Below the pieces are notes generated by a model. The model was not told the origin of the DNA and did no database searches. It saw only the letters and a list, made by a program, of their open reading frames with translations. 64,000 nucleotides of DNA, taken from NCBI GenBank assembly GCA_913050325.1, contig CAJWZP010000002.1, positions 66,180 through 130,179 of the forward strand. Direction: 5' to 3'. The stretch is from an uncultured bacterium (GTDB taxonomy: Bacteria; Desulfobacterota_D; UBA1144). The position numbers were made by a program, and so were the translations under genes. Positions 1 to 64,000 of the stretch are shown here, piece after piece. Every line of letters begins with the position of its first letter. The first letter of the stretch is position 1.

Positions 1-278
1 AATTAGTTTTAGATGAAAAAGCTCGTGACGAAAAAGGAGAAGATTTAGCATATAAGATTACAGAGCTTAGAAGAAAAAGAGAAGATTTTGAAGCTGATGT
101 GAAAATTGAAGATTCTAAATTTCAAAGAGATATTATGAGGAATGCCATGAAGGCAGTTAAAGTTGTTTCTGAACAGCTGGGATTTGACATAGTTATTTCT
201 TCACAATCTCCAGGCTTAATGTATTTGAATCCATCGCTAGATATAACAGATAAAGTTTTAGAGCAAATGAATAATTAA
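1..278 (+). CDS. skp: OmpH/Skp-family periplasmic chaperone, C-terminal fragment (5' end lies outside window)
   Basis: Frame 3 reads without stop to TAA at 276-278: ...DIMRNAMKAVKVVSEQLGFDIVISSQSPGLMYLNPSLDITDKVLEQMNN*. The Lys/Glu-rich coiled-coil followed by a 'GxxxVxxxxxxxxY' tail is typical of Skp. It sits immediately upstream of fabZ, as in skp-(lpxD)-fabZ clusters. Confidence 0.5.
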   Translation, partial: LVLDEKARDEKGEDLAYKITELRRKREDFEADVKIEDSKFQRDIMRNAMKAVKVVSEQLGFDIVISSQSPGLMYLNPSLDITDKVLEQMNN

Positions 279-284
279 CTTATT

Positions 285-719
285 ATGTTTATGAACAAGG
301 AAGAAATTAAAAAATATTTGCCTCATAGAGAACCTTTTTTATTTGTAGACACTGTTACAAATTTAAATAATGAAAAAAATATAGAAGGGACAGTAACATT
401 CCCTTCTAACTCTTTTTTTTTAGAAGGCCACTTTCCTGAAAGACCAATAGTGCCGGGTGTTATTATTGTAGAGTCTCTGGCTCAATTAGGTGGAATTTTA
501 ATTTATAAATCCTTTGAAAAAGATTTAATTGGTAAGGATCCTGCTCTTATTGCTATTGAAGCAGCCAAATTTAAAAAACCAACATTACCTGAAGAAAAAT
601 TAATAATTAAAGCAGAACTAGTTAAATCTAAGCTAAATATTTTTAAAATTTACGCTGAGGCATACAATGATGATATTTTAGCCGTATCCTCAAATATTAC
701 TGCGACCGTTTTAGCATAA
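285..719 (+). CDS. fabZ: 3-hydroxyacyl-[ACP] dehydratase FabZ
   Basis: 144 aa with the hot-dog fold motifs LPHREPFLFVD...FFxGHFPxxPIVPGVIIVESLAQ. The start may be the second Met at 291. Confidence 0.9.
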   Translation: MFMNKEEIKKYLPHREPFLFVDTVTNLNNEKNIEGTVTFPSNSFFLEGHFPERPIVPGVIIVESLAQLGGILIYKSFEKDLIGKDPALIAIEAAKFKKPTLPEEKLIIKAELVKSKLNIFKIYAEAYNDDILAVSSNITATVLA

Positions 720-738
720 TTTCCTATATTACTTAACA

Positions 739-783
739 TTGAGAATCTACTAACCGTATGTTAATATACGGCTTTATATTTTT
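739..783 (+). promoter_or_regulatory. Composite signal: sigma70-like promoter for the tRNA cluster, overlapping a hairpin plus T-tract that could terminate fabZ
   Basis: Promoter elements: -35 TTGAGA at 739-744, a 17-nt spacer, and -10 TAATAT at 762-767; the predicted TSS lies just before the tRNA-Thr 5' end at 784. Hairpin: inverted repeat CCGTAT(754-759)/ATACGG(766-771) with a 6-nt loop, followed by CTTTATATTTTT. Confidence 0.35.
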
Positions 784-855
784 GCTGGCGTAGCTCAGAG
801 GTAGAGCAGCTGATTTGTAATCAGCCGGTCGGGGGTTCAAGTCCCTTCGCCAGCT
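784..855 (+). tRNA. tRNA-Thr (anticodon TGT)
   Basis: Cloverleaf folded by hand. Acceptor GCTGGCG/CGCCAGC, D-arm GCTC-AGAGGTA-GAGC, anticodon stem GCTGA/TCAGC with loop TTTGTAA (anticodon TGT), T-arm GGGGG-TTCAAGT-CCCTT. No encoded CCA. Confidence 0.85.
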
Positions 856-860
856 AATTT

Positions 861-943
861 GGGGATATGGCAGAGTGGACAAATGCATCAGACTGTAAAT
901 CTGACGGCGTAAGCCTACGGTGGTTCGAATCCATCTATCCCCA
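861..943 (+). tRNA. tRNA-Tyr (anticodon GTA), class II with long variable arm
   Basis: Acceptor GGGGATA/TATCCCC, anticodon stem TCAGA/TCTGA with loop CTGTAAA, a 16-nt variable arm, T-arm GGTGG-TTCGAAT-CCATC. Confidence 0.85.
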
Positions 944-949
944 TAAAGC

Positions 950-1023
950 GCGGGAGTAGCTCAGTTGGCTAGAGCATCTGCCTTCCAAGCAGAGGGTCGC
1001 GGGTTCGAGTCCCGTTTCCCGCT
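950..1023 (+). tRNA. tRNA-Gly (anticodon TCC)
   Basis: Acceptor GCGGGAG/TTCCCGC (one G-U pair), D-arm GCTC-AGTTGGCTA-GAGC, anticodon stem TCTGC/GCAGA with loop CTTCCAA, T-arm with GTTCGAGTC. Confidence 0.85.
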
Positions 1024-1026
1024 TTT

Positions 1027-1098
<72 letters not shown>

Positions 1099-1156
1099 AA
1101 AAAATATTTTGGTAACAGTTATTGTTACTAGTAAATCAACGAGGTAGATTTAAGTT

Positions 1157-1318
1157 ATGGGAGATAATATAGTAGTAGTCGCTTTAGAGTGTATAGAATG
1201 TTCTGGAAAGAACAAGTATCACTATAGAAAAAATAAAAAAGTTCAAAGAGATAAACTTGAGCTGAAAAAATATTGTAAATATTGTAAGGGACATTTTATA
1301 CATAAAGAAACCAAATAG
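1157..1318 (+). CDS. rpmG: 50S ribosomal protein L33 (zinc-ribbon form), 53 aa; absent from the ORF track because it is under 60 aa
   Basis: Hand translation gives MGDNIVVVALECIECSGKNKYHYRKNKKVQRDKLELKKYCKYCKGHFIHKETK*. It has CxxC...CxxC knuckles and the L33 signature KLELKKYCxxCxxH. There is a GAGG SD 12 nt upstream. Its location upstream of secE-nusG matches the rpmG-secE-nusG arrangement of many bacteria. Confidence 0.8.
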   Translation: MGDNIVVVALECIECSGKNKYHYRKNKKVQRDKLELKKYCKYCKGHFIHKETK

Positions 1319-1389
1319 GGGTGTAGCTCAGTTGGTAGAGCGACGGTCTCCAAAACCGTAGGTCGGGAGTTCGAGACTCTCCACCCCTG
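1317..1389 (+). tRNA. tRNA-Trp (anticodon CCA)
   Basis: D-arm GCTC-AGTTGGTA-GAGC, anticodon stem CGGTC/GACCG-like with loop containing CTCCAAA (anticodon CCA), T-loop GTTCGAGAC. The 5' acceptor overlaps the rpmG stop codon by 2 nt, so the 5' end is +/-2 nt. Confidence 0.85.
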
Positions 1390-1404
1390 GGAGATAATAT
1401 AAAA

Positions 1405-1587
1405 ATGCTAAGTAAATTTTTTAGTGAAGTTAAAAACGAATTAGATAAAATTTCATGGATTGATAAGAGAGAGAATATTAAATCAACCGCTGGTGTGGTA
1501 ATAGTGACAATTGTTTTAGGTATAATTCTTTTGGTAATTGATTTAATTTTTTCAAAATTAACCGAATTCTTTTTAGGTGGTTCATAA
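1405..1587 (+). CDS. secE: preprotein translocase subunit SecE
   Basis: 60 aa with a single C-terminal TM helix (VVIVTIVLGIILLVIDLIF). Sits directly before nusG. Its stop TAA overlaps the nusG ATG (TAATG). Confidence 0.85.
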   Translation: MLSKFFSEVKNELDKISWIDKRENIKSTAGVVIVTIVLGIILLVIDLIFSKLTEFFLGGS

Positions 1588-2144
1588 TGTCTGATAAATG
1601 GTATGTAGTTCATGTTAATACAGGTTCGGAAGACACTGTTAAAAGTTATATTTTTGAGCAAATGAAAATGGATAAGTGTGATGGAATGGTGACAGATGTT
1701 TTAGTTCCCACCGAAACAATTGAAGAACAATTAAAAGGTGGAAAAAAGAAAACGTCTTCTAAGAAATTTTTTCCAGGATATCTTTTGGTTAAGACAGAAT
1801 TAAATGATGAATCTTGGCATTTTTTAAGAAAAATACCAAAAGTCATTGGCTTTGTGGGTGGTAAAGTAAAAGATGGTAAACTCGATCCTGATTCAGTTCC
1901 AAGCGTAGATGAATCTGAAATTAATAAAATGAGGAATAAAATAGAAGAGGGCACTCTCAAACCCACACCTAAAATTATATTTGATAAAGGTGAATCTGTT
2001 AAAGTTATTGAAGGACCTTTTGAAAGTTTTACGGGTATTGTAGAGGAAGTGAAAGTTGAAAAAGGTAAAATTCAGGTTATAGTTGAAATCTTTGGTAGAG
2101 CAACACCAATAGATCTTGATTTTAATCAAGTGGAGAAAATTTAA
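1587..2144 (+). CDS. nusG: transcription termination/antitermination factor NusG
   Basis: 185 aa with an NGN domain ([11 protein letters not shown]) and a C-terminal KOW motif ([21 protein letters not shown]). Confidence 0.9.
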
Positions 2145-2563
2145 TGAAAAAAGTATCTGGAAGTTTAAAACTCCTTTGTGAAGCTGGTAAAGCTTCACCT
2201 GCACCTCCTATTGGACCCGCTCTTGGGCAAAAAGGGGTCAATATTATGGAGTTTTGTAAAGCTTTCAACGCAGAATCTCAAAAACTCGAAGGTACACTGC
2301 CTGTTGTTGTTACGGTATATGAAGATAGATCTTTTTCTTTTGTAATAAAGACTCCTCCTGTGTCATATTTAATAAAAAAAGCAGCAAATATTCAAAAAGG
2401 ATCTAAAACAACTCCAATGGTAAAAGTAGGTAAAATTTCAAAAAATCAAGTTGAAGAAATTGCTAAAACAAAAATGGTAGATTTAAATGCAAATGATATC
2501 TCAAGTGCGATGAAAATCGTTGAGGGAACTGCAAAAAGTATGGGTGTAGAAGTAGAGGTTTAA
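2144..2563 (+). CDS. rplK: 50S ribosomal protein L11
   Basis: 139 aa; [22 protein letters not shown] is the L11 signature. Confidence 0.95.
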
Positions 2564-3286
2564 ATGAGTAAGCTAAAAGAAAAACAAGAAAATATAAAAA
2601 GTAAATTTGATTCTAATAAGTTCTATTCTATTAAAGAAGCTGTAGAAATTATCAAGACTATTGAATCGTCTAAATTTGATGAAACAATAGACATATCAGT
2701 TCAACTAGGAATTGATCCCAAAAAATCAGATGAACAAATTAAGTATGCAATTATGCCACCTCATTCACTTGGTAAGACAATTAAAGTACTTGCAATTTGT
2801 AATGGTGATTATCAAAAAATCGCGACAGATGCCGGCGCCGATATTGTTGGTGGTGAAGAAATTATTGATAAAATTTTGAATGAAAGTTGGGTTGATTTTG
2901 ATGTTGTAATATCAATACCAGAATTAATGCCAAAAGTTGGTAAATTAGGAAAAATCTTGGGCCCCAAAGGAATAATGCCTAGCCCTAAAATGGGAACAGT
3001 AACTAAAGATATTGAAAAAGCTGTAAAAGAGTCTAAGCAGGGTAGGATTGAGATTAAAAATGATAAACTTGGTTTAGCAAATTTTCCTGCAGCTAAAAAA
3101 TCTTTTGATAGTTCTTCAATATTAGATAATATTTATCACTTAATGAATTCTCTTAATTCATCAAAACCATCATCATCTAAAGGGGTTTTTATGAAAAAGG
3201 TTACAATTTCATCAACCATGGGTCCTGGTTTGAAAATTGATTTATCTTCGTTAAAAGATGAAATTAAAAGTGGAGTACAACAATAA
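2564..3286 (+). CDS. rplA: 50S ribosomal protein L1
   Basis: 240 aa with L1 family motifs (ETIDISVQLGIDPKKSDEQI..., GKLGKILGPKGIMPSPK). Confidence 0.95.
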   Translation: MSKLKEKQENIKSKFDSNKFYSIKEAVEIIKTIESSKFDETIDISVQLGIDPKKSDEQIKYAIMPPHSLGKTIKVLAICNGDYQKIATDAGADIVGGEEIIDKILNESWVDFDVVISIPELMPKVGKLGKILGPKGIMPSPKMGTVTKDIEKAVKESKQGRIEIKNDKLGLANFPAAKKSFDSSSILDNIYHLMNSLNSSKPSSSKGVFMKKVTISSTMGPGLKIDLSSLKDEIKSGVQQ

Positions 3287-3801
3287 TGTTAAGTAAGGAA
3301 AATAAAAAAGATATAGTTTTAAATTATTCTAAAGAGCTCTCTGACTCACCTTCTTTTCTTTTGATTAATTACGCAGGTTCTAAAGTTAAAGAGTTTGAGA
3401 GTTTAAGAAAAGCTTTTAATAAAATTAACACTAAAATTTCTGTTGTTAAAAATACTTTACTTCAAAAAGCAACAGAAAATACAGATTTTAAAGAGCATTT
3501 CTCTTCATTAAAAGGTGAAACAGCTATAGCACTTTTAAACGAAAATTATGTAGAAGCTGCTAAATCTTTCATGGATATTAAAAAAGAAAGCCCTGTGTTT
3601 GAAATAAAGTTTGGCTATATTGATGGAAATGTTATAACAGTAAGTGAATTAGAGAAAATATCAAAGTTGCCATCAAAAGAAGTTTTAATTAGCCAATTCT
3701 TATCTGTCTTGAATCAGCCTATAGCTAAATTCGCATATGCGGCGAAATCAATACCCTCAAGTTTAATAAATGTATTAAATAACTTGAAAGATAAAAAATA
3801 A
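3286..3801 (+). CDS. rplJ: 50S ribosomal protein L10
   Basis: 171 aa; position between rplA and rplL; L10-like N-terminal region. Confidence 0.9.
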   Translation: MLSKENKKDIVLNYSKELSDSPSFLLINYAGSKVKEFESLRKAFNKINTKISVVKNTLLQKATENTDFKEHFSSLKGETAIALLNENYVEAAKSFMDIKKESPVFEIKFGYIDGNVITVSELEKISKLPSKEVLISQFLSVLNQPIAKFAYAAKSIPSSLINVLNNLKDKK

Positions 3802-3837
3802 CCATATATAATACGAGTTCAATATTCGGAGGAAATT

Positions 3838-4224
3838 ATGCCTGAAGTTTCAAGAGAAGACGTTATAAGTTATCTAGAAAATGCAAATTTACTGGAAATT
3901 TCTGAATTAGTTAAGGACATTGAAGAAAAATTTGGTGTCCAAGCGGCTGCACCTGTTGCTGTTGCTGCAGCTCCAGCTGGTTCAGCACCTGCGGAAGGTT
4001 CTGCTGAAGAAAAAACAGAGTTTGATGTAACTCTTAGCGATGCTGGTGGCGAGAAAATTAAAGTTATCAAGATAGTGAGAGAAGTCACTGCACTTGGGCT
4101 AAAAGAAGCTAAAGAGCTTGTTGAATCTGCCCCTAAGCCCCTTAAACAAGGTGTTAAAAAGGAAGAAGCAGAAGAAATCAAGAAAAAACTAGAAGATGTT
4201 GGCGCTAAAGTAGAGTTAGCTTAG
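3838..4224 (+). CDS. rplL: 50S ribosomal protein L7/L12
   Basis: 128 aa with an Ala-rich hinge ([24 protein letters not shown]) and a conserved C-terminal domain ([55 protein letters not shown]). Confidence 0.95.
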
Positions 4225-4260
4225 TTTTAATTAGTTATCATAAGTCCAAGAGGTGAATTT

Positions 4261-7200
4261 TTGCATAAAGAAAATATTCTTTTAACAAAACGTAGAAAAA
4301 GTTTTAGAGATAGACTAAAGACAGTTACTGATATTCCAGACTTGTTAAGTGTTCAAAAAGAATCATTTAACTTGCTTATACAGGCTGACGTCGATCCTGA
4401 TAAAAGAGAAAATATTGGCTTAGAAAAGGTGTTTAGGGCATCTTTTCCTATTGATGATTATCAGGGTAGGGCTTCTTTAAGTTATGTTTCATATCGTGTT
4501 GAGGAACCGAAATATAGTATAGCTGAGTGTAAACTCAAAGGTTACAATTATCAGTCAGCAATTCATGTAAAGTTTGACCTTTGCACCTGGGAATATGATT
4601 TAGATGAGAACGAAAATCCTATTCTCGAAACCAAAAGAGTTAAAGATATCAAACAACAAGAAGTTTTCTTTGGTGAAATTCCAATAATGACTCCAAATGG
4701 TGCTTTTGTAATTAATGGTACTGAGCGTGTTATTGTGAATCAACTTCATAGATCACCTGGTGTTTTTTTTGATGCTCAAAGAGGTTCTAAAGACCTAACA
4801 TCTTCTGGTAAAACTAATTTTACTGCTAGAATCGTTCCACAAGATGGCAGATGGCTAGATTTTGAATTTGATTCTAAAGATATTCTTTTTGTTAGGATTG
4901 ATAGAAAAAAGAAATTTCATTCGACACTTCTGATGTTAGCTTTAGGAGAAAATGCCAATACTATTTTAGATACCTTTTATAAAAAAGAATCAATTTCGTT
5001 TGATGGCAAGGGTTTTTCTAAAGATATTAATTTTGATTTATTACCATACCAAAGAGCCTCCCAAGATATAAGTGATAAAAATGGAAATCTTATTATAAGA
5101 GAGAATAGAAGATTTAATGAAAGAATTATAGAAAAAATTAACAGTTCTAAAATGAATAAATTGGAAGTACCAGATGAAGAACTACTTGGGTCTTATTTAG
5201 TTAAAAAAATAGATGGTACATTTGATCCTGAGGATGAAATTCAGTCCAATTTAATAGAAGAAATTACAGAAGAAACAATTGAATTAATTAGAGATAATAA
5301 TATTGATAAATTTGAAATATATTATGTTGATAATAACTTTTTTACCAACTCACTTGTTCTTACCATAAATGAAATGATATCTAAAACTAAAGTTTTAACA
5401 AAAGAACAAGCGGTTGCAGAAATTTATAAAAAATTTAGACCTACCGACCCTCCAACGCCAAAAGTTGCCATGACATTTTTTGATAATATGTTTTTTAGTG
5501 AAGATACCTATAGGTTATCAAGAGTTGGAAGAATGAAAATAAATTATAAGTTAAATCATGGAGTATCAAATTCAAAATTGTGTTTAGATCCTCGAGACAT
5601 TCTAGAGTCTTTTAAATATCTTTTACTCTTAAAATCAGGTAGGGGTGAAGTTGATGATATTGATCACTTAGGTAATAGACGAGTAAGAACAGTTGGAGAG
5701 TTAATTGAGGATAGATTTTTTGTAGGTCTTGAAAGACTTTCAAAAAGTATTAAAGAAAAATTAATGTATAACGTCGTTGATGAAATGTTCCCAGCCGATA
5801 TTGTAATACCAAAAAGTGTAACTTCTGTTGTTAAAGAGTTTTTTGCAACCGGTCAACTTTCCCAATTTATGGATCAAACAAATCCACTTTCTGAAATAAC
5901 ACATAAAAGAAGATTGAGTGCTTTAGGGCCCGGGGGTCTGACAAGAGAACGAGCGGGATTTGAAGTTAGAGATGTTCATTCATCTCATTATGGTCGTATC
6001 TGTCCTATTGAGACACCAGAGGGTCCGAATATTGGATTAATATCAAGTTTAAGCACATATTCTAAAATTAATGAACATGGATTCATTCTAACTCCGTATA
6101 GAGAGGTTAATGATTGTAAAGTAACCAATAAAATCAAATATCTTAATGCACTAGAAGAAGAGGATTATATAATAGCCCAAGCTAATGCGGAATTAAATGA
6201 AGATAATATCTTTTTAAATGATTTGGTTGATGCAAGAAATGCTGGTGAATTTGAAGTTGTTTCAAAAGAGGATGTTCAATTAATGGATGTTTCTCCAGCT
6301 CAATTAGTATCAGTGTCTTCATCTTTAATTCCATTTCTTGAGCATGACGATGCTAACAGAGCCTTGATGGGTTCAAATATGCAAAGGCAAGCTGTACCTT
6401 TGTTAAAATCTTCTGCTCCTTTAGTTGGAACTGGTTTTGAAAAAAATATTTCTCGCGACTCTGGAGTTAATGTTATTGCCAATAATGATGGAACTGTTGA
6501 TTATGTTGATTCTTCAAAAATTGTTATCTTAAAAGATGATAAGAATTCAAATGAAGTATCTGATATATATGACTTAATCAAATTTCAAAGATCAAATCAG
6601 AATACATGTTGGAATCAAAAACCGATAGTCAAAAAAGGCCAGAAAATTAAAAAAGGGGATATAATAGCTGATGGTCCGTCAACTGAATATGGTGAATTAG
6701 CACTTGGAAAAAATATAATGATAGCCTTTATGGCATGGGGTGGATATAATTTTGAGGATGCTATTTTAATAAGCGAGAGACTCTCAAAAGAGGATACTTT
6801 TACATCTGTCCATATTGAAGAATTTGAATGTATCTCCAGAGAAACAAAACTAGGTAAAGAGGAAATTACAAGAGACATTCCAAATGTTAATGAGGATAAC
6901 CTTTCTTTTCTTGACAAAGATGGAATAATCCAAATTGGAGCTGAGGTAAAACCAAATGACATATTGGTTGGAAAAATATCTCCAAAGGGTGAGACACAAT
7001 TATCTCCTGAGGAGAGATTGTTAAGAGCAATTTTTGGTGACAAAGCTGGTGATGTAAAAGATACTTCTTTAAGAGTTCCACCGGGAGTAAACGGAATAGT
7101 ATTAGATGTTAAAACACTTGTTTCAAGATTAGGTGATAAACAGGATCAGTCAAGATCAGGTTCTCCTGAAGTAATTGAATTAAAAGCTCAGCTAGAAAAA

Positions 7201-8421
7201 GAAGTTGATTATATTAAATCTGAAGCCCGTTCAAAATTAAAAAATATTTTTGTTGGAAAAACATCTATAAACGATGTTAGATCAAGTAGGAAAATTGTTC
7301 TTAAAAAAACTAAAGAAATTACTGAAGAGTCTTTTGCATTGGTTCCTTATGATAAAATTATTACAATTGAATTTAATGAAAGATCAAATTTTTTAAATGA
7401 GATTGAATCAATTCTAAAGATTTGTGATGAAAAAATTGAAAGTGTTTCTAGCAGAATCAATGTTGAAATAGATAAATTATCACAACCAGATGATTTACAG
7501 CCTGGTGTTTTAAAAGTTATTAAAGTATATGTCGCTGTTAAGAGAAAACACCAAGTTGGTGATAAAATGGCTGGTAGACATGGAAATAAAGGAGTTGTTT
7601 CAAGGGTCCTTCCTGTTGAAGATATGCCTTATCTTCCAGATGGTACGCCTGTTGATATGGTTTTAAATCCTTTGGGAGTTCCATCCAGAATGAATGTAGG
7701 ACAAATATTAGAGACACACTTAGGTTTAGCGGCTAAGTCATTAGGTAATCAGATAAATCATGAATTAAATGATAAGTTTCCAAATACGGTAAAATTAAGA
7801 GAACTGATAAATGGTTTTTATAAAAATGATATTGATTACATAAATAATGTAAAAAAATTAAATGATGAAGATTTGATAGATTTAGCCAAACGACTTTCAG
7901 AAGGAGTACCTGTTGAGACTCCTATTTTTGAGGGTGTAAAAGAATCCGATATTCGTTCTTTGTTGGATGAAAATCATTTTCCACAAGATGGTAAGCTCAC
8001 ATTGTTTAATGGTGAAACTGGTGAGCCTTTTGATCAAAGAGTTACCGTTGGTATTATGTATATGATTAAATTACATCATTTGGTCGAAGAAAAGATTCAT
8101 GCCAGAGCTATTGGACCTTACTCACTTGTCACACAGCAACCTCTTGGTGGTAAGTCTCATTTTGGTGGTCAAAGATTAGGGGAAATGGAAGTTTGGGCGC
8201 TTGAAGCTTACGGCGCAGCTAATACTCTTCAAGAATTTTTGACTGTGAAATCGGATGATGTAATTGGTAGAACACGACTTTTTGATTCTATTGTAAAAAA
8301 TAAATTGAAGTTTGAGCCTGGAATTCCTGAATCTTTTAATGTTTTAACTAACGAATTGAAATCTTTGGGGCTAAACATTGAAATGATGGATAAAGGAGAT
8401 GAAGTTGATGCTGAAAGCTAA
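4261..8421 (+). CDS. rpoB: DNA-directed RNA polymerase subunit beta (TTG start)
   Basis: 1386 aa with rpoB hallmarks (GEIPIMTPNGAFVINGTERVIVNQLHRSPGVFFD; RRLSALGPGGLTRERAGFEVRDVHSSHYGRICPIETPEGPNIGLI; GEMEVWALEAYGAA). AGGTG SD 5 nt before TTG. Confidence 0.97.
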   Translation: MHKENILLTKRRKSFRDRLKTVTDIPDLLSVQKESFNLLIQADVDPDKRENIGLEKVFRASFPIDDYQGRASLSYVSYRVEEPKYSIAECKLKGYNYQSAIHVKFDLCTWEYDLDENENPILETKRVKDIKQQEVFFGEIPIMTPNGAFVINGTERVIVNQLHRSPGVFFDAQRGSKDLTSSGKTNFTARIVPQDGRWLDFEFDSKDILFVRIDRKKKFHSTLLMLALGENANTILDTFYKKESISFDGKGFSKDINFDLLPYQRASQDISDKNGNLIIRENRRFNERIIEKINSSKMNKLEVPDEELLGSYLVKKIDGTFDPEDEIQSNLIEEITEETIELIRDNNIDKFEIYYVDNNFFTNSLVLTINEMISKTKVLTKEQAVAEIYKKFRPTDPPTPKVAMTFFDNMFFSEDTYRLSRVGRMKINYKLNHGVSNSKLCLDPRDILESFKYLLLLKSGRGEVDDIDHLGNRRVRTVGELIEDRFFVGLERLSKSIKEKLMYNVVDEMFPADIVIPKSVTSVVKEFFATGQLSQFMDQTNPLSEITHKRRLSALGPGGLTRERAGFEVRDVHSSHYGRICPIETPEGPNIGLISSLSTYSKINEHGFILTPYREVNDCKVTNKIKYLNALEEEDYIIAQANAELNEDNIFLNDLVDARNAGEFEVVSKEDVQLMDVSPAQLVSVSSSLIPFLEHDDANRALMGSNMQRQAVPLLKSSAPLVGTGFEKNISRDSGVNVIANNDGTVDYVDSSKIVILKDDKNSNEVSDIYDLIKFQRSNQNTCWNQKPIVKKGQKIKKGDIIADGPSTEYGELALGKNIMIAFMAWGGYNFEDAILISERLSKEDTFTSVHIEEFECISRETKLGKEEITRDIPNVNEDNLSFLDKDGIIQIGAEVKPNDILVGKISPKGETQLSPEERLLRAIFGDKAGDVKDTSLRVPPGVNGIVLDVKTLVSRLGDKQDQSRSGSPEVIELKAQLEKEVDYIKSEARSKLKNIFVGKTSINDVRSSRKIVLKKTKEITEESFALVPYDKIITIEFNERSNFLNEIESILKICDEKIESVSSRINVEIDKLSQPDDLQPGVLKVIKVYVAVKRKHQVGDKMAGRHGNKGVVSRVLPVEDMPYLPDGTPVDMVLNPLGVPSRMNVGQILETHLGLAAKSLGNQINHELNDKFPNTVKLRELINGFYKNDIDYINNVKKLNDEDLIDLAKRLSEGVPVETPIFEGVKESDIRSLLDENHFPQDGKLTLFNGETGEPFDQRVTVGIMYMIKLHHLVEEKIHARAIGPYSLVTQQPLGGKSHFGGQRLGEMEVWALEAYGAANTLQEFLTVKSDDVIGRTRLFDSIVKNKLKFEPGIPESFNVLTNELKSLGLNIEMMDKGDEVDAES

Positions 8422-8439
8422 TATTTTGGAGGAAAGTTT

Positions 8440-11400
8440 ATGTTAGATATGGGAGTGCTTTTTGATAAGCCAAAAAATCCATCAGATTTTAAATCTATAA
8501 AAATTAGTATTGCGTCACCGGAAGAAATAAAAGAATGGTCTTATGGTGAAATCAAAAAACCAGAGACAATCAATTATAGAACATTTAAGCCTGAAAAATA
8601 CGGCCTTTTTTGTGCAAAAATATTTGGGCCAGTTAAGGATTTTGAGTGTTTATGTGGAAAATATAAAAGATTAAAACATAGAAATCATACTTGTGAAAAG
8701 TGCGGCGTTGAAGTTATTTCAAGTAAAGTTAGAAGATTCAGAATGGGACACATTGAATTATGCTCACCTGTAGCTCATATTTGGTTTCTAAAAAGTGTTC
8801 CTAGCAGAATTGGTGCTTTACTAGACATGACATTAAAAGATTTGGAAAAAGTTTTATATTTTGAATCATATGTAATTACAGATCCTGGTGATACTGGTCT
8901 TAAAGTTGGGCAAGTGATTTCAGAAGACGGATATAGAAAATTAATAGATGATAACTTTTTCTTACTAGTTGGTATGGGAGCTGAAACTATTCGTACCATG
9001 TTGGAAGAGATAGACCTAGAGGCTTTATCTGTTGAATTAAAACAAGATTTAAGATCAACATCTTCACCTTTGAAAAAAGTTAAGTTATCAAAGAGACTTA
9101 GAATAGTTGAAGCTTTTAGAAATTCAGGAAATAAGCCAGAATGGATGATTTTAAAAAGATTGCCTGTATTACCACCAGACTTAAGACCTTTAGTACCATT
9201 AGATGGTGGGAGATTTGCAACTTCAGACTTAAATGATCTTTATAGAAGAGTTATTAATAGAAATAATAGACTTAAAAAACTTATGGAATTAGGCGCACCT
9301 GATATAATTGTTAGAAATGAGAAAAGAATGCTTCAAGAATCGGTTGATGCATTATTTGAGAATGGTAGAAGAGGTAGACCAGTTCTTGGCCATAACCACA
9401 GACCTCTGAAAAGTTTAAGTGATATAATAAAGGGTAAACAAGGTAGGTTTAGACAAAATCTCTTGGGAAAGAGGGTCGATTATTCCGGTAGGTCCGTAAT
9501 TGTTGTTGGACCCCAATTAAAACTACATCAATGTGGTTTGCCTAAAAAAATGGCTTTAGAACTTTTTAGACCATTTATTTATCAAAAATTAGAATTGTGG
9601 GGCCATGCTGCTACAATAAAAATTGCTAAAAATTTAGTTGAGCAACAAGCTCCAATAGTATGGGATGCTTTAGACGATGTTATTAAAGAACACCCAGTTA
9701 TGTTGAACAGAGCGCCTACATTACATAGGTTAAGTGTTCAAGCTTTCGAGCCTGTTCTTGTCGAAGATAAAGCAATTCAACTTCACCCATTAGTTTGCCC
9801 AGCTTTTAATGCTGATTTTGATGGCGATCAAATGGCTGTTCATGTTCCTTTATCGGTTGAAGCACAAACAGAATGTAGGACATTAATAATGTCAACAAAC
9901 AATATTTTATCTCCTGCACATGGTAAACCAATAATTTTACCATCTCAGGATATTGTTCTAGGAATTTACTACATAAGTAGAGAGGTTCCCGGAGTCAAAG
10001 GTGAAGGTAAATCTTTTTCAAGTATCGATGAGTTAAGAAGTGCGTTTGATCTTGGAAATGTTCATATTCATGCAAAAATCAAAGTTGATATAAATGGAAC
10101 TGTTGAAAATACGACAGTTGGACGTGCTTTAATTTTTGAGGTTATGCCCAAAGAGGTACCTTTCAATCTTATTAATAAGTTGATGACAAAAAAAGCTATT
10201 GAAGAATTAATAGATTCAACTTTTAGAATCTCAGGTGGTAAGAGTACAGTTTTACTAGCAGATAGATTGAGGACTCTTGGATTTCAACATTCTACTACAT
10301 CTGGCATTTCAGTATCAATCGCTGATATGACTATTCCAGAAGAAAAAAACAACTTAATTAAAGTAGCGGAAGAAGAAGTTAATAAAATAAAAGATCAATA
10401 TTTGCAGGGCTTGATAACAGAGGGTGAAAGGTATAATAAGGTAATCGATGTATGGGCCAGAACAGGTGATGATATCGCAACATATCTTATGGATAGTATT
10501 GCATCATCAGATCTTTCTGATAAAGATTCTAAAGATGAAAAATCCCCGAGTAAAAATCCTATTTTTATGATGGTTGAATCTGGAGCAAGAGGTAGTCAAT
10601 CTCAAGTGAGACAATTAGCCGGAATGAGAGGCCTGATGGCAAAACCATCTGGAGAAATTATAGAAACTCCAATAACTTCAAATTTTCGTGAGGGCTTAAG
10701 TGTGCTTCAATACTTTATTTCAACTCATGGTGCAAGGAAAGGCTTGGCAGACACTGCTTTAAAAACAGCGAATGCAGGATATTTAACCAGAAGATTAGTT
10801 GATGTTGCACAAGATGTTATGATTTCTGAATATGATTGTGGTACAAAAGAAGGTATTGAAATTAGTCAATTAGTAGAAGGCGGGGAAGTAGTATCTAGTG
10901 TTGGAACCAGAGCTTTAGGTAGAGTAGTGGCCGAAGATGTTAATGATCCATTAACTGGTGAGAAAATTTTGTCTAGAAATCAAGAAGTTACAGAGTCAAT
11001 TGCTAAAGTTATTGATGATCTTCCGGGTTCTCAAAGAATTAAAATAAGGTCCTGTTTAACATGTGAGTCGGAAACAGGTGTTTGTGCTCTTTGCTATGGT
11101 AGAAATCTTGCTAGTGGAGAACTTGTAAACATTGGTGAGGCTGTTGGAATCATAGCTGCTCAATCAATTGGTGAACCTGGTACTCAGTTAACAATGAGAA
11201 CTTTCCATATTGGTGGGGTTGCTAAAGTTGAGCAATCTAGACATGATGCAAAAAATGACGGAAAAATTAAATTTGTAGATCTTAATTATGTTAAATCTGG
11301 TGACTCGAATATTTGTACAAGCAAAACCGCTGAATTAGTAGTTGAGGATTTGAATACATCACTGGAATTAGAGCGTTATCCACTTACAATTGGAGCTAAA

Positions 11401-12519
11401 ATTTATTTTAATGATAATGATAAAATTAAAAAAGGTGATGTTATTGCAGAATGGGATCCAACAATTTTCCCATTCGTTGCTGAAGAATCTGGTCACGTTG
11501 AATATAAAGATTTAGAAGCAAATATATCCTATAAAGAAACTGTTGATCCTTATACAGGATTGTCAAATAAAGAAGTTGTCCAATTTAAAGATCAGAAATT
11601 AAATCCAGCCCTTATATTAGTAACTGAAAAAGGTGATAGATATGAATACCCTATGCCTAGAGGTGCAGAAATTAGAAAGGATAATGGAGAAAAAGTTAAA
11701 CCTGGAGAATTTATTGCTTCATTGCCTCAAACTAAAGCACAGACAAAAGATATAACTGGTGGATTACCTCGAGTTGCGGAATTATTTGAAGCAAGGCCTC
11801 CAAAAGATCCTGCAATTGTTTCTGAAATTGAAGGAGTAGTCTCTTTTGGTAAAGATATAAAATCCAAAAAAAGAATTATTGTTACACCTGACATTGGGGA
11901 TGCTAAAGAATATTTAGTTCCTAAATCAAAACACATTCTAGTTAGAGAAGGTGAAAATATTACAGCAGGTGATCAAATTGTTGATGGGGCACCAGATCCT
12001 CATGACATTCTTAAAATTAAAGGTGAGAAAGAACTTTCTAAATATATAGTTGATGAAATCCAAGATGTTTATCGACTTCAAGGTGTTAGAATTAATGATA
12101 AACACATAGAAATAGTAACAAGACAAATGTTACGTAGGGTAAAAATTACAGATAGTGGTGATACAACATTGCTAATTGGTGAAGCTGTAGAAAAGAGCGA
12201 GTTCATTAGAACAAATCAACAAGTTGTTTCCGAAGGTGGTCAGCCAGCTAAAGCTGAACCATTATTATTAGGTATAACTCGAGCTTCCTTAAGTACAAAA
12301 AGTTGGTTGTCAGCTGCTTCTTTCCAAGAAACAACAAAAGTCTTAACTGATGCTTCTTGTGAAGGAAAGATTGACGACCTTGCAGGATTAAAGGAAAATG
12401 TAATAATGGGACGATTAATTCCTGCTGGTACAGGACTTCCACTATACTCTGACACTGATGTTGAGATTAATGCACCTGAAATCGAGGTACCGGAAACTAT
12501 TTCTACAGATAATGTTTAA
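8440..12519 (+). CDS. rpoC: DNA-directed RNA polymerase subunit beta'
   Basis: 1359 aa with an N-terminal zinc finger ([23 protein letters not shown]) and the catalytic [16 protein letters not shown] motif. Confidence 0.97.
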
Positions 12520-15128
12520 TGAAACAAGCAAAGAGCATTAGTAGTTATGATTTTAAAGAAATAGAAAAAAAATGGTCCAATTCTTTTTCTTTGCCGATTA
12601 ATACTAATTCTAAAGAAAAATTCTCAATAGTTTTACCTCCGCCAAATGTTACCGGAAATCTTCATCTTGGCCATGCATTAAATTCTACTATTCAAGATGT
12701 TTTAATAAAATATCATTATTTAAATGGGACAAGAGTAAGATGGACTCCTGGTACAGATCATGCTGGAATTGCCACGCAAATGTTAGTTGAAAAATCTTTA
12801 GCAGAAGAAGGTATAGACTCAAAAAATATAGATAAGTCTGAGCTGATTGCTAAAATTTGGAAATGGAAAGATGAGAATGGAAATAAAATAATTCATCAAT
12901 TAAAAAAACTAGGATTAAGCTGTGAGTGGGATAAAGCTAAGTTCACACTCGATAAGGATATGTCTTTTGCAGTAAATGAAGTATTCATTAGTTTGTTTAA
13001 TGAAGGATTAATATATAAAGAAAAAACATTAGTTAATTGGGACCCAAGCCTCAAATCAGCAATATCAGACCTTGAAGTTGTATCTGAGAATAAAAAGGGA
13101 TTTTTATATTCATTTAAATATTTTCTAGTTGATTCAGATGATTTTATAACTGTTTCAACTACAAGACCAGAAACAGCTTTTGGTGATACTGCTATTGCGG
13201 TAAACCCAAATGATAATAGGTATAAAAAATTTATCGGAAAAAAAGTTAAGAATATTTTTAATAATAAAAATATTCCAATAATTTCTGATACCTATGCAGA
13301 TATAGAGAAAGGTTCTGGTGCTGTAAAAATTACTCCAGGTCATGATTTTAACGATTTCGAGATTGGAAAAAAACATAATCTTGAGATGATTAATATATTA
13401 AATGATGATGGTACGTTGAATGAAAATACTGGTAAAAGTTATCAGAATCTTACAATTGATTTAGCTAGAGTGAAAATTCTTAAATTCATGAAAGATAATG
13501 AAATCTTTGTTTCAGAAGAAGAGGTTTTAAATACAATTCCAAAAGGCGACAGGACTTCATCAGTAATTGAACCCTTATTAAAAGATCAATGGTTTTTAGA
13601 TGTAAAACAAATGGCAATTGAATCTATAAATGCTGTAGAATCTGGTCATATAAGTTTCAAGCCAAAATTCTGGGAAAATACCTTTTTTGAATGGATGAAT
13701 AATATTAAACCTTGGTGTATTTCAAGGCAAATTCTTTGGGGTCATCAATTACCTGTATGGACATGTAAAGATAACAATAGTATTGCAGCTCATGATGCTA
13801 AAGATGCTTTAAAATTATATAAAAAGAAATTTGGATATGAACCTGAAATCTTAATAAGGGAAAATGATGTATTAGATACTTGGTTTTCATCTGGTTTATG
13901 GCCTTTTTCAACGCTTGGATGGCCTGAATCTACAAATGATCTAAAAGATTTTTTTCCAACTTCTATTTTGGTTACAGGTTTTGATATTATCTTTTTCTGG
14001 GTTGCTAGAATGATTATGATGTCATTAAAAATTACAGGAAAAATTCCTTTTAAAACAATATATATACACAACTTAATTAGAGACTCAAAGGGCAACAAAA
14101 TGAGTAAAACTAAGGGAAATGTTATTGATCCATTAGATTTAATTCAGAAGTATGGAACCGATTCTTTAAGGTTCTATTTGTCTTCTAACATTTCACCTCA
14201 TAGTGATTTAAAAATTTCTGATAATCAAATAGAAACTTCAAGAAATTTTATGAATAAAATTTGGAATGCGTATTCTTTCATTGCTATTAATTCTGACGAA
14301 CATATAGATGAAAATGATGTAAACCCCATAACATCTTGTGAACATTGGATAACTTTTAATTTTATACAATTATTAGATGATTATAAAAAAAATATTGAAG
14401 AATGCGAAATTGAAAAATCTGCATTAGATTTGTATAGATTTTTTTGGGATAAATTTTGTGATTGGTACATTGAAGTATCAAAAATAACAATTCAAAAGAA
14501 TCATCAAGTTAGTAGTACCGTTAATTTATTACAAAATATTTTTAAAGATTTTTTAATTTTATTATTTCCTTACTGTCCTTTTTTAAGTAAGGAGTTGATG
14601 CATAAACTTACAGGAACAGGTGATATTCTATCACTTCCAAATATTGATAAATATTCATATGATATAGACCTTTGTAACGATTTCATTAAAATTAAAAAAA
14701 TTATTACATCAATTAGATCTTTAAGAAAAAATCTTTCAATTCCCCCAAAGGAAAAAATTAATATATACGTAAGTCAAGAATTTAAGGACTTTTTAGATGA
14801 AAATCATAACGTCGTTTCAAATTTAGCTAATGTGGACTCTATAGAATCAGATGATAATTGTAATTTTGATTTAATAACAAATATCAGTGAATCAATTAAA
14901 GTCTCAATTAAAAAAGATAATGATTTAAACTATGATGTTCAAATCAATAAATTAAAAAAAGACTTAGTAACTCTTCAAAAAGATTTACAACGTTCCGAAA
15001 GTAAACTGAAGAATAGTAAGTTTCTTTCATCAGCTCCTGAAGATATTGTGCTGAGAGAAAAAAGAATATTGGAAGAATCCACCGAATATATTAAAAATTT
15101 GAATAATATTTTAAAACAGCTTGATTAA
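12519..15128 (+). CDS. valS: valine--tRNA ligase
   Basis: 869 aa with the class I HIGH motif (PNVTGNLHLGHALN), KMSKS (NKMSKTKGNVIDP) and a C-terminal coiled coil. Its ATG overlaps the rpoC stop (TAATG). Confidence 0.93.
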   Translation: MKQAKSISSYDFKEIEKKWSNSFSLPINTNSKEKFSIVLPPPNVTGNLHLGHALNSTIQDVLIKYHYLNGTRVRWTPGTDHAGIATQMLVEKSLAEEGIDSKNIDKSELIAKIWKWKDENGNKIIHQLKKLGLSCEWDKAKFTLDKDMSFAVNEVFISLFNEGLIYKEKTLVNWDPSLKSAISDLEVVSENKKGFLYSFKYFLVDSDDFITVSTTRPETAFGDTAIAVNPNDNRYKKFIGKKVKNIFNNKNIPIISDTYADIEKGSGAVKITPGHDFNDFEIGKKHNLEMINILNDDGTLNENTGKSYQNLTIDLARVKILKFMKDNEIFVSEEEVLNTIPKGDRTSSVIEPLLKDQWFLDVKQMAIESINAVESGHISFKPKFWENTFFEWMNNIKPWCISRQILWGHQLPVWTCKDNNSIAAHDAKDALKLYKKKFGYEPEILIRENDVLDTWFSSGLWPFSTLGWPESTNDLKDFFPTSILVTGFDIIFFWVARMIMMSLKITGKIPFKTIYIHNLIRDSKGNKMSKTKGNVIDPLDLIQKYGTDSLRFYLSSNISPHSDLKISDNQIETSRNFMNKIWNAYSFIAINSDEHIDENDVNPITSCEHWITFNFIQLLDDYKKNIEECEIEKSALDLYRFFWDKFCDWYIEVSKITIQKNHQVSSTVNLLQNIFKDFLILLFPYCPFLSKELMHKLTGTGDILSLPNIDKYSYDIDLCNDFIKIKKIITSIRSLRKNLSIPPKEKINIYVSQEFKDFLDENHNVVSNLANVDSIESDDNCNFDLITNISESIKVSIKKDNDLNYDVQINKLKKDLVTLQKDLQRSESKLKNSKFLSSAPEDIVLREKRILEESTEYIKNLNNILKQLD

Positions 15129-15129
15129 A

Positions 15130-16512
15130 TTATTTAATGGGATAATCACCCGTAAAACAATGATCTGTAAATTGAGGTGATTTATCATTTCTTTTCTTAT
15201 ATCCCATTGCCTTATAGGTTCCATCTAAGCTTAAGAAAAATAATGAATTTACACCTATAATTTTTGCCATTTCTTCAATAGTGTTCTTTGAAGCAATTAA
15301 CTCAGAATAATTAGGTGTATCAATTCCATAAAAATCAGGATGAGTAATAGGGGGGCAACTTATTCCTAAATGTACTTCTTTAGCACCAGAGTCAAATAAC
15401 TCTTTAACTATTTTTTTTGAGGTTGTACCTCTGACTATTGAATCATCAATTAAAACCACTTTTTTGTTCTGGATGCATGATTTATTAACACTATGTTTTA
15501 ATTTAACTCCAAATTGTCTTATATTTTGAGTAGGTTCTATGAAAGTTCGTCCCACATAGTGGCTTCTAAAAAGACCCAATTCAAAAGGTATTTTCGACTT
15601 TTGTGCAAAACCTATTGCAGCAGATACTCCAGAATCAAGAACAGGTACTACAACATCAGCAGAAAACTTATTCTCTATTGCTAATTGTTCTCCAAGTTTT
15701 TTTCTATACGTATAGATTGTTTCTCCATCAACAATACTATCTGGTCTTGAAAAATATATTCTTTCAAAAATACATGGTCTTTCTTTTCTTCTCTTAAATG
15801 GTCTAATACTTTCTATGCCATCCTTATTAATAATTACTATTTCTCCATTTTTTATATCTCTTACATAATCAGCTCCGATTATATTAAGTGCACAGGTTTC
15901 TGAAGCAAGAACGTATGAACCATCTTTTATTCCAAGTACAAGTGGCCTAATACCATAAGGATCTCTTACACCAATTAATTTTTTATTTGTCAAAATTACA
16001 AGAGAATATGCACCTTTAATCTTTTTTAAAGCATCAATCAATTTATCTCTTATTAACTTTTTTCTTGAAAGAGCAACAAGTTGCAAAATAGTTTCAGTAT
16101 CTGATGTTGTTTGAAAAATAGCACCTTTTTTTATTAGTTCTTTTCTTATTTCTACAGCATTAATTAAATTTCCATTGTGCGCACAGGCAAAACCTCCAGC
16201 TGCTAAATCAGCAAATAGTGGTTGAATATTTTTATCGATAGATTCACCTTGTGTTGAATATCTAACATGCCCAACAGCGTTTTTACCTGGAAGTTGATTA
16301 ATTATTTCAGGTTTGGCAAAAGTATTACTCACGAGTCCTTGTGATCTAACACCATTAAAATTTTTTCCATCAAAAGTTACAATTCCTGCACCTTCTTTAC
16401 CTCTGTGTTGTAACGAATGAAGGCCCAAAGCAGTTAATACAGCTGCTTCTTCAGTGTTAAAAATTCCAAATACTCCGCACTCTTCAATTAGTTTATCGTT
16501 TACTGATATCAT
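15130..16512 (-). CDS. purF: amidophosphoribosyltransferase (glutamine PRPP amidotransferase) with an N-terminal propeptide
   Basis: 460 aa. [18 protein letters not shown]... resembles the B. subtilis type with an 11-aa propeptide before the catalytic Cys. Also has a PRTase motif ([13 protein letters not shown]). Confidence 0.92.
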
Positions 16513-18728
16513 TTTGGGAATGATTTACTCCATAGATTTTTGATAGTATCAATATTAACATTAAAATAGTTCTTTATTGCAAAAATTTTATCAGTTACTT
16601 TACCAATTTTTTTAATATATATTTTTTCTTTTGAACCTTTACTTATTATTTTTTCAGCCACTTTTGGTGAGCAACTTAAAATATAGCATCCTTGTGATTC
16701 AGAAAAAATTTGCAATGGGTTTTTAAAATTTAATGCTGATAGATCAATTTTTGCTCCAATGCTATTTACATCATTGAAACATGATTCTGCTAGTGCAACA
16801 ACCAATCCACCTTCAGATATATCATGAATAGAGCTTAGACTAAATGCTTTATTAGATTTATATACAAAATCATTTATTTTAATGTGACTTTTTAAGTTAA
16901 TTTCTGGACAATCGTTAAATTTTGAAATTTTTTTCTCATATTTTGATATTATTGATCCCCCAAAATCGTTTCTAATTCTTCCTATCAATAGAATATCATC
17001 CCCGATATTTTTAAAATTTTGAGTTTTTGTATATTTAATATTTTCTATCAGCCCTACCATAGAAATGACTGGAGTCGGCTTGATAGATTCTTTTTTATTC
17101 TCATTATATAAACTTACATTTCCGCTTATTACTGGTGTTTTAAAACTTAAACATGATTCTTTCATTCCATCAATACATTGCGCAAATTGCCACATTATTT
17201 CACTATTTTCTGGATTACCAAAGTTTAGGCAATTAGTTAACGCCAAAGGCTTTCCCCCTGAAGAAATAATATTTCTTGTCGATTCAGCTATAGCTATTTT
17301 AGCTCCCTTCTTTGGATTCAGATAGCAATAATTTGAATTACAATTTGTTGTCATAGCCAATGCTTTTTTCGTATTTTTAATTCTAACAACAGCAGAGTCA
17401 GAACCTGGTCTAACAATAGTATCAGTTCCTACCATATGATCATATTGCTCATAAACCCATTTTCTCGAGCAAATGTTAGGATCAGAAATTACTTTTTTGA
17501 ATAGATTTAAAATTGATTTATAACTTATTTTAATTTTTTCTAGGTTTATTTTTCTTATATTTTTTTTAAATCTTTTAGGTTTTTTAATAGGTCTTTTATA
17601 CAAAGGACAGTCTTCTGTTAAAATTGATACAGGAAGATTTACAACTTCTTTATTTCTATATTTAATAATAAACTTTTTTTCTTTTATTACTTCGCCAATC
17701 TGGGTTGAATCAAGAGACCATTTATTAAAAATTTTTTTTATTTTTTTGGATGATTTTTCTTTAATAACCAACAACATCCTTTCCTGGGATTCTGATAAGA
17801 GCATTTCATAAGCATTGATGCTAGAGTCTCTTTTTGGAACTTTATCAAGATCTAAAATTATTCCATTATTTGACCTATAAGCCATTTCAGACGCCGAAGA
17901 TGTGAGCCCAGCTGCACCCATATCTTGTATTCCGATAATTCCTTTATTTTTGAAAAGTTCAAGGCAAGCTTCAAGAAGTAATTTTTCCTTGAATGGATCA
18001 CCGATTTGAACTGTCGGTCTTTCTAAATCATCCTCCCCTTCAAAAACATCAGATGCCATAATTGCGCCTTTTACACCATCTTTTCCAGTTTTAGCTCCTA
18101 AGTAATAAACAGGGTTGCCTGGACCATCCGCTCTTCCTAAAAAAATTTTATTCTTTGAAGCAATCCCAAGTGCAAAAGCATTAACTAAAGGATTTCCGTT
18201 GTATGAATCATCAAAATATACTTCACCTCCAACGGTTGGAATACCCATACAGTTTCCATATCCAGAAATTCCTGACACTACTCCGTTAACAAGACTTTTG
18301 GTTTTTTTATTCTTAGGATTTCCAAATCTTAATGAATTCATCAAAGCTATAGGTCTTGCACCCATAGTAAACACATCTCTTAAGATTCCACCAACACCCG
18401 TTGCAGCTCCTTGATAAGGCTCAATGAACGAAGGATGATTATGGCTTTCAATTTTAAAAACAGCACATTGATTATCACCAATATCTATAACCCCAGCATT
18501 TTCACCTGGTCCTTGAATAACATGTTTCCCCTTAGTAGGAAGCTTTTTTAAATAGTATTTAGAACTTTTATATGAACAATGCTCGGACCACATAGCAGCT
18601 ATAACACCAATTTCATTAACATTTGGTTCACGCTTAAGTTTTGAGATTATCAGCAGATATTCTTTTTTTGTGAGCCCATTCTCAAGTGCAAAAGGAAGAT
18701 TTTCCATAGATTTACCTTTATAATACAT
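16509..18728 (-). CDS. purL: phosphoribosylformylglycinamidine synthase subunit PurL (small, split form)
   Basis: 739 aa with the PurL signature [14 protein letters not shown] and an AIR synthase-related duplicated domain. Overlaps the purF start by 4 nt. Confidence 0.92.
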
Positions 18729-18786
18729 AAATAAATTAAGATAATCATCTTTATAAAAATAAAATCAATCTGGTAAAGTATTTTTA

Positions 18787-19863
18787 ATGAGAAAAAAAAT
18801 AATTGTCGCAATGAGTGGAGGTGTTGATAGCTCAACAACTGCCGCTCTACTAAGAGAGCAAGGTCATGATGTCTCAGGTATTACTATGCAACTATGGGAC
18901 TACGCAGACGGTGAAACTGGTTGCTGCTCATTGAATGATGTATTTGATGCAAGACAAGCTGCAAATCAAATTGGTATTGAGCATCATGTTGTTAATTATA
19001 AGAATGATTTTCAAAAATATGTAGTTAGCGATTTTATTAATAAGTATTATAAAGGTCAAACTCCAAACCCATGTGTTATGTGTAATGAGTATATGAAGTT
19101 TGATTTTTTATTAAAAAAATCTTTAGAATTGGGGGCTGATTATTTGGCTACTGGCCACTATGCAAAAATAACAAGACAATCAGATGGAAATTTCTTACTT
19201 GAAAAAGGTGTTGATAGATTTAAAGACCAATCCTATTTTCTTTTTACACTCAGTAATAAAGAAATGTCACGTCTCTTATTTCCATTAGGTGGTTTTTCAA
19301 AAGATAAAGTTAGAAAGATTTCTGAAGGTTTTAATCTTACAGTTGCTACTAAGAAAGAAAGCCAAGATGTTTGTTTTATTGCCAAAGATTACAGAAAATT
19401 TGTTGAAACAAATTCTAATAAAAATTTAAAAAAATATGGTGTTATTAAAGATTTAGACGGAAACAAATTAGGTGAACATGATGGTATTCAAAATTTCACA
19501 ATTGGTCAGAGAAGAAAGCTCGGAATATCCTCAGATTCACCGAAGTATGTAGTATCAATTAATTATAATAATTCAGATGTAATAGTAGGGGAGGAATCTG
19601 ACCTTTATTCTGATTTTTTATATGCATCAAATTTAAATTGGTCTGTTAATAAAGAGGAAATACCAAACCTTAATATTTCTGCAAAAGTAAGATATAGAAG
19701 CCCCGAAGCTGAAGTAAAAATCAATTTTATTGATTCAAATAATATATTTGTTAAGTTCAAAGAACCACAAAGAGCATTAACCCCTGGTCAGGCAATTGTC
19801 TTTTATTCTGGAACTCAAGTAGTTGGTGGAGGGTGGATAAGTGAAACCAGAGAAGTCAGTTAG
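18787..19863 (+). CDS. mnmA: tRNA-specific 2-thiouridylase MnmA
   Basis: 358 aa with a PP-loop (VAMSGGVDSS) and MnmA catalytic cysteines (NPCVMCN, GHYA). Confidence 0.92.
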   Translation: MRKKIIVAMSGGVDSSTTAALLREQGHDVSGITMQLWDYADGETGCCSLNDVFDARQAANQIGIEHHVVNYKNDFQKYVVSDFINKYYKGQTPNPCVMCNEYMKFDFLLKKSLELGADYLATGHYAKITRQSDGNFLLEKGVDRFKDQSYFLFTLSNKEMSRLLFPLGGFSKDKVRKISEGFNLTVATKKESQDVCFIAKDYRKFVETNSNKNLKKYGVIKDLDGNKLGEHDGIQNFTIGQRRKLGISSDSPKYVVSINYNNSDVIVGEESDLYSDFLYASNLNWSVNKEEIPNLNISAKVRYRSPEAEVKINFIDSNNIFVKFKEPQRALTPGQAIVFYSGTQVVGGGWISETREVS

Positions 19864-21133
19864 TTTTATAACTTATGGATGTAAAGTAAATCAGTTTGAT
19901 ACGGATAAAATTATCTCAAATCTACCTGATAATTTTAAAGTTGTTACTGATAAATCTTTGTCTGATTTTTGTATAATTAATACATGCACAGTAACAGATA
20001 ATACAGATAATCAGTTTTTTAAGGATCTCAAAAAATTAAAACGAGATAATCCTCAAATTATTACTCTTGTAACTGGATGTCTTGCACAAACTTCACCAGA
20101 AAAATTAAATCATCTTGAGAATATAGATTTAGTTGTCGACAATGCTAATAAATATTTAATTCCTAAAGTTCTTTCTAAACCAGAAAGATATCATAAAAGA
20201 ATAATTTCAAACATATTTGATATTAGAGAATTTGATGATGATTTTGAAAATATATATGAGAATAGGTCAAGGGCCTTTCTTAAGGTACAAGATGGTTGTA
20301 ATTATAGATGTTCATTCTGTATTATTCCTTTTGCAAGAGGTAGATCACGAAGTCTTAAAGAATTTAAAGTAATTGAAAAAATTAATCGATTGAATCGTTT
20401 GGGTTTTAACGAAGTTGTTTTAACTGGAATTCATTTGTCTAGCTATGGAAAAGATATTGGATCATCATTTGAAAAACTTTTAAATCTCATAGATAAAGAA
20501 ACAGATATTCCTAACATTCGCTTGAGCTCTATAGATCCTGCTGATACAAGCTTGGATTTGATTGATTTAATTTCTTCATCAAAGAAAATTTGTCCATCTT
20601 TTCATATTTCTTTACAAAGTGGAGATGAAGAAGTCTTAAAGAATATGAGAAGAAGATATAAAATTGAAAAATTTAATGAATTAATTAATTATATTAGACA
20701 GAAATTACCATCAAGTTGTATTGGAACAGATGTTATTGTTGGATTCCCAGGTGAGAATAATAATCTCTTTAATAATACTGTTAATTTTATAAAAAATTCA
20801 GAATTAAATTATTTACATGTTTTTCCTTATTCAGATAGAAAGGGAACCCCTGCTTCAATAAGTAAAGATAAGGTTGATGACCATGAGAAACAAAAAAGAT
20901 CAAAAATTTTGAGAGAATTAAGTAATAATATGAAACTTGAATTCGCTAATAAATTTAAAAATATTGTAATAAAAGGTATCAAAGAAAAAAATAACAAAGT
21001 AAGAACAAATAATTATATAGACGTTTCGGTGGAAAATTCTAACGTCTCCCAAGGTAGTATTGTTGAGGTGATTATTAATACAGTTGAAAAAGACAAAATC
21101 TTTGGGACTATTGTTGGTCCTCATCTTCAATAA
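19841..21133 (+). CDS. mtaB: radical-SAM methylthiotransferase, MiaB/RimO family, most like the threonylcarbamoyladenosine tRNA methylthiotransferase MtaB
   Basis: 430 aa with an MTTase N-domain ([15 protein letters not shown] ... NTCTVT), the radical [11 protein letters not shown] motif, and IRLSSIDP (MtaB-type, versus RFTTSHP in MiaB). Confidence 0.8.
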
Positions 21134-22874
21134 GCTCAATTCCTAGTTCTTCCAGCTGATTTTTAGAAAAAACTTTAGAAGGTGCATCTGTAAGCAAGCA
21201 AGAGCTTTTTTGAGTTTTTGGAAATGCAATAACATCCCTAATTGAATCAGACTTAGTAAGAAGCATTAAGATTCTATCTAATCCCAAAGCAAGCCCACCA
21301 TGAGGAGGAGTTCCACTCTCAAGAGCATTTAGTAAGAATTCAAAGTTTTTTAAATATTCATCTTTAGAAATTTTAAGAATTTCAAAAATTTTTTCTTGTA
21401 AATCTCTTTTATGAATTCTAATGCTACCTCCACCAAGCTCAATTCCGTTTAAGACAATATCATAAGCTTTAGATTTGATTTTAGTAAAATCACTAAAATC
21501 ATTATTTTCTTCTGGCATTGTAAAAGGGTGATGAACGGATGTTAGGTTATTTTTATCATTAATAAAAAGTGGGAAATCAACAATCCAAACAAATTTATAA
21601 TCATCATAATTTATAAGTTTTAAATCTTCTCCCAATTTGAGTCTGACTGCAGACAAGTATTTATTAACTTCTTCTATATCTCCAGCACCAAAGAAAACTA
21701 TATCACCGGTCTTTAAATCTAATTTATTTTTTAAATCACTGAGTTCACTTTCACTGAAAAATTTTATAATTGGTGATTGAAGACCATCCTCATTCACTTT
21801 AATCCATGCTAAACCTTTTGCTCCATGTTCTTGAGCATATAAAGTTAATTCATCAATATCTTTTCTAGATATTGAAGCATTTTCAACTTTTATAGATTTA
21901 ATTGTGCCATTGTTTGTAATAACATCTTTAAATACTTTAAAATCAGTATCTTTAAATACATTAGTGATATCTGTAAGTTCTAATCCAAATCTCATATCAG
22001 GTCTATCATTTCCAAATCTATTCATTGACTCTTGATAAGTAAGCCGCTCAAATTTGGATTCAAATTTTAAATTTAGTATTTTACTGAAAATTTCTTTAAT
22101 AAGTTCCTCGGTAGTTTCGATGATGTTTTCTTCATTAACAAAAGACATTTCAAAATCTATTTGGGTAAACTCGGGTTGACGGTCTGCTCTCAAATCTTCA
22201 TCTCTGAAACATCTTACAATTTGAAAATATCTATCAAAACCAGATGTCATTAGTATTTGTTTTAAAATTTGTGGCGATTGAGGTAAAGCAAAAAAATGAT
22301 TTTTATATATTCTACTTGGAACCAAATAGTCCCTAGCGCCTTCAGGGGTTGATTTTGTCAAATAAGGTGTTTCAACTTCAATAAATTGTCTATCTTCGAA
22401 AAATTTTCTAACTATTTGCATAGTTTGACTCTTTATGAGGAAATTTTTATTTATATTGGGTCTTCTTAGATCAAGATACCTATACTTTAATCTAACGTTC
22501 TCATCAGTGTCAATGTTTTCATCTATTTGAAAAGGCAATGGTATACAAGTATTTAATATATTTACTTCTTCAACAATAATTTCAATTCTTCCAGTTGGAA
22601 TCTTTACATTTATACTATTTTCACCTCTTTCTCTTACCTTGCCCTTAATTTGGATAACATATTCGTTTCTAATTTTCTCCATAATAGCATGAGCTTTTGA
22701 ATTAATTTCTGGATCAGAAACAATTTGTATAATCCCAGTTCTATCTCTTAAATCAATAAATATAAGACCCCCGTGATCTCTTATAGTCGAAGCCCAGCCT
22801 GATAACTCAACCGATTTATCAATATTGTTTTCATCAATATCGTTACAATAAGATGTTCTCATATTTGTTTTCAT
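21108..22874 (-). CDS. aspS: aspartate--tRNA ligase
   Basis: 588 aa with an N-terminal OB anticodon-binding domain and class II motifs ([18 protein letters not shown]; [14 protein letters not shown]). Confidence 0.95.
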
Positions 22875-22936
22875 AATTGGAATTTAATCTTAACTTTATT
22901 TATTAAACTCTACAAGAAAGAGTATAATGAATTTCA

Positions 22937-23818
22937 ATGGATAATTTTAAGTCTGGTACAGTTTCGATAATTGGCAGACCAAATACGGGGAAATCAACTC
23001 TAATCAATTTAATTACTGATAGACGAATTTCTGCAGTTAGTGATAAACCAAATACAACACGTAACAAGATTCTGGGTGTTTTAAATACCTCCGAGCTTCA
23101 AGTTTTATTTCTTGATACTCCCGGTATTGAAAAAAGTAATAAATTTTTAAATAAATTGATGGTTCAATCTTCAATGCAAGCTATAGGAGATGCAGATCTT
23201 ATTTTATTGCTTATTGATGCTACTAAAAAAATTATTCCAGAAGACATAGAAATATTTAGAAAAATTCAAGATAAAAATTGTATAGCTGTTATTAATAAAA
23301 TTGATTTAATTAAGAAAAGTAAAATTTTAAAAATGATTGAAACATTAAATAAAGACTATAATTTTATTAAAAGTTATATACCTATTAGTGCATTAGAGAA
23401 TAAAGGAATTAATTTCTTGATGGACGAGCTAAAAAAATATTTACCTAATAATTATAAGATTCTTCCAGATGATTTTGTTACTGATCAACCAGAAAAATTT
23501 TATATTTCTGAAATAATAAGAGAAAAAATTTATGTAAATTTTTATAAAGAAGTTCCTTACAGAACTGCTGTAGTTATTGAAGAAATAATAAGCAAAAAAA
23601 ATGTAATTGTAATTCAAGCATATATTATTGTTGAAAGTTCTCAGCATAAACAAATTATTTTAGGTAAGAAGGGTGAGATGATAAAAAAAATTGGTCAAGA
23701 AAGCAGACTTGAAATTGAAAAGTTTTTAGAGTGTAAAATTTATTTAGATTTACGTGTAAAAATTGATTCAACTTGGTTAAAAACTAAAGATAAAGCATTT
23801 AATTATTCAAATATATAA
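22937..23818 (+). CDS. era: GTPase Era
   Basis: 293 aa with G1 GRPNTGKST, G3 DTPG, G4 NKID, and a C-terminal KH domain. Confidence 0.93.
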   Translation: MDNFKSGTVSIIGRPNTGKSTLINLITDRRISAVSDKPNTTRNKILGVLNTSELQVLFLDTPGIEKSNKFLNKLMVQSSMQAIGDADLILLLIDATKKIIPEDIEIFRKIQDKNCIAVINKIDLIKKSKILKMIETLNKDYNFIKSYIPISALENKGINFLMDELKKYLPNNYKILPDDFVTDQPEKFYISEIIREKIYVNFYKEVPYRTAVVIEEIISKKNVIVIQAYIIVESSQHKQIILGKKGEMIKKIGQESRLEIEKFLECKIYLDLRVKIDSTWLKTKDKAFNYSNI

Positions 23819-23819
23819 T

Positions 23820-24593
23820 TTAATTTCCCTTAAAGTTAGGATTTCTTTTTTGATTAAAAGCCTCTCTTCCCTCAATAAAATCATCACTGTTTTGTATTTT
23901 GTTTATTAAATCTTTTATTTCATCAAAATCTTCTTGTTTTTGTATTTGTGATTTTTCAAAAGAATTAATAGATTTCTTAAATAATTTCAGAGATAAAGGT
24001 GCATTGGTTGAAATTTTTTTACATAAATCAATTGCATCATTGATTGTATTTTTACTTTCTGATAAAAAGTTAGCTATTCCCATATTAATAGCATCTTTTG
24101 AATCAAATTTATCAGCAGTAATAAAAATTCTTCTTGTATTTGAAATACCAATACAATTTATAAAATTTTTTATCCCGCTATAACTATAAGGGATCCCTAG
24201 TCTTGCAGGAGGAATACAAAAAATTGCGGATTTAGAAAAAAATCTAAAATCACAACATATAGCAATTTCTAAAGCACCACCGAAAATATGACCGCTTATG
24301 GCCGCTATGAATATTTTACTAGATTCTTTAATTCTTTGAGTAATTTGAATCAAAGGATGATTATTGTCATTATAATCTTCCTTAATAGAAGATATGTCGT
24401 ATCCTGAAGAAAATATCTTATCATTCGAACTTTTTAATAATATACAAGTTATTTCAGCATTTTCTTCAATTGAATCAATGAAATTTATTATTTCTTTAAT
24501 CATTTTTGGTGTAAAGGCATTCTTTTTTTCTGGATTATCTATAGTAATTAATCCCAATTTGTTATCTATATCAAATTTAACAAAACTTTCCAT
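23820..24593 (-). CDS. enoyl-CoA hydratase/isomerase (crotonase) family protein
   Basis: 257 aa with a crotonase fold (ITIDNPEKKNAFTPKMIKEI...GHIFGGALEIAICCDFRF). Confidence 0.8.
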   Translation of the reverse strand: MESFVKFDIDNKLGLITIDNPEKKNAFTPKMIKEIINFIDSIEENAEITCILLKSSNDKIFSSGYDISSIKEDYNDNNHPLIQITQRIKESSKIFIAAISGHIFGGALEIAICCDFRFFSKSAIFCIPPARLGIPYSYSGIKNFINCIGISNTRRIFITADKFDSKDAINMGIANFLSESKNTINDAIDLCKKISTNAPLSLKLFKKSINSFEKSQIQKQEDFDEIKDLINKIQNSDDFIEGREAFNQKRNPNFKGN

Positions 24594-24637
24594 ATTCGTT
24601 ATATTAGTCTATATTATCTCTTTTAAAAGGATTAATT

Positions 24638-25180
24638 ATGCCAGTATATGAATTTGAATGTAGAGAATGTATGTCTAGTTACAATAAGGCTATTGATAAA
24701 CTCGTCAAAAATCTTAATAAAAAATATGCCGCAGATTTATACAAGAAAAATAAAAATTTTAAATATATAGAATTATTAAATCCTAAGACAGATAAAACAA
24801 TTTTTTCTGTCGGTAAAGAAGGAAACAAAGGTATTAGAAGATTTAGATATAAGTTAGATGAAAAAAAGTTTCTATATCTTGAAATAATTGATTTTAAATT
24901 TAGCGAACTTTTTTTTGAAGGTGATAAAGTTGAAGACATTGAATGCCCTAACAATAAAAAGTGTAAAGATATACATAGAGTTTTTTCCGCTTTTAAAGCT
25001 ATATTTGAAAAAAGAGGAGGAGCTAAAGATAGAGCTCCTAAACCTGGAGACCCTTTAAGTTGGCACAAAGATTACAAAGTTATGAAAGATGAAGAGCAAG
25101 CTTCTAATTGGGTTGGACAAGACCATTTAAATCAATATTTTGGTAATTCTCAACATGATGGTTCTTATGGATCAGATTAA
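24638..25180 (+). CDS. FmdB-like zinc-ribbon protein with a ~90-aa insertion between the two Cys knuckles (paralog A)
   Basis: 180 aa. The N-terminus MPVYEFECRECMS matches the FmdB-family start (MPxYEYxCxxC). The second knuckle is CPNNKKC, followed by RVFSAFKAIF..G (compare FmdB CPxCGxx.RLIS..F.F). Has a disordered Gly/Asp/Ser-rich tail. Confidence 0.6.
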   Translation: MPVYEFECRECMSSYNKAIDKLVKNLNKKYAADLYKKNKNFKYIELLNPKTDKTIFSVGKEGNKGIRRFRYKLDEKKFLYLEIIDFKFSELFFEGDKVEDIECPNNKKCKDIHRVFSAFKAIFEKRGGAKDRAPKPGDPLSWHKDYKVMKDEEQASNWVGQDHLNQYFGNSQHDGSYGSD

Positions 25181-25191
25181 GGAGAAAGTTA

Positions 25192-25734
25192 ATGCCATTA
25201 TATGAATTTGAATGCGTACCATTAAGAAAAAATATTTTAGATTCAATAGTTTCTATTGAAAAAAAACCAACTAAGAAAACAATCGAATCAATTGTAAAAA
25301 AGTATTCAAATATAAATTTAATAATACTTGTAGACCTTGATAAAGAAAAAGAAATTGCAAGATTTGGAGAGGCTATGGATTCCGATATTGATATTGATCT
25401 TTATGTAAATGATGGAAAAATAATGGCCTTATATTCCGTAACTAATTTTAGATTTTCTGAGCTTGTTATGAGTGAAGAAGATGAAAAAAATATTAAATGT
25501 CCATGTTGTAATAAAAAACAGAAAGTTGAAAGAGTTATTTCTTCATTTTCTTACACTAGTGACTTATCAACAAACCCACCTAAGCCACCTGGTGTTAAAG
25601 ATTTACCTAAAGAAATTCAGGGAAAATTTGCTACTACAGAGTACGTTGAAGAGAAAGATAAGCCAGCGAATATCAAAAGAGACAATAGATATAAGCATCA
25701 ATATCAAGATAAATCCAAAACAAAAATACTTTAA
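25192..25734 (+). CDS. FmdB-like split zinc-ribbon protein, paralog B (first knuckle degenerate)
   Basis: 180 aa. Starts MPLYEFECVPL (one Cys only). Shares F(K/R)FSEL, CPxxxKKxK..RVxSxF and PKP blocks with the upstream paralog. GGAG SD 8 nt upstream. Confidence 0.6.
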   Translation: MPLYEFECVPLRKNILDSIVSIEKKPTKKTIESIVKKYSNINLIILVDLDKEKEIARFGEAMDSDIDIDLYVNDGKIMALYSVTNFRFSELVMSEEDEKNIKCPCCNKKQKVERVISSFSYTSDLSTNPPKPPGVKDLPKEIQGKFATTEYVEEKDKPANIKRDNRYKHQYQDKSKTKIL

Positions 25735-25957
25735 TAGATCTTTCTTTTACAAAATCTATAAATTTAATTAAAATTGGAAGTTTTTCATCTGGAATGTCTT
25801 TATAGGAACATCCAAATTTAGTTTTTATAAGTACCAAAATATGAGCATAAGGGTTCCTTCCCTTAGGATGATTTGGAGATTCTGGTAATTTTCCTTTAAG
25901 TTCATCACCAGTTTTTGTTATATGCTTCCAGGCAATTTTCTTATTATCTTCATTCAT
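25673..25957 (-). CDS. hypothetical small protein (94 aa); overlaps the 3' end of the upstream plus-strand gene by 62 nt
   Basis: Single ORF with no internal Met: MNEDNKKIAWKHITKTGDELKGKLPESPNHPKGRNPYAHILVLIK.... Its composition is protein-like and it fills what would otherwise be a 215-nt gap, which is atypical for this genome. No recognisable family. Confidence 0.35.
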   Translation of the reverse strand: MNEDNKKIAWKHITKTGDELKGKLPESPNHPKGRNPYAHILVLIKTKFGCSYKDIPDEKLPILIKFIDFVKERSIKVFLFWIYLDIDAYIYCLF

Positions 25958-26612
25958 CTAAAGTATAGTCTTTTTTTGTTTTACCTATTCTTCTTTCAAG
26001 TTCTTTAAAAATTTCTGAAATATCAATATTATGATATGAAATTGCTACCATCATATGATATAAGAGATCTGTATATTCATAAATTATTTTATCTCTTTCT
26101 CCATTTTCGGATGCTTCTATTGATTCATCAGACTCTTCTTTAACTTTTGATAAGATTTTTTTTAAGCCATCTTTAAATAGTGACTGTGTATATGATTTAC
26201 CATTATCAACATTTTCTTTTCTATCTTCAATAATTTTGAAAACCTCATTAATTATTTGCGTTTCTAACAAAGGAACTTCTCTTTCTTTATTATCTATATC
26301 GATATTAAAACATGATTTAGTATTTGTGTGACAAGCCGGACCGTCAGGATTAACTGTATATAAGAGACAGTCTTTATCACAATCAATATATATATTTACA
26401 ATATTAAGCCTATTTCCAGATGTTGATCCTTTTTCCCATAATTCTTTTCTGCTTCTACTCCAAAAATGCGCAATATTGGTAGTGATTGATTTTCTTATAG
26501 CTTCTTCATTGCTGAAGGCAAACATAAGAATATCACCACTGTTATAATCTTGGACAATTGTCGGGACTAAACCACTATCATTGTATTTAATATCGTTTAT
26601 AATTGAATTCAT
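25950..26612 (-). CDS. hisI: bifunctional phosphoribosyl-AMP cyclohydrolase / phosphoribosyl-ATP pyrophosphatase HisIE
   Basis: HisI domain (TIVQDYNSGDILMFAFSNEEAIRKS...CDKDCLLYTVNPDGPACHT) plus a C-terminal HisE domain (YTQSLFKDGLKKILSKV...YEYTDLLYHMMV). The ATG at 26612 (MNSIINDIKY) is preferred over the TTG at 26651 that the ORF track uses. Confidence 0.85.
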   Translation of the reverse strand: MNSIINDIKYNDSGLVPTIVQDYNSGDILMFAFSNEEAIRKSITTNIAHFWSRSRKELWEKGSTSGNRLNIVNIYIDCDKDCLLYTVNPDGPACHTNTKSCFNIDIDNKEREVPLLETQIINEVFKIIEDRKENVDNGKSYTQSLFKDGLKKILSKVKEESDESIEASENGERDKIIYEYTDLLYHMMVAISYHNIDISEIFKELERRIGKTKKDYTLDE

Positions 26613-26651
26613 ATTAGTTGTTATATAACAATATAATAGTGAGGAAATCAA

Positions 26652-26849
26652 ATGGCTAGAGTTACTATAGAAGATTGTTTAGAGAAGGTTACAAATAGGT
26701 TTGAGTTGTCAGTTGCAGCTATGAAAAGAGCTAAATCAATTCATTCAGGTTCACCTTCTTTATCTAAAGAAAAAAATAAACCTGTTGTTTCTGCATTAAG
26801 AGAAATAGCTGAAGACAAGGTCGTTGCTGTTAAAAAACCAACTGAATAG
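26652..26849 (+). CDS. rpoZ: DNA-directed RNA polymerase subunit omega
   Basis: 65 aa; [30 protein letters not shown] is the RpoZ signature; AGTGAGGA SD. Confidence 0.9.
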
Positions 26850-26861
26850 TTTTTAAATTCA

Positions 26862-27449
26862 ATGAAATTAATTGATCCAATTAAGAAGTATCTTATGGAT
26901 AAAAACTACGTCTATGAGATAGATACTACCTCTAATAATAAATACTCATCCATCTCTTTAATTATCAGAGATATTGAAGATGATATTGAACTCCTTTTTA
27001 TAAAAAGAGCTAAAAGAAAAGGTGACCATTTTTCAGGACATATGGCATTTCCTGGTGGTGTAAAAGAGAAATATGATAAAGATTTATTTCAAACCGCCCT
27101 TAGAGAAACAGATGAGGAAGTAGGAATCAATCTAAAAAAAGATGCTGAATACTTAGGTAATCTTGAACAGTATAAACCCGTAAATCCGGCGGCTAATAAA
27201 TTCTTAGTATCTCCTTTCATTTTTTATCTTAAGAAAAATAATATCAAATTAACTCTTAACTCGGATGAGGTGGATGATATTGTATGGGTGCCATTTAATA
27301 TATTGATTTCAATGCTTGATAAAAGCCCCAGAACCAGTGTTAAATATGATAAACCTTATAAGGATTATACCTTTGAATACAAAGGATATAAGATCTGGGG
27401 AATGACAGGGAAAATATTGTATAGATTTTTAACAAATATTTATAGGTGA
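26862..27449 (+). CDS. NUDIX hydrolase (CoA pyrophosphatase-like)
   Basis: 195 aa with the Nudix box GHMAFPGGVKEKYDKDLFQTALRETDEEVGI. Confidence 0.8.
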   Translation: MKLIDPIKKYLMDKNYVYEIDTTSNNKYSSISLIIRDIEDDIELLFIKRAKRKGDHFSGHMAFPGGVKEKYDKDLFQTALRETDEEVGINLKKDAEYLGNLEQYKPVNPAANKFLVSPFIFYLKKNNIKLTLNSDEVDDIVWVPFNILISMLDKSPRTSVKYDKPYKDYTFEYKGYKIWGMTGKILYRFLTNIYR

Positions 27450-27496
27450 AAGTTAAAAATTTTTGCTTTGAATCATATAGGTGATAGAATAAAAAA

Positions 27497-27916
27497 ATGG
27501 GAAGCGTTAATAAAGTAATTTTATTAGGAAGACTTGGTGCTGACCCTGAGTTGAAATATACACAAGATCAAACTCCGGTATCAAACTTCAGTATTGCAAC
27601 ATCAATTAGCTACAAAAATAAAAGTGGTGAAAAAATTGATAAAACTTCATGGCATAGATGTGTAGCATGGAGAAAAACAGCTGAAACGATTAATCAATAT
27701 TTTAAAAAAGGTAATCAAATTTATATAGAGGGGTCACTGGAGTCAAGATCTTTTGAGGATCAAAATGGAGACAAGCGTTTCATTACTGAAGTTCTTGTAA
27801 ACAACTTTCAATTTGTTGATTCAAAATCTTCATCTAGTGAATCTGCTATTGGTGATGATAGCTTCTTAGATGATTTTGAAGTAGGTAGTTCAAGCTCAGA
27901 TGATGTTCCTTTTTAA
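27497..27916 (+). CDS. ssb: single-stranded DNA-binding protein
   Basis: 139 aa with an OB fold (VNKVILLGRLGADPELKYT...TSWHRCVAWRKTAE) and an acidic tail ending DDVPF. Confidence 0.92.
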   Translation: MGSVNKVILLGRLGADPELKYTQDQTPVSNFSIATSISYKNKSGEKIDKTSWHRCVAWRKTAETINQYFKKGNQIYIEGSLESRSFEDQNGDKRFITEVLVNNFQFVDSKSSSSESAIGDDSFLDDFEVGSSSSDDVPF

Positions 27917-27923
27917 AAGATAA

Positions 27924-29306
27924 ATGCCAAAACAAAATATAAACATCATACTTCTTTGTGCTGGCAAAAGCTCAAGAATGGGTTTAAATGTACCTAAAGT
28001 TATATTAAAAATTAACGGTAAAAGTATTCTCTCTAGAACTCTTGAAACTATTCAAAAAGTTAATCCACAAAAGATAATAATAGTTGTTGGCTATAAAAAA
28101 GAAATGGTAATTAACGAAGCCATGAAGCTAGGATATAAAAATTTACATTTTGTAACTCAAAATAATCAAAATGGAACTGGACATGCAGTTAAGATAGCTT
28201 CAAAAAAAATTAGTACTAATTCAACGTCTATAGTTTTAAATGGTGACACACCCTTTATAAGTCATGAAATTATTAATAATTCTTTAAAAACATTTATTAG
28301 GAACTCTGCTGATTTATTACTAGCTACATCATCATTAGATGACCCGACCGATTATGGAAGAATTATCAGGCAAAGAAATAAAATTATTAAAATAATCGAA
28401 GAGAAAAATTGCAGTAAAGAAGAAAAAAAAATTAATGAAATAAACTGTGGACTTTATATCTTTAAATCTAAAAATCTAATTACTAAAATTAAGACACTTA
28501 AAAAAAATATCAAGAAAGAATATTATTTAACAGACATGGTTGAAATCTATTCAAATGATAGAAAAAAAATTATATCTTACAATGTTATTGATAAAGCAAG
28601 ATTTTTAAATATAAATAATACTGAAGAACTGTATAAAGCACATGAAATTGATAGAAAATATTTTTATTATGAATGCTTAAAAAAAGATATAACATTAACC
28701 GATCCTTCAACAATTCATATTTCACCTTCTGTTAAGCTGTCAAAAAATATTAAAGTTGGTTCAAATGTAATCATAGAAGGTCAATCTTCAATTGAATCCA
28801 ACGTAGAGATTGTTGGAAATGTATATATAAAAGATAGTGTTATTAAATCAAATTCTATTATTAAACCTTTTGTAAATATCATAAATTCAAAAATAGGAAC
28901 AAACTCACAGATTGGACCATTTAGTAATTTAAGGCCATCGACTGTGCTGAAATCAAATACTAAAATTGGAAATTTTGTAGAGATTAAAAAAAGTACTATA
29001 GGTGATAATTCTAAAGTTCCACACCTATCTTACATTGGTGATACTGAAATGGGTTCAAACGTAAATGTTGGGGCAGGAAGTATTACTTGTAATTATGATG
29101 GGTTTGAAAAGCATAAAACAGTTATTAAAGATAACGTATTTCTGGGTAGTGATACTAAGTTAGTAGCTCCTATAATCATAGGAAAAGAATCTACAACTGG
29201 TGCAGGAACAGTATTATCAAAAGATTTACCTGATGGAAGTCTAGGTATAACAAGAGTTAAAGAAAAACATCTTCCAAACTGGAAAAGGAAGCCCAAGAAG
29301 AAATAA
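27924..29306 (+). CDS. glmU: bifunctional UDP-N-acetylglucosamine pyrophosphorylase / glucosamine-1-phosphate N-acetyltransferase
   Basis: 460 aa with an N-terminal nucleotidyltransferase (LLCAGKSSRMG) and C-terminal hexapeptide (left-handed beta-helix) repeats. Confidence 0.9.
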   Translation: MPKQNINIILLCAGKSSRMGLNVPKVILKINGKSILSRTLETIQKVNPQKIIIVVGYKKEMVINEAMKLGYKNLHFVTQNNQNGTGHAVKIASKKISTNSTSIVLNGDTPFISHEIINNSLKTFIRNSADLLLATSSLDDPTDYGRIIRQRNKIIKIIEEKNCSKEEKKINEINCGLYIFKSKNLITKIKTLKKNIKKEYYLTDMVEIYSNDRKKIISYNVIDKARFLNINNTEELYKAHEIDRKYFYYECLKKDITLTDPSTIHISPSVKLSKNIKVGSNVIIEGQSSIESNVEIVGNVYIKDSVIKSNSIIKPFVNIINSKIGTNSQIGPFSNLRPSTVLKSNTKIGNFVEIKKSTIGDNSKVPHLSYIGDTEMGSNVNVGAGSITCNYDGFEKHKTVIKDNVFLGSDTKLVAPIIIGKESTTGAGTVLSKDLPDGSLGITRVKEKHLPNWKRKPKKK

Positions 29307-31082
29307 ATGTGTGGAATATACTCATCATTATCAACAAATAAAATATTATGTTCAGATTTTTTAATCTCTTTAAAAGAACTCGAATATAGAGGATACGATT
29401 CAGCGGGTCTAGTAACTCTTGATAAAAATAAAAAATATAAATCTTATAAAACACTTTCAAAAATTGATGATTTGAAATTAAAAATATCAAAAGAGGAGTC
29501 TTCGAGTTTACTTATTGGTCATACCCGGTGGGCAACACACGGAAAACCAAACATTAAAAACTGTCATCCTCATATCATTGAAAACTTATCTATTGTCCAT
29601 AATGGTGTTGTTGAGAATTATGATGATTTAAAAAAAAATAAGATCTTTAAAAATGTAAAATTTAAAACAGATACTGATACAGAAATGATTCTTTTATTAA
29701 TTTATAATTATTGTAAATCTAATAGCTTTATTAACGCCGTAAAAAAAACAATTAAATTGATTAAAGGGTCAAATGCATTTGTATGTTCAAATATAGGAAA
29801 GGATATCAATGAATTAGCAGCATACAAAAATAACACGCCACTTTACTTTGGGATAAAAAATAATGGTGAAAAAGTTTTTTCCTCTGATGTAAATGCAATG
29901 TCGAATTCACTAAAAGGATATTATTATTTAGATAATAACGATATAATTCATATTACCAATAAAAATACAGCTCTTTACAATAAGAAAAATAAAAGAATAG
30001 TTTTAAAAAAAATTGTTGATTCAAATTTTAAAAAACCTAAAGTTGTCTCAAGTTGTTATACATATTCTGAAATTAAAGATCAAAAAAAAATAATTTCAAC
30101 TTATGGTAAAAATATTCAAAAAATCTATAAAGTGGTTAGAAAAATTAAAAAGCCTAATGAGATTAATATTATTGGGTGTGGATCTTCATATAATGCGGGG
30201 TTATTGGCAAAAGCTTTTTTAGAAAAAAACTCAAATATTCCTACATCCGTTTACCGTCCTTCCGAATTTAATTTTTTTTTAAATAATAAAAATAAATTAT
30301 TTATATTTATTTCTCAAAGTGGTGAAACCGCTGATATTTGCTCACTGATTGAATCCAAGAAGGAATTCTTTTCAAACTCATTATCAATAGTTAATAATGA
30401 TGATTCAAGATTAGTAAGAGAATCAAAATATAATATTAATCTTAATGTAGGTTTAGAAAGAGGAGTTGCAGCTACTAAAACTTTCTCCTCTCAAATATTA
30501 GTTTTGAATATAATATCAAAAATTTTATCTAAAGATAATAATAATTTAGTATTTCCATCAAGCTCTGTGATTAATAAATTATTTTCTTATGAAAAAGAAA
30601 TCATAAAGTTATCAAAAAAATATTCAAAATTTAAAAACCTTTTTGTTTTAGGTAGGAATTATAATTTCCCTATAGCGTGTGAAGCAGCTTTAAAAATAAA
30701 AGAAATATCATATATTCATGCAGAAGGAGCTCCATCATCTGAAATCAAACATGGACCTATTGCATTATTTGATAATAAATTCCCTGTTATTTTTTTAGTA
30801 TCGAATAAAAAAGAGACGATACATAGTGAAATTTCTAGCTTAAATGAAGTTATTTCTCGAACGAATAATATTTTTCTGATTGCTCCCGATACGGTTGTAA
30901 AAAAACTCGATCCAAAAACTTTATCAAAAATTGACGTGATAGCAGTTCCAGATTTTCAAAATGATATGGCTCCTATATTATATTTAATTATTTTGCAGCT
31001 TTTTTCATACCATTTAGCAAAAAGTAAAAAACTTAACATAGATCAACCAAGAAATTTAGCCAAGGTTGTCACAGTAGAATGA
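29307..31082 (+). CDS. glmS: glutamine--fructose-6-phosphate aminotransferase (isomerizing)
   Basis: 591 aa with an N-terminal nucleophile MCGI, two SIS domains, and the C-terminal ...VVTVE typical of GlmS. Confidence 0.93.
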   Translation: MCGIYSSLSTNKILCSDFLISLKELEYRGYDSAGLVTLDKNKKYKSYKTLSKIDDLKLKISKEESSSLLIGHTRWATHGKPNIKNCHPHIIENLSIVHNGVVENYDDLKKNKIFKNVKFKTDTDTEMILLLIYNYCKSNSFINAVKKTIKLIKGSNAFVCSNIGKDINELAAYKNNTPLYFGIKNNGEKVFSSDVNAMSNSLKGYYYLDNNDIIHITNKNTALYNKKNKRIVLKKIVDSNFKKPKVVSSCYTYSEIKDQKKIISTYGKNIQKIYKVVRKIKKPNEINIIGCGSSYNAGLLAKAFLEKNSNIPTSVYRPSEFNFFLNNKNKLFIFISQSGETADICSLIESKKEFFSNSLSIVNNDDSRLVRESKYNINLNVGLERGVAATKTFSSQILVLNIISKILSKDNNNLVFPSSSVINKLFSYEKEIIKLSKKYSKFKNLFVLGRNYNFPIACEAALKIKEISYIHAEGAPSSEIKHGPIALFDNKFPVIFLVSNKKETIHSEISSLNEVISRTNNIFLIAPDTVVKKLDPKTLSKIDVIAVPDFQNDMAPILYLIILQLFSYHLAKSKKLNIDQPRNLAKVVTVE

Positions 31083-31111
31083 GCTTACCTGGACAGTGTG
31101 CATATTTTTGA

Positions 31112-31276
31112 TTATTTTCTATAAATATATGACAGATTCACGATTGGTGCTAAAAACCAAACTGATGTTGAAGTCCATAGAATCCAACTTTTAGGCAAAC
31201 CATGACTAATAAAAAATCCAGCACACATTATTAATAACAATATATTCATTGAAATTGCTAATTTTTTTATGTTCAT
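31112..31276 (-). CDS. small hypothetical membrane protein (54 aa, two predicted TM helices); absent from the ORF track
   Basis: Hand translation of the minus strand gives MNIKKLAISMNILLLIMCAGFFISHGLPKSWILWTSTSVWFLAPIVNLSYIYRK*. A strong SD AAGGAGA (complement of 31284-31290) lies 7 nt upstream of the ATG at 31276. Stop TAA at 31112-31114. Confidence 0.45.
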   Translation of the reverse strand: MNIKKLAISMNILLLIMCAGFFISHGLPKSWILWTSTSVWFLAPIVNLSYIYRK

Positions 31277-31376
31277 TGTTGTTCTCCTTATTAAATACTA
31301 TTTACTAAATAATTTTATTTCTTAATATGTAAATATAGCTAATTTACAGTGAAATATATTCTTATGGAATAAAGTA

Positions 31377-31404
31377 TTGTCATTTTAACTATTTAGGGTA
31401 AATT
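31377..31404 (+). promoter_or_regulatory. candidate sigma70-type promoter for the proteorhodopsin gene
   Basis: -35 TTGTCA at 31377-31382, a 16-nt spacer, and -10 TAAATT at 31399-31404, about 30 nt before the ATG. SD AGGGAGG at 31421-31427. Confidence 0.3.
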
Positions 31405-31435
31405 CATCTTTAACTTAATTAGGGAGGTCTTTTAC

Positions 31436-32194
31436 ATGTCAAAGTATGTAAATTACTTTTTACTTTCCGCAATTATTGCTTGCATGCCGCTAGTATCATT
31501 CGCTGGAACAAATTTAGCCCCTAATGATCCTGTTGGAATTTCTTTCTGGATTATTTCAGTCGCAATGGTAGCCGCTACTGCTTTCTTCTTCCTAGAGTCT
31601 CTAAGAGTTCAAGGTAAGTTTAGAACATCATTAGTAGTTGGTGGTCTTATTTGTTTGGTTGCAGGCGTACACTATTTCTATATGAGAGAAGTGTGGGCTT
31701 CTACAGGTTCATCTCCAACTGTATTCAGATACGTTGACTGGATTGTAACCGTTCCACTTCAAATGGTTGAATTCTATCTCATATTAGCTGCTGTTACAGC
31801 TGTATCACTTGGTGTCTTCTGGAGACTTCTAATCGGTACTGTTGTTATGGTTGTTGCAGGTTATTTAGGCGAAGCTGGCTTCATTGATACAACAATTGGT
31901 TTTGTTGTAGGAATGGGTGGTTGGGCTTATATCCTGTATGAGATCTTCTCAGGCGAAGCAAGTGCTAGTGCTTCTAAAGCTGCACCTGCTGTTCAATCCG
32001 CATTTAATACAATGAAATGGATTGTAACCATTGGCTGGGCTATCTATCCTTTAGGTTATTTCTTAGGATATATGACCGGTGGTGGTGCTGATGCAGATAC
32101 TCTAAATATAGTTTATAACGTTGCAGATTTTATAAATAAAATTGGTTTTTGTTTAGCAATATGGGCTGCTGCTACAACACAAGCTGATGCTTAA
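31436..32194 (+). CDS. proteorhodopsin (light-driven proton pump), blue-tuned variant
   Basis: 252 aa with a signal peptide plus 7 TM helices. Has the PR-specific His (GVHYFYMR), proton acceptor Asp and donor Glu in RYVDWIVTVPLQMVEFYLIL, and the Schiff-base Lys in ADFINKIGF. The spectral-tuning position is Gln (PLQMVEF). Confidence 0.93.
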   Translation: MSKYVNYFLLSAIIACMPLVSFAGTNLAPNDPVGISFWIISVAMVAATAFFFLESLRVQGKFRTSLVVGGLICLVAGVHYFYMREVWASTGSSPTVFRYVDWIVTVPLQMVEFYLILAAVTAVSLGVFWRLLIGTVVMVVAGYLGEAGFIDTTIGFVVGMGGWAYILYEIFSGEASASASKAAPAVQSAFNTMKWIVTIGWAIYPLGYFLGYMTGGGADADTLNIVYNVADFINKIGFCLAIWAAATTQADA

Positions 32195-32204
32195 AAAAAT
32201 TAAA

Positions 32205-32235
32205 GGGTTTGTATCAATGATATAAACCCTTTTTT
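32205..32235 (+). terminator. rho-independent terminator after the proteorhodopsin gene
   Basis: 11-bp stem GGGTTTGTATC / GATATAAACCC (one G-U pair) with loop AAT, followed by TTTTTT at 32230-32235. Confidence 0.7.
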
Positions 32236-32252
32236 ACCTTATAATTTTAAAA

Positions 32253-33740
32253 ATGAAAATTAATAAAACTTTAGTAGTAGGTGGAGGTTTTGGGGGTATT
32301 GCTGCAGCTTTAAGAATGAAAGCTTTGGGTCATGATGTAACAATCATTGATAGACTATCAAAGTTAGGTGGAAGAGCTCAGGTCATAGACAGGAATGGAT
32401 ATAAATATGATACAGGCCCAACAGTTATAACTGCACCTTTTTTATTTAAAGAATTATTTAATCTTTTTGATGAAAATATTGAAGATTATTTAGATTTTAA
32501 ACCTTTAGAACCATGGTATAGATTTTACTTTCATGATGGTTCAAGCTTCGATTATTCATCATCAATCAATAAAACAAAAGAGGAAATATCTAAATATTCC
32601 AAGAGCGATTCTGAGGGATATGATCGTCTATTAGAAGAATCTAAAAAAATATTTGAGATTGGATTTACAAAATTATCGGACCAGCCATTTTTATCCTTTT
32701 GGACAATGATTAAGCAAGTTCCATCACTATTAAAGTTAAAAAGTTATTTAAGCGTATATGATATCGTTTCAAAATATATTAAAAATTCAAAAATTAGATC
32801 TGCTTTTTCAATCCATCCTTTACTAGTAGGTGGTAATCCATATACAACAACATCAATTTACTCATTGATTCATTATTTAGAAAGAAAATGGGGAGTATTT
32901 TTTTGTATGGGAGGAACGGGAAAATTAGTTGAGGAACTAACAAATTTATTAAATAGAGTAGGTGTAAGAATTTGTTTGAATGAGGATATCAAATCAGTAG
33001 AACATAAAAATTCTATTGCTTACAAAGCAATAACATCGAATGGAAAAGAATATTTTTTTGATAATATAATTTTCAATGGCGATCCTCCCACTTTCTACTC
33101 TGAAATCCTAAAACCGAAAAAAAGAAATCTTATAAACCCGATATTACCTGATAGCCTAATGACTTATTCCATGGGTTTATTTGTTTTGTTTTTTGGTACA
33201 AATAATCAATATAAGGATATAGCTCATCATACTATTTGGTTATCGAAAAGATTTAAGGGTCTTTTAAATGATATTTTTAAAGAAAAAGACTTGCCAGATG
33301 ATTTTTCACTTTATCTTCATAGGCCAACTGCAACTGATTCAACTTTTGCGCCAGAAGGTTGTGATAGCTATTATGTTTTATGCCCTGTACCAAACTTAAG
33401 ATCAAGCATAAATTGGAAAGTAGAAGGAGATAATTTAAAAAATAATATTATTAATGAATTAGAAAGAACCATAATGCCAAATTTAAAATCAAACATTAAA
33501 GATTTATCTTATATGACTCCTATAGATTTTAAAAATGATTATAGATCAATGCATGGAGCAGGCTTTTCAATAGCACCTATATTTTATCAATCAGCCTGGT
33601 TTAGATATCATAATCAAGATTCTAAAATTAAAAATATTTATTTTTCTGCAGCTGGCGCTCACCCTGGAGCTGGTATTCCAGGTGTTTTATCATCTGCAAA
33701 AGTAGTAGAAAATATTATAAGTAGAAATAAAAATGCTTAA
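32253..33740 (+). CDS. crtI: phytoene desaturase
   Basis: 495 aa with an N-terminal FAD-binding site (VVGGGFGGIAAALRMKALGHDVTIID) and the CrtI-family C-terminus. Confidence 0.9.
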   Translation: MKINKTLVVGGGFGGIAAALRMKALGHDVTIIDRLSKLGGRAQVIDRNGYKYDTGPTVITAPFLFKELFNLFDENIEDYLDFKPLEPWYRFYFHDGSSFDYSSSINKTKEEISKYSKSDSEGYDRLLEESKKIFEIGFTKLSDQPFLSFWTMIKQVPSLLKLKSYLSVYDIVSKYIKNSKIRSAFSIHPLLVGGNPYTTTSIYSLIHYLERKWGVFFCMGGTGKLVEELTNLLNRVGVRICLNEDIKSVEHKNSIAYKAITSNGKEYFFDNIIFNGDPPTFYSEILKPKKRNLINPILPDSLMTYSMGLFVLFFGTNNQYKDIAHHTIWLSKRFKGLLNDIFKEKDLPDDFSLYLHRPTATDSTFAPEGCDSYYVLCPVPNLRSSINWKVEGDNLKNNIINELERTIMPNLKSNIKDLSYMTPIDFKNDYRSMHGAGFSIAPIFYQSAWFRYHNQDSKIKNIYFSAAGAHPGAGIPGVLSSAKVVENIISRNKNA

Positions 33741-34602
33741 TGAAAAAATTGAAAAATTTAAAAATAATGGAAAAAGTTTTTATTGGGCTAGTAGGATTTT
33801 AAATAGAAATAAAAACGATAAAATATATAATTTGTATTTTATTTTAAGAGAATTAGATGATATCGCTGATAATCAAAATAATGAAAATGAATTTTTTAAA
33901 AAACTTTATGATTTTTTTGATATGAGTAAAAATAATGAATTGCCTTACAGATTAGAAAAACATAAAGATTTTTTTCTATATATTAAGAATGATTCATTAA
34001 TGAATAAGAATTTTAAAGATTTTATCACTGGTTTAATATTTGATCAGAAGGATAATGTAATAATTGACTCCCAGGATGAATTGTTAAATTATTGTTATAG
34101 AGTTGCAGGAACAATAGGTGTCATGATGTGTCCAATTTTAAATGTAAAAAATGAGCATGCAACTATACCTGCTACTAATCTCGGTATAGCAATGCAATTG
34201 ACCAATATTGCTAGAGATGTCTATGAAGATGCATTAAGTAACAGAAGATATTTACCTTCATCTTGGACAAACGGCATTGAACCTAAATTAATAATTGGTA
34301 AGTCTGATTGTATTGAATCAGTTGCCTATTTGTCAGTTAAAGATGGAATAAAAAAAACAATAGAATTAGCAGAAAAATATTATGAAGATGCAAAAAAAGG
34401 ATATTCCTATTTACCACTTAGGTCTAGATTGTGTATCGCAGTTGCAGCAAATATTTATAGAGAGATTGGGAAAAAAATTAAAAAAGAAAATTATAATTGG
34501 TCATCTTATAGGCACTTTGTAAAAAATTATGAAAAGTTGTACATAACTCTTAAGTCTATAATTTCTGAATTTTATTTAATTTTTAAAGAGAAAATACAAT
34601 GA
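33733..34602 (+). CDS. crtB: phytoene synthase
   Basis: 289 aa, squalene/phytoene synthase family (YWASRIL...LRELDDIAD; Asp-rich motifs). Overlaps crtI by 8 nt. Confidence 0.88.
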   Translation: MLNEKIEKFKNNGKSFYWASRILNRNKNDKIYNLYFILRELDDIADNQNNENEFFKKLYDFFDMSKNNELPYRLEKHKDFFLYIKNDSLMNKNFKDFITGLIFDQKDNVIIDSQDELLNYCYRVAGTIGVMMCPILNVKNEHATIPATNLGIAMQLTNIARDVYEDALSNRRYLPSSWTNGIEPKLIIGKSDCIESVAYLSVKDGIKKTIELAEKYYEDAKKGYSYLPLRSRLCIAVAANIYREIGKKIKKENYNWSSYRHFVKNYEKLYITLKSIISEFYLIFKEKIQ

Positions 34603-35702
34603 GTTCAAGTAAAACAATTTCTATCATTGGGGGAGGTTGTGCAGGATATAGTCTTTTAAATAAATTAAAAAATGTAAGTAATATTGAAATTGATTTTTTC
34701 ATCGGAAAGAATCAAGGAATAAATAATTTCTGGGGATATTGGGAATATGATAAAGATATTCCAGATAATATTTTGAGTGGCAAATGGAATAAGTGGAAAA
34801 TTTCAACTCAAGATGGTGAAAAATTTTTTGAATCCTCTAGTCATCCATATTGTGTAACTACAAGACATAATTGGATTTCATATTGTAAGCAGAATACTAA
34901 TAAAAAAAATATAAGAATATTAAAAGAGGATATAATGGAAATTAATAATAAAATTTATAATAAAAATAATGATGAAATTATTTCTGATTTTATTTTTGAT
35001 TCTAGATATACAAATAAATCTAAAAATATTTTCTTACAGCATTTTAAAGGTTTTTTAATTAAAACTGAAACTGATTGTTTTGATGATGAAGTCTTAACTT
35101 TAATGGATTTCAGATGTGATCAATCTAAAGGTATGCAGTTTGTATATGTTTTACCATTTACAAAAAAAATTGCATTGATTGAGCCAACGATTTATTCGTA
35201 CAACATTGAAGACGAAATCTATTATAAAAAAACTTTAGAATCATATCTTTATGATATATATAAAATAAAAAAATATAATATTATTAAGACTGAAAAAGGA
35301 TCAATTCCATTGGAACACAATAATATTAAAAAAGGACCTTATTTTAATATTGGTATCAATGGTAATGTTAATCGAAAATCATCTGGATATACATTCACTT
35401 TTATTCAAAAACAATCAATTTTAATAAAAAATTTCTTCTTGAATATAAGTAATGATTTGTCATTAAAAGTGCAGTCAAATTTTTTTAATTTTTTAGATGA
35501 AATTTTTCTAGATGTTATTAAAAGAAAACCCAGCATTGGACCTTTAATTTTTTATTCTTTCGGAAAGTCTTTTAATGGTAATGAGATGTCAGATTTTATG
35601 AATAACAGAATTAATTTTATTCCTTTTATGAAAATGTTATTTAACTTACCATTTAAGGAATTTATTAAATCTTTCATCAGGTGTTTATTTAATTATGGAT
35701 AG
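34599..35702 (+). CDS. crtY: lycopene beta-cyclase (CrtY type)
   Basis: 367 aa with an N-terminal dinucleotide-binding site (SIIGGGCAGYSL) and CrtY-family architecture. Overlaps crtB by 4 nt. Confidence 0.8.
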   Translation: MSSSKTISIIGGGCAGYSLLNKLKNVSNIEIDFFIGKNQGINNFWGYWEYDKDIPDNILSGKWNKWKISTQDGEKFFESSSHPYCVTTRHNWISYCKQNTNKKNIRILKEDIMEINNKIYNKNNDEIISDFIFDSRYTNKSKNIFLQHFKGFLIKTETDCFDDEVLTLMDFRCDQSKGMQFVYVLPFTKKIALIEPTIYSYNIEDEIYYKKTLESYLYDIYKIKKYNIIKTEKGSIPLEHNNIKKGPYFNIGINGNVNRKSSGYTFTFIQKQSILIKNFFLNISNDLSLKVQSNFFNFLDEIFLDVIKRKPSIGPLIFYSFGKSFNGNEMSDFMNNRINFIPFMKMLFNLPFKEFIKSFIRCLFNYG

Positions 35703-36492
35703 CATCACATTATATTCTCTGATACTTATAATTCTAGTAGGCCTTCCACATGGAGCCCTTGATGGTGCAGTTAGTTTGTGTCTTGAAATAAATAATTCGT
35801 TAAGAAATATAATTATTTTTATAAGTGTTTATATCTTAATAGCTTTTATAGTAGTTATTTTATGGTTGAACTTTTCCGAACTGGCTTTGATATTTTTTCT
35901 AATAATTAGCATCATGCATTTTGGTATTGGTGATTTAGAATGGGAAAGTGGTTTTTCAAAATATATTTTGGGATTCTTTATTGGCGGGTTGGTAGTTGTT
36001 GGTACCTCTCTATTAAATAGAGATGATGTTAATAATATCTTCTTATACTTATCTGAACGTACAGACATGGTTTGGTATTTTATTGAATACTCTTCATATT
36101 TATGGATTCTATCGGTACCATATTTCATCAATAAAATTGATAAATTTTCTACTCAATTTTTAATAAAGATTTTTTTTATTTTTATATTTGTAGTTTTTTT
36201 ACCACCCTTATTAGCATTTTCTTTCTATTTTTGCTTTATACATACTATTAATCATTTTGGAAGAATAGTTCCTCAACTTAAAAACAAAATGACAAATAAG
36301 AAGATTTTTTATACTTTTTTACTTTTTACTCTATCTAGTTGGCTAATAGGATTTATTGTATATGAATTATTTAAGGATTCTTTTGATTTTGTTGAACTTA
36401 CGTATAAGATTCTTTTTATCGGATTGGCAGCTTTAACGGTACCACATATGATTTTAATTGATTTTTATTTTAGGCCCCTTAAGAAAGTATGA
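35695..36492 (+). CDS. blh: beta-carotene 15,15'-dioxygenase (Brp/Blh family), the retinal-forming enzyme
   Basis: 265 aa polytopic membrane protein with the Blh signature N-terminus (LILIILVGLPHGALDG) and conserved His residues. Immediately downstream of crtY with an 8-nt overlap. Confidence 0.82.
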   Translation: MDSITLYSLILIILVGLPHGALDGAVSLCLEINNSLRNIIIFISVYILIAFIVVILWLNFSELALIFFLIISIMHFGIGDLEWESGFSKYILGFFIGGLVVVGTSLLNRDDVNNIFLYLSERTDMVWYFIEYSSYLWILSVPYFINKIDKFSTQFLIKIFFIFIFVVFLPPLLAFSFYFCFIHTINHFGRIVPQLKNKMTNKKIFYTFLLFTLSSWLIGFIVYELFKDSFDFVELTYKILFIGLAALTVPHMILIDFYFRPLKKV

Positions 36493-36764
36493 TTATAAAA
36501 ATTTTGGAAATTAGTGAGACAAGCTATAATGTTATTGTAGAGTCAAGTTCAAAAACAGAACATAATGTATCATTGGAATCATCTTATTATAAAAAACTTA
36601 CATTAGAAAAAATATCTAAAAAAAAATTAATTGAATTAAGTTTTGAATTTCTTTTAGCAAGAGAATCAAATTCGTCGATTCTCAGTAAATTTGATCTCAG
36701 TTTAATTAGTAATTATTTCCCTGAGTTTGAAAATGAAATTATAATTAAAATAAAGGAGATTTAA
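36489..36764 (+). CDS. hypothetical small protein (91 aa), translationally coupled to blh
   Basis: Its ATG overlaps the blh stop (ATGA). MIIKILEISETSYNVIVESSSKTEHNVSLESSYYKKLTLEKISKKKLIELSFEFLLARESNSSILSKFDLSLISNYFPEFENEI.... No family recognised. Confidence 0.5.
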   Translation: MIIKILEISETSYNVIVESSSKTEHNVSLESSYYKKLTLEKISKKKLIELSFEFLLARESNSSILSKFDLSLISNYFPEFENEIIIKIKEI

Positions 36765-36765
36765 G

Positions 36766-38046
36766 TTGAGAGTTTTAGTAGTTGGATCAGGTGGACGTGA
36801 ACATGCAATTTGTTGGGGTATAGCTAAAAGTAATAAAGTAAAAAAAATATATTGTGCACCTGGAAATGCTGGTATTAGTGAATTTGCTGAAAATGTAGAA
36901 ATTCCTGCTGATAACATTAATAAACTTTTAGAATTTGCATTAAAAGAAAAAATAGATTTTACAATTGTTGGACCTGAACAACCTTTATCGCTTGGTATTG
37001 TCGATCTGTTCAGAGATAATAAGCTTTTGATTTTTGGTCCTAGTAAGTTTGCATCTCAATTAGAGTCTAGTAAAGAATTTTCGAAATTATTTATGGAACG
37101 AAATAATATTCCGACTGCATCTTTTAAATCTTTTACATCATATGATGAAGCAAAAGCATATTTAAATGAATCAAATTTACCAATTGTAATCAAAGCAGAT
37201 GGTTTAGCATCTGGAAAGGGTGTTAAGGTTTGTATGGAAATGGAGGAAGCAAATTCTTTTTTAAAAGAAATAATGTTAGACAAAATTTTTTCTAAATCTG
37301 GAGAAAAAGTTGTTATTGAAAGTTTTCTAGAAGGAGAGGAGGCATCTTTCTTTGTATTTTCAGATGGAGAAAAAATACTTTGTTTAGACTCTTCACAAGA
37401 TCATAAAAGATTACTTGATGATGATAAAGGACCTAACACGGGTGGTATGGGTGCATATTCTCCGGCACCAATCATAGATGAAGAAACTAAAGAAAAAATA
37501 TTAAATGAAATTATTAATCCAGTTTTTGAGGCATTTAAAAAAGAAAATTTTGAATATACTGGAATTCTATATGTTGGTTTAATGATTAATAATAAAAAGC
37601 CTAGTGTTGTAGAATTTAATTGTAGATTTGGCGATCCTGAAACTCAACCTTTACTTTTTAGGATTGAATCAGATATCTTTGATCTGTTCTACCAGACAGC
37701 CTTAAAACAAATTGATCAGTACCAATTGATTTGGAAAAGAAAAACAGCTATTTCAGTTGTTTTAGCCTCATTAGGATATCCTATGAATCCAGAAACTGGA
37801 GGAGAGATTAAAGAATTAGAATCTTTTAAAAATACTGATGATGAATTTGTATTTCATGCTGGTACTAAATTTTTAGATAATAAAGTTGTTATTTCAGGTG
37901 GAAGAGTTTTAAATATAACTGCATTAGGACACGATCTTGAAGATGCTATTAATAAAGTTTATGACTCTATAAATAAAGTAGAATTAAAAAACTTTCATTA
38001 CAGAAATGATATAGGTAAAAAGGGCCTTGTGAAAAAAACCAAATAG
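36766..38046 (+). CDS. purD: phosphoribosylamine--glycine ligase (TTG start)
   Basis: 426 aa; MRVLVVGSGGREHAICW is the PurD N-terminus, and it has an ATP-grasp domain. AAGGAG SD 8 nt upstream of the TTG. Confidence 0.92.
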   Translation: MRVLVVGSGGREHAICWGIAKSNKVKKIYCAPGNAGISEFAENVEIPADNINKLLEFALKEKIDFTIVGPEQPLSLGIVDLFRDNKLLIFGPSKFASQLESSKEFSKLFMERNNIPTASFKSFTSYDEAKAYLNESNLPIVIKADGLASGKGVKVCMEMEEANSFLKEIMLDKIFSKSGEKVVIESFLEGEEASFFVFSDGEKILCLDSSQDHKRLLDDDKGPNTGGMGAYSPAPIIDEETKEKILNEIINPVFEAFKKENFEYTGILYVGLMINNKKPSVVEFNCRFGDPETQPLLFRIESDIFDLFYQTALKQIDQYQLIWKRKTAISVVLASLGYPMNPETGGEIKELESFKNTDDEFVFHAGTKFLDNKVVISGGRVLNITALGHDLEDAINKVYDSINKVELKNFHYRNDIGKKGLVKKTK

Positions 38047-38047
38047 C

Positions 38048-38076
38048 TTGACATAGATTAAAAGTGTGGCATATTT
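38048..38076 (+). promoter_or_regulatory. candidate promoter of the str operon
   Basis: Perfect -35 TTGACA at 38048-38053, a 17-nt spacer, then ATATTT/TATTTC at 38071-38077. About 25 nt upstream of the rpsL SD GAGG. Confidence 0.45.
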
Positions 38077-38099
38077 CATGCATTAAATATGAGGTTATA

Positions 38100-38953
<854 letters not shown>

Positions 38954-38965
38954 GTATCAAAAATT

Positions 38966-41035
38966 ATGAAAGATTTAAATAAAGCTAGAAATATTGGTAT
39001 CGTAGCTCATATTGATGCTGGTAAAACAACTACGACTGAAAGGATTCTTTTTTATACTGGAAAAAGCTATAAAATTGGAGAAGTACATGATGGTGCTGCT
39101 ACCATGGATTGGATGGAACAAGAAAGAGAAAGAGGTATTACTATAACATCCGCCACTACAGCATGTAGTTGGGATAGCCATGATATAAATATTATTGATA
39201 CCCCTGGTCACGTAGATTTTACAATTGAAGTAGAAAGGTCATTAAAAGTTTTAGATGGTGCATGTGTGGTTTTTGATAGTGTGGGTGGAGTAGAACCACA
39301 ATCAGAGACTGTTTGGAGACAAGCAGACAGATATAAAGTACCCAGAATGTGTTTTGTAAATAAAATGGATAGAACAGGTGCTAATTTTCAAAGAACAGTA
39401 GATCAAATTAAAGATCGTTTAGGATCTAATCCAGTAAGATTGCATATTCCATATTTTAAAAATGATATTTTTGATGGAATAGTCGATCTGATTGAGATGA
39501 AGTTAGCGGTATGGGACGGCGAATCATTAGGTGCTAAATTTGAATTGGTCGAGATTCCCGATGACATTAAAGAAGACGCAATTTCTGCAAGAGATAATAT
39601 GTTAGAACTTCTGTCTGATAATGATGAATCTATCATGGAAGATTATTTAGAAGGAAAAGACATTGATAGAGATAGAATAATATCAGCTATTAGGAATCAA
39701 ACAATTGCACTTAATATTGTTCCAGTATTATGTGGGTCAGCTTTTAAAAATAAAGGAGTTCAATTATTACTTGATGCTGTAGTTAGATATTTACCCTCTC
39801 CCTTAGACATACCACCAATCTCTGGTGTTTCTCCGGATAATGAAGAAGAAGTGATGAACAGGAAGGCTGACGATAAGGAACCTTTGTCTGCTTTAGCTTT
39901 TAAAATTATGACAGATCCTTTTGTTGGAACCATTACATACATAAGAGTATATTCTGGTGTGCTTAATTCTGGTACATCAGTTTTTAATCCATTGAAAAAT
40001 TCATCTGAAAGAGTAGGAAGATTACTAAAAATGCATGCTGATAAAAGAGAAGAAATTACTGCTGTAGGCGCTGGTGACATTGCAGCTGCTGTAGGTTTAA
40101 AAGATACTTATACTGGAGAAACTTTATGTGATAAAGGAAATCCAATAATTTTAGAAAGTTTAAATTTTCCTGATCCTGTTATTTCGGTTGCTATTGAACC
40201 CGAGACTAAAGCTGACCAAGAAAAGCTAGGTATGGCTTTGAATAAGCTTTCAATTGAAGATCCTTCTTTTAAAGTTAAAGTTGATCATGAAACCAATCAA
40301 ACAATCATATCAGGAATGGGTGAGTTACATTTAGAAATAATTGTAGATAGGCTTAAAAGAGAATTTAATGTTGAGGCTAAAGTAGGTGCACCTCAGGTTG
40401 CATATAGAGAGACTATTAGAGGCTCAAGTGAAGCTGAACAAAAGTATATAAAACAAACTGGTGGTAAAGGTCAGTATGGACACGTAAAAATTAGAATAGA
40501 ACCAATGGATACTGGTGGTGGCTTTGAATTTGTAAATGAGATTAAAGGTGGAGCTATTCCTAGAGAATTTATACCAGCAGTTGAAAAAGGGATTCAAGAA
40601 GCAATGTTTAGCGGTGTAGTTGCAGGATATGAAGTTGTTGATGTGAAAGTTACGCTTTATGATGGATCATTTCATGATGTTGATTCATCTGAAATGGCTT
40701 TTAAGATTGCAGGGTCTTTAGCATTTAAAGACGCGGTAAAAAAAGCTGGTGCTGTTGTCCTTGAACCTATGATGAAAGTTGAAGTTGTGTGTCCTGAGGA
40801 TTTTATGGGAACAGTTATTGGTGATTTAAGTTCTAGAAGGGGAAAGGTTCAAGGTACTGAATTGCGTGGAGAATTACAAGGTGTCCAATGTGAAGTACCT
40901 TTGTCAGAAATGTTCGGTTATGCCACTGATGTGAGGTCCTTGACAGAAGGCCGTGCAACATTTACAATGGAGTTTTCAACTTATTCAGATGTTCCAGCTA
41001 ACATATATGAACAGTTGAAATTAAAAGAAGCATAA
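38966..41035 (+). CDS. fusA: elongation factor G
   Basis: 689 aa with G-domain motifs [21 protein letters not shown]. Confidence 0.96.
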
Positions 41036-41063
41036 TCATTGTTATTTAGGAGGGACATATAAA

Positions 41064-42257
41064 ATGTCTAAAGAAAAATTTGAGAGGAATAAACCTCACT
41101 GTAATATAGGAACAATTGGTCATGTAGACCATGGAAAAACAACATTAACCGCTGCAATTACTATGACTCTAGCTAAAGCTGGTGGTAGTGAATCAATGTC
41201 TTATGAAGATATAGATAATGCACCGGAAGAGAAAGAAAGAGGTATTACAATTAATACTGCTCATGTTGAATATGAAACTGAATCTCGTCATTATGCTCAC
41301 GTTGACTGTCCTGGTCACGCTGATTATGTTAAAAATATGATTACTGGTGCCGCCCAAATGGATGGTGCAATATTAGTTGTTAGTGCAACAGACGGACCCA
41401 TGCCTCAAACAAGAGAGCATATCCTTTTAGCGAGACAAGTTGGAGTTCCTAGACTCGTTATTTTCTTGAACAAAGTTGATCAACTTGGTGGAGATAAAGA
41501 ACTAGTAGAACTAGTTGAATTAGAGGTAAGAGAATTACTAAATGAATACGGTTTTGAGGGAGATGATACTCCTATAGTTTCAGGATCTGCCTTAGCTGCA
41601 GTAGAAAATTCAGACCCCGAGACAGGTGAAAAAGCTATTATTGAATTAATGTCTAAAGTTGACGAGTGGATTCCACAGCCTACTAGAGATGTTGATAAGC
41701 CATTCTCACTTGCAATTGAAGACGTTTTTTCTATTTCAGGAAGAGGAACTGTTGTTACAGGAAGAGTTGAACAAGGGAAGTTAAACGTCGGAGATAAAAT
41801 TGAAATTGTTGGAATTAAAGATACTCAAGAAACAACAGCCACTGGAATTGAAATGTTTAGAAAATTATTAGATTATGCAGAAGCTGGAGATAATGTTGGT
41901 GTTTTATTAAGAGGTGTAGAGAAAGATCAGGTTGAAAGAGGACAAGTTCTTTGTGCTCCAGGCTCAATCAAACCCCATCAAAAATTTGAAGCTGAAGTTT
42001 ATGTTTTAAAGAAAGAAGAAGGTGGAAGACATACACCTTTCTTTAAAGGATATAGACCACAATTTTACTTTAGAACTACTGATGTAACTGGTTCAATAGA
42101 ATTAGGTGAAAATGTTGAAATGGTTATGCCAGGTGATAATACAAAAATGAACGTTGAACTAATTTGTCCTGTAGCTATGGTCGATGGATTAAAGTTTTCT
42201 ATTCGTGAAGGTGGAAGGACAGTAGGAGCTGGTGTTATTAGTAAAATAACAGAGTAA
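41064..42257 (+). CDS. tuf: elongation factor Tu
   Basis: 397 aa with [22 protein letters not shown]; the only tuf copy in the window. Confidence 0.97.
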
Positions 42258-42262
42258 AAAAT

Positions 42263-42583
42263 ATGGAAACCGCACCAAAAGTAAGAATAAAGCTTAAATC
42301 TTTTGATCATAAGCTTTTAGATAAATCAACATTTGATATTGTTGATACTGTGAAGAGAACAGGAGCTAAGGTTGCAGGTCCTATTCCGTTACCAACGGAT
42401 ATTTCTAGAACGTGTGTTTTAAGAGCCCCCCATGTTTACAAGGACTCAAGAGAACACTTTGAAATGAGGACCCATAAACGCCTAGTAGATATTCTTGAAC
42501 CTACACAGCAAACAATTGATTCTTTGATGAAACTTGATCTTGCGTCTGGTGTAGAAGTAGAGATAAAATTACAAGGTGTATGA
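42263..42583 (+). CDS. rpsJ: 30S ribosomal protein S10
   Basis: 106 aa with the S10 signature ([15 protein letters not shown]...). Confidence 0.95.
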
Positions 42584-43329
42584 TGTCTGAAGAAAATACA
42601 GAAAATATAGAAAATACAGAAGTATCTCAAGAAGATGCCGTTCCAAATTCCGAGAATTCTGTAAATGATGCTATACAATCTCTTCGATTAAGCGGACTTA
42701 TGGGAATTAAGTTGGGTATGACTCATTCTATTCTTGATGATGGAAGAGTAATACCAACTACTTTGGTTAAACTTGGGCCTTGTTATGCATTAGAAAAAAA
42801 TTCAAAAAATCATAAAGTTTCACTCAAAGTTGGTTTTGAAGATATAAAACCGTCTTCATTAAATAAACCAAAATTATCATATCTCTCAAAATTAAATGTA
42901 AAGCCTTTAAAATTTATAAAAGAATTTGATTTATTAGAAGATACTGAAATTAAGCCTGGAACGGAAATTAAAGCTGATATTTTTAAAGCTGGAGATATAG
43001 CAGATGTTACCTCTAATTCTAAAGGTAAAGGTTTTTCTGGTGTTATAAAAAGACATAATTTTGCTGGGTTGAGACATACTCATGGTACACCTCAAAATCA
43101 AAGATCTGGTGGATCAATTGGTGCTTGTGCATATCCTGGTAGAGTTTGGAAAGGACAAAAAATGGCTGGTAGATATGGCGGTAAGAAATCTACCATTCAA
43201 GGACTTGAAATATTAAAAATTGATTTAGACAAAAACTTAATATTTATTAAAGGATCAATACCTGGTTCAAAAGGCTCATTGGTTTATGTTAATCATACAA
43301 GGAAAGGTAATGGATTTAGAGATATTTAA
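42580..43329 (+). CDS. rplC: 50S ribosomal protein L3 (with ~40-aa acidic N-terminal extension if the coupled ATG at 42580 is used)
   Basis: The conserved L3 core starts at [13 protein letters not shown]. The upstream residues [30 protein letters not shown] are acidic and low complexity. The ATG overlaps the rpsJ stop (ATGA). An alternative start at Met41 (42700) has a weak SD. Confidence 0.85.
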
Positions 43330-43927
43330 TTTAGAAAACAATAGTGTCGGAAAACATAAACTTGATACTTCAAATTTTAAGGAAATTAACAAAACTGTTG
43401 TAAGTCAAGTTGTAAAATGGCAATTAGCTAAAAAACGTGCAGGTACTGTTTCTACTAAAAATAGAGCTTTAGTAAAAGGAAGTGGTAAAAAACCATTCAA
43501 ACAAAAAGGCACAGGTAATGCTAGAGCTGGTACAAGAACATCTCCAATTTGGAGAGGAGGTGGCGTAATATTTGGCCCAAGTCCAAAAGATTGGTCATAT
43601 TCTATTCCAAAGAAAATTAGAAAGCTAGCATTGCAAAATGCACTTCAGTATAAATTGGATGATGGATCATTGATGGTAATAGATTCTTTCGAAATTGAGT
43701 CGCCTAAAACAAAAGATCTTGTTACAAAATTAAATAATTTTTCTTTAGGTAAGAAAATTTTGTTAATTAATGAAGCTGATAATATAAACTTAGAATTATC
43801 ATCAAGAAATTTACAAAATGTTAAGTTGATTCATCCAAACGGTGTTAATGTATATGATTTATTAAATTATTCCTCAGTTTTAATTTCCAAAGAATCACTA
43901 AATGTACTTATTGAGAGAGTTAAATAA
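43310..43927 (+). CDS. rplD: 50S ribosomal protein L4
   Basis: Start [11 protein letters not shown] at 43310 with an AGGAAAGG SD. The ORF track's start at 43286 would overlap rplC by 44 nt. L4 family sequence (GTGNARAGTRTSPIWRGGGVIFGP). Confidence 0.9.
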   Translation: MDLEIFNLENNSVGKHKLDTSNFKEINKTVVSQVVKWQLAKKRAGTVSTKNRALVKGSGKKPFKQKGTGNARAGTRTSPIWRGGGVIFGPSPKDWSYSIPKKIRKLALQNALQYKLDDGSLMVIDSFEIESPKTKDLVTKLNNFSLGKKILLINEADNINLELSSRNLQNVKLIHPNGVNVYDLLNYSSVLISKESLNVLIERVK

Positions 43928-44218
43928 ATGAAAAAATTTATATCTGATATTTTAATTAAACCTTTAATGACAGAAAAGACTGCTGCATTAGGTCAGTCAG
44001 AATGCTATGTTTTTGAAGTCTTACCATCATCTAATAAGAATGAAATAAGGGACGCAATACAGAAATTTTTTGATGTAAAAGTAAAGGATATTAGAACATC
44101 TACTAAACCTGGAAAATTTGTTAAAAAAGGTGGAAGAGTTGTTGGAAAAAGATCAAAGCAAAAAAAAGCATACATTACATTAAGTGAAGGAAAAATTGAG
44201 TTAATACAAGGAGTATAA
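43928..44218 (+). CDS. rplW: 50S ribosomal protein L23
   Basis: 96 aa; position and L23 family sequence. Confidence 0.92.
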   Translation: MKKFISDILIKPLMTEKTAALGQSECYVFEVLPSSNKNEIRDAIQKFFDVKVKDIRTSTKPGKFVKKGGRVVGKRSKQKKAYITLSEGKIELIQGV

Positions 44219-44219
44219 A

Positions 44220-45068
44220 GTGGCTATACAAAAATATAAACCAACTAGTCCTGGAAGACGTTTTATGACATCGGCTGATTTTGATGAGGTAACATCTTCT
44301 ACTCCGCATAAACCTCTTTTAAAATCAGTTCATAAAAAGAAAGGTCGAAATAATAATGGAAGAATTACTTCAAAAAGCAGAGGTGGTGGGGCAAAAAGGT
44401 TATATAGAATTATAGATTTTAAGAGAGATAAATTTAATGTCTCCGGTACTGTTAAAACTATTGAGTATGATCCAAATAGGTCATCAAGAATTGCTTTAAT
44501 CAATTATATAGATGGAGAAAAAAGATATATTCTAGCTCCCTTAAATATAAAAGTTGGTGATAAAATAATTTCATCAGACAAAACAGAAATTCAAATAGGA
44601 AATTCTTTACTTTTAAAAAATATACCTGAAGGGACTCTAGTTCATAATATTGAAATGTCTCCTAAAGGCGGTGGAAAGATCGCTCGTTCTGCTGGTGCTT
44701 ATGCAACAGTTTTAGGCACCGAAGATTCTTTAACTCAGATTAAATTATCATCAGGTGAAACTAGAAAGATATTGTCTAACTGTCGTGCAACTGTAGGTAA
44801 ATTAGGTAATGAGAAACATAATCAAATTGTTATTGGTAAAGCTGGTAGGAAAAGATATTTAGGTAGAAGGCCTAAGGTTAGAGGAGTTGCTATGAACCCT
44901 GTAGATCATCCACATGGCGGTGGTGAAGGAAAGGCAGCAAGAGGTAATCCACATCCAGTTTCAAAATGGGGTTGGATAACTATTGGTAAGAAAACAAGAA
45001 ATAATCCAAAAACTGATAAATTAATAGTTAAAAGAAGAAGAATAGGATACGGGATGGATAAGAGGTAA
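44220..45068 (+). CDS. rplB: 50S ribosomal protein L2 (GTG start)
   Basis: 282 aa with L2 signatures (PTSPGRRF; HGGGEGKAARGNPHPVSKWG). Confidence 0.95.
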   Translation: MAIQKYKPTSPGRRFMTSADFDEVTSSTPHKPLLKSVHKKKGRNNNGRITSKSRGGGAKRLYRIIDFKRDKFNVSGTVKTIEYDPNRSSRIALINYIDGEKRYILAPLNIKVGDKIISSDKTEIQIGNSLLLKNIPEGTLVHNIEMSPKGGGKIARSAGAYATVLGTEDSLTQIKLSSGETRKILSNCRATVGKLGNEKHNQIVIGKAGRKRYLGRRPKVRGVAMNPVDHPHGGGEGKAARGNPHPVSKWGWITIGKKTRNNPKTDKLIVKRRRIGYGMDKR

Positions 45069-45071
45069 TTT

Positions 45072-45356
45072 ATGGGCAGATCAGTCAAAAAAGGGCCTTT
45101 CGTTGATGAAAAATTAATGAAAAAGGTCACAAAAGCTAAAGAAGAAGATAGTCAAAAGATTATAAAAACATGGTCTAGAAGGTCTATGATAGTCCCTGAA
45201 ATGATTGGATTAACCTTTGCTGTATATAATGGCAAGAAGTTTGTTCCGGTTTATGTTACTGAATATATGCTAGGACATAAATTAGGTGAATTCTCTCCAA
45301 CCAGGACATTTGTATCTCATGCGGGCGGCGATAAAAAATCTAAGGTGGGCAGATAA
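45072..45356 (+). CDS. rpsS: 30S ribosomal protein S19
   Basis: 94 aa; [12 protein letters not shown] is the S19 N-terminus. Confidence 0.95.
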
Positions 45357-45694
45357 TGATTTCTAAAGCAATCAATAAATACATTAGAAGAACTCCTAGA
45401 AAAGTTAATGCTGTTTTAACTGCAATTAGGGGAAAAAAAGTAGATTATGCATTTATGCTTCTAAAAAATTTAAACAAAGCTGCTAAAACAGAAGTTTCAA
45501 AAACACTTAAGTCAGCTGTTTCAAATGCTTATGAAAAGGGTTTTACTGACACCGACAAGATTGTTATTTCTGAAGCATATAGTACGGAAGGGCCTATATT
45601 TAAAAGATTTAAAGCAAGAGCTATGGGAAGAGCAACTAAAAGATATAAAAGAACAAGCCATATTACAATTATTTTAAAGGAGGAAGTTAACTAA
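45356..45694 (+). CDS. rplV: 50S ribosomal protein L22
   Basis: 112 aa, L22 family. Confidence 0.92.
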
Positions 45695-46371
45695 TGGGAC
45701 AAAAAGTTAATCCAATATCTATTCGCTTAGGAATTACTCGTAACTGGTCCTCCAATTGGTTTGTTGCGAACAAGTCAAAATATAAAGATTATCTTCATGA
45801 GGATTTAAAAATAAGAACTCATGTAAAGAAAAAATTTTTTCAAGCTGGAATATCTAAATTAGAAATTGAAAGATCCTCTGATGAAAAAATTCGTTTAGTA
45901 GTCTACTGTTCAAAGCCAGGATTACTGATAGGTAGGAAAGGTGTAGACATAGAACTTCTAAGGAAAGAGTTAAACAAGATGGCAGGAAAAGATGTTTATA
46001 TTGATATAAGAGAGGTCAAAAGACCTGAAATAGATTCTCAACTGGTTGCAGAAAATATAGCACTTCAACTTGAAAGAAGAGTGGCATATAGAAGAGCCAT
46101 GAAAAGAAGTATGTCCTCAGCATTAAGACTAGGTGCAATTGGCATTAAGGTTATGGTTTCTGGAAGACTTGGTGGTGCCGAGATTGCAAGAAGTGAATGG
46201 TATAGAGAAGGTAGAGTTCCGTTAAGTACATTGAGAGCGGATATAGATTATGGATTTGCCGAAGCCCTTACTACATATGGAATTATTGGAATTAAAGTTT
46301 GGATCTTTAAAGGTGAAGTTATAAAAAGAAAAGAAAAAAATATAAAAGAGGTGTCCAGTGCTTCAGCCTAA
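45694..46371 (+). CDS. rpsC: 30S ribosomal protein S3
   Basis: 225 aa; [18 protein letters not shown] is the S3 N-terminus; KH domain. Confidence 0.95.
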
Positions 46372-46780
46372 AAAAAGTAAACATAGAAAGGTACATAAGG
46401 GAAGAGTTCGTGGAGTAGCTACCAAAGGTAATAAAGTATCTTTTGGGGAATACGGTTTGCAATCCATTGATTTCTCTAGAATTACTGGAAGACAAATTGA
46501 AGCTGCAAGGATTGCTATTACACGTAAAGTTAAAAGAGGCGCAAAGTTATGGATTAGAATCTTTCCTCATAAACCGGTTTCAAAGAAACCTGCAGAAGTA
46601 AGAATGGGTAAAGGTAAAGGTGATATAGACAGATACGTAGCACCAATAAAAAAAGGAACAATGTTGTTTGAAATAGCAGGTGTTGATGAAGAACTAGCCA
46701 GAGAAGCTTTAAGGTTAGCTTCAGGAAAGCTACCTGTTAGAACTAGAGTGGTTGTTAGGACAAGAGGTTTATTAATATAA
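46358..46780 (+). CDS. rplP: 50S ribosomal protein L16
   Basis: 140 aa; [16 protein letters not shown] is the L16 N-terminus. Confidence 0.95.
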
Positions 46781-46980
46781 TGAAAATGTCTGAAATTAAA
46801 AAATTAGATACTATAGAAATTGAGAAGAAAATAATTGAACTTAAAGATTCAATTTTAAAATCAAAAATTTCTAAGTTAAATCAAGGGGATTTTGATTCAA
46901 ATACTTTTTCTAAAATTAGAAAAGATATTGCAAGGTGTTTAACTGAACTTAATTCCAGAAGAGGAGATGAAAATGTCTAG
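46780..46980 (+). CDS. rpmC: 50S ribosomal protein L29
   Basis: 66 aa; position between rplP and rpsQ; helical L29-like sequence. Confidence 0.88.
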   Translation: MKMSEIKKLDTIEIEKKIIELKDSILKSKISKLNQGDFDSNTFSKIRKDIARCLTELNSRRGDENV

Positions 46981-47233
46981 AGGTAGAATGAGAGAATTAA
47001 AAGGTGTTGTTATTAAAAATTCATCTGATAAAACAGTGACAGTTCAAACTGAGACATCAAATAAAAATAGAATATATAATAAAATTGTTGTTATGAAGAA
47101 GAAGTTCCATGTTCATGATGAGAAAAACGAAGCTAAAGTTGGTGATGAAATTAGAGCAATTGAAACAAAACCAATAAGCAAAAGTAAAAGATGGAAGTTG
47201 GTAGAAGTTATTAATAAAGGAGAAGCCTTATGA
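46967..47233 (+). CDS. rpsQ: 30S ribosomal protein S17
   Basis: S17 OB fold ([17 protein letters not shown]...[31 protein letters not shown]). The start may be the ATG at 46973. Confidence 0.92.
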
Positions 47234-47598
47234 TTCAAACTGAAACTCAATTAGTTTCTGCAGATAATTCAGGTGCAAAACAATTGAATGTAATAAATCT
47301 TAAGGGCGGTTCTTACAGGAGATACGCCAGAATTGGTGACATTGTAACAGTATCTATTAGAGCTGCTATTCCAAATTCAAAAGTTGAAAAAGGTAAAATT
47401 TTTCAAGCAGTTATTGTTAGGACAAAAAAAGAATTGAGAAGACCAGACGGTTCATATATTAGATTTGATGATAATGCAGCAGTATTAATAAATAAAGAAA
47501 ACCAACCAGTTGGAACAAGAATTTTTGGTCCAGTTGCTAGAGAATTAAGAAATAAGGGTTTTATGAAAATTGTATCATTAGCCCCGGAGGTCCTTTAA
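47230..47598 (+). CDS. rplN: 50S ribosomal protein L14
   Basis: 122 aa; [17 protein letters not shown] is the L14 N-terminus. Confidence 0.95.
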
Positions 47599-47600
47599 AA

Positions 47601-47837
47601 ATGGGAAAGAATAATAAACCTAAAAAAGGACAAGAGGTTAAAATCATAGCTGGAAAATATAAAGGTCAGGTTGGTAAGGTTTTAAATGTTTTTCCAAAAG
47701 ATGACAAGGTAATCATTGAAAACATAAATGTTGCTAAAAGACATGTAAAACCAAATCAGCAGAATCAAACTGGTGGAATTATAAATAAAGAAAAGCCAAT
47801 ACATATTTCAAATGTGAGAGTAGTAGAGAATGGATAA
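47601..47837 (+). CDS. rplX: 50S ribosomal protein L24 (short form)
   Basis: 78 aa with a KOW motif (KKGQEVKIIAGKYKGQVGKV); position between rplN and rplE. Confidence 0.85.
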   Translation: MGKNNKPKKGQEVKIIAGKYKGQVGKVLNVFPKDDKVIIENINVAKRHVKPNQQNQTGGIINKEKPIHISNVRVVENG

Positions 47838-48378
47838 TTTAAAAGTTTTATATAAAAATCTGGCTCCTGATATTTTAAATGATATAAATCTAAAAAATAA
47901 AATGGAGATTCCCAAAATTGTCAAAGTATCGATTAATATGGGTTTAGGTAAAATGTCTGATGCGGGTAAAGATTCAAAATTAATTGAAGAATCTGTTGAA
48001 GAGTTGTCAAAAATTGCAAATCAAAAAGCTGTACCTACAAAAGCTAAAAAGTCAGAAGCTGGCTTTAAACTTAGGGAAGGATCTTCAATAGGTGCTAGAG
48101 TAACATTAAGAGGAAATAAAATGTATGAATTTCTAATGAAATTACTACATCTTGCATTACCAAGAGTTAGAGATTTTAGAGGTATTTCAAGGAAAGCTTT
48201 TGATAAAAGAGGTAATTATAACTTAGGCATTCAAGATCATCTTGTATTTCCTGAAATTGATCCGACAAAAACATCAAGGAGTAAAGGGCTTAATATAACT
48301 ATCGTTACAACTGCTTTGTCAGATAATGATGGATTAATATTATTGGAAAAATTAGGATTTCCCTTTAAAAAGAAGTAA
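47830..48378 (+). CDS. rplE: 50S ribosomal protein L5
   Basis: 182 aa, L5 family (…NLGIQDHLVFPEI...). Confidence 0.95.
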   Translation: MDNLKVLYKNLAPDILNDINLKNKMEIPKIVKVSINMGLGKMSDAGKDSKLIEESVEELSKIANQKAVPTKAKKSEAGFKLREGSSIGARVTLRGNKMYEFLMKLLHLALPRVRDFRGISRKAFDKRGNYNLGIQDHLVFPEIDPTKTSRSKGLNITIVTTALSDNDGLILLEKLGFPFKKK

Positions 48379-48394
48379 AGGAGCATTTTGAATT

Positions 48395-48580
48395 ATGGCA
48401 AAGAAGTCAATGATAGTTAAAGCTAATAAAAAACAAAAATTTAAGGTTAGAGAATATAATAGATGCCCTCTAACAGGACGCCCACGAGGTTTTATAAGAA
48501 AGTATGGTATGAGTAGAAATGCTTTTAGAAAACTTGCTAGTCAAGGACTAATACCAGGAGTTAAAAAAGCCAGTTGGTAG
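48395..48580 (+). CDS. rpsN: 30S ribosomal protein S14, short (61-aa, type Z-length) form with only one of four zinc-ligand cysteines
   Basis: [61 protein letters not shown]. Conserved C-terminus [11 protein letters not shown]. Confidence 0.92.
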
Positions 48581-48590
48581 TGAGGTTAAT

Positions 48591-48986
48591 ATGGTTATAG
48601 ATCCAATTTCAGATATGTTAACTAGAATTAGAAATGCTGTTTCAAAAAAACATAAAAATGTTTTAATTCCTAGTTCTAAATTTAAGATAGAAATCGCTAA
48701 AATTTTGGAGGAAGAAGGTTTCATTAATTCCTATGAATTAATTAAAAATACTAAGTTTGCTTCAATTAAAATTGATTTAAAGTATGATGATAAAAAAACT
48801 TCTGTAATTAAGAAGATTAAAAGGATTAGCAAGCCAGGGTTACGAGTTTATGTAAATAAAAATGAAATTCCACGAATTTCTGGTGGTCTTGGAACTTCAA
48901 TAATTTCAACTTCTAAAGGTGTTATGACAGGTAATAAAGCTAGATCGATTGGTGTAGGAGGAGAGATACTCTGTAGTATTTTATAA
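48591..48986 (+). CDS. rpsH: 30S ribosomal protein S8
   Basis: 131 aa; [13 protein letters not shown] is the S8 N-terminus. Confidence 0.95.
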
Positions 48987-48991
48987 TTATA

Positions 48992-49546
48992 ATGTCAAGA
49001 ATTGGTAACAAAGAAATAATTATTAACAAAGATCTTCAAGTAGCCTTTACAGATGGTTTATTACAGATTAAAGGACCAAAAGGTGAGTTATCTCGTGCAA
49101 TTTCGTCTGATCTCGTTCTAGATATTTCAGAAGAAAAAATTCTTGTGAAAAGAGAAACTGATATTAGCAGAGTAAAAGCTCTGCATGGTTTAACTAGATC
49201 CTTAATTAATAATATGATTATAGGTGTAACAGAGGGTTTTGAAAAAATTTTAGAAATTAAAGGAACAGGTTATAAATGTGATATCAAGTCAAAAAAAGAA
49301 TTGGTGTTAAACCTGGGATATTCAAATCCTATAAACTTTTCATTGCCTGAGGGTATAGAAGCAGAAACTGAAAATAAAGGTACTTTATTAAAAATTAAAG
49401 GCATAAATAAAGAGATTGTAGGTGAGGTTGCTGCTAGAATTCGAAAATTACGTAAACCTGAAAGATACAAAGGAAAAGGTGTAAGATACCAAGGTGAGTA
49501 TGTTAAATTGAAAGCTGGTAAATCGGCAGGATCTAAAGGTGATTAA
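48992..49546 (+). CDS. rplF: 50S ribosomal protein L6
   Basis: 184 aa; MSRIGNKEI is the L6 N-terminus; two-domain L6. Confidence 0.95.
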   Translation: MSRIGNKEIIINKDLQVAFTDGLLQIKGPKGELSRAISSDLVLDISEEKILVKRETDISRVKALHGLTRSLINNMIIGVTEGFEKILEIKGTGYKCDIKSKKELVLNLGYSNPINFSLPEGIEAETENKGTLLKIKGINKEIVGEVAARIRKLRKPERYKGKGVRYQGEYVKLKAGKSAGSKGD

Positions 49547-49548
49547 TT

Positions 49549-49881
49549 ATGATTAAACAAATTGAAAAGAATAAATTAAGAATTAAAAGACATTCTAGAA
49601 ATAGAAAGAACATAAATGGAACTTCAACTGTTCCAAGATTATATATTTTCAGATCATTAAAAAATTATTACGTAAATTTGGTGGATGATGAAAAAGGAAT
49701 TACACTTGCGTCTGCTGCAATAAAAAAACAAGAGCCTTCAAATAAATTAGCGGAAATTTTATCTGAGAAGGCTTCAAAGTTAGGCATAGATAAAATAGTC
49801 TTTGATAAGAGTGGTTATAAATACCATGGAAGAGTCAAGCAATTTGCTGATGCTTTGAGAGAAAAAGGTATTAATTTTTAA
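49549..49881 (+). CDS. rplR: 50S ribosomal protein L18
   Basis: 110 aa, L18 family (RLYIFRSLKNYYVNLVDDEKGITLAS...). Confidence 0.92.
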   Translation: MIKQIEKNKLRIKRHSRNRKNINGTSTVPRLYIFRSLKNYYVNLVDDEKGITLASAAIKKQEPSNKLAEILSEKASKLGIDKIVFDKSGYKYHGRVKQFADALREKGINF

Positions 49882-49892
49882 GGAGTTACATA

Positions 49893-50432
49893 TTGAGTAT
49901 TAACCAGGATAAAGAGTTTATTGAAAAAATAATACATATTAGAAGAGTTGCTAAAGTTACAAAAGGTGGAAAAAATTTCCATTTCACCGCATTAGTTGTA
50001 ATAGGAAACATGAAAGGTAAAGTTGGATCGGGGTTAGGAAAATCGAATGAGGTCCCAGATGCAATTAGGAAAGCTATTGAAAAAGCCAAGAAAAATATAA
50101 TAGAAATAAATATGAATGGAAGGACTATTACTCATGAAGTCTATGCAAAATCTTTATCTTCTCAAGTTATGATAAGACCTGCTGGATCTGGTACTGGAGT
50201 TATAGCTGGTGCTGCAGTTAGGTCAGTTTTAGAGCTTGCTGGTATTAAAGATGTACTAACCAAGTCTATTGGTTCTAGGAATCCAATAAATGTTGTTAAT
50301 GCTACAATAGAATGTTTAAAATCTTTATCTGAGCCAATTAAAACTGCTGAAAAGAGGGGTAAAGAATCATCAGATTTAGATTTACCTAAACAATATTATA
50401 AAAACAAAGCAGAAGGTGAGATTAATGCTTAA
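49893..50432 (+). CDS. rpsE: 30S ribosomal protein S5 (TTG start)
   Basis: 179 aa with an S5 dsRBD and C-domain (RVAKVTKGGKNFHFTALVVIGN...). Its stop directly abuts or overlaps rplO, so there is no room for rpmD. Confidence 0.93.
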   Translation: MSINQDKEFIEKIIHIRRVAKVTKGGKNFHFTALVVIGNMKGKVGSGLGKSNEVPDAIRKAIEKAKKNIIEINMNGRTITHEVYAKSLSSQVMIRPAGSGTGVIAGAAVRSVLELAGIKDVLTKSIGSRNPINVVNATIECLKSLSEPIKTAEKRGKESSDLDLPKQYYKNKAEGEINA

Positions 50433-50850
50433 TAACTTGAAAAAAACTACAATTTTTAAGAAAACACGAGTTGCTCGAGGACCGGGATCTAAGGGTAAAA
50501 CCGCTGGTAGAGGACATAAAGGACAGAATTCTAGGTCAGGTGGTGGTGTTCCTATTCTTTTTGAAGGTGGACAATCTAGTTTTGTTTTAAGAACTCCTAA
50601 AAGAGGTTTCAAAAATTATAATAGAATTAATTTTGAAGTATTAAATGTTGGAACTCTTAATAAAATTGATTTAAATGAGGAATTTAATAAAGAATCTTTA
50701 ACTAAACTAGGGAAAATTAAAGGAAATAAACCATTAAAAATTTTAGGTCAAGGAGAATTGAATAAAAAAATTATTATAAAAGCAGATGCTTTTTCAAAAT
50801 CAGCAGAAGATAAAATAAAATCTGCTGGTGGTTCTATAAGTATAGTATGA
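50416..50850 (+). CDS. rplO: 50S ribosomal protein L15
   Basis: 144 aa with a Gly/Arg-rich L15 N-domain (RVARGPGSKGKTAGRGHKGQNSRSGG). Start 50416 or 50425. Confidence 0.92.
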   Translation: MRLMLNNLKKTTIFKKTRVARGPGSKGKTAGRGHKGQNSRSGGGVPILFEGGQSSFVLRTPKRGFKNYNRINFEVLNVGTLNKIDLNEEFNKESLTKLGKIKGNKPLKILGQGELNKKIIIKADAFSKSAEDKIKSAGGSISIV

Positions 50851-52163
50851 GCACAGTCGATTCATTACCAAAATTACCTGAATTGAATAAAAAAATTCTT
50901 TTTACCTTATTTATTTTAATCATTTATAGATTAGGTGTTTTTGTTCCAATTCCTGGTGTTGATTCCGCAGAAATTCTTAAAATCTTTTCTAACCAAGGTA
51001 AATCTTTCTTTGATATCATTAATCTTTTTTCTGGTGGAGCATTTGAGAGAGCGTCTATTTTTGCGTTAGGTGTTATGCCATATATAACGGCTTCAATTGT
51101 TATGTCTCTTGTTGTAAAAACTGTCCCAAAATTAGAGGAGCTAAACAAGGATTCAAGTGGAAAAAAACAAATTTCTCAGTATTCAAGGTATTTAACAATT
51201 ATAATTTGTTTTTTTCAAGCTTCTTTATTGGTTACTGCTTTACAGACCGGTTTAGGTACTGGATCAGATATAGTTTTTGATCCTGGTTTATCTTTTTATT
51301 TAATGACAGTATTTACTTTAACTGCAGGAACATTTTTTGTTATGTGGCTTGGTGAGCAAATTACTGCTAAAGGAATTGGAAATGGTCTGTCTTTAATCAT
51401 TGCAGCTTCTATTATTACAGGAGCTCCCTCTGCAATAGGTAAGCTGTTTAACTTTGTTTCTGTTGGAAGCTTAAATATTTTAACTATAATTTTATTTGTA
51501 ATAATTATGCTAGTCATTCTGTATTCTGTAGTTTTTGTGGAAAGATCATTCAGAAAAATACCTGTACAATATCCCCAAAAAACAAAAGGAAGAAAAGTTT
51601 CAATGTCACAATCATCGCATTTACCTTTAAAAATTAATCCTGCAGGAGTTATTCCACCGATTTTTGCATCTTCGATTTTATTGTTACCTTTAACAATATT
51701 AAATTATGTCGATGTTCCAAGTTTGAATAAATTATCTGCATCTTTTCTGAATAATGGATTCATATATAATTTTGTTTTTGCATTACTTGTGATTTTTTTC
51801 ACTTTTTTTTATACAGGAATGGTTATTAATCCAAAAGATATGTCTGAGAACTTAAAAAAGAATGGAGCTTTCATACCTGGTATAAGACCTGGATCAAATA
51901 CAACCGATTATATTAAAAATGTAATGTCTAAATTAACTGTGATAGGAGCTCTATATTTAGCTCTCGTATGTATCATACCAGCGGTTTTAAATGCAAAACC
52001 GTTTAGTTTGCCATTTTTCTTTGGAGGTACATCTCTTTTAATTGTAATAGGAGTAACTTTAGATACTATTCAACAAATTCAATCTTTTCTAATTTCAGAT
52101 AATTATGATAATTTTGGAAATAAAAAAAGGAAAAAAGAACCTAGCAGGTTCAACATGAGGTGA
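50847..52163 (+). CDS. secY: preprotein translocase subunit SecY
   Basis: 438 aa with 10 TM segments and SecY motifs (GNGLSLIIAASII; PFFFGGTSLLIVIGV). Confidence 0.95.
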   Translation: MSTVDSLPKLPELNKKILFTLFILIIYRLGVFVPIPGVDSAEILKIFSNQGKSFFDIINLFSGGAFERASIFALGVMPYITASIVMSLVVKTVPKLEELNKDSSGKKQISQYSRYLTIIICFFQASLLVTALQTGLGTGSDIVFDPGLSFYLMTVFTLTAGTFFVMWLGEQITAKGIGNGLSLIIAASIITGAPSAIGKLFNFVSVGSLNILTIILFVIIMLVILYSVVFVERSFRKIPVQYPQKTKGRKVSMSQSSHLPLKINPAGVIPPIFASSILLLPLTILNYVDVPSLNKLSASFLNNGFIYNFVFALLVIFFTFFYTGMVINPKDMSENLKKNGAFIPGIRPGSNTTDYIKNVMSKLTVIGALYLALVCIIPAVLNAKPFSLPFFFGGTSLLIVIGVTLDTIQQIQSFLISDNYDNFGNKKRKKEPSRFNMR

Positions 52164-52167
52164 TATT

Positions 52168-52716
52168 ATGATTTTAATTTTATTCGGACCCCCAGGTGCT
52201 GGTAAGGGGACACAAGCTGATCTGTTAAAAGAAAAGTTTAATTTATTACATTTGTCGACAGGCGATTTACTTAGAGAGGAAGTATCAAATGAAACAGCTT
52301 TAGGAATAAAAGCAAAAGAATTTATGGACGCTGGTGAGTTAGTCACTGATGAGTTGATTATTGCAATGATAAAAAATAAAATTGATAATACAACCAGTGT
52401 TAATGGTTTTCTTTTTGATGGCTTTCCAAGAACAATTTCTCAAGCCGAAGCTCTAAATGATATGTTAAAAAATTCTTCAAAAGAAGTTGATAAAGTTATT
52501 TCACTTGAAGTTGATGATTCAATATTAATTAAAAGACTCCTTGAAAGAGGAAGAAGTGATGATAATGAGTCAACTATTAAAAATAGGTTGGATGTTTATA
52601 AGAGCCAAACTTTACCAATAAAAGATTTTTATTCAAAAGATAATAAGTTAATCCAAATCAAAGGAAATCAAACCGTTGAAGATGTAAATTCTGATATTGT
52701 TTCTAATCTAAGTTAA
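52168..52716 (+). CDS. adk: adenylate kinase (short-LID form)
   Basis: 182 aa with a P-loop (GPPGAGKGTQA) and LDGFPRT-like NMP-binding site. Confidence 0.93.
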   Translation: MILILFGPPGAGKGTQADLLKEKFNLLHLSTGDLLREEVSNETALGIKAKEFMDAGELVTDELIIAMIKNKIDNTTSVNGFLFDGFPRTISQAEALNDMLKNSSKEVDKVISLEVDDSILIKRLLERGRSDDNESTIKNRLDVYKSQTLPIKDFYSKDNKLIQIKGNQTVEDVNSDIVSNLS

Positions 52717-52717
52717 T

Positions 52718-53479
52718 ATGGCTATTAATTTAAAAAAACCTTCTGAAATAGAAAATATTAGAAAATGTGGAAAAATAATTTCTGATGTTAGAAATCTTTT
52801 AATTTCTAGTATTGAAGAAGGAATTTCAACCTGGGAATTAGATAAAATTGCTGAGGACTATACTATTTCAAAAGGCTTCATACCTGCTTTTAAAGGTTAC
52901 CAAAATTTTCCCTCTTCTATTTGTGCATCTGTAAATAGTGAAGTCGTTCATGGACTACCCTCAAAAAATAAAATTTTAAAAAAGGGAGATATTATTGGTA
53001 TTGATTTTGGTGTATATGATGGAAGTTTTTATGCTGATAGCGCTTTTACATTTCCTGTTGGAGAGGTAGAATCTAAAGTGGAAAAATTGTTGGAAGTAAC
53101 AGCGAATTCTCTTCAAAAAGGAATTGATCAAGCCATAATTGGAAATAAAGTTTTTGATATATCTTATGCTATTCAGAAATACATTGAATCTTTTGATTTA
53201 TCAATTGTTCGATCTTATGTAGGGCATGGAATTGGTAGAAACTTACATGAAGAGCCACAAGTTCCAAATTTCATTTTGAGCAAGAAAGATAGATCATCTT
53301 CTGTAAAGCTTAAAGAAGGAATGGTTTTAGCTATTGAACCGATGGTTAATATTGGACTTGATGATGTGGAACTTGCTGATGATGGCTGGACGGTTAGAAC
53401 TAAAGACAATTCACTTTCTGCTCATTTTGAACATACAATTGCAATAACTAAAAAAGGACCTCAAATATTAACTAATTAG
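52718..53479 (+). CDS. map: methionine aminopeptidase type I
   Basis: 253 aa with MetAP metal-ligand context (DIIGIDFGV...; VGHGIGRNLHEEP; EPMVNIG). Confidence 0.93.
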   Translation: MAINLKKPSEIENIRKCGKIISDVRNLLISSIEEGISTWELDKIAEDYTISKGFIPAFKGYQNFPSSICASVNSEVVHGLPSKNKILKKGDIIGIDFGVYDGSFYADSAFTFPVGEVESKVEKLLEVTANSLQKGIDQAIIGNKVFDISYAIQKYIESFDLSIVRSYVGHGIGRNLHEEPQVPNFILSKKDRSSSVKLKEGMVLAIEPMVNIGLDDVELADDGWTVRTKDNSLSAHFEHTIAITKKGPQILTN

Positions 53480-53488
53480 GGATTAATT

Positions 53489-53707
53489 ATGGGAAAAGAA
53501 GATAGAATTGAATTAGAAGGTACTATTTTAGAAGCACAACCAAATGCTATGTTTAAAGTTGAATTAGAAAATGGTCACCAAATTTTAGCATACGTCTCAG
53601 GTAAGATGAGAACACACTTTATAAGGATTTTGCCTGGTGACAAGGTTAAAGTTGAGGTTTCACCCTATGATTTGACAAAAGGAAGAATAACATATAGATT
53701 GAAATGA
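53489..53707 (+). CDS. infA: translation initiation factor IF-1
   Basis: 72 aa with an S1-like OB fold (…[42 protein letters not shown]). Confidence 0.95.
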
Positions 53708-53745
53708 CATTATCGTATATAATATAACGCTTTAATGGAGTATTT

Positions 53746-54129
53746 ATGCCTAGAATTGCCGGAGTAGACATACCTGAAAATAAGAGAGTTTTAATATCTC
53801 TAACATATATATATGGTATTGGAAAAAAGATATCTAATGATATTTTGGTTAAAGCAAACATAAATCCTAGTTTAAAAACTTCAGAGTTGACAGATGATGA
53901 TGTGTCAAAAATAAGACAGTTAATTGAAAATGATCATTTGGTTGAAGGTGAACTAAGAGTTGAAGTTCAGAACAATATTAAGAGACTTCAAGAAATTGTT
54001 TCATACCGTGGTGTTAGACATAGAAAAAAATTACCATGTAGAGGTCAGAGAACAAAATCAAATGCAAGAACAAGAAGAGGAAAAAAAGGTTTGGCTATTG
54101 CTAAGAAAAAACAAGCTGGATTAAAATAG
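53746..54129 (+). CDS. rpsM: 30S ribosomal protein S13
   Basis: 127 aa; [15 protein letters not shown] is the S13 N-terminus. It follows infA after only 38 nt, so there is no rpmJ between them. Confidence 0.95.
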
Positions 54130-54139
54130 GAGCCTAGAT

Positions 54140-54523
54140 TTGAAAAAAAATAAAAAAGGAAAAAAAGCTAAAAAATTTGTTGAAACTGGCAAAGCTCATA
54201 TTCAAGCTACATTCAATAATACGATAATTACAATTACTGATGATAATGGAAACGTTGTATCATGGGCTGCAGGTGGGAAAGAAGGATTCAAGGGTACAAG
54301 AAAAGGTACTCCCTTTGCTGCTCAATTAGCAGCTGAAGATGCGGCAAAAAAAGCAGCAGAATTTGGAATGAAGACAATCGGTGTTTATGTTAAAGGACCT
54401 GGACCAGGCAGAGAGACTGCTATAAGATCAATTCAAGCAGCAGGAATAAAAATAAATTTAATTAAGGATGTTACACCTTTACCACACAATGGATGTAGAC
54501 CTCCTGCTAAGAGAAGAGTTTAA
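54140..54523 (+). CDS. rpsK: 30S ribosomal protein S11 (TTG start)
   Basis: 127 aa, S11 family ([16 protein letters not shown]...[12 protein letters not shown]). Confidence 0.93.
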
Positions 54524-54534
54524 GGGAGATAATA

Positions 54535-55164
54535 TTGGCTAGATATACAGGACCAACAACAAAATTGTCTAGAAGAGAGGGTCAAGAGCTTTTTTTAAAA
54601 GGTGATAGATCTTATTCAGATAAAGCGGCAAGAAGAATATCAGTTCTCCCAGGACAAAATCAATCTAAATTTAATCAGAAATCTTCTGAATATGCAATTA
54701 GACTCCGAGAAAAGCAAAAGCTAAAAAGAATCTTTGGTTTAACTGAAAAACAATTTAGAATAAATTTTGTCAAATCTAATAAACAACCTGGTGTTACTGG
54801 CCATAATCTAATATCAAATCTAGAAAGAAGGCTTGATAATGTTGTTTATAGGCTTGGATTTTTAAGTTCAAGAAATGAAGCAAGGCAATTTGTTAATCAT
54901 GGCCATGTATTAGTTAATGGAAAAAAGGTCGACATTCCATCTTATCTTACTTCAATTGATGACAATATTGAGATAAGAGAAAAAAGTAAAGAAATGAAAA
55001 GAATTAAAGAATCTATTGAGTCAGTAGCTCGTAGAGGGGTACCTGAGTGGTTAGAAATTAATTCTGAAAAACTGATTGGAAAAGTCAAAAGATTACCTTC
55101 AAGAGATGATTTTACATTACCTGTTGATGAACAATTAATTATTGAATTTTATTCTAAACTATAG
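54535..55164 (+). CDS. rpsD: 30S ribosomal protein S4 (TTG start)
   Basis: 209 aa; ARYTGPTTKLSRREG is the S4 N-terminus; S4 RNA-binding domain. Confidence 0.93.
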   Translation: MARYTGPTTKLSRREGQELFLKGDRSYSDKAARRISVLPGQNQSKFNQKSSEYAIRLREKQKLKRIFGLTEKQFRINFVKSNKQPGVTGHNLISNLERRLDNVVYRLGFLSSRNEARQFVNHGHVLVNGKKVDIPSYLTSIDDNIEIREKSKEMKRIKESIESVARRGVPEWLEINSEKLIGKVKRLPSRDDFTLPVDEQLIIEFYSKL

Positions 55165-55172
55165 GAGCATTC

Positions 55173-56228
55173 ATGGAATTTCAAAGAAACTGGATTGGTT
55201 TATATAAACCAAAATCGATTCAAATAGATCAAAAAACTAAGTCTGAGACTTATGGTAAGTTCAAATGTGAGCCTTTAGAGAAAGGCTACGGCTTAACTAT
55301 TGGTAACTCTTTGAGAAGAATTTTGCTTTCTTCCATTCAAGGACCTGCTATTACAAAAGTTAAAATAGATGGTGTTCAACATGAATTTTCAACTATTACA
55401 GGAATTAAAGAAGATGTTACTGAAATAATTTTAAATCTGAAAAAGTTAAATTTAAAAATGGATACTTATGAACCTCAAACAATTCGATTAAGTTATTCTG
55501 GTGAGGGAGAAGTAACTGCAAAGGATATTGAGACCAATCAGCATGTGGAAATTGTTAATGAGCATCAATTCATTGCCACTTTATCTGAAAGTGCAAGTAT
55601 TGATATAGAAATGACCGTGGAAATGGGAAGAGGATATATGCCTACTGAATCAAGAGATGAAAATAATCATTCCATAGGAGAAATCTTATTAGATGCTATT
55701 TTCTCTCCTGTCACAAAAGTAAATTATAATATTACCGCTGCAAGAGTTGGCAGAAGAACAGACTATGAAAGATTAACGCTAGAAGTTTGGACAAATGGTA
55801 CTGTTAGTCCCGAGGATGCTGTCGCTTTCGCTGCTAAGATACTTAAAGATCAAATGTCAGTATTCGTTAATTTTGATGAAGAAGAGGTAGATGCTATTCC
55901 TATAATAGAAGAGGAATCTGATGAGATTATTGGATCTGAAGATGTTTTATTTACTAAGATCGAGGAGCTAGATTTCTCGGCAAGATCTCTTAATTGTTTG
56001 GAGAAAGGCAATATAAAATATCTCGGTGATTTAATACAGTTGAACGAAGAAGACCTCTTAAATCTAGAAAATTTTGGTAAGAGATCATTAAATGAGGTGA
56101 AAGATGTAATTGCTTCATTCAACCTCAGACTAGGTGAAGATATTAATAAAGATTTATATTATGAACAAAGAAAAATCCAAGAGAATGATTCTGAGGATTC
56201 AGAAAATGATGGTGGTATAACCCAGTGA
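55173..56228 (+). CDS. rpoA: DNA-directed RNA polymerase subunit alpha
   Basis: 351 aa with an NTD (GYGLTIGNSLRRILLSSIQGPAIT) and a CTD helix-hairpin-helix (LSARSLNCLEKGNIKYLGDL). Confidence 0.95.
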   Translation: MEFQRNWIGLYKPKSIQIDQKTKSETYGKFKCEPLEKGYGLTIGNSLRRILLSSIQGPAITKVKIDGVQHEFSTITGIKEDVTEIILNLKKLNLKMDTYEPQTIRLSYSGEGEVTAKDIETNQHVEIVNEHQFIATLSESASIDIEMTVEMGRGYMPTESRDENNHSIGEILLDAIFSPVTKVNYNITAARVGRRTDYERLTLEVWTNGTVSPEDAVAFAAKILKDQMSVFVNFDEEEVDAIPIIEEESDEIIGSEDVLFTKIEELDFSARSLNCLEKGNIKYLGDLIQLNEEDLLNLENFGKRSLNEVKDVIASFNLRLGEDINKDLYYEQRKIQENDSEDSENDGGITQ

Positions 56229-56650
56229 GACACAGAGTAAGGAAAGGAAAGCTTGGCTTAAAGACTCAACACAGATTATCGATGTTGAAAAATCTCGCAA
56301 CCGAATTATTTAGGCATGGTAGAATTGTAACAACTGATACAAGGGCAAAAGAATTGAAAAGATTCTCTGAAAAGTTAATAACTATTGCTAAAAATGATTC
56401 TGTTCATTCAAGAAGATTAGTAGACGCAAAAATTAAAAATAGAGAAGTTCTAAAAAATCTCTTTGAATTCATTGCACCAAGTTTTATAAACAGACCGGGC
56501 GGCTATACAAGAGTAATTAAAATGAATTACAGAAGAGGTGATGCAGCGCCTTTATCTGCCATTGAACTAGTAGGGCTTGATGTTCCATTTACAAAAGTTG
56601 AAGATAATAATGAAGTTCAACAGGAAGAAACTACAGAGTCTACTGAATAA
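56225..56650 (+). CDS. rplQ: 50S ribosomal protein L17
   Basis: 141 aa; MRHRVRKGKLGLKTQHRLSMLKNLA is the L17 N-terminus. Confidence 0.95.
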   Translation: MRHRVRKGKLGLKTQHRLSMLKNLATELFRHGRIVTTDTRAKELKRFSEKLITIAKNDSVHSRRLVDAKIKNREVLKNLFEFIAPSFINRPGGYTRVIKMNYRRGDAAPLSAIELVGLDVPFTKVEDNNEVQQEETTESTE

Positions 56651-56675
56651 GCCATTGATTTTGAATTAAATAAAG

Positions 56676-57689
56676 ATGGATGCAATAAAAACCACTGATA
56701 CAAATAATATTGGAATTATTCTTGATCCAAATTCTTTTCAAAATATATCTGATATCGTATTGAAAGCAGAGAGTTATAATTTTCATTCAGCATGGGTGAC
56801 AGAACTTTATAGGTCTTCGTTTGAGCAACTTGTTCATATATCCTCAATCACAAATAAAATTAAAATTGGTAGTGCTGTTACGTTAGGTTTTGTAAGAAGC
56901 CCTTTGTCAACTATGATATCAGCAATGGATATAGATGAAATTTCAAAAGGTAGACTAATTTTTGGCTTAGGATCTGGTGCAATTAATACAAATAGAAAAT
57001 GGCATGGTATTGAAAATTTTGATAGACCTTCAGAGAGAATAAGCTCACTTCTTAAATCTTTAAAGATTATTGAAAAATCTTTAAATAACTCAAAGGATAT
57101 TTTGTATAATGATGAATTTATAAATATTGATATAAAAGCTTTTAGGAGGCCATTTAAGCCCTTTAGAGAAGAAATTCCAATATTTATAGCAGGTATAGGT
57201 CCAAAGATGACCAATATAGCTCTAAATCAATCTGATGGATATATAGGACATGTAGTATGTTCTAAAGACTATATAAACAACAATATAATACCCTTGAAGA
57301 AGAAAAAATTTTCAACTCTATCATCAATCGTGTTATGTGCAATTAATAAAAATAAATTGCAAGCCATTGAAGATTGTAAGGGGACGATAGCATTTTATTC
57401 AACAGTTAAAGCTTATTCAGAACCCTTTAGACAGTTAGGTTTTGAGGAAAATATAATTTCTATTAGAAAACATTTTTTTGAAGGCAATATCGATGGAATG
57501 ATATCAAACGTAAGTAATGAAATGGTAGAAAAGTTTGCTTTGGTTGGTAATCGTGATGAAGTAAAGGAAGGCATGTTAGAATTTAAAAATTTTATAGATT
57601 TACCGATATTGACTGCTCCTCATTATTATTTAAATCACGAAAAATTAGAAATATACCAGAATGAAATTCTAGAAACTTTTAAATTTTAG
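56676..57689 (+). CDS. luciferase-like (LLM class) flavin-dependent oxidoreductase
   Basis: 337 aa with a TIM-barrel LLM pattern (GIILDPNSF...; IGSAVTLGFVRSP; LIFGLGSG). Substrate unknown. Confidence 0.7.
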   Translation: MDAIKTTDTNNIGIILDPNSFQNISDIVLKAESYNFHSAWVTELYRSSFEQLVHISSITNKIKIGSAVTLGFVRSPLSTMISAMDIDEISKGRLIFGLGSGAINTNRKWHGIENFDRPSERISSLLKSLKIIEKSLNNSKDILYNDEFINIDIKAFRRPFKPFREEIPIFIAGIGPKMTNIALNQSDGYIGHVVCSKDYINNNIIPLKKKKFSTLSSIVLCAINKNKLQAIEDCKGTIAFYSTVKAYSEPFRQLGFEENIISIRKHFFEGNIDGMISNVSNEMVEKFALVGNRDEVKEGMLEFKNFIDLPILTAPHYYLNHEKLEIYQNEILETFKF

Positions 57690-58341
57690 CAGCTGTATAA
57701 ATGGTAACAATTCCTAAATTAAAAGATTTTATTTCCAAAACTTTAAAATTATTTTTAGAAAGTAATTCGTTAAATTCTTTAGGTGAATAGAATTTGTTAA
57801 TTGATGATGAAAGATAGAAATATTCTTTAAACTTCCCAAACAAAAGCCCAACTAGAGGTATAAAAAGGAAAAGATATATGTTTGTAATTAATTTCATAAT
57901 AGGATTTTCATTTCTTGAAAATTCCATAATGTACAAATATTTATTATCTTTTAAAACTCTATGTATTTCTTTTAGAGATTTTTCTATAGATTTTGTATTC
58001 CTAATACCAAATGAAATTGTTACATAGTCAAACATTTTATTTTCAAACGGTATATTCTCAGCATAACCTTTCAGGAAGTTAATATTTTGAGATTTTTCTT
58101 TAGCAATTTTAAGCATATTCTGTGATGGATCTAATCCATAGCATTCTGATACTGGATATTTCTTTTTTATTAATCTTATTATGTCTCCAGTTCCAGTAGC
58201 AATATCTAATATTTTCCCATTCATATTTGATTTGGTAACAAAATCTTTTTTCCATTTTTTATGTTTTCCGAGACTAATTATATTATTTATTCTGTCATAG
58301 ACCTTAGCTATTGAGTTAAAAGTATTTTTTGTATCTGGCAT
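57679..58341 (-). CDS. ubiE: ubiquinone/menaquinone biosynthesis C-methyltransferase UbiE family
   Basis: 220 aa with the UbiE N-terminal motif (FNSIAKVYDRINNIISLGKHKKWKK) and SAM-binding motif I (ILDIATGTGD). Confidence 0.85.
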   Translation of the reverse strand: MPDTKNTFNSIAKVYDRINNIISLGKHKKWKKDFVTKSNMNGKILDIATGTGDIIRLIKKKYPVSECYGLDPSQNMLKIAKEKSQNINFLKGYAENIPFENKMFDYVTISFGIRNTKSIEKSLKEIHRVLKDNKYLYIMEFSRNENPIMKLITNIYLFLFIPLVGLLFGKFKEYFYLSSSINKFYSPKEFNELLSKNNFKVLEIKSFNLGIVTIYTAAKI

Positions 58342-59210
58342 TATAGGTCCTTGATTATTTTATTGGCTCTTTTGATATCTCCTGATGTCATTAAATGTAT
58401 ACCGTCTAAATTACTTTTATATTCTTTTATTAATCTTGATGAATGCTCTATTGAATATTGTTCCATTTCATAATCATCTAATTTTTTTAATTTATTTAGA
58501 TGTTTGCTATCTATAGGTATACCAGCAATTTTATTAACTATATTTTTAAGTATTTTTTTGTTGGTTATTGGCAATATTCCACATAAAATTTTATAATTTT
58601 TTTTTCTAGATATTTGTGAAATAAAATCAAGATTTTCATGAGAATAAACTGGTTGAGTTATAAAAACATTTGAACCTTTTTTCAATCTATTGTTTATTAT
58701 CTTTTTTATTTCTCCAAAATCTTTATTAATATCAATAGTAGAAATGATATCAAAGTCTAATTTTTTTTGTATTTTATTCCCTGAATAATCATTTCCATTT
58801 CTGATTTTATCTAAAATTTTAATTAATTCATTGGTTCCAACTTCATATACCTCTTTAGATTTAAGGGAATCTCCATTTTTAATTTTATCTCCTTTAACAA
58901 TTAAGATTTTTTTTATATTCATTGAAATACATCCCAAAATTTCACTTTGAAGAGATAGTGTATTTTTGTCACGTGTAGAAAAATTAATAATTAATTTCTT
59001 AGGGTTGATTCCTTCCAATATCAATTTATGGGCGATACTTATAGGACTTATTCTAAGATTTGCTAAAGGGCAGCAAGTAATATCTAGGAAGTCAAAACTT
59101 TTATGGTATCTAACAATTTTTTTTATATAATTTGGATTTATATAATGCTTTGGCGGAACAATCTCAAAAGATGTTTTGAATGTGTTTTTGTTTAAGTTAG
59201 AATTTATCAT
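58341..59210 (-). CDS. metF: methylenetetrahydrofolate reductase family protein
   Basis: 289 aa with the MTHFR N-terminal signature SFEIVPPK and a TIM-barrel pattern. Its stop is shared with the ubiE start (1-nt overlap). Confidence 0.75.
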   Translation of the reverse strand: MINSNLNKNTFKTSFEIVPPKHYINPNYIKKIVRYHKSFDFLDITCCPLANLRISPISIAHKLILEGINPKKLIINFSTRDKNTLSLQSEILGCISMNIKKILIVKGDKIKNGDSLKSKEVYEVGTNELIKILDKIRNGNDYSGNKIQKKLDFDIISTIDINKDFGEIKKIINNRLKKGSNVFITQPVYSHENLDFISQISRKKNYKILCGILPITNKKILKNIVNKIAGIPIDSKHLNKLKKLDDYEMEQYSIEHSSRLIKEYKSNLDGIHLMTSGDIKRANKIIKDL

Positions 59211-59213
59211 TCT

Positions 59214-60143
59214 ATGCGCTATCTAATTATATTTATTTTTTTATTATTTTCTTTAAAGTCATATGGTATCACGAAAGTATATAATTTAATAGATGAAAAA
59301 CTCACAATTCATACAACGAATCCTTTAACTAAAGATCAAAAAAATAAAATAGAAGATATTTTAGATAATATAACAGCAGTTCTTGATGTAACGGATTCAG
59401 ATTCTTTTGTATCAAGATTTAATAATTTAGAAAAAAATTCTGAGGTTTCAGCTCCTGATGTATTCGTTGATGCATATAAAGTATTAAATGATTATAATAA
59501 AATAACTAAAGGTAAATTCGATCCGACAGCTTTTACACTTTTGTCTAAAAGTCAAAAAGTCAAAAAGTTAAATTACTATTTAAAATCTGGTGTTCATTCA
59601 AGATGTACTTCGTTAAAAAATATCAAAATTAAAATTAACAATGTTTTCTCTAAAAAAGAAAAATGTACTAAAATTAGTTTTAATTCTTTGATATATGGAA
59701 AAGTAGTTGATGAAATACAAATATTTTTTGATTCAGAAAAAATTAACGCCTATGCAATAATTTTTAATAATGTTGTTGCGAAAAAAAATTTTTCTTTTAG
59801 TGAAATTAGTACATTGAAACTTTCAGATTATATAAAGGAAAAGGTTAATTTTGATTTAATAAATAATTTTGGAATCTATGAACTTTCTGATAATTTATAT
59901 ATTCATAACATAAATATGAAAGATGAAAATTTAATATTAAATGATGAAATTATTATTCTCGTTTCTACAAGCTCAAACTCTAACAACAATATCCTAGCAA
60001 ATACCTTAAATCTTATGGATTTTGATAAAATAAAAAATTTAAACAATTCAGAAGTAAAGATTCCAATATTTATTTTATATAAAATCGGGGACATGTATAA
60101 TTTTTCATATACAGATAATTTTAAAAGATTTCTATCTGATTAG
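59214..60143 (+). CDS. hypothetical exported protein, Asn/Ile/Lys-rich (signal peptide)
   Basis: 309 aa with an N-terminal signal peptide (MRYLIIFIFLLFSLKSYG). No confident family assignment. Its start is 3 nt from the divergent metF start. Confidence 0.6.
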   Translation: MRYLIIFIFLLFSLKSYGITKVYNLIDEKLTIHTTNPLTKDQKNKIEDILDNITAVLDVTDSDSFVSRFNNLEKNSEVSAPDVFVDAYKVLNDYNKITKGKFDPTAFTLLSKSQKVKKLNYYLKSGVHSRCTSLKNIKIKINNVFSKKEKCTKISFNSLIYGKVVDEIQIFFDSEKINAYAIIFNNVVAKKNFSFSEISTLKLSDYIKEKVNFDLINNFGIYELSDNLYIHNINMKDENLILNDEIIILVSTSSNSNNNILANTLNLMDFDKIKNLNNSEVKIPIFILYKIGDMYNFSYTDNFKRFLSD

Positions 60144-61482
60144 AATTCGAAAAATTATTAACATATCTATCTATATCAAATTTTCTCTTTAATCCATTTT
60201 CATTCATATATCTAATTTTTCCAAAAATACTTCTTTCTTTCCAACCTCTATCATGTAAACCAAAACACCATAAAATACCAACATAACTATTAGGATTTCT
60301 ACCATCCAACTGATATTTATTATTTAGATAAAGAGCTATTTTAATACCTTCTTGAAAATTTTTAGTCCATTCTAATATTTTTTTTCCCCAGTACATCCTC
60401 ATATATCCATGAATATATCCATATTTTAATAATTGAATTTGAGCTGAATTCCAATATAAATCATGAGTTTTTGCAAATTCAAAATCATGTAAGTCATATA
60501 CGAATTCTCTTTTGTCTTCTTGATGACTAATTAAGGATTCAATGGCCCAATTTGGTAGACCTTTATGATTGTTATAGTTTTTATTATGATAAGTATAATT
60601 GTAGGCAAGCTCTCTTCTTATTAGAATTTGCTCAACAAATGAATTGGTGAAATTAAAATTTATTTTCATTAAATCATATATAATTTCAAATATCGAAATA
60701 TGACCATAGTGAAGATATTTACTCATACATGAATTTTTTATATTTTCTGGATTATTAGATTTTTCATCATAATTAAAAATGTCATTATCAATATAATTTT
60801 TAAAAGTATTTACTGCGTTATCATGACCACCTTGTATGTCTTGATTAATAAGATATTTATCTTTTGGTAAATCGCTTAGAATTTTAAAGATATCTATTGT
60901 ATATTCGTTAGGATCATCCAATGTTGTAATTCCATTTAATTCATTTTCAATTTTAAAGGTTTGATCAATCAAATCATCTACTAACTTGTAATACTTTCTC
61001 CTAAACGTAGCTGCTGAATATTCCTCTTTGTTAGAAACTAGTTTTGTGGGTAAATATAAATTATCAATTGAATAAATATTGCAATCAATATCTTTTAATT
61101 CACTTTTTAAATATTTTCTGGATCTTTCAGTATAAGGTTCATCAAGAACTAAAGTGTCACAATCACTTAAAATTAATGAACATAAATTTGTCCCATACTC
61201 ATAAAAGTTAATATTATGATTAAAATTATTAAACTTTAGTAATACATCTTTTAAACCTTCAAACATAAATTTCAAATGTCTCGATATACAATCGTATTGG
61301 ATTTTGTTATAAATAAAAAAGATTTTAAGTGGTAGTTTTTTTTCTTTTGCAATCCTAGCAGCAAATCTGAGAGAAAAATTATTTTCTATTCTTTGGTTTG
61401 AAGTCATCCAATAAGAAATAAATTTCCCCGTTTTATCTGCTTTTCTTAATATAGTGCTTCTATCTTTTTCGAATTGAATCAT
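60121..61482 (-). CDS. phr: class II CPD (deoxyribodipyrimidine) photolyase
   Basis: 453 aa. The C-terminal FAD-binding region matches class II photolyase signatures (GYIHGYMRMYWGKKILEWT...LDGRNPNSYVGILWCFGLHDRGWKERSIFGKIRYMN). Confidence 0.88.
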   Translation of the reverse strand: MIQFEKDRSTILRKADKTGKFISYWMTSNQRIENNFSLRFAARIAKEKKLPLKIFFIYNKIQYDCISRHLKFMFEGLKDVLLKFNNFNHNINFYEYGTNLCSLILSDCDTLVLDEPYTERSRKYLKSELKDIDCNIYSIDNLYLPTKLVSNKEEYSAATFRRKYYKLVDDLIDQTFKIENELNGITTLDDPNEYTIDIFKILSDLPKDKYLINQDIQGGHDNAVNTFKNYIDNDIFNYDEKSNNPENIKNSCMSKYLHYGHISIFEIIYDLMKINFNFTNSFVEQILIRRELAYNYTYHNKNYNNHKGLPNWAIESLISHQEDKREFVYDLHDFEFAKTHDLYWNSAQIQLLKYGYIHGYMRMYWGKKILEWTKNFQEGIKIALYLNNKYQLDGRNPNSYVGILWCFGLHDRGWKERSIFGKIRYMNENGLKRKFDIDRYVNNFSNSNQIEIF

Positions 61483-61838
61483 TTTTTAAATCTATATATC
61501 CAAAATAAAACTGAAAAAAGAAAAAAAGAAATGGGGATTATATATAATATAATACCAAACCCTGATGTCGGAGGTTTAGCCAATATTGTATCACCATAAA
61601 TTCCTACAAAATACTGTAAAATTTCTTCTTTTTTTTGACCTTGATCCAGTTTCTTTTTAACAACTTCTCTCATTGATATAGCAAGACCCGAGTTAGATTC
61701 TGCAACTGTTTGACCCTGACAAACAGGACACATAAGTTCATTAGAGATATCATAGAGATCATTATCTTTTCCTATAGAATTAGGTACGAATATAAATAGT
61801 AAAAGAATTACAATTTTAATTATTTTTAGAGTATTCAT
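61479..61838 (-). CDS. ccmH: cytochrome c-type biogenesis protein CcmH/CycL
   Basis: 119 aa with a signal peptide, the CcmH motif LMCPVCQGQTVAESNSGLAISMR (LRCxxCQ), and a C-terminal TM anchor. Confidence 0.85.
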   Translation of the reverse strand: MNTLKIIKIVILLLFIFVPNSIGKDNDLYDISNELMCPVCQGQTVAESNSGLAISMREVVKKKLDQGQKKEEILQYFVGIYGDTILAKPPTSGFGIILYIIPISFFLFSVLFWIYRFKK

Positions 61839-62325
61839 ATGTTTTTTTTAAGCCTATATTGAGAAAGTCTAAGCTGATTTTACCTATATATTTATAAATT
61901 ATTTTATTATCTTTCATAAAAAAAGTTTCGGGAACGCCTGATACTCCAAATTCAATGGGTAAAGTTTTTGTTTCGTCATAATAATTTTTATAAATCATAT
62001 AATTATCATCCATAAATTTCTTTGCTTCATTAATTTCATCAAATATATTTATCCCGATAATATAATTTATATTATTTTGCTCTGTAAAACTATTTAAATA
62101 CTTCACTTCGTCAATGCATGGTCTGCACCATGATGCCCAAAAATTAATTATGTAAATACCTTCAAAGGATTTTAAGTCTTTTGTTTGTTCATTATCATTT
62201 ATAATTTTATTTAATTTATAATCTTGAGTAATTTCTTTATCAATTAAAATAAAAGGTGATGAATTTATATTTGTATTATTACAAGAAATTAAAATTAGAA
62301 ATAATAATATTATTTTAATTTTCAT
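61816..62325 (-). CDS. ccmG: thiol:disulfide interchange protein CcmG/DsbE
   Basis: 169 aa with a lipoprotein-like signal (LILISC), the thioredoxin active site WASWCRPC, and GVSGVPETFFMKDNKIIYKYIG (CcmG signature). Confidence 0.88.
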   Translation of the reverse strand: MKIKIILLFLILISCNNTNINSSPFILIDKEITQDYKLNKIINDNEQTKDLKSFEGIYIINFWASWCRPCIDEVKYLNSFTEQNNINYIIGINIFDEINEAKKFMDDNYMIYKNYYDETKTLPIEFGVSGVPETFFMKDNKIIYKYIGKISLDFLNIGLKKTYEYSKNN

Positions 62326-62761
62326 TACAACATTTATTACCCAACTTTGTATTAGTGGAAGGGTAATCTTTATACGCTTCGTCTAACAAGCTCCTTATTT
62401 CTTGCATAGTAAATTTATCTTTTATTAAATATTTAACTGTAAGAGCTACATCTATACAAATTGGACAAGAAACACTATGATTAGTTAAATAAATCGTATC
62501 ATTGTCTATTTTTTTAATAAAACAAGATTTATTACTTGTATGTTTAATTTTCTCACACCCACAATAACATGAAAAATTTTCTAATAATTTATAGTTTTTA
62601 ACTGCATACTCATATGCCTCTTTTGTATCTCCTTTCAATGTTTTCAAAAAAATTATAGAATTTTCTGAAAGAGTAGATGATATACATTGAGTATTTAAGA
62701 TAAAAATTGAAATAAAAATAAATAGAAATTTATTAAACATCAAAATTTTGACTTTCAACAC
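62315..62761 (-). CDS. hypothetical secreted Cys-rich protein (CYCGC motif) encoded between the malic enzyme gene and ccmG
   Basis: 148 aa with a signal peptide and 9 Cys, including FSCYCGCEKIKHT, SCF, SCPIC and a C-terminal KCC. Start 62761 or 62740. Overlaps ccmG by 11 nt. Confidence 0.55.
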   Translation of the reverse strand: MLKVKILMFNKFLFIFISIFILNTQCISSTLSENSIIFLKTLKGDTKEAYEYAVKNYKLLENFSCYCGCEKIKHTSNKSCFIKKIDNDTIYLTNHSVSCPICIDVALTVKYLIKDKFTMQEIRSLLDEAYKDYPSTNTKLGNKCCNEN

Positions 62762-64000
62762 CAGCCATTTTCTCTAATTTTGCCTTATATTCATCTAGAT
62801 TAATTTTTAACCTAGCAACTCCAGTTTCCATTGCAGTTTTTGCTACAGCATAAGATTCCCATACTAATACTCTTGGATCAAAAGGAGAGGGGACTATATA
62901 TTCTTTACCATATACAAGTTCATCTCTGTTATGTTTTTTTGCAATTTCCTCAGGAGCTCCCATTTTAGCAAGTTTAGCTAAAGCAATAGATGCGGCTACC
63001 TTCATTTCTTCATTTATTTCAGTTGCTGCTACATCTAAAGCACCTCTAAAAATGAAAGGAAAGCCTAATACATTATTAACCTGATTTGGATAATCAGTTC
63101 TACCTGTTGCCATAATAATGTCTTGTCTTGCTTCAAATGCATCTTTTGGTGATATTTCCGGATCTGGATTTGCCATAGCAAATACTATTGGATTGTCATT
63201 CATATCTAAAATCATTTCTTTTGAAACAACATTACCAATTGAAAGTCCGACAAATACATCAGAGCCCTTAAAAGTATCCTCTAATGTTCTACAATCTGTT
63301 TCAACAGCAAATTCTTCTTTTTGCTTATTTAAGTTTTCTCTACCTTTATAAATTACTCCTTTACTATCACACATTAATATATTGTTTGGATTCACACCTA
63401 AAGTTATAAATAATCTTGCACAAGAGATTGCCGATGCACCGGCACCATTTATATTAATTCTTATATCAGCCATTTTTTTATCAACTAGCTCACAAGCATT
63501 TACTAAACCAGCTGCTGATATAATAGCTGTTCCATGTTGATCATCATGAAAAACAGGAATGTTCATTTTCTCTTTTAATTCGTCTTCAATTCTAAAACAT
63601 TCAGGAGCTTTTATATCCTCTAAATTAATACCACCGAAAGTTGGTTCAAGAAGTTCAACCGTTCTAATAATTTCATCAACATCAGTAGTTTTAATTTCTA
63701 TGTCAAAAGCATCTACTTGTGCAAATCTTTTAAACAATACTGCTTTTCCTTCCATAACAGGTTTACTAGCTTCTGGACCTAAATCGCCTAAGCCCAAAAC
63801 TGCTGTTCCATTTGAAACAACTGCTACAAGATTTCCTTTGTTTGTATATTTGTATACATTTTGAACATCTTCATGGATTTCTTTACATGGTTCCGCAACC
63901 CATGGTGAGTAAGCTAGGGATAATTCATCCTGAGTCTCTGCAGGTTTAGTTACAGTGGTTTCAATTTTTCCTCTTGGCTCCTTCGAATGATAATTTAAAG
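62733..64000 (-). CDS. maeB: NAD(P)-dependent malic enzyme (short form, no PTA domain evident); 5' end beyond window edge
   Basis: The minus-strand frame is open from 64000. Contains ...LAYSPWVAEPCKEIHEDVQNVYKYTNKGNLVAVVSNGTAVLGLGDLGPEASKPVMEGKAVLFKRFAQVDAFDIEI... (malic enzyme NAD-binding signatures). The 'M' at 63797 in the ORF track is an internal TTG. Confidence 0.85.
   Translation of the reverse strand, partial: LNYHSKEPRGKIETTVTKPAETQDELSLAYSPWVAEPCKEIHEDVQNVYKYTNKGNLVAVVSNGTAVLGLGDLGPEASKPVMEGKAVLFKRFAQVDAFDIEIKTTDVDEIIRTVELLEPTFGGINLEDIKAPECFRIEDELKEKMNIPVFHDDQHGTAIISAAGLVNACELVDKKMADIRININGAGASAISCARLFITLGVNPNNILMCDSKGVIYKGRENLNKQKEEFAVETDCRTLEDTFKGSDVFVGLSIGNVVSKEMILDMNDNPIVFAMANPDPEISPKDAFEARQDIIMATGRTDYPNQVNNVLGFPFIFRGALDVAATEINEEMKVAASIALAKLAKMGAPEEIAKKHNRDELVYGKEYIVPSPFDPRVLVWESYAVAKTAMETGVARLKINLDEYKAKLEKMAGVESQNFDV

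Follow-up and report, generated by a model that had tools for sequence, protein, structure and literature searches.

The locus raises the question of how a zinc ribbon of the FmdB family, which spans about 40 residues, can be encoded with its two cysteine knuckles some 90 residues apart, and why it should be encoded twice in succession. We analyzed this in a window comprising the whole 64,000-nt stretch of DNA. The original prediction described two adjacent reading frames of 180 aa, 11 nt apart and with a GGAG Shine-Dalgarno sequence ahead of the second, as diverged tandem paralogs in which an extra domain interrupts an FmdB-like ribbon. Both frames, here called A and B, were found co-oriented at the coordinates claimed and with the 11-nt gap (Table 1), and the GGAG is part of an AAGGAG. 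The tandem, diverged paralogy is supported by BLASTP, which aligned the proteins at 30% identity over 119 aa, ungapped (E 1e-13); no other FmdB-like genes were found within the 64-kb window. Judged from profile matches and structural models, A and B are FmdB-family zinc ribbons, each with a predicted 73-residue domain that separates the first Cys knuckle from ribbon strand 2.

Table 1. Positions of the genes, protein segments and sequence signals of the A-B pair in the window
Feature	Position	Strand	Remarks
Promoter-like TTAACA-17-TATATT upstream of A	24577..24605	+	10/12 consensus positions; weak evidence
AAGGA, Shine-Dalgarno-like	24627..24631	+	6 nt ahead of the A ATG; read from sequence
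Gene A, 180 aa	24638..25180	+	FmdB-family zinc ribbon with predicted inserted domain and conserved C-terminal tail
A residues 1-13, ribbon strand 1 and first knuckle (MPVYEFECRECMS; Cys8, Cys11)	24638..24676	+	PF09723 profile 1-13
A residues 14-86, predicted inserted alpha/beta domain: two helices, four-strand meander; basic, net charge +10	24677..24895	+	
A residues 87-119, strand 2 (KFSEL), acidic loop, CPNNKKC (Cys103, Cys109), strand 3, RVFSAF	24896..24994	+	
A residues 120-180, conserved tail (RAPxPGD..H..YK..KDEE....WVGQDHLNQYF)	24995..25177	+	Invariant alignment columns
AAGGAG, Shine-Dalgarno of B	25179..25184	+	Overlaps the A TAA stop, 7 nt ahead of the B ATG; read from sequence
Gene B, 180 aa	25192..25734	+	Paralogue of A, same split-ribbon architecture
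B residues 1-13, strand 1 and first knuckle, Cys11 replaced by Leu (MPLYEFECVPLRK)	25192..25230	+	
B residues 14-86, predicted inserted alpha/beta domain, homologous to that of A by sequence comparison; near neutral, net charge -3	25231..25449	+	
B residues 87-119, strand 2 (RFSEL), acidic loop, CPCC (Cys103, Cys105, Cys106), strand 3, RVISSF	25450..25548	+	PF09723 profile 14-41
B residues 120-180, conserved tail (DLSTxxPKP...LP...(D/E)Y(I/V)EEKD(R/K)P)	25549..25731	+	Orthologue alignment

The sequence features on which the family assignment had been proposed were recovered in both proteins. The MP(V/L)YEFEC start (MPVYEFEC in A, MPLYEFEC in B) is invariant or nearly so in the orthologue alignments, and the F(K/R)FSEL block, the second knuckle and RVxSxF all lie within residues 86-119. 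When the suggested comparison with the Pfam zf-FmdB profile (PF09723) was made, both proteins matched, split and below threshold. PF09723 and TIGR02605 alike match A and B in two pieces, with residues 1-13 aligned to profile positions 1-13 and residues 87-116 to positions 14-41. The scores of A (17.4 bits with Pfam, 20.0 bits with TIGR02605) and those of B over its two stretches (25.5 and 21.0 bits, respectively) fall below the curated cut-offs of 34.4 bits for PF09723 and 31.3 bits for TIGR02605 because the domain is split. AlphaFold2 models run with family alignments gave A and B the same layout: a strand at residues 3-8, helices at 9-24 and 28-37, strands at 41-48, 53-59, 66-74 and 77-84, a ribbon strand at 87-91, the knuckle loop and a strand at 112-115. 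The last insert strand is predicted in both proteins to lead directly into the ribbon strand. Block pLDDT over residues 1-100 was 81-95 in B and 66-90 in A, and the tails were mostly below 50.

Short orthologues provided a further view of the same architecture. An A+B profile was searched against 1.84e9 representative proteins, and the 63 matches consisted only of family members or their fragments and canonical short FmdB ribbons. The short ribbons matched profile positions 1-13 and 87-161; all matches over positions 14-86 were fragments of the A/B family, so that this search returned no independent relatives of the insert. The best short match (P0103; 87 aa, E 3.5e-24) has the B tail motifs DLSTDMPKPDLSGLPP...DYIEEKDRPKANR. 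The loci that carry it (L038-L041) are ordered era, an enoyl-CoA hydratase (ECH) gene on the minus strand, an 85-aa ribbon, an 87-aa ribbon, hisIE on the minus strand and rpoZ, and thus hold a short A followed by a short B, the 85-aa ribbon ending in WVGPEYLDQYFN, the A tail signature. In two other loci, L035 and L036 (the latter from a groundwater Dadabacteria MAG), a long A of 167-170 aa precedes a short B of 87 aa. From these loci it follows that long/long, long/short and short/short pairs all occur at one syntenic site. L042-L044 hold additional short-form fragments, and their ECH genes are nearest to those of the short-form group.

In the alignment, the gap of the short forms comprises exactly residues 14-86, and the short forms have the canonical C-x2-C-x18-C-x2-C spacing with CPKC knuckles. 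Two of them, P0103 (53.3 bits) and P0154 (50.0 bits), pass the Pfam gathering cut-off of 34.4, and it is through this orthology, not through their own scores, that A and B are assigned to the FmdB family. The split-ribbon architecture is thus supported by the two-piece Pfam/TIGRFAM matches, by the AlphaFold2 strands that flank the insert and by syntenic short orthologues that do not have residues 14-86. These three sources agree on an extra domain inside the ribbon of both paralogs, as had been proposed; the size proposed for it, about 90 aa, was too large, the insert being 73 residues long (14-86).

We then compared the two inserts. Identity between A and B is approximately 20% in the insert and 49% in the ribbon, and Gly59 is the sole insert residue invariant across both proteins. 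A profile-profile comparison of the inserts alone (hhalign) gave a probability of 92% with E 6.4e-7 over 60 columns. Since this match is accompanied by identical length, position and predicted secondary structure, the inserts of A and B are, by sequence comparison, homologous and share an ancestor. Their net charges across lineages range from +3 to +10 in A and from -5 to +5 in B. Pfam/NCBIfam searches with residues 14-86 of A and B gave no match even at E up to 10, PAS and Cache families included, and a Foldseek search of the insert against the PDB gave nothing at E <= 1e-3, the best weak matches being of the same class. The likeness of the modelled insert to known domains is therefore one of fold and not of family membership. 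Roadblock/LC7 proteins (MglB, LAMTOR, Robl) differ from the insert in that there is no Pfam match to them, that the predicted element order of the insert is alpha-alpha-beta-beta-beta-beta rather than alpha-beta-beta-alpha-beta-beta-beta, and that no small GTPase gene is linked to A and B, Era being nearby and not consistently adjacent.

With the FmdB family (Pfam PF09723, Zn_ribbon_8; TIGR02605, CxxC_CxxC_SSSS), A and B share the MPxYE(F/Y)xC motif at the initiator Met, two Cys knuckles, an (F)xEL strand, R/K-V-x-S-x-F after the second knuckle and a C-terminal tail. They differ from it in 73 extra residues from knuckle 1 to strand 2, which place the knuckles 91 residues apart instead of 18 (counted between Cys11 and Cys103 in A; about 17-18 is canonical). 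Further differences are conserved tail motifs in place of a degenerate, low-complexity Gly/Ser/Cys-rich tail, a second knuckle that is non-canonical in the marine clade, and a fixed tandem pair. A search for solved family structures by sequence returned only generic zinc ribbons (e.g., RNA polymerase subunit P) at E >= 0.016. That zinc ribbons can in principle accept an inserted domain is familiar from other proteins. The literature on FmdB, PF09723 and TIGR02605 gave passing annotations only and no functional study, and no name for a split FmdB ribbon of this kind or for the A-B pair was found in the literature and databases, in line with the view that the architecture had gone undescribed.

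The metal site was found to be conserved in part and variable in part. Cys8, Cys11 and Cys103 are invariant in A (17 A orthologues for Cys8 and Cys11), and the position of the fourth Cys depends on the lineage: +6 or +7 (CPNNKKC) for the marine clade, +3 (CPxC) for non-marine lineages. Most lineages have CxCG as the second knuckle of B; CPFC occurs in one group, xxCC in some marine lineages, and a single Cys with a nearby His in one group. In the window, the knuckle patterns are CxxC and C-x5-C in A and C-x2-L and CPCC in B. The missing Cys of the first B knuckle (ECVPL) had been read as a sign of relaxed metal binding. While Cys11 is indeed absent, window B keeps four Cys (Cys8, Cys103, Cys105 and Cys106), and C11L is strain-specific, being common only to P0027 (99% identity) and thus to one near-identical population; in B relatives at 79-81% identity the knuckle reads ECIPC or ECISC, with Cys11 kept. 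Relaxed metal binding in window B is therefore a possible reading of the sequence, with a ligand swap equally plausible. Selenocysteine at the position of the lost Cys was considered and ruled out, the codon being TTA.

The tails had been described as disordered and charged. AlphaFold2 confidence is low in both, but they contain strongly conserved motifs and are not generic disordered stretches. The A tail has a dN/dS of 0.012-0.064 and is the most constrained segment of the gene, and its WVGxxxLxQYF end is retained in the short-A orthologues. The B tail motifs are likewise found in the short-B orthologues P0103 and L036:2309-2572, and an extra NRYKHQY extension was noted in the marine clade. 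Across lineages the A tail is slightly acidic and the B tail basic.

Both genes showed the marks of coding sequence under constraint. Whole-gene dN/dS between orthologues (Nei-Gojobori) was 0.04-0.24 for A and B, and in their sub-regions dN/dS was < 1 wherever dS was unsaturated and non-zero. The exact A protein sequence was recovered on 84 public contigs, Tara Oceans among these, and homologues occur in many marine and other metagenomes (26 clusters for A and 70 for B, none of which carries a functional name). A and B are real genes under purifying selection, and the observation lies well outside what chance would give. The gap between them is 3-20 nt across lineages; A and B are probably co-transcribed and translationally coupled. 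The promoter-like site upstream of A lies partly within the 5' end of the divergent ECH gene, and promoter and terminator scans of the region gave site numbers not above those of shuffled sequence.

When one genome of each GTDB species was scanned, 28 loci with the family were recovered. The MAGs and SAGs that they come from carry the label Candidatus Dadabacteria or Thermodesulfobacteriota, apart from bins that are evidently mislabelled. This pair of ancient paralogues is confined to the class Candidatus Dadabacteria of the phylum Thermodesulfobacteriota. NCBI ranks Ca. Dadabacteria as a class within Thermodesulfobacteriota and lists the marine order Ca. Nemesobacterales in it. The closest locus was L010 (B 81% identical), and the window GC of 30% fits the streamlined marine pelagic Dadabacteria clade. 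The window is accordingly assigned to marine Ca. Dadabacteria; an origin in SAR11 was rejected, the closest genomes being Dadabacteria/Thermodesulfobacteriota MAGs. No phage, defense or mobile origin was indicated by PHROGs, which gave no match, or by phage tblastn, which also gave none; the sole PADLOC match (AbiC, 16 bits), on a Lys-rich helix, was treated as noise.

Conservation and synteny with hisIE and rpoZ had been suggested as a check, and all sampled Dadabacteria loci that extend across the site (GC 29-53%) have the order A, B and then hisIE on the opposite strand, with rpoZ past hisIE. ECH, era and aspS lie upstream of A in most loci. The ECH gene, divergent from A, is adjacent to it in approximately 60% of lineages and elsewhere is separated from it by 2-6 kb of other genes. 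As hisIE is convergent, it has no operon link to A-B, and with the ECH adjacency broken, the sole robust functional link is that of A with B. The genomic neighbourhood is otherwise uninformative on the role of the pair. A putative natural A-B fusion (P0002, 266 aa) was considered as Rosetta-stone support and set aside: contig L049 has a TAG stop separating the two genes, and P0002 is thus an annotation read-through. It was also noted that B is broken in this contig.

Because all three length states occur at one syntenic site, a stepwise gain may be considered, in which the short pair is ancestral, the domain entered A first, and recombination between the two neighbouring genes later copied it into B at the corresponding site. 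This would also suit the short form of every FmdB-family member outside Dadabacteria and the exact x18 spacing and perfect CPKC knuckles of the short orthologues, and the unrooted species tree is compatible with it if the root is placed on the L038 branch. However, in a neighbour-joining species tree (Era, HisIE, ECH and RpoZ; 834 columns), the E. coli outgroup rooted on the marine clade in 80/100 bootstraps and on the short-form clade in 0/100. L038, L035 and L036 form a clade in this four-gene tree (69% bootstrap) that is nested on short internodes among long/long lineages, usually as sister to the long/long L016. The Era of L038 is 68% identical to that of the long/long L023 and L019 and 42-43% identical to that of the marine long/long lineages. 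The inserts themselves are also at odds with stepwise gain: those of A and B are reciprocally monophyletic in 200/200 bootstraps, the B inserts are not nested within the A inserts, and with paralogue rooting the A subtree was rooted on the long-A/short-B L035/L036 in <= 1/200. The Kimura distance between A and B inserts (2.77) is far above the deepest A-A (0.86) and B-B (1.36) values, and a recent copy from A to B would thus need extreme acceleration. The polarity is drawn from neighbour-joining trees of four genes with a distant outgroup and from short paralogue alignments; long-branch and low-GC artefacts may affect both, as the branches of the marine and low-GC lineages are long. Within these bounds we regard it as likely that one insertion preceded the A/B duplication and was followed by precise in-frame loss in one clade, in B first and in A later, and see stepwise gain as a clearly lesser possibility. 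In the favored history, an ancestral single-copy ribbon would have gained the domain once before the gene was duplicated, and the deletion of exactly residues 14-86 from B and then from A would have restored canonical ribbons.

With respect to function, our tentative suggestion, held with low confidence, is that A and B are small cytoplasmic adaptors or regulators that work jointly. That they act together is suggested by the 3-20 nt spacing, the Shine-Dalgarno sequence that overlaps the A stop, strict co-occurrence and differing charge, and also by the loss of the B insert in a clade where some members then lost the A insert too. Equal lengths, complementary charges that are stable across lineages and the tails kept in the short forms similarly point to a co-acting cytoplasmic pair. 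The Zn(Cys)4 ribbon would serve as a structural clamp or scaffold and the conserved tails as effector or docking motifs. The inserts may be accessory interaction modules, with the basic A and neutral B inserts perhaps pairing mutually or with a partner, and would be dispensable provided that ribbon and tail are kept. Taken as a whole, the best explanation combines the split FmdB ribbon pair, the insertion history given above and co-acting adaptors or regulators, and we lean towards it.

Other roles can be weighed against the co-acting adaptor or regulator pair. The historical label "FmdB regulatory protein" would be met by nucleic-acid-binding regulators in which the zinc ribbon and the basic A insert bind DNA or RNA, with the divergent ECH gene, RNA or the ribosome as targets. 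We consider this unlikely: the literature search shows no family member with demonstrated DNA or RNA binding, ECH adjacency is interrupted by 2-6 kb of genes in many lineages, the B insert is not basic, and Pfam/NCBIfam profile searches found no helix-turn-helix or known RNA-binding motif. A small-molecule sensor, with the insert as a minimal PAS/PDC/Cache-type ligand-binding module that signals via the shared beta-sheet to ribbon and tail, appears rather improbable to us. Compared with PDC/Cache/PAS-like extracytoplasmic sensors (CqsR 9nia, TlpC 5wbf, KinD 4jgo), the insert shows 4-14% identity, which amounts to no sequence similarity, and, between strands 2 and 3, lacks the helices that form their pocket; A and B are, unlike these sensors, cytoplasmic, have neither transmembrane segments nor a signalling output domain, and embed the domain in a zinc ribbon. 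The knuckles might instead be redox-active and not zinc-binding, acting as thiol-disulfide switches with Cys variation that reflects redox chemistry. FmdB-family selenoproteins with U/CxxU motifs, present in a selenoproteome review (PMC9312934), and the unusually variable second knuckle (CPxC, CxC, xxCC, C-x5-C) would be consistent with this, but almost all orthologues have four Cys at two knuckles (three and a nearby His in one group), as expected of a structural metal site, in-frame TGA is absent, and a CxxC redox couple would be destroyed in window B by the loss of one Cys of the pair. We hold the redox reading to be very improbable.

The most far-reaching form of a joint action would be a heterodimeric switch, with a PAS/Roadblock-like module set in the zinc-ribbon sheet, a signal sensed by the insert that gates the tails, and the pair as an essential, lineage-defining regulator of Dadabacteria. 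We regard this as a long shot. The signal might be a ligand, a partner protein or zinc/redox status at the variable knuckle. If such a switch were true, it would offer the first functional handle on the FmdB family.

Among small bacterial proteins without known function, the FmdB-type zinc ribbons rank with the most widespread, and A and B offer a clear-cut natural example of a domain, folded in the models, placed inside a zinc ribbon and fixed in both paralogues. Marine pelagic Dadabacteria have genomes of ~1.22 Mb that are >96% coding with few or no duplications (Graham and Tully, PMC8115339). As the pair is kept in such streamlined ~1.2-Mb genomes, which shed duplicates, a selected and non-redundant role is implied. 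The long/long, long/short and short/short states at one site constitute natural controls for the roles of insert and tail. The pair is mainly an evolutionary and structural curiosity, and also a possible entry point to the uncharacterized FmdB family. It was also noted that several public bins with the family are evidently mislabelled.

It was noted that the small ORF downstream of hisIE was conserved across the marine low-GC Dadabacteria loci, with 58-81% identity over residues 1-72, and that its counterparts in these loci measured 75 aa, compared to 94 aa in the window. The window copy continues for approximately 19 additional codons and shares 62 nt with the 3' end of gene B. A Pfam search with this ORF gave zero matches. 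In one marine subclade (L001-L004 and L015), a flavodoxin gene was found to separate gene B from the small ORF/hisIE; the window lacks this gene. In two further marine loci, L012 and L014, the hisIE match was restricted to the C-terminal PRA-PH, HisE-like half within an ORF of 116 aa, and therefore the HisI half may be absent or encoded elsewhere in these loci.

Features in the window and in related loci
Feature	Location	Strand	Remarks
Small ORF, 94 aa	25673-25957	-	Window; directly downstream of hisIE
Terminator-like hairpin, then T-run	25018-25039	-	Window; within gene A
Flavodoxin gene (example)	L001:6627-7130		PF00258
HisE-like half of hisIE (example)	L012:8781-9092		
875-aa protein	L008:2734-5361		GH115_C and Flg_new domains
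A-B protein annotated as 266 aa	L049:182-982		GCA_001629555.1, LUMM01010849
Dadabacteria-type locus, other-taxon label	L038-L041		NCBI GCA_038889915.1, JAWAGM010000188

On the other side of the pair, a deep-sea low-GC Dadabacteria contig encodes an 875-aa protein between the enoyl-CoA hydratase gene and gene A, indicating that this adjacency is not obligatory. The hairpin inside gene A was the sole one of its type in the region (chance expectation 0.5), and zero minus-strand genes terminate at that position.

The 266-aa protein annotated in L049 was considered as a true A-B fusion and rejected, as gene A was extended past a TAG stop into gene B, which is itself broken after 'GKIMV' by a deletion or frameshift. 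This protein probably arose as an artefact of annotation or assembly. Several public bins with a Dadabacteria-type locus (L038-L041; L011; L013, L015, L019, and L027; L035) were labelled as other taxa, namely Candidatus Caldarchaeum sp. (an archaeon), Candidatus Hydrogenedens, Spirochaetales/Spirochaetia, and Ignavibacteriales. Because the contigs possess era, ssb, and a SPOR-domain gene and show Dadabacteria synteny, the labels appear to result from mistakes in binning or classification.

Follow-up and report, generated by a model that had tools for sequence, protein, structure and literature searches.

The window, by which we mean the whole stretch of 64,000 nucleotides of bacterial DNA that was analysed (30% GC), carries a small gene on its minus strand at positions 31112..31276, with an ATG start, 54 codons and a TAA stop. 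Its product, MNIKKLAISMNILLLIMCAGFFISHGLPKSWILWTSTSVWFLAPIVNLSYIYRK, is identical to the translation given for this ORF in the preliminary description of the region. The small gene is convergent with glmS (29307..31082, plus strand; Pfam GATase_6/7 and two SIS domains) and divergent from the gene for proteorhodopsin (PR; 31436..32194, plus strand; Pfam Bac_rhodopsin, E = 1.9e-44). The distances reported earlier stand: 353 nt separate the glmS stop at 31082 from the PR start at 31436, and the divergent starts of the small gene and PR are 159 nt apart (31277..31435). The two convergent stops are separated by 29 nt (31083..31111), in which no terminator-like hairpin was found. A Shine-Dalgarno (SD) sequence, AAGGAGA, can be read from the minus strand at 31283..31289, 6 nt ahead of the ATG (gap 31277-31282); the element had been recognised before, with its position (31284-31290) and its distance from the start (7 nt) given slightly wrongly.

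Downstream of PR come crtI and then, with the Pfam matches given in brackets, crtB (SQS_PSY), crtY (Lycopene_cycl) and blh (BCD; 35695-36492), extending up to position 36492, and after them purD (GARS; 36766-38046), so that the photosystem cassette is flanked by two housekeeping genes, glmS and purD. No crtE was found within the cassette. Aligned to the standard GPR numbering, the PR motif RYVDWIVTVPLQMVEF gives D97/T101/E108 and Gln105, as in a proton pump of the blue-absorbing type. The protein is approximately 60% identical to PRs of Pelagibacteraceae and 71% identical to those of SAR116, values that make the SAR11 origin implied by the preliminary description doubtful; the host is probably not a member of SAR11. 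RpoB from the window (4261-8418) can be aligned over its full length with that of proteobacteria at 1430 bits, as compared with about 1160 bits or less for other bacterial groups, and a cluster of five tRNA genes (784-1389) is located upstream of the probable nusG-rplKAJL-rpoBC region. The labels 'bacterium SP78' and 'Candidatus Hydrogenedens sp. AG-470-J09' occur among the three nearest genomes, the latter of which looks doubtful.

The 353-nt spacer had been called the largest non-coding stretch of the window, which is essentially right: with the tRNA cluster and the rpmC/rpsQ gap set aside, no longer stretch is devoid of ORFs of 60 aa or more. Where ORFs of 100 aa or more are considered, only two gaps exceed it, and they hold genes, namely the five tRNA genes (720-1586) and rpmC with rpsQ (46781-47229). 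For an estimate of what chance would produce, 5000 first-order Markov sequences of 353 nt each were simulated with the composition of the spacer or of the window. An ATG-initiated ORF of at least 54 codons appeared in 5–7% of them, and one that was also preceded by an SD core 5–12 nt upstream in 0.3–0.5%. Taken on their own, the ORF and its SD are thus only moderately unusual, and it is the comparative evidence that decides on coding status.

Conservation of the small gene in related genomes

A scan with the PR protein, at one genome per species, yielded three close relatives with PRs 96%, 91% and 91% identical to that of the window, the next match being SAR116 with 71%. These three genomes, two metagenome contigs found via the small protein (together L001-L005) and the window constitute the clade considered below. 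The frame of the small gene was recovered by tblastn in all five of these diverged lineages (67–96% amino acid identity, E values from 1e-22 to 1e-33), and it has kept the same position in each. Between the clade genomes carrying it, glmU is merely about 60% identical and glmS 63–85%. In the DNA alignment of L001-L005 with the window the ORF is gapless and its stop codon is in register, and both flanks are rich in indels. Substitutions follow the reading frame: dN/dS (Nei-Gojobori) is 0.08–0.27 in frame versus 0.5–1.6, i.e. about 1, in the two other frames, and the excess of synonymous changes is significant (Fisher p from 4e-7 to 1e-3). A purine-rich, SD-like element precedes the small gene in every lineage, as GGAGAA in L004 and L002, as AAGGGG in L005, and as GGAGGA in L001 and L003, where it is followed by a TTG start; the 71-aa model of the gene caller in the two latter genomes begins at a spurious upstream codon.

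Absence of the frame from related genomes, or occupation of the spacer by a non-coding RNA, had been named in the preliminary description as grounds for abandoning the gene. The frame is kept in every related genome found, and no Rfam family occupies the spacer between glmS and PR. At gathering thresholds, Rfam detected tRNAs only in the whole window; at E ≤ 10, the region 30900-31600 produced three chance-level matches to eukaryotic snoRNA/miRNA families and no antisense RNA family. Because nothing beyond tRNAs and these chance-level matches was obtained, the reading of the spacer as a non-coding RNA was dropped. Judging from the alignments, the small ORF is almost certainly a real protein-coding gene, and very probably one for a two-helix membrane protein. 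The result shows a frame of fewer than 60 amino acids, overlooked on account of a length cut-off, to be a real gene under purifying selection.

The regions on either side of the gene are far less stable. Since 159 nt are all that separates the divergent starts in the window, this spacer must hold both promoters. Its length in the clade ranges from 109 nt (L005) to 177 nt (L003), and conservation across lineages is restricted to the ~60 nt nearest PR, comprising a PR promoter-like site and the PR leader; the remainder is 30–60% identical and contains indels. The putative PR promoter, TTGTCA-N16-TAAATT, was located by a promoter scan at 31377..31404 on the plus strand; L004 and L005 have kept it, and a similar TTGTTA...TAGATT is present in L003. 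On the minus strand upstream of the small gene, the consensus scan revealed no promoter-like site with at least 9 of 12 matches. A candidate −10 box of the small gene, TATATT, may be placed at 31332..31337 (minus strand), where the core ATATTT is invariant in all six aligned sequences.

The gap on the glmS side is variable among the relatives and shrinks to 8 nt in L003. It is a variable insertion spot, at the edge of the PR-carotenoid cassette that faces glmS; in many bacteria, insertions are frequent in the 3′ flank of glmS. L002 has in this gap an ORF for a 124-aa protein of the Endonuclease_7 family (289-663, minus strand; PF02945, E = 6e-7), and L005 has an ORF for an acidic, Asp/Asn-rich protein of 81 aa that carries a signal peptide and matches nothing in Pfam (5476-5721, plus strand).

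Comparison of the window with L004 revealed a tract of ~96% nucleotide identity over ~375 bp (window 31110-31485, L004 5677-6050) that takes in exactly the small gene and the spacer together with the initial ~50 nt of PR. Outside the tract, the adjacent 3′ end of glmS is 58–75% identical and the rest of PR approximately 80%. The opposite pattern is seen with L003, in which the 3′ half of glmS (80–100%) and the 5′ end of PR (90–94%) are well conserved and the spacer is only 46–60% identical. Such a mosaic points clearly to recombination at the locus and does not imply a shared function.

A family of two-helix mini-proteins

An exhaustive HMMER search of 1.84 billion representative proteins returned 39 clusters (at 50% identity) with E ≤ 1e-3, 22 of them with E ≤ 1e-10, and a profile search of a set of 5.8 billion proteins returned at least 181 clusters (at 90% identity), with E values down to 9e-27. 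All 181 clusters have a core of 54–66 aa and no Pfam domain, and are unnamed or listed as 'hypothetical' or 'uncharacterized membrane protein'; many of the longer models in the family are gene-caller extensions or read-through. A metagenome scan had returned only 5 loci because the N-terminal peptides with which it was queried are less conserved, and the exhaustive HMMER search is more informative in this respect.

The window protein aligns end to end, over residues 1–54, with 46 members at 44–93% identity (profiles A4/A5). The family consensus reads MxLKxxAIxLNxLLxxLCxxxFIGHGLPxSxILWxSAxLWFVAPxVNLxYIxK. Both N11 and N47 are invariant in alignment A4, N47 being nearly so in A5, and L14, G26, P28, L33, W34, S36, W40 and P44 are invariant or nearly so in the two; the window protein carries all ten residues. 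Members occur on marine contigs ranging from 26 to 52% GC, so the conservation is at the level of protein and not of nucleotides. By its end-to-end similarity, the window protein belongs to a hitherto undescribed 'GHGxP' family of two-helix mini-proteins that is widespread in marine bacterioplankton and lies outside the curated libraries.

With the 23-member alignment of the family, no above-threshold match was found in Pfam, NCBIfam, PHROGs, PADLOC or the sequences of the PDB. The best Pfam match of the window protein, to DUF3784 (PF12650), extends over residues 2–51 with E = 0.034; its 14.8 bits compare with a gathering threshold of 28.1 bits, and it is shared by three of the 23 members, in each case with the C-terminal half of the 94-position model only. 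This similarity appears to reflect hydrophobic composition and not membership. In PHROGs and PADLOC the window protein itself had no match, the best values among the members being E = 0.007 (two of 23) and E = 0.069 (one of 23), respectively, and no relative was detected on IMG/VR viral contigs scanned with the family profile. Marine small proteins and gene families of unknown function have been compiled in large catalogues (PMC12856327, PMC10849945). No publication on a GHGxP mini-protein family, nor on a small gene adjoining PR, came up in our literature search.

The gene had previously been described as unannotated. This holds with regard to the 60-aa ORF track, but the identical protein (P0160) has been predicted on at least 69 public contigs (NCBI, JGI, ENA, Logan). 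In the ten of these contexts that were displayed, all from ENA marine-metagenome assemblies and mostly from Tara Oceans, the order is invariably glmU-glmS-small gene-PR-crtI-crtB; the host is common in Tara Oceans surface metagenomes. The variant in L004, 96% identical, is NCBI NSW73930.1, 'hypothetical protein CL660_003965 [bacterium]'. The gene model is thus already public as a hypothetical protein, one whose family is uncharacterised. What is added here is the definition of that family, with at least 181 clusters, paired intramembrane Asn residues and the GHGxP turn, which no curated library covers, and with it a concrete entry in the catalogue of bacterial small membrane proteins.

Predicted structure and possible mode of action

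AlphaFold2, run with a 47-sequence alignment, predicted a helical hairpin with helices at residues 2–25 and 31–53 (mean pLDDT 89.1, pTM 0.62). Hydropathy is in agreement with two helices, the first strongly hydrophobic and the second Trp-rich and less hydrophobic. Both analyses bear out the two hydrophobic helices of the preliminary description, and its characterisation of the product as small-membrane-protein-like is supported in that the locus has a two-helix small membrane protein gene with its own SD. A Foldseek search against the PDB gave no match below E = 2.5, an outcome to be expected of a bare hairpin. One peptide of the 54-residue protein, LAISMNILLLIMCAGFFISHGLPK, is a candidate for proteomic detection.

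The G-H-G-x-P turn between the helices is short and nearly invariant across the family. Since Lys/Arg residues are conserved at both termini and the turn is not consistently basic, the positive-inside rule suggests that the topology is probably N-in/C-in, with the termini directed towards the cytoplasm and the GHGxP turn towards the periplasm. N11 and N47 are located ~17 and ~19 residues, respectively, from the centre of the turn; being nearly equidistant from it, they should face each other near the cytoplasmic leaflet, and the pair would either staple the hairpin or form a polar docking site. We picture the small protein as a 54-residue, inner-membrane helical hairpin that would be encoded by a stand-alone gene of the flexible genome, perhaps brought in as cargo, and whose intramembrane polar contacts would serve self-association or docking onto, and modulation of, a larger membrane or periplasmic partner. 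By analogy, it most likely acts as other bacterial mini membrane proteins do, via such contacts.

AcrZ, KdpF, CydX and MgtS are one-helix modulators in the inner membrane whose partners are encoded nearby or are known from experiment. The window protein resembles them in being shorter than 60 aa, nearly entirely transmembrane, equipped with its own SD and missed by ORF-length cut-offs, and it presumably also works by binding other membrane proteins; it differs from them in having two helices and in the lack of sequence similarity. Pmp3/YqaE proteins (UPF0057, PF01679; about 52–57 aa) are of the same size class and likewise form a helical hairpin, but their conserved motifs differ, and membership was rejected, as PF01679 was not matched at E ≤ 1 by any of the 23 members. 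To all appearances, then, the protein is an ordinary conserved hypothetical small membrane protein.

Neighbourhoods of the family outside the clade

Outside the clade, 11 loci were inspected out of the at least 181 clusters, and they represent about seven kinds of neighbourhood (L087-L096, L107 and L108). The gene belongs to an island after rplT-pheST-tRNA in L088, L089 and L091; it is situated between two 177-aa paralogs, beside a tRNA gene, in L087, beside znuABC and an integrase remnant in L090, and beside an oligopeptide permease in L107. In L092, L094 and L108 it lies within arrays of paralogous secreted proteins, and the arrangement of L094 recurs on two short contigs, L095 and L096. L093 is an integrase island in which genes for a phage-type integrase, a BLUF blue-light sensor and a SOUL haem-binding protein occur within 2 kb (1120-4018, on a contig of 44% GC); the proximity of the BLUF and SOUL genes is probably coincidental.

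The arrays (L088 4573-6278; L092 528-7942; L094 3560-6842; L108 3630-10252), on contigs of 26–28% GC, contain up to seven paralogous proteins of 142–169 aa with signal peptides, conserved Cys residues and no Pfam match, 20–56% identical to one another. Genes for guanylate cyclase, GFA and SpoU recur in their vicinity. In L094, L095, L096 and L108 the start of the mini-protein gene overlaps the stop of the gene for a secreted, Cys-containing paralog of ~145–156 aa (TGATG/TAATG), and in L088 and L092 the mini-protein start is also coupled to the stop of a secreted paralog. This overlap suggests a periplasmic partner in the AT-rich lineages.

It could further be taken to mean that the window protein belongs to the flexible genome as a mini membrane protein of toxin or immunity type, which we consider rather unlikely. 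In one version, it would be the immunity or anchoring partner of the coupled secreted ~150-aa proteins and an orphan in the window, where, as in the close loci, tblastn detected no such paralog; in the other, it would be a type I-like membrane toxin. A place in the flexible genome would be in line with the tRNA genes, integrase genes and integrase remnants that adjoin other members, with the coupled position inside arrays of secreted proteins and with the variability of the glmS-proximal flank. A toxin of type I would have a single transmembrane helix, usually in fewer than 60 aa, and a cognate antisense or overlapping small RNA; here two helices are predicted with high confidence, the SD is strong and exposed, and Rfam detected no antisense RNA family in 30900-31600, where an undescribed antisense RNA or read-through from the convergent glmS may still occur. 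Smallness and hydrophobicity are shared with type I toxins and pinholins, and some pinholins are two-helix proteins, but the neighbours glmS and PR provide no phage or lysis context. The assignment to phage holins or pinholins was rejected, as there was no PHROG match for the window protein and no relative on IMG/VR contigs, and so was that to two-TM effectors of defence systems, as there was no PADLOC match. Purifying selection across very different genomes, moreover, equally fits a housekeeping-like role.

Relation to proteorhodopsin

Adjacency of the small gene to PR is confined to the clade of the window. No rhodopsin gene was present within 5–6 kb at the 11 other loci of the family, and no relative of the small gene was found at 77 other PR loci (SAR116, SAR92, Pelagibacteraceae and others). 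Within the clade, the entire order glmU-glmS-small gene-PR-crtI-crtB-crtY-blh-purD is conserved, and that the small gene has stayed next to PR is therefore not independent evidence of a link between the two. The association with PR put forward in the preliminary description thus comes down to an adjacency in one clade. Shared divergent regulation, proposed at the same time, fares no better, given that the spacer beyond the PR promoter is 30–60% identical, has indels and varies from 109 to 177 nt in length; no shared operator-like motif was seen in it. Taken as a whole, the statement that the ORF is a genuine membrane-hairpin gene of a marine family, with a function that is not specific to PR, seems to us likely to be correct. 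It would remove a tempting, unsupported inference, i.e. that the small gene is part of the PR photosystem.

The same locus can be read as encoding a clade-specific accessory or co-regulated partner of PR, expressed from back-to-back promoters and binding to the PR oligomer with an effect on assembly, stability or pumping; were this so, proteorhodopsins would have their first dedicated small accessory protein. PR and the small protein alike are integral to the membrane, the gene diverges from PR at 109–177 nt in every clade member, and the ~96% tract shared by the window and L004, which runs through the small gene and the spacer into the 5′ end of PR between flanks of 58–80%, is compatible with an exchange of the small gene and PR as a unit. 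Nonetheless, we regard this reading as quite improbable: recurring adjacency, by which a rhodopsin partner might be recognised, was absent from the 11 family loci and from the 77 PR loci, the latter including the closest outside PRs (those of SAR116, 71%), and neither the non-independent adjacency within the clade nor the unconserved spacer, with its shifting length, lends it weight. Very doubtful is the related proposal that a mini-protein of a pan-marine family, captured beside the PR-carotenoid cassette in this abundant proteobacterial clade and expressed back-to-back with it, serves as a small subunit or modulator of the blue-tuned pump or of membrane energisation in general.

A parallel exists in haloarchaea, where brp, bat and brz adjoin bop; brp encodes a beta-carotene-cleaving enzyme, and bat and brz encode regulators. 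The homologue of brp in the window is blh. The two arrangements are alike in that a gene diverges from a microbial rhodopsin gene across a common intergenic control region, any regulatory link in the window being hypothetical. They are unlike in that none of the haloarchaeal genes codes for a two-TM mini-protein.

Small reading frames at SAR116 proteorhodopsin loci

The PR loci of SAR116 provided a negative control. They, too, have hydrophobic ORFs, of 47–54 aa, divergent from PR at ~144 nt. As genes, these ORFs are spurious: indels between genomes break their frame, and they overlap a conserved non-coding block with a palindrome. AT-rich spacers hence readily give rise to 'membrane-like' ORFs, and the tests passed by the ORF of the window discriminate between such frames and a gene. 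That the latter is also a chance ORF in an AT-rich spacer, conserved because it overlies an element, regulatory or RNA, that belongs to glmS or PR, might be argued from these spurious frames, from the 5–7% of random 353-nt sequences of matched composition with an ATG ORF of that length and from the consensus scan without a promoter-like site for the small gene, but it is extremely improbable and effectively refuted by the gapless alignment, with no indels inside the ORF and many outside, by frame-specific substitutions (dN/dS 0.08–0.27) and by protein homologues with E values to 1e-26 at unrelated loci in genomes of up to 52% GC, Rfam likewise giving no match.

The SAR116 palindrome, TGATAATTGTTATCA, is positioned ~190–205 nt upstream of the PR start in L006-L022 (alignment A6, columns 43–57), within a highly conserved non-coding region. 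No similar palindrome was found upstream of the PR of the window. The SAR116 sequence resembles a Fur box, TGATAATCATTATCA, with agreement at 13 of 15 positions.

Follow-up and report, generated by a model that had tools for sequence, protein, structure and literature searches.

The module of proteorhodopsin (PR) and retinal synthesis is the standard route of marine bacteria to photoheterotrophy. [quoted passage not shown] (2005, PMC1175822), and PR with crtIBY-blh and with crtE located elsewhere has been known since that year. BAC MED13K09 (PMC1175822) possesses the same crtIBY and blh set as the locus presented here, with crtE outside the operon, whereas the clusters of MED66A03, RED17H08 and HF10_19P19 additionally contain crtE and/or idi, neither of which is part of our cassette. 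PR plus crtIBY-blh was recognised in 2007 as sufficient for photophosphorylation (Martinez et al. 2007, as summarised in PMC8049014). The hosts of the marine clusters of 2005 and 2007 belong to a different phylum than the host of our locus.

The PR-retinal cluster of SAR116 (Puniceispirillales) has been described by Roda-Garcia et al. (2021, PMC8547437; loci L004-L022). It displays the identical gene order PR-crtI-crtB-crtY-blh, likewise without crtE, a hairpin with a U-run after PR, and a DTE motif with mostly blue tuning, as in our locus, and outside the Dadabacteria all five of our proteins have their nearest relatives in this cluster. However, the SAR116 clusters differ in their flanks (argC and a 258-aa ORF upstream, ubiA downstream), have a longer PR-crtI spacer (about 70-170 nt, varying between subgroups, versus 58 nt) and lack two small genes of our locus, orf91 and sm54.

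According to Graham & Tully (2021, PMC8115339), marine pelagic clade I Dadabacteria possess H+-pumping, mostly blue (Q105) PRs together with retinal biosynthesis, both absent in clade II, so PR and retinal synthesis in this clade have been published since 2021. Our locus belongs to the same lineage and is syntenic with that of the clade I genome TOBG-SP78. In the passages of PMC8115339 covered by our term searches we found no description of the locus organisation, insertion site, terminator or lateral origin, and the word "horizontal" does not occur in its main text. The window, i.e. the whole stretch of 64,000 nucleotides analysed here, holds nothing conceptually new, but provides three modest additions: the host is corrected from the assumed SAR11 to a dadabacterium; a clean comparison with the empty site and the agreement of five gene trees indicate that one small SAR116-related insert is the trait dividing the pelagic clades of Dadabacteria; and the hairpin following PR is conserved across both phyla. 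As a whole, the locus is probably best explained as that of a clade I dadabacterium which acquired a SAR116-related PR cassette and would express it with high opsin and low enzyme levels.

ORF and Pfam calls place the cassette between glmU-glmS upstream and purD-rpsL-rpsG-fusA downstream, in agreement with the setting given by the first-pass annotation (between glmUS and purD plus ribosomal genes). All genes from glmS to purD are located on the plus strand with the exception of sm54 (31112-31276, minus strand), a 54-aa ORF divergent from PR, with two hydrophobic segments and an AAGGAG before its start, which has no NCBIfam match and is kept, among the relatives compared, only in the loci L001-L003 (67-96%). 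The left flank is glmS (29307-31082; Pfam SIS and GATase). PR (31436-32194, 252 aa) is followed after a gap of 58 nt by crtI (phytoene desaturase, 32253-33740), crtB (phytoene synthase, 33733-34602), crtY (lycopene beta-cyclase, 34599-35702) and blh (Brp/Blh beta-carotene 15,15'-dioxygenase, 35695-36492), with overlaps of 8, 4 and 8 nt; these ORF coordinates match the gap, overlaps and PR start claimed earlier exactly. A small conserved protein is encoded by orf91 (36489-36764), which overlaps with the stop of blh (ATGA) and leaves 1 nt up to purD; although inside the insert, it is a member of a widespread uncharacterised family that is not confined to retinal loci. The right flank is purD (36766-38046; Pfam GARS_N/A/C), with a TTG start and a strong AAGGAG. 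Neither crtE nor idi is detected in the cassette or elsewhere in the 64 kb window, as the first-pass annotation had anticipated in placing both outside. The sole NUDIX protein of the window (26862-27449) is CoA-pyrophosphatase-like.

PR matches Pfam Bac_rhodopsin (PF01036) with 1.9e-44 over residues 34-248, the 7-TM domain. Its best solved structure is the blue proteorhodopsin 4JQ6 (6e-78), besides 4KLY (7e-77), and the alignment to 4JQ6 shows FRYVDWIVTVPLQMVEF. The DTE motif (GPR D97-T101-E108) is present as RYVDWIVTVPLQMVEF, with local residues D101/T105/E112, and the histidine corresponding to GPR His75 in GVHYF (local H79). The Schiff-base lysine (GPR K231) and the counter-ion aspartate (GPR D227) are contained in VADFINK at 229-235, which lines up with LADLINK / LADFVNK of solved PRs. 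At the tuning position GPR-105, Gln confers blue and Leu green absorption; our PR carries Gln (local 109) as do 4JQ6 and 4KLY, and the PR of locus L017 carries Leu. The helix C sequence of the retinal pocket is conserved with respect to both structures, including Gln105; both are nevertheless different proteins from different hosts, and the blue tuning of our PR is read from its sequence. By these residues, the protein is a blue-tuned (Q105), DTE-type predicted proton pump.

Profile searches back all five gene identities of the first-pass annotation, those of CrtB and CrtY at the Pfam level with subfamily models under their cut-offs. CrtI scores 516 bits against TIGR02734 (cut-off 238). Blh reaches 169.5 bits against TIGR03753 (cut-off 95.25) and 4e-43 against PF15461; it has His residues at 19, 75, 183 and 187, and its HGALDG, HFG and HxxxH motifs recur in the Blh sequences of Dadabacteria and SAR116 that were compared. 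CrtB matches SQS_PSY (PF00494, 2.9e-47, 162 bits) and carries two DxxxD motifs (residues 42 and 162), but the equivalog models yield 132-141 bits, well short of the 480-500 they require, with HpnD in a similar range, so its assignment is made at the family level from genomic context and orthology to the SAR116 cassette. CrtY matches Lycopene_cycl (PF05834, 4e-31, 108.9 bits versus a gathering score of 23.4), with 49 bits against TIGR01790 (cut-off 209) and TIGR01789 likewise well below its own cut-off. As assigned, these identities span the pathway from GGPP to retinal, in line with the full coverage proposed earlier. Judged from the protein families and established carotenoid biochemistry, GGPP would be supplied by a synthase encoded outside the 64 kb window; CrtB would join two GGPP into phytoene, CrtI desaturate phytoene to lycopene, CrtY cyclise lycopene to beta-carotene and Blh cleave the latter into two all-trans retinal. 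Retinal would bind at Lys235 of PR (GPR K231), which is predicted to act as a blue-absorbing, DTE-type outward proton pump.

Loci sharing the flanks of the window are exclusively found in dadabacterial MAGs or SAGs, and the relatives of its PurD are labelled Thermodesulfobacteriota, under which NCBI places this lineage. Locus L002 (PAZJ02000009, "isolate SP78") is collinear with the window over 13 genes, with identities of 96% for FusA, 94% for RpsL and 91% for PR. Table S7 of PMC8115339 enters TOBG-SP78 under marine pelagic I Dadabacteria and gives its PR as blue (Q105) and proton-pumping. Synteny and housekeeping identity thus place the window in the genome of a streamlined marine dadabacterium from pelagic clade I, to which MAG TOBG-SP78 belongs.

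Relatives of this lineage without PR (L089-L092, FusA 89%) possess the same genes on both sides in a contiguous ssb-glmU-glmS-purD array, in which 21 nt separate the stop of glmS from the start of purD; PR, crt, blh, orf91 and sm54 are not detectable in these loci. The region 31083-36765, which comprises sm54, PR, crtIBY, blh and orf91, is therefore a clade-specific insert of 5.7 kb, and its cassette occupies the same insertion site in five species-level genomes. In quick neighbour-joining trees of sequences chosen by PR similarity, all five proteins agree in a monophyletic Dadabacteria sister to SAR116, with the crtE-containing alphaproteobacterial cassettes outside both groups in every tree. 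Identities to the SAR116 cassettes are 67-71% for PR, 63-67% for CrtI and about 36-43% for CrtB, CrtY and Blh. This sister relationship to cassettes of the same order, also lacking crtE, points to a single inter-phylum transfer, and together with the empty syntenic site it suggests that the ancestor of the dadabacterial clade gained the cassette once and as a unit, the host base composition presumably having been taken on since. The crt genes have a host-like GC content of 23-29%, and PR has 39%, largely from codon positions 1 and 2. The insert contains no integrase or transposase ORFs and no meaningful boundary repeats, so the case for acquisition is built on the empty site and the phylogenetic affinity of the proteins. 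The earlier placement in the "core genome rather than an island" has to be revised on account of the empty glmS-purD site and the SAR116 affinity of all five proteins: the module looks like an acquired, clade-specific insert within a core region, compositionally ameliorated.

Two other accounts of host and origin were weighed. The first-pass annotation implied a SAR11 (Pelagibacterales) genome, and the low GC content (30%), the streamlined order of genes and the presence of a marine PR would fit such a host; the PR of SAR11 is also a member of this protein family and shares the niche at the sea surface. However, the PR of 54 Pelagibacteraceae loci is just 60-62% identical to ours, none of these loci has crt or blh detectable within up to 10 kb on each side, and none has flanking genes in common with the window. 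With the flanks syntenic to dadabacterial loci and the labels of the PurD relatives, a SAR11 origin is refuted and its probability close to nil. Alternatively, the cassette could be ancestral to marine Dadabacteria, i.e. core and vertically inherited, and cleanly deleted in the relatives without PR, a scenario with which its shared site in five species-level genomes, the host-like crt composition and the lack of mobility genes and repeats are compatible. It is nonetheless improbable: SAR116 is nearest for all five proteins with the PR and CrtI identities given above, versus 51-55% for the best non-dadabacterial matches of PurD, and PMC8115339 reports rhodopsin, in its account of all Dadabacteria, only from pelagic clade I. 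Even if ancestral, the cassette would be of foreign origin for this phylum.

Within the acquired cassette, PR appears to form a self-contained unit. The hexamers of its candidate sigma-70-like promoter (31377-31404, TTGTCA-16 nt-TAAATT, from a consensus scan and alignment) both fall into a block conserved among the window and L001, L002 and L003, farther upstream of which the sequence diverges. Its Shine-Dalgarno sequence GGGAGG (31422-31427), 8 nt upstream of the ATG, ranks with the strongest of the window and is conserved in relatives; crtI has no Shine-Dalgarno sequence upstream. Eight nucleotides past the PR stop, a terminator-like hairpin with T6 (32202-32235) forms a stem of 14 pairs, including one G-U and only four G-C, with a 3-nt loop (32202-32232), or, in an alternative reading, an 11-bp stem (32205-32229) with T6 behind it (32230-32235). 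The hairpin reaches a free energy of -16.3 kcal/mol (z = -4.0 to -4.2), none of 200 shuffled sequences folds as well, and it is the strongest combination of hairpin and T-run on both strands of the 64 kb window. Each of the nine related loci that were folded has a hairpin right after its PR stop, with -16 to -26 kcal/mol and z between -3.6 and -5.7, and the equivalent stems in L001-L003, L017 and the SAR116 loci are unrelated or compensated in sequence. U-runs are canonical, with a length of 6-9, in the window and all SAR116 loci. In three of the five dadabacterial loci (L001, L003 and L017) the U-tract is degenerate, so a role nearer to 3' stabilisation is conceivable for the hairpin of some relatives.

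The PR-crtI terminator proposed by the first-pass annotation (11-bp stem plus T6, 32205-32235) is thus borne out as a predicted structure that is present, conserved and the strongest in the window. Its further claim of PR expression above that of the enzymes fits the conserved promoter and strong Shine-Dalgarno sequence of PR and the lack of the latter for crtI. The genes crtIBY-blh, orf91 and purD are tightly coupled without intergenic room and would most likely be read at a lower level through partial read-through of the PR terminator, with much opsin and little enzyme as the expected outcome.

Two other modes of transcription compete with partial read-through. PR, crtIBY-blh and also purD could essentially form one transcript from the PR promoter, with the hairpin mainly a stabiliser of mRNA 3' ends or a processing site. 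The retention of the hairpin in L001, L003 and L017 despite weak U-tracts and the lack of a conserved promoter between hairpin and crtI favour this model, as does the position of purD, a gene of purine biosynthesis, which follows without intergenic gaps and adjoins glmS directly in the relatives without PR, so that some transcription must pass through. Given the canonical U-runs in the window and all SAR116 loci and the rank of the hairpin in the 64 kb, we regard it as a minority possibility, albeit one differing from partial read-through only in degree. Less likely still is a promoter of crtIBY-blh itself, overlapping the terminator (ATGATA-17-TATAAT, 32217-32245) and producing a leaderless mRNA independent of PR. 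This candidate matches the consensus at 10 of 12 positions, its TATAAT ends 7 nt short of the crtI start codon, a spacing with which transcription could begin at the A of this ATG, no Shine-Dalgarno sequence precedes crtI, and in L089, a relative without PR, a TATAAT lies 7 nt upstream of the ATG of purD. L001-L003 and L017, however, do not conserve its hexamers, and promoter-like matches in the AT-rich window are no commoner than in shuffled sequence (68 versus 61.7 +/- 7.7).

The landing of the cassette directly 3' of glmS would have left purD behind the strongest terminator of the region, gapless with crtIBY-blh-orf91. A more speculative and less probable reading is that, after a one-unit move from SAR116-type Alphaproteobacteria into marine Dadabacteria, expression of purD and of the retinal enzymes might depend on a calibrated read-through of the PR terminator. 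If so, chromophore supply would be tied to a housekeeping transcript. The hairpin after PR, conserved in both phyla, provides a testable handle on how the opsin-to-enzyme ratio is set.

The cassette consists of five forward-strand genes, PR (31436-32194; Bac_rhodopsin, 1.9e-44), crtI (32253-33740; TIGR02734, 516 bits, cut-off 238), crtB (33733-34602; SQS_PSY, 2.9e-47), crtY (34599-35702; Pfam Lycopene_cycl, 4e-31) and blh (35695-36492; TIGR03753, 169.5 bits, cut-off 95). According to the ORF list, 58 nt separate PR from crtI and the successive genes from crtI to blh overlap by 8, 4 and 8 nt, a layout that the first-pass annotation had given exactly to the base. In the profile searches its crt and blh assignments hold above cut-off for CrtI and Blh, and at the family level for CrtB and CrtY, which fail the subfamily cut-offs: the equivalog models for CrtB score under their cut-offs, with HpnD giving a similar score, and the TIGR lycopene-cyclase models fall far short for CrtY. 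Because of these scores, the assignments of PR, CrtI and Blh can be regarded as secure and those of CrtB and CrtY as secure at the family level, their specific roles resting on context and orthology; with this proviso the proposed gene set and pathway from GGPP to retinal are judged right. ORF list and profile searches likewise bear out the flanks described earlier, with glmU-glmS upstream and purD-rpsL-rpsG-fusA downstream, and the 64 kb window lacks crtE and idi, as had been supposed, with no polyprenyl synthase among the non-ribosomal ORFs scanned. The sole NUDIX protein of the window (26862-27449) was rejected as a type-1 idi, as it is CoA-pyrophosphatase-like (68.7 bits) and matches idi at just E = 0.0055.

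The locus had been placed in the core genome rather than in an island, which is contradicted by the empty glmS-purD site of relatives that possess no PR. A PurD search leads to a large group at 65-66% identity, and its contigs L089-L092, with FusA about 89% identical to that of the window, were compared with the window. All four share the order aspS-era-ECH-two unknown ORFs-hisIE-rpoZ-NUDIX-ssb-glmU-glmS to the left of the site and purD-rpsL-rpsG-fusA-tuf-S10 operon to the right. In L089 and L090 glmS and purD are 21 nt apart, and in L091 and L092 the slot is occupied by an unrelated 126-aa membrane ORF. PR, crt, blh and two small ORFs of the window locus, orf91 and sm54, are undetectable in L089-L092 even at E = 0.1. 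Since these contigs share both flanks and lack all of these genes, the 5.7 kb segment 31083-36765 is taken to be a clade-specific insert. This matches PMC8115339, where rhodopsin and retinal synthesis are confined, among all Dadabacteria, to pelagic clade I. The San Francisco Bay locus L017, a dadabacterial carrier of the cassette, contains an extra 2.7 kb in its glmS-PR spacer (7330-10000), in which there are a number of small ORFs as well as a protein of 313 aa with an HNH-nuclease-like motif, so that the slot directly downstream of glmS looks like a place of variable insertion. The position just 3' of glmS is the classical attTn7 site of other bacteria. The insert contains no mobility genes, and no convincing boundary repeats or att-like sites are found at its edges.

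Relatives were sought by a scan with one genome per species, which gave 80 loci; 13 window proteins were then compared with these by tblastn. Of the 80, only the dadabacterial loci L001, L002, L003 and L017 have flanks in common with the window, in the order glmU-glmS-(sm54)-PR-crtI-crtB-crtY-blh-orf91-purD-rpsL-rpsG-fusA, and their FusA is 93-96% identical to that of the window. L002 is PAZJ02000009, "isolate SP78"; Graham & Tully 2021 (PMC8115339) list TOBG-SP78 in their Table S7 among the marine pelagic clade I Dadabacteria and enter its PR as a proton pump (D97, E108, blue Q105). The labels "Candidatus Hydrogenedens", "Thermodesulfobacteriota" and "uncultured bacterium" on the other syntenic loci are inconsistent names of one lineage. 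The first-pass annotation had implied a SAR11 host and proposed a synteny comparison with SAR11. Flanks are common to the four dadabacterial loci only, PR of the Pelagibacteraceae is just 60-62% identical to the window PR in 54 of 54 loci, and tblastn detects neither crt nor blh in the sequence available for these loci (up to 10 kb on either side); the host is not SAR11.

The nearest non-dadabacterial relatives of all five cassette proteins are found in SAR116 (Alphaproteobacteria, Puniceispirillales), with identities of 67-71% for PR, 63-67% for CrtI, 38-43% for CrtB, 36-39% for CrtY and 37-43% for Blh. SAR116 cassettes have the same gene order as the window and, like it, lack crtE; co-location of the retinal cluster with PR in SAR116 has been described (PMC8547437). 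Quick distance (neighbour-joining) trees, with sequence sampling biased by PR similarity, are congruent for all five proteins: Dadabacteria form a single clade with SAR116 as its sister, and the crtE-carrying alphaproteobacterial cassettes L025 and L030 branch outside this pair. In contrast, the best non-dadabacterial matches of PurD reach only 51-55% identity. The simplest reading would be that the ancestor of this dadabacterial clade received the cassette whole, in one transfer, from a SAR116-like alphaproteobacterium. Composition is uninformative as evidence of transfer, as the crt genes are host-like (23-29% GC) and the higher GC of PR (39%), with its excess mainly at codon positions 1 and 2, is mostly set by amino-acid composition.

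Among solved structures, the window PR is closest to 4JQ6 (6e-78) and 4KLY (7e-77), both of them blue-absorbing proteorhodopsins. Helix C (FRYVDWIVTVPLQMVEF) and helix G (VADFINK) provide the DTE proton-pump motif, the Schiff-base Lys with its Asp counter-ion, and His75, and tuning position 105 is Gln. Given established PR biochemistry, an outward, blue-absorbing H+ pump is predicted, for which Gln at 105 would put the absorption maximum near 490 nm. An exact-match look-up finds the identical protein in 131 contigs of marine metagenomes, those of Tara among them. At the tuning position the PR of L017 (10004-10753) carries Leu (VPLLMIEF) in place of the Gln of the window and L001-L003; it is predicted to be green as against blue in the others, which fits an estuarine versus an open-ocean origin.

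The insert also contains orf91 (36489-36764, forward strand, 91 aa), which starts in an ATGA overlap with the stop codon of blh and leaves 1 nt to purD. At E <= 1e-3 its family counts 5,377 members of about 85-102 aa, with the motif LSFEFLLxREPNTSILxxFxLxxIxxYFPEYExEI; identity is about 50% even where the label is Alphaproteobacteria or Hydrogenedentota. The family has no Pfam model, and the Pfam and PDB matches of orf91 are weak. Although translationally coupled to blh and missing from the empty sites, orf91 was rejected as a component specific to the retinal module because the family, over 5,000 proteins strong, occurs elsewhere in unrelated gene contexts. Divergent from PR lies sm54 (31112-31276, reverse strand), an ORF of 54 aa that includes two hydrophobic segments and has AAGGAG as its ribosome-binding site. 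Its conservation (67-96%) is limited to L001-L003; L017, the SAR116 loci and the PR-less relatives lack it.

The hairpin of the terminator proposed between PR and crtI is present at 32202-32232, with 14 pairs including one G-U, or alternatively the 11 pairs plus T6 of the earlier count. With -16.3 kcal/mol and z about -4 (none of 200 shuffles is as stable), it is the strongest combination of hairpin and T-run in the window, both strands scanned. Each of the nine folded loci, of which five are dadabacterial and four are of SAR116, has a stable hairpin directly 3' of the PR stop codon (-16 to -26 kcal/mol, z -3.6 to -5.7). The stems are unrelated in sequence between the lineages and show compensatory changes among the dadabacterial loci; the window and SAR116 have a canonical U-run after the hairpin, L001, L003 and L017 a degenerate one. 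A search for published transcript or terminator evidence on PR-crt loci returned none, "terminator" matching an exonuclease kit only.

PR-linked crtEIBY,blh clusters, among them BAC MED13K09 with crtIBY,blh and crtE about 25 kb away, were reported by Sabehi et al. 2005 (PMC1175822), who demonstrated Blh activity by experiment. Such a cluster suffices for photophosphorylation in E. coli (Martinez et al. 2007, as summarised in PMC8049014), and Graham & Tully 2021 (PMC8115339) place PR and retinal synthesis in exactly this dadabacterial clade. The system is therefore of a known kind, and its lineage had been reported before. Incremental additions are the insertion site, the affinity of the cassette as a whole to SAR116 and the conserved post-PR hairpin, of which the passages and terms searched in PMC8115339 gave no description.

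A candidate PR promoter (TTGTCA-16-TAAATT, 31377-31404, forward strand) lies inside a conserved block in the upstream alignment of the window, L001, L002 and L003, and the PR Shine-Dalgarno sequence GGGAGG is on par with that of tuf. crtI has no Shine-Dalgarno sequence, and its ATG follows the T-run by just 17 nt. Since crtI-crtB-crtY-blh-orf91-purD are packed without gaps and purD directly follows glmS in PR-less relatives, some transcription must pass through the hairpin or start within the cassette. We prefer the former, with PR as a strong unit whose leaky terminator would let through a low-level crtIBY-blh(-orf91-purD) transcript; passage through the hairpin could also be pictured as a single operon of PR and crtIBY-blh that is subsequently processed. 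A start within the cassette might be provided by a leaderless internal promoter of crtIBY-blh, for which a promoter-like pair at 32217-32245 overlaps the hairpin and has its -10 hexamer 7 nt upstream of the ATG of crtI; this pair, however, is not conserved, and promoter-like matches in this AT-rich DNA are no commoner than in shuffled sequence. A candidate orf91-purD promoter in the 3' end of blh (36424-36452) has an unconserved -35, and its -10 is confounded by conserved P-H-M-I codons. In PR-less relatives a TATAAT ends 7 nt before the purD ATG (L089, 9980-10003), and TATAAT at 32240-32245 has the same geometry before crtI, a hint that this lineage may make use of leaderless starts.

Elsewhere in the window, a 453-aa protein (60121-61482, reverse strand) matches the class II photolyase superfamily TIGR00591 at 395 bits, where the curated cut-off is 550, and lacks a Pfam match at 1e-5; from this sub-cut-off match it would be a further light-related gene. 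Two adjacent 180-aa ORFs (24638-25180 and 25192-25734, forward strand) belong to no Pfam family and show just a faint similarity to a zinc ribbon; L089-L091 have equivalent pairs of 181/179 and 180/179 aa at the same position, likewise without a Pfam family. The mechanical rpsL ORF (38064-38477, forward strand) begins with GTG 38064; translation almost certainly begins at ATG 38100, for a product of 125 aa, in line with the gene calls on the metagenome contigs. Just upstream of rpsL lies a promoter-like TTGACA-16-CATATT with TG extension (38048-38075), and five tRNA genes (784-1389, forward strand) are clustered upstream of nusG-rplKAJL-rpoBC.

Follow-up and report, generated by a model that had tools for sequence, protein, structure and literature searches.

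Our analysis of the window, by which we mean the whole 64,000-nucleotide stretch of DNA, does not support a retinal-specific role for ORF91, the 91-aa open reading frame located between blh and purD (36489..36764, forward strand), which appears best described as a conserved hypothetical gene that is transcribed together with the retinal operon. An earlier note on this DNA had preferred to read the frame as an accessory factor of the retinal/proteorhodopsin (PR) module, an interpretation that co-occurrence across the family fails to support, and had put forward a conserved hypothetical gene as its fallback, which is the description that homology, selection and the lack of any named family favor. 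ORF91 belongs to a large, taxonomically scattered and unnamed protein family, with a predicted fold that has no recognizable relative. In the loci sampled here this family has no conserved neighbor, and it presents no link to retinal, rhodopsin or purD genes outside the clade to which the window belongs. We consider it likely that ORF91 has a general, retinal-independent role as a single-domain module binding a widely conserved partner, and that it travels in this operon as a passenger.

The frame starts with ATG, ends with TAA (36762-36764) and yields the translation that had been quoted for it previously. Directly 5′ of ORF91 lies blh (35695..36492, forward strand; Pfam BCD, E 4e-43), encoding beta-carotene 15,15′-dioxygenase, and the 4 nt shared by its TGA stop codon (36490-36492) and the ORF91 ATG form the ATGA overlap noticed before (36489..36492, forward strand), an arrangement indicative of translational coupling. 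At the opposite end, the reported spacing of 1 nt is correct, but it does not precede the Shine-Dalgarno (SD) sequence of purD: it separates the ORF91 stop from the purD TTG start codon at 36766, and the putative SD, AAGGAG (36753..36758, forward strand), sits in the final codons of ORF91, 7 nt 5′ of that TTG. The purD gene itself (phosphoribosylamine-glycine ligase; 36766..38046, forward strand) matches Pfam GARS_N/A/C with an E-value of 2e-77.

Upstream of blh, the PR gene (31436..32194, forward strand; Pfam Bac_rhodopsin, E 2e-44) heads an inserted cassette and is followed by crtI, crtB and crtY (32253..35702, forward strand, as ORF coordinates), which were assigned to Pfam Amino_oxidase, SQS_PSY and Lycopene_cycl on the identical contig L081. 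Overlaps of 4-8 nt join crtI, crtB, crtY, blh and ORF91, and a scan of the window detected no terminator-like site from crtI through purD, so that crtI-crtB-crtY-blh-ORF91-purD can be read as one gap-free string, in agreement with the earlier assignment of ORF91 to the transcription unit of crtIBY-blh. The gap between PR and crtI contains an intrinsic-terminator-like hairpin with a 14-bp stem and a T run (32202..32241, forward strand), which is also present, with a different stem sequence, in the related loci L001 and L171, and which probably sets a lower level of read-through for crtIBY-blh-ORF91-purD than for PR. Promoter-like sites were no commoner in the scan than in shuffled sequence, and we therefore claim no internal promoter. 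Judging from the junctions, ORF91 is the last small gene before purD, tightly packed and translationally coupled behind crtI-crtB-crtY-blh; since it is coupled to blh and carries the purD ribosome-binding site, it would be expressed from the read-through transcript that also yields the retinal enzymes and PurD.

An open frame alone is no proof of a gene here, because frames of 70-100 aa also occur antisense to the neighboring genes in this AT-rich DNA (25-30% GC). Chance ORFs of such length are what could suggest that ORF91 is spurious, be it a chance open frame, a non-coding spacer or a leader for purD, but homology and selection data rule this reading out and leave it a vanishing probability. 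A word-indexed search recovered 107 homologues, nearly all of them 85-102 aa long, and an exhaustive HMMER scan over 1.84 billion cluster representatives (50% identity) returned 963 representatives at E≤1e-3 and 130 at E≤1e-10. Pattern scans located at least 591 family loci among the species genomes of GTDB and at least 597 among JGI metagenomes. There are thus hundreds of equal-length homologues across phyla, sharing an invariant motif, and two divergent members have confident fold predictions. The ratio of non-synonymous to synonymous substitution rates (dN/dS) is also far under 1, at approximately 0.29 between ORF91 and its counterpart in L001, with dS near saturation, and approximately 0.09 between the ORFs of L001 and L093. 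The earlier note had made its reading depend on conservation of the frame, and the frame is indeed kept, with homologues of the same length and dN/dS well below 1. Homology and selection together thus indicate that ORF91 is a genuine gene under purifying selection.

The hosts named among the listed loci place this unnamed family of approximately 90 aa in roughly 18 phylum-level groups, across which its distribution is patchy. They include Pseudomonadota (many of them Methylophilaceae), Acidobacteriota, Bacteroidota, Thermodesulfobacteriota, Actinomycetota, Chloroflexota, Spirochaetota, Verrucomicrobiota, Planctomycetota, Nitrospirota, Nitrospinota, Gemmatimonadota, Sumerlaeota, Hydrogenedentota and Neomarinimicrobiota, together with Chlorobi-type bacteria, Binatia and the CPR groups Uhrbacteria and WWE3. 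Methylotenera-type methylotrophs and Aminobacter sp. MSH1, through its plasmid pBAM2, are cultured hosts of the family. Searches of phage records and PHROGs gave no match to the family and plasmid records a single distant one, on the Aminobacter plasmid pBAM2; we accordingly discarded the idea of a phage or plasmid cargo gene, given that the family is essentially absent from both. We also rejected the longer homologues P0112-P0220 as domain fusions, since they represent start-codon overcalls or carry fragments of unrelated neighbors (FeS_assembly_P, PTPS, FAD_oxidored) that we judge to be gene-call artefacts.

The two halves of the protein are conserved to very different degrees. The C-terminal half is near-invariant from Actinomycetota to Pseudomonadota to CPR bacteria (SFEFLLxRE..SIL..F.L..I..YFPEFE), the conserved positions being L47, S51-F-E-F-L-L-x-R-E59, S63-I-L65, F68, L70, I73 and Y76-F-P-E79-F-E81. 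In ORF91, alignments, column conservation and secondary structure delimit this core to codons 47-81 (36627..36731, forward strand; L..xSFEFLLxRE(S/P)xxSILxxFxLxxIxxYFPEFE), which run from helix 2 through a loop, strand 4 and helix 3 to the turn that leads into helix 4. The N-terminal half is variable, retaining a weak pattern of I3, V15, V17, T23, H25 and V27. ORF91 carries V15, H25, V27, L47, S51, F52, E53, F54, L55, L56, R58, E59, S63, I64, L65, F68, L70, I73, Y76, F77, P78 and E79, invariant or near-invariant family positions whose column frequencies lie between 0.89 and 1.00 over 85 sequences, and at 91 aa it has the size of the single-domain family proteins (approximately 85-100 aa). The repeated E-S/T-S-Y-x-V pattern to which attention had been drawn holds in part: E-[ST]-S-Y occurs twice (residues 10-13 and 30-33), but the full pattern does not repeat. 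The positions involved belong to the family's most variable columns (approximately 3 bits of entropy) and the tetrapeptide is missing from a sister protein with 63% identity, which identifies it as lineage noise.

AlphaFold predicts ORF91 to be a globular protein (pLDDT 89.4) with topology b-b-b-a-a-b-a-a, consistent with the soluble nature attributed to it before, in which the N-terminal three-stranded sheet corresponds to the variable part of the sequence. The model of P0095, a protein 36% identical to ORF91, shows the same order of elements (pLDDT 84.2), and neither model has a significant structural neighbor. The family proteins are mildly acidic, and their median pI of 5.7 argues against a basic nucleic-acid binder. 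Searches of Pfam, NCBIfam, PADLOC and PHROGs with ORF91 alone and with 33 family members yielded no above-threshold match, and a profile search of PDB sequences none at all, in line with the initial failure to assign ORF91 to a known family; in databases, the family is entered only as "hypothetical protein".

For the analysis of gene neighborhoods we sampled the loci most similar to ORF91 (80 of the at least 591 genome loci and 80 of the at least 597 metagenome loci) with flanks of ±6 kb, and searched them by tblastn with the window's PR, CrtI, CrtB, CrtY, Blh, PurD, GlmS and RpsL. Matches to these queries were restricted to the clade loci L001, L081-087 and L093, and blh, rhodopsin, crtI/B/Y and purD genes were found within ±6 kb in 0 of the approximately 155-157 loci outside the clade. 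Co-occurrence with blh and PR, which had been proposed as a check on the accessory-factor interpretation, is therefore absent from the sampled non-clade loci, and the description of ORF91 as a gene upstream of purD stands for the window's clade but does not extend to the family. With both genes missing from these loci, the family as a whole shows a link to neither of them.

Neighboring genes were also compared without reference to the window, through a crude calling of ORFs whose products were clustered by blastp, first in 80 loci and subsequently in 157, and through Pfam searches on 40 selected and 150 dereplicated neighbors. The genes immediately before and after the family member fall into 182 distinct clusters, and the 150 dereplicated neighbors contain 177 Pfam families, none of which appears more than three times. 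Neighbors that overlap or abut the ORF encode Macro, AcpS, GNAT, M1 peptidase, DUF4015, a periplasmic binding protein, an APH-type kinase, pterin-4a-carbinolamine dehydratase, YggS, Fpg and AccB. In Acidobacteriota, AcpS lies directly 5′ of the family member. A type II toxin-antitoxin system or another two-gene small-protein module was considered and rejected, there being no conserved partner gene and no PADLOC match. The adjacencies to methyltransferase, HtpG, cyclophilin, AcpS and AccB genes appear to be lineage-limited or weak.

The methyltransferase adjacency would fit a family whose members act with a SAM-dependent methyltransferase, as its partner, its substrate or a regulatory subunit, or with another cofactor or small-molecule enzyme, the two genes having since drifted apart in most genomes. 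Class I SAM-dependent methyltransferases lie within two genes of the ORF, on the same strand, in 17 of the 157 loci, and represent at least six unrelated subfamilies in several orders; the distant member on pBAM2 lies 112 bp downstream of a gene annotated as such an enzyme, and one subfamily, together with a NifX-like Nitro_FeMo-Co domain, stands beside the ORF in five arrangements. Within the same loci, these methyltransferases account for 16 of 461 near and 8 of 663 far genes (odds ratio 2.9, p=0.012), a p-value that ignores the relatedness of the loci and the number of families tested, and the enrichment is therefore a lead only. The class I type is among the commonest of bacterial genes, the enzymes concerned do not form one orthologous group (25-33% identity between groups), and approximately 89% of the loci, the window included, have none nearby. 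Taken together, these observations make a methyltransferase partnership decidedly improbable. A role as a co-factor in protein folding, acting with Hsp90/HtpG or with a peptidyl-prolyl isomerase, seems very improbable indeed: htpG is the divergent neighbor in 12 Methylophilaceae-type loci and directly follows the family member in a Sumerlaeia MAG, and in six loci from three phyla (Bacteroidales, Gammaproteobacteria, Uhrbacteria) a cyclophilin gene lies one or two genes 5′ of the ORF, but the htpG association is limited to a single lineage and one further locus, unrelated genes separate the cyclophilin from the ORF, and in the window, as in the great majority of loci, both genes are missing from the vicinity of the ORF.

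The arrangement PR-crtIBY-blh-ORF-purD was found only in the window's own marine, AT-rich clade, where it is present in three sublineages: the population of the window (L081-L087), a sister sublineage with an ORF 63% identical (L001, L093) and a third with an ORF approximately 73% identical (L171-L173), of whose locus L174 is an error-rich copy. The tight blh/ORF91/purD junctions are kept in all three. In L001 and L093 the ORF starts with TTG, 1 nt past the TAA stop of blh, and contains AAGGAG, with the purD TTG located 4 nt past the ORF stop; in L171 the final codons of the ORF likewise contain the purD SD. Two shorter homologues, of 54 aa (P0068) and 72 aa (P0027), were considered as pseudogenes and dismissed as artefacts, caused by an N-gap in a scaffold and by a long-read contig rich in errors, in loci that otherwise display the usual PR-crt-blh-ORF-purD arrangement.

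Outside the clade, the nearest PurD (65% identity) comes from abundant Tara MAGs labeled "Thermodesulfobacteriota bacterium". These sister lineages share the synteny glmU-glmS-…-purD-rpsL-rpsG-fusA-tuf-S10 operon, and a sensitive six-frame HMM scan of their loci detected no family member. In one of them (L167/L168) glmS and purD are 21 bp apart with nothing between them, and in the other (L169/L170) the slot between these two genes holds a 126-aa membrane ORF. The extra block that the window's clade carries in this slot comprises a divergent 54-aa membrane ORF, PR, crtI, crtB, crtY, blh and ORF91. We therefore rejected ORF91 as the ancestral gene 5′ of purD, given that the 126-aa ORF is unrelated to it and that L167/L168 are empty at this position, and we do not regard it as an ancestral companion of purD, which the sister lineages have without ORF91 in the slot. 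ORF91 and the PR cassette are hence both present in three sublineages and both absent in two sister lineages, a shared pattern that constitutes a single evolutionary event.

This pattern is central to the possibility that ORF91 is a retinal/PR accessory specific to the clade, that is, a member of a family with a general role elsewhere that arrived or was fixed together with the cassette and was recruited to hand beta-carotene or retinal between membrane-bound Blh and PR, or to stabilize or regulate Blh. The ORF is always the next gene after blh in the three sublineages, with coupling kept as identity falls to 63%; neither of the two sister lineages has the cassette between glmS and purD, and neither has the ORF there; and none of the Tara-sourced proteins among the 107 homologues can be attributed to those abundant lineages. 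The evolutionary rate of ORF91 is also close to that of its upstream neighbors, with dN values against L001 of 0.38 for ORF91, 0.41 for blh, 0.36 for crtY and 0.18 for purD, and its approximately 12 large, invariant hydrophobic side chains might form the lining of a pocket for lipids. Against this, blh, rhodopsin and crt genes are near none of the other family loci sampled, many hosts are anaerobes from dark, anoxic habitats, including sediment or soil (Desulfobacterales, Syntrophobacteria and Olavius symbionts, for instance), a donor cassette with a family member behind blh is not seen among the loci most similar to ORF91, and the co-occurrence counts as one event. To our knowledge, moreover, PR and retinal pathways reconstituted in E. 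coli work without such a protein. We thus regard a clade-specific accessory as unlikely, and its more specific form, in which ORF91 would be a soluble handler of carotenoid or retinal that the clade acquired along with the cassette, such as a chaperone delivering beta-carotene to membrane-bound Blh or retinal to apo-proteorhodopsin, as quite unlikely. If true, the handler interpretation would provide the first dedicated accessory protein of the bacterial retinal pathway and the first function for the family.

On the downstream side, ORF91 might be tied to purD, purine synthesis or translation and retained ahead of purD and the str/S10 ribosomal operons because it serves them, for instance as a coupling cistron bringing ribosomes to the purD TTG or as a ribosome-associated factor. 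In all sublineages the SD lies in the last codons of the ORF and the TTG 1-4 nt past its stop, and the family member of L178/L179 is located directly 5′ of rpl3-rpl4-rpl23-rpl2-rps19. The sister lineages, however, have purD at the same position without the ORF, purD is absent from the approximately 155-157 other family loci, and a mere coupling cistron would not hold 40-60% protein identity across phyla, which together render this link very unlikely.

The reading that we favor is that ORF91 would be a stand-alone cytoplasmic alpha/beta protein with a general role unrelated to retinal, whose invariant helix-loop-helix face may bind a widely conserved partner, either a protein or a small ligand. 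A partner- or ligand-binding module is suggested by the extreme conservation, across phyla, of one half of so small a protein, in combination with its patchy occurrence and the lack of a constant partner gene. In the compact, streamlined genome of the window, ORF91 would be a passenger occupying the same variable slot, between glmS and purD, as the PR/retinal cassette. The binding step is the weakest part of this proposal, as it draws on the pattern of conservation and the invariant residues could instead be structural. The passenger interpretation must also treat the joint presence and absence of ORF91 and the cassette as one coincident event, the dN of ORF91 is nearer to those of blh and crtY than to that of purD, and the recurrent, weak association with SAM methyltransferases, HtpG and cyclophilin hints at something more specific.

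These results change little for our understanding of rhodopsin phototrophy. The data argue against adding a new conserved component to the minimal set of PR and retinal genes, and ORF91 should therefore not be annotated as a retinal-pathway protein. The locus illustrates the packing of a streamlined genome, in which an acquired PR/retinal cassette and an apparently unrelated small gene have been accommodated ahead of the essential purD. The family, highly conserved, approximately 90 aa in length and found in roughly 18 bacterial phyla and about 1000 clusters at 50% identity, makes a well-defined candidate both for structural or functional work and for a new domain-of-unknown-function entry.

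In its position, ORF91 resembles the genes of known PR photosystem clusters (PR, crtE, crtI, crtB, crtY, idi and blh), with which it is co-oriented and, through blh, coupled. It differs from them in having no homology to any and in a co-occurrence confined to one clade, and the titles and abstracts of the PR gene-cluster papers retrieved describe no small gene after blh. Among named families, a match to the Pfam PBS_linker_poly profile (PF00427; 14.7 bits, E 0.033, against a threshold of 28.7) was set aside as due to chance, being obtained with 1 of the 33 members. Pfam DUF2660 (PF10859), known from Rickettsia, is the sole family to which over three members show a match, namely 5 of the 33, with a best E-value of 7e-4. 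Its profile has the same length as ORF91, 91 positions, and residues 22-68 of ORF91 are collinear with profile positions 23-67, but the score of ORF91 (14.5 bits, E 0.054), like those of all members, is below the gathering threshold of 25 bits. DUF2660 is itself uncharacterized and so adds no functional information, and a literature search for DUF2660 or for the family motif returned no match. In overall architecture, ORF91 can be compared to the PqqD-like RiPP recognition elements, topological look-alikes built from a three-stranded sheet followed by helices: it is of similar size and, in its predicted structure, likewise begins with a three-stranded antiparallel sheet and continues with helices.

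The interval between glmS and purD in the window (31112-36764) holds a 54-aa ORF on the minus strand, the proteorhodopsin (PR) gene, crtI, crtB, crtY, blh and the 91-aa frame upstream of purD, ORF91. In the nearest sister lineages (loci L167-L170), whose PurD is 65% identical to that of the window and whose flanking synteny is the same, the space between glmS and purD is 21 bp or is taken up by an unrelated membrane ORF of 126 aa. The cassette block is thus present in the window and missing between the same two genes in its relatives, and therefore the glmS-purD junction behaves as a variable slot that has received the PR/retinal cassette. The cassette lies within a ribosomal-protein and RNA-polymerase gene neighbourhood. 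The window starts with five clustered tRNA genes (784-1389), followed by a long run of same-strand ORFs, the two largest in the window among them (1386 and 1359 aa, 4261-12519), which from their size and position are presumably rpoB and rpoC. On the other side of the cassette, the gap between purD and rpsL contains a promoter-like site at 38048-38075 (TTGACA-16-CATATT with a TG extension, a good match). Mechanical ORF prediction places rpsL at 38064-38477 (137 aa, with a GTG start at 38064), and gene calls on identical contigs give a 125-aa S12 with an ATG start at 38100.

The 54-aa ORF (31112-31276, minus strand) is hydrophobic, is divergent from PR and has no match in Pfam. It is conserved across all sublineages of the window's clade and missing from the sister lineages. 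Its identity to the window copy is 96% in L001 and only 65% in L093, two loci of one sister lineage with the same arrangement, yet ORF91 is ~97% identical between these two loci, a discordance that hints at recombination within the clade.

Within the block, GC content is 38-42% in the PR gene (interval 31450-32200), against 20-30% in the crt, blh and ORF91 genes and the flanks; this difference may stem from amino-acid composition, from a codon bias favouring high expression or from recent transfer. No other gene of the block evolves nearly as slowly as PR (dN of 0.05 versus 0.36-0.41). Directly 3′ of its stop codon, and only ~15 nt 5′ of the crtI ATG, lies a strong terminator-like hairpin (32202-32241) with a 14-bp stem and a T run. 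A hairpin whose stem differs in sequence is retained at the same place in L001 and in L171, a locus of a third sublineage; this points to an attenuating terminator that is conserved and would keep PR expression high and crt/blh expression low. All four of crtI, crtB, crtY and blh are found in the cluster at 31436-36492, where neither crtE (GGPP synthase) nor idi adjoins them.

Two short database homologues of ORF91, P0068 and P0027 (54 and 72 aa), could be mistaken for pseudogenes, but their truncation was traced to the public contigs of the related sublineages, in which a scaffold N-gap spans the junction of blh and the ORF (L171-L173; 7860-7968 in L171) or many frameshifts affect the whole locus (the error-rich copy L174).

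Elsewhere, a class I SAM methyltransferase of ~220 aa accompanies the family gene, and the order of the genes takes at least five forms (L045, L058, L059, L072, L124, L130, L141, L150, L154, L160, L161 and L164). These methyltransferases are 51-81% identical among loci and usually occur with a NifX-like Nitro_FeMo-Co domain, either fused or encoded by its own gene; a TauE fragment, YggS or an OYE/2,4-dienoyl-CoA-reductase-like flavoenzyme are further frequent companions. In two other loci, an rpl3-rpl4-rpl23-rpl2-rps19 cluster with extra genes interspersed is immediately preceded by a family member of 85 aa (L178, 3955-4212; L179, 1136-1393). These additional genes and the sizes of L3 (314 aa) and L4 (258 aa) look archaeal or DPANN-like, judging from sizes only, and the family may range beyond Bacteria.

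Follow-up and report, generated by a model that had tools for sequence, protein, structure and literature searches.

Gene order and junctions at the end of the window

The window, the whole 64,000-nucleotide stretch of DNA analysed here, derives from an uncultured marine pelagic Dadabacterium with a genome of roughly 1 Mb (30% GC) that bears proteorhodopsin; a proteorhodopsin and retinal-synthesis cluster lies within the window itself. Five minus-strand genes and one convergent plus-strand gene occupy its end:

62733 to 64000, running past the window end, minus strand: malic enzyme, NADP-malic-enzyme-like (Pfam malic and Malic_M)
62315 to 62761 (GTG start; alternative ATG at 62740), minus strand: PCYCGC/CYCXC protein, exported, Cys6His2 (PF13798)
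61816 to 62325, minus strand: CcmG-like thioredoxin-fold protein (AhpC-TSA/Redoxin/Thioredoxin; best NCBIfam model TIGR00385 dsbE)
61479 to 61838, minus strand: CcmH (PF03918)
60121 to 61482, minus strand: class II CPD photolyase homologue of 453 aa, the last gene of the string (TIGR00591 phr2)
59214 to 60143, plus strand: ApbE-family gene, convergent, the unit boundary (PF02424)

The overlaps that the initial annotation had reported among the five minus-strand genes were found both in the sequence and in public gene calls. The malic enzyme and PCYCGC genes share 29 nt when the latter begins at GTG or 8 nt when it begins at ATG (ATGTTTAA), the PCYCGC and CcmG-like genes share 11 nt (ATGAAAATTAA), the CcmG-like gene and ccmH share 23 nt, and ccmH and the photolyase gene share 4 nt (ATGA, the photolyase start lying on the ccmH stop codon). 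Gene boundaries were identical in the public calls made on contigs that encode the identical photolyase protein. The ApbE-family gene, whose position is kept in all relatives, overlaps the photolyase gene by 23 nt, 3' end to 3' end.

The first 34 nt of the malic enzyme gene fall outside the window. The whole gene (433 codons) was read at positions 7449-8750 of contig L001, a 99.98% match to the terminal 13,880 nt of the window. Beyond the window end this contig places a TlpA/ResA-like thioredoxin lipoprotein and CcdA directly upstream of malic enzyme. Seven genes in all run in the same direction, in the order TlpA/ResA-like thioredoxin, CcdA, malic enzyme, PCYCGC protein, CcmG-like protein, CcmH and photolyase, and the five described above form the 3' part of this string. 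The junctions are too tight for intergenic promoters or terminators, and a terminator scan returned no terminator-like site at any junction of the string. From the overlaps of 4-29 nt and the absence of terminator-like sites we infer that the string is co-transcribed. In this AT-rich DNA the promoter scan was uninformative: the count over the 6.8 kb scanned equals the shuffled expectation (52 promoter-like sites versus 52.2).

Overlapping junctions are the norm in this genome and are not special to the string. Of the co-directional junctions in the window 27 of 63 overlap and the median gap is 1 nt. Three of the six convergent pairs overlap as well, and coding sequence makes up about 97% of the window. 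The functionally unrelated rpoC and valS genes also abut.

The thioreduction genes and the PCYCGC protein

Profile searches agreed with the gene identities assigned earlier, and WASWCRPC and LMCPVCQ both occur as described. The CcmG-like protein scored 73.2 bits against TIGR00385 dsbE, which is under the cut-off of 123.15, although this was still its best NCBIfam model, above ResA, TlpA and StoA. Its active site is WASWCRPC and it carries GVSGVPETF, a match to the GVxGxPETF cis-Pro motif of DsbE in E. coli and CcmG in P. aeruginosa. Six orthologues keep the WCxPC motif and five have an exact PET motif, whereas the upstream TlpA/ResA-like paralogue lacks the PET motif. A lipobox, LISC, can be read from the CcmG-like sequence. 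CcmH scored 92.6 bits against PF03918 (gathering threshold 25) and is laid out as an N-terminal signal MNTLKIIKIVILLLFIFVPNSIG, then LMCPVCQGQ, then a C-terminal membrane anchor GFGIILYIIPISFFLFSVLFWIY. The upstream CcdA (PF02683) has both PC-motif cysteines.

The initial annotation described ccmG and ccmH as occurring without ccmABCDEF. Indeed, a search of about 71 kb, made up of the 64 kb window and a further 7.4 kb past its end, found none of ccmA-F and no ccsA/B. Among the genes not found there is that of CcmF, with which CcmH makes up the CcmFH holocytochrome c synthase. However, ccmGH are not an orphan pair. Once the upstream CcdA and the second thioredoxin, of TlpA/ResA type, are counted in, the set looks like a thioreduction branch of the usual kind, running from CcdA through CcmG to CcmH. 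In P. aeruginosa and E. coli this route runs from DsbD/CcdA to CcmG, then CcmH, then the apocytochrome (review PMC3884852). The present locus resembles the System I branch in having a CcdA-type carrier, a thioredoxin with WCxxC and GxxGxPET, a CcmH with CXXC and a C-terminal anchor, ccmG followed directly by ccmH, and thioreduction genes away from the haem-handling ccm genes. The same branch is found in Rhodobacter capsulatus (CcmG is also called DsbE or HelX, and CcmH Ccl2), and in alphaproteobacteria the thioreduction genes likewise lie apart from the haem-handling ccm genes. The locus differs from System I in that the CcmG-like protein, besides falling below the dsbE cut-off, appears not to be anchored in the membrane by its N terminus but to be a lipoprotein or to lose its signal peptide by cleavage, in that ccmABCDEF were not found within about 71 kb, and in that the string adds the TlpA/ResA-like paralogue and the PCYCGC protein with malic enzyme and photolyase interleaved. 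As regards System II (CcdA, ResA, CcsB and CcsA), CcdA and a ResA/TlpA-like thioredoxin are encoded in the upstream part of the string and no CcsB/CcsA is nearby; CcmH is not a System II component.

The PCYCGC protein is 148 aa long from GTG and 141 aa from ATG 62740, the latter start being more likely since homologues begin at the ATG position. It scored 71.2 bits against PF13798 (gathering threshold 25) and 62.1 bits against NF041379, the CYCXC family (seleno)protein model, under the cut-off of 90. Like the rest of this exported family (GOS 'OS_HP4'), it has the invariant CYCGC followed by H, C, H and CxxC. In an alignment of 30 diverse members C58, C60, C62, H67, C73, H88, C92 and C95 were invariant, as was Y43. 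Bacillales PF13798 members have been described as lipoproteins (PMC13068155). The protein has LNTQC, but clade relatives have no Cys there, the lipobox cysteine not being conserved; more probably the protein carries a signal peptide or is anchored at its N terminus. The window clade also differs from the wider family in having its own C-terminal CC motif. No fold match was found in the PDB. The CYCXC family includes selenocysteine (UxxC) members (PMC13188914, PMC9312934), which points to redox-active chemistry.

Across 52 non-redundant loci the neighbours of PCYCGC genes included a CuA-like cupredoxin (27 loci), a Fer4_5 membrane protein (16 loci) and a P1B ATPase with HMA domains (7 loci). 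Together with DUF1573 these are the usual neighbours of the family; in contrast, here and in one sediment relative PCYCGC is followed by the CcmG-like thioredoxin and CcmH. We speculate that the PCYCGC protein probably works with the thioreduction relay as an additional client or partner, for instance by handling copper or the CuA centre for the aa3-type oxidase, and that it would not be a haem-handling factor. The copper role is suggested by the six invariant Cys, the two invariant His and, through guilt by association, the copper-operon context of the family. A comparable system is that of Bradyrhizobium, in which TlpA, ScoI and PCuAC mature the CuA centre of the aa3 oxidase. There, as may be the case here, a CcdA/DsbD-fed periplasmic TlpA-like thioredoxin keeps copper-site cysteines reduced. 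The PCYCGC family elsewhere adjoins CuA-like cupredoxins and copper ATPases, and the only terminal oxidase reported for the present lineage is a cytochrome c oxidase. Unlike in Bradyrhizobium, the locus has no Sco or PCuAC homologue, and PCYCGC is an unrelated family with no characterised structure.

Malic enzyme, photolyase and conservation of the arrangement

Malic enzyme matched NCBIfam PRK12861 (NADP-dependent malic enzyme) with 438 bits over the N-terminal portion of the model only. It is 83-90% identical across all relatives and is most likely a cytoplasmic passenger in mid-operon.

The photolyase homologue scored 395.1 bits against TIGR00591 phr2, under the cut-off of 550.05 although over the full model length (positions 3-452 of 453), and its Pfam N-terminal domain scored 23.2, under the gathering threshold of 26.6. 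Residues 20-447 aligned with the class II photolyases of PDB entries 8oet and 2xry (E about 1e-79), and rice PhrII (3UMV) was matched at E about 2e-73. Residues were mapped through the 2xry alignment, in which the M. mazei counterparts are W360/W381/W388, N403, M379 and W421. The electron-transfer triad W344, W365 and W372, the FAD-N5 Asn (N387) and the CPD-pocket residues M363 and W405 were invariant in an 18-sequence alignment. The position of M. mazei W305 is Arg in all 18 aligned members and hence is not a peculiarity of this protein. Compared with M. mazei Mm0852 (2XRY) and rice PhrII, the protein retains full-length homology and the triad, Asn and pocket residues, but no named photolyase shares more than about 40% identity with its clade, and the N-terminal (antenna) domain is divergent. 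As every class II catalytic residue checked is kept, the photolyase looks functional and is most likely an ordinary light-driven cyclobutane-dimer repair enzyme. Its GC3 (0.165, versus 0.15-0.19 in housekeeping genes) gave no compositional sign of recent transfer. Note that the earlier remark that class II photolyases are comparatively uncommon in bacteria goes too far: among the 80 best matches at species level, about 60 were bacterial.

Relatives were compared at the same locus. One of these, L011, is MAG SP78 (TOBG-SP78) of marine Dadabacteria pelagic clade 1 and is syntenic with the window; proteorhodopsin has been reported for TOBG-SP78, and cytochrome c oxidase was the only terminal oxidase detected (PMC8115339 supplements). 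CcdA, malic enzyme, the CcmG-like thioredoxin and CcmH were found in all relatives compared. ccmH lies directly 3' of the CcmG-like gene, overlapping it, in every relative including the sediment locus L096. In the nearest non-pelagic relative PCYCGC, thioredoxin and CcmH adjoin a CusB-like/RND pump. The ccdA-malic gap of 61-83 nt, present in all relatives, is the only real gap in the string. PCYCGC and photolyase are accessory, both being missing from L092 and L093. The slot 3' of ccmH holds the photolyase in the window, L007, L011 and L176, the photolyase plus a 355-aa unknown protein in L009, L010 and L091, and a 365-aa unknown protein alone in L092, and it is empty in L093. Whichever gene comes next, its junction with ccmH is ATGA or a 1-nt overlap. 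The arrangement is not specific to one strain, as it recurs where photolyase identity drops to 49-57%. The photolyase-ccm linkage is nonetheless lineage-specific: across 79 further loci with class II photolyases, none had CcmH, thioredoxin, PCYCGC or malic enzyme as a neighbour, and in none is the photolyase the last gene of a ccm-type operon.

A probable composite operon and its alternatives

Our preferred reading, to which we give a probability of about 0.65, is a composite operon that genome compaction has put together from known families, in which a thiol-reduction core is accompanied by malic enzyme and photolyase as passengers. The direct evidence comprises the gene identities, the overlaps, the conserved and variable parts of the arrangement and the lineage. 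The most likely reason for the presence of malic enzyme and photolyase in the string is the near absence of intergenic space in this genome, and not a link between light repair and cytochrome maturation; genome compaction, which the initial annotation gave as its alternative, is thus favoured. From family membership we infer that the core is a periplasmic thiol-reduction relay for the maturation of cytochrome c and perhaps of copper centres. Taking reducing equivalents from thioredoxin in the cytoplasm, CcdA would pass them through the membrane, and the CcmG-like protein would hand them on to CcmH. The putative role of CcmH would be to reduce the CXXCH cysteines of apocytochromes c ahead of haem attachment. 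Malic enzyme and photolyase would be transcribed with the string, probably with translational coupling through ATGA-type junctions. The photolyase occupies a variable slot at the operon 3' end and is retained in the examined lineages that carry it; the two relatives without photolyase in the slot still have CcdA, malic enzyme, the CcmG-like protein and CcmH.

Coordinated expression of light and oxidative-stress functions, the other suggestion made earlier, found no support. Such a regulon, in which the photolyase and perhaps the PCYCGC protein are deliberately co-expressed with thiol-redox genes against light or photo-oxidative stress in surface water, would suit a surface photoheterotroph with proteorhodopsin. 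It would also agree with the co-occurrence of photolyase and PCYCGC and with an arrangement whose ATGA or 1-nt junction is kept at 49-57% photolyase identity. We consider it unlikely, as sister lineages hold CcdA, malic enzyme, the CcmG-like thioredoxin and CcmH without photolyase or PCYCGC, the cargo of the slot varies and includes an unrelated unknown protein, the 79 other photolyase loci lack these neighbours, unrelated genes commonly overlap in this genome, and no regulator or operator is evident. A little less likely still are separate units, with the overlaps reflecting spacer loss only and promoters inside upstream coding sequence driving photolyase and/or PCYCGC-ccmG-ccmH. AT-rich coding DNA is rich in -10/-35-like hexamers, as the 52 promoter-like sites show, and a promoter in the ccdA-malic gap could divide the string into two units. 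However, the number of sites is that expected from shuffling, the junctions are without terminator-like structures, and the ATGA and TAATG-type junctions, which are conserved, have the form usual for translationally coupled genes.

A third alternative takes the photolyase homologue for a flavoprotein, cryptochrome-like or otherwise, that would act together with the redox module and not in DNA repair. The below-threshold phr2 and N-terminal domain scores and the distance of the clade from named photolyases would allow this, but we regard it as very improbable given the full-length alignment to solved class II CPD photolyases, the invariance of the triad, the FAD-N5 Asn and the pocket Met and Trp, and the cytoplasmic location of the protein, which lacks a signal peptide, in contrast to the exported redox proteins. 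Under the preferred composite-operon reading, the joint presence or absence of PCYCGC and photolyase in the few lineages sampled is equally well explained by shared ancestry. A selective benefit of photolyase co-expression is possible, since the same slot and a coupling-type junction are found at 49-57% identity.

Gene layout and the seven-gene string

The five consecutive minus-strand ORFs that the initial annotation had placed in 60121-64000 were all borne out by the ORF list and by strand reading, and the junction overlaps of 29 nt (or 8 nt, ATGTTTAA), 11 nt (ATGAAAATTAA), 23 nt and 4 nt (ATGA) were read directly. The same gene boundaries are given in the public gene calls of contigs that encode the identical photolyase protein.

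Genes of the unit and its convergent neighbor
62733 to beyond 64000, minus strand: malic enzyme (ORF reading)
62315-62761, minus strand: Cys-rich protein (PCYCGC), 148 aa from GTG; the alternative ATG at 62740 gives 141 aa
61816-62325, minus strand: thioredoxin-fold (CcmG-like) protein, 169 aa, WASWCRPC
61479-61838, minus strand: CcmH, 119 aa, LMCPVCQ
60121-61482, minus strand: photolyase homologue, 453 aa
59214-60143, convergent: ApbE, with its 3' end overlapping the photolyase 3' end by 23 nt

The malic enzyme has the Pfam Malic and Malic_M domains, and its best NCBIfam model is that of the NADP-dependent malic enzyme, of which only the N-terminal portion was matched. The Cys-rich protein, for which alignment with relatives favors the ATG start, scores 71 bits with PF13798 ('PCYCGC') and 62 bits, below the cut-off, with NF041379 ('CYCXC family (seleno)protein'). 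CcmH scores 92.6 bits with PF03918. The thioredoxin-like protein matches the AhpC-TSA/Redoxin/Thioredoxin families of Pfam, and its best NCBIfam model, TIGR00385 dsbE, gives 73 bits, which is below the cut-off of 123. Its sequence contains WCRPC, GVSGVPETF and the lipobox LISC. Orthologues share the active site and the PET motif, which we take to be the CcmG signature, as in E. coli DsbE and P. aeruginosa CcmG.

A look-up of the exact photolyase protein returned 23 Tara/JGI marine contigs. One near-identical locus (L001, which shares 13,880 nt with the window at 99.98% identity) shows the DNA past coordinate 64000. There the malic gene begins 34 nt past the window end and is preceded, across a 67-nt gap, by CcdA (PF02683, 235 aa, two PC-motif cysteines) and, further upstream, by a second thioredoxin-fold lipoprotein (Trx; 163 aa, WASWCQPC, ResA/TlpA-like, without the PET motif), which lies 21 nt from a divergent leucyl aminopeptidase gene. 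The full order of the string is Trx, CcdA, malic enzyme, PCYCGC, CcmG-like thioredoxin, CcmH and photolyase. CcdA, CcmG and CcmH, in that order, make up the usual relay for thioreduction of apocytochromes (PMC3884852). Neither CcmABCDEF nor CcsBA was found within about 71 kb (the window plus 7.4 kb beyond it).

Loci for comparison were collected through photolyase and CcmH homologues and checked with phmmer.

Gene order in the window and in related loci
Window, L001-L006: Trx, CcdA, malic enzyme, PCYCGC, CcmG-like, CcmH, photolyase
L007, L011: gene string as in the window
L008, L176, L175 (cut by contig end): malic enzyme, PCYCGC, CcmG-like, CcmH, photolyase; the part present matches the window
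L009, L010, L091: CcdA, malic enzyme, PCYCGC, CcmG-like, CcmH, photolyase, 355-aa unknown; L010 begins inside the malic gene
L092: CcdA, malic enzyme, CcmG-like, CcmH, 365-aa unknown
L093: CcdA, malic enzyme, CcmG-like, CcmH, then directly convergent ApbE

Every locus has leucyl aminopeptidase on one side and ApbE, an MTHFR-like gene, ubiE, a luciferase-like gene and rplQ-rpoA on the other. Compared with its counterpart in the window, the malic enzyme is 83-90% identical, the photolyase 52-55%, CcmH 55-72% and the CcmG-like protein 43-51%; the lineages are well separated. The junctions are tight in all loci, and ATGA follows ccmH whether photolyase or the unknown gene comes next. The arrangement recurs and is not unique to one strain; it is lineage-specific and, as far as literature searches show, undescribed. 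CcdA, malic enzyme, CcmG-like thioredoxin and CcmH form the conserved core, whereas PCYCGC and photolyase are accessory, the 3' end of the string being a variable slot. The slot after ccmH holds every photolyase of the clade that was examined. In L175 a scaffold gap of 100 N spans the ccmH/photolyase junction.

The 355-aa and 365-aa unknowns are homologous (35% identity), cytoplasmic and without a Pfam or NCBIfam match. They are encoded at L091 10715-11782 and L092 9378-10475, and also in L009 and L010, either 3' of photolyase or, where photolyase is absent, directly 3' of ccmH with the same 4-nt overlap. In L093 the intact CcdA ORF at 6398-7105 (+) (phmmer score 241) was missed by the public gene caller, and the public annotation has a 102-aa opposite-strand ORF in its place.

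Genomic context of the PF13798 family

PF13798 corresponds to the 'OS_HP4' CYCXC family, some members of which contain selenocysteine (UxxC) (PMC9312934, PMC13188914). A word-indexed homologue search with PCYCGC gave close relatives only, and an exhaustive HMMER search of the family gave 574 representatives. Among 30 diverse members, Y43, C58, C60, C62, H67, C73, H88, C92 and C95 are invariant, and these six Cys and two His residues suggest metal ligation besides redox chemistry. The AlphaFold model of PCYCGC (pLDDT 64.9, shallow alignment) had no Foldseek match in the PDB better than E = 1.5.

As the first broad alignment was too divergent, loci were scanned with a narrower one, which returned 80 metagenome loci (L094-L173), 52 of them non-redundant. 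Clustering of the neighbors followed by Pfam annotation placed a CuA-like cupredoxin (PF13473/PF00116) in 27 of the 52, usually as the next gene. Also present were a Fer4_5 polytopic membrane protein (16/52), a DUF1573 protein (9/52), a P1B ATPase with HMA domains (7/52) and a DUF2085 protein (4/52). By these neighbors the family is copper-associated in its genomic context; our literature search found no published description of an association of PF13798 with copper operons. Most of the PCYCGC genes lie within apparent copper operons, composed as follows.

Apparent copper operon
P1B ATPase, DUF2085, PCYCGC, CuA-like cupredoxin, Fer4_5 membrane protein, cupredoxin, DUF1573

PCYCGC followed by thioredoxin and CcmH was seen only in the window clade and in one sediment relative (L096/L097, 49-51% identity). 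In the latter (446-7397) the triad is 3' of a CusB-like membrane-fusion protein (YtkA domain) and an RND pump, with no malic enzyme, CcdA or photolyase nearby. It is a reasonable inference that PCYCGC may function in thiol-relay-dependent copper or CuA handling for the aa3 oxidase. A bolder proposal is that PCYCGC, the CcmG-like thioredoxin and CcmH make up an undescribed periplasmic module, in which a Cys6His2 copper-handling protein would have its own thioredoxin and a CcmH-family disulfide reductase to serve it. Such a module, conserved in pelagic Dadabacteria and the sediment relative, would act in CuA/haem-copper oxidase maturation, either in place of apocytochrome c reduction or alongside it, possibly in a genome without CcmABCDEF; we consider this a long shot.

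The components of the unit all belong to known families and its thioreduction module is textbook. Modestly new is that gene context ties PF13798 to copper systems, and in Dadabacteria also to CcmG plus CcmH; this gives the PF13798/CYCXC family its first contextual lead, that of a copper-associated, thiol-redox-dependent periplasmic protein.

The photolyase

The photolyase matches TIGR00591 phr2 (class II) over the whole model with 395 bits, below the cut-off of 550, and can be aligned over its full length with 8oet/2xry (E ~1e-79) and 3umv, which are class II CPD photolyases of solved structure. Through that alignment the M. mazei Trp triad W360/W381/W388 maps to W344/W365/W372, and M. mazei N403, M379 and W421 map to N387, M363 and W405; an alignment of 18 sequences shows no variation at any of the six. 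Loss of the M. mazei substrate-pocket Trp W305 was considered as a defect and rejected, as Arg is found there in 18/18 aligned class II sequences. Given these conserved residues and the shared Arg, the window protein is most likely a working CPD photolyase. To call class II photolyases uncommon in bacteria was too strong: among the 80 top-scoring species hits, about 60 come from bacteria.

Recent horizontal acquisition was rejected, since base composition gives no sign of it and all clade members examined carry the gene in one and the same slot. The shared slot and a GC3 of 0.165, which matches that of housekeeping genes, point to a single old insertion followed by loss, or to gain after the basal split, rather than to recent transfer.

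Genome compaction and explanations for the unit

The window is about 30% GC and holds rpoBC and the ribosomal super-operons. Among GTDB species genomes its sole close relative is L011 ('MAG: bacterium isolate SP78'), which has the same seven-gene arrangement. TOBG-SP78 (GCA_002715585) is a marine Dadabacteria genome of pelagic clade 1 with proteorhodopsin, an estimated size of 1.1 Mb and a coding density >96%; its KEGG-Decoder row gives 0.75 for cytochrome c oxidase and no bc1, cbb3 or bd oxidase (Graham & Tully, PMC8115339). The locus of one relative is on a contig of 1,045,770 bp. The organism is a surface photoheterotroph, as marked by the following proteorhodopsin cluster, which is complete.

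31436-36492, plus strand: proteorhodopsin photosystem cluster, with rhodopsin (PF01036), CrtI-like desaturase (crtI), phytoene synthase (crtB), lycopene cyclase (crtY) and Blh beta-carotene dioxygenase

Genes overlap at 27 of the window's 63 co-directional junctions, gaps have a median of 1 nt and about 97% of the window is coding; even the unrelated rpoC and valS have one base in common. Overlaps being commonplace, four consecutive ones are typical and carry little functional information.

We favor, at roughly 65%, a compaction-driven composite operon in which a thioreduction core for cytochrome c maturation is joined by cytoplasmic passengers, and streamlining best explains the lineage-specific arrangement. 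The core would be the CcdA to CcmG-like to CcmH relay, which probably serves PCYCGC and copper-center maturation as well. Malic enzyme and photolyase would be the passengers, the latter presumably providing ordinary photorepair for surface-dwelling, proteorhodopsin-bearing lineages. Speculatively, the NADP-malic enzyme may have been retained because thioredoxin reductase, and through it CcdA, ultimately draws on NADPH; history explains the gene's position equally well.

The initial annotation had suggested coordinated expression of light and oxidative-stress functions. A true regulon of this kind seems unlikely. In its favor, the photolyase does follow thiol-redox genes in a photoheterotroph. 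Against it, 79 other class II photolyase loci, drawn from a range of bacteria and archaea, all lack CcmH, CcmG-like thioredoxin, PCYCGC and malic enzyme genes in the surrounding 10 kb. Slightly less probable still are independent promoters internal to the unit. The gene overlaps make separate intergenic promoters impossible, and a consensus scan, which gave promoter-like sites only at the shuffled expectation, was uninformative. Consensus scanning also found no terminators at the unit junctions, the only terminator-like hairpin being inside the malic gene and at chance level, and an Rfam scan of the window gave five tRNAs only, with no riboswitch or leader near the unit. That the photolyase homologue has a non-repair role we regard as very improbable in view of its conserved class II residues.

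As a composite operon, the unit is a worked example of streamlining assembling unrelated functions, and it cautions that reading function from gene overlap or adjacency can mislead in SAR11, marine Dadabacteria and the like. Photolyase carriage varies among closely syntenic Dadabacteria lineages with one variable operon-end slot, which bears on their reported light-driven niche partitioning. Our understanding of cytochrome maturation and photorepair is unchanged by the unit.

Several other features of the window were observed. Three of its six convergent pairs overlap at their 3' ends, leaving no space for terminators.

Convergent overlaps
19841-21133/21108-22874: 26 nt
56676-57689/57679-58341: 11 nt
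59214-60143/60121-61482: 23 nt

Genes for respiratory-chain and cofactor biogenesis abound at 56676-60143, encoding an ApbE flavin transferase with a signal peptide, a luciferase-like monooxygenase and an MTHFR-like protein fused head-to-tail with a UbiE/MenG methyltransferase (1-nt overlap). Tandem 180-aa paralogues at 24638-25180 and 25192-25734 (+) both start MP(V/L)YEFEC, one having a sub-threshold zinc-ribbon match (PF09723); such a duplication stands out, as the genome is reported to have hardly any. At 784-1390 (+) a tRNA cluster, Thr-Tyr-Gly-Thr and then Trp, precedes secE-nusG-rplK with no tuf between, unlike the E. coli counterpart, thrU-tufB, which includes a tuf copy. Up to the contig breaks, only OmpH/Skp and FabZ lie 5' of the window start, consistent with a diderm envelope.
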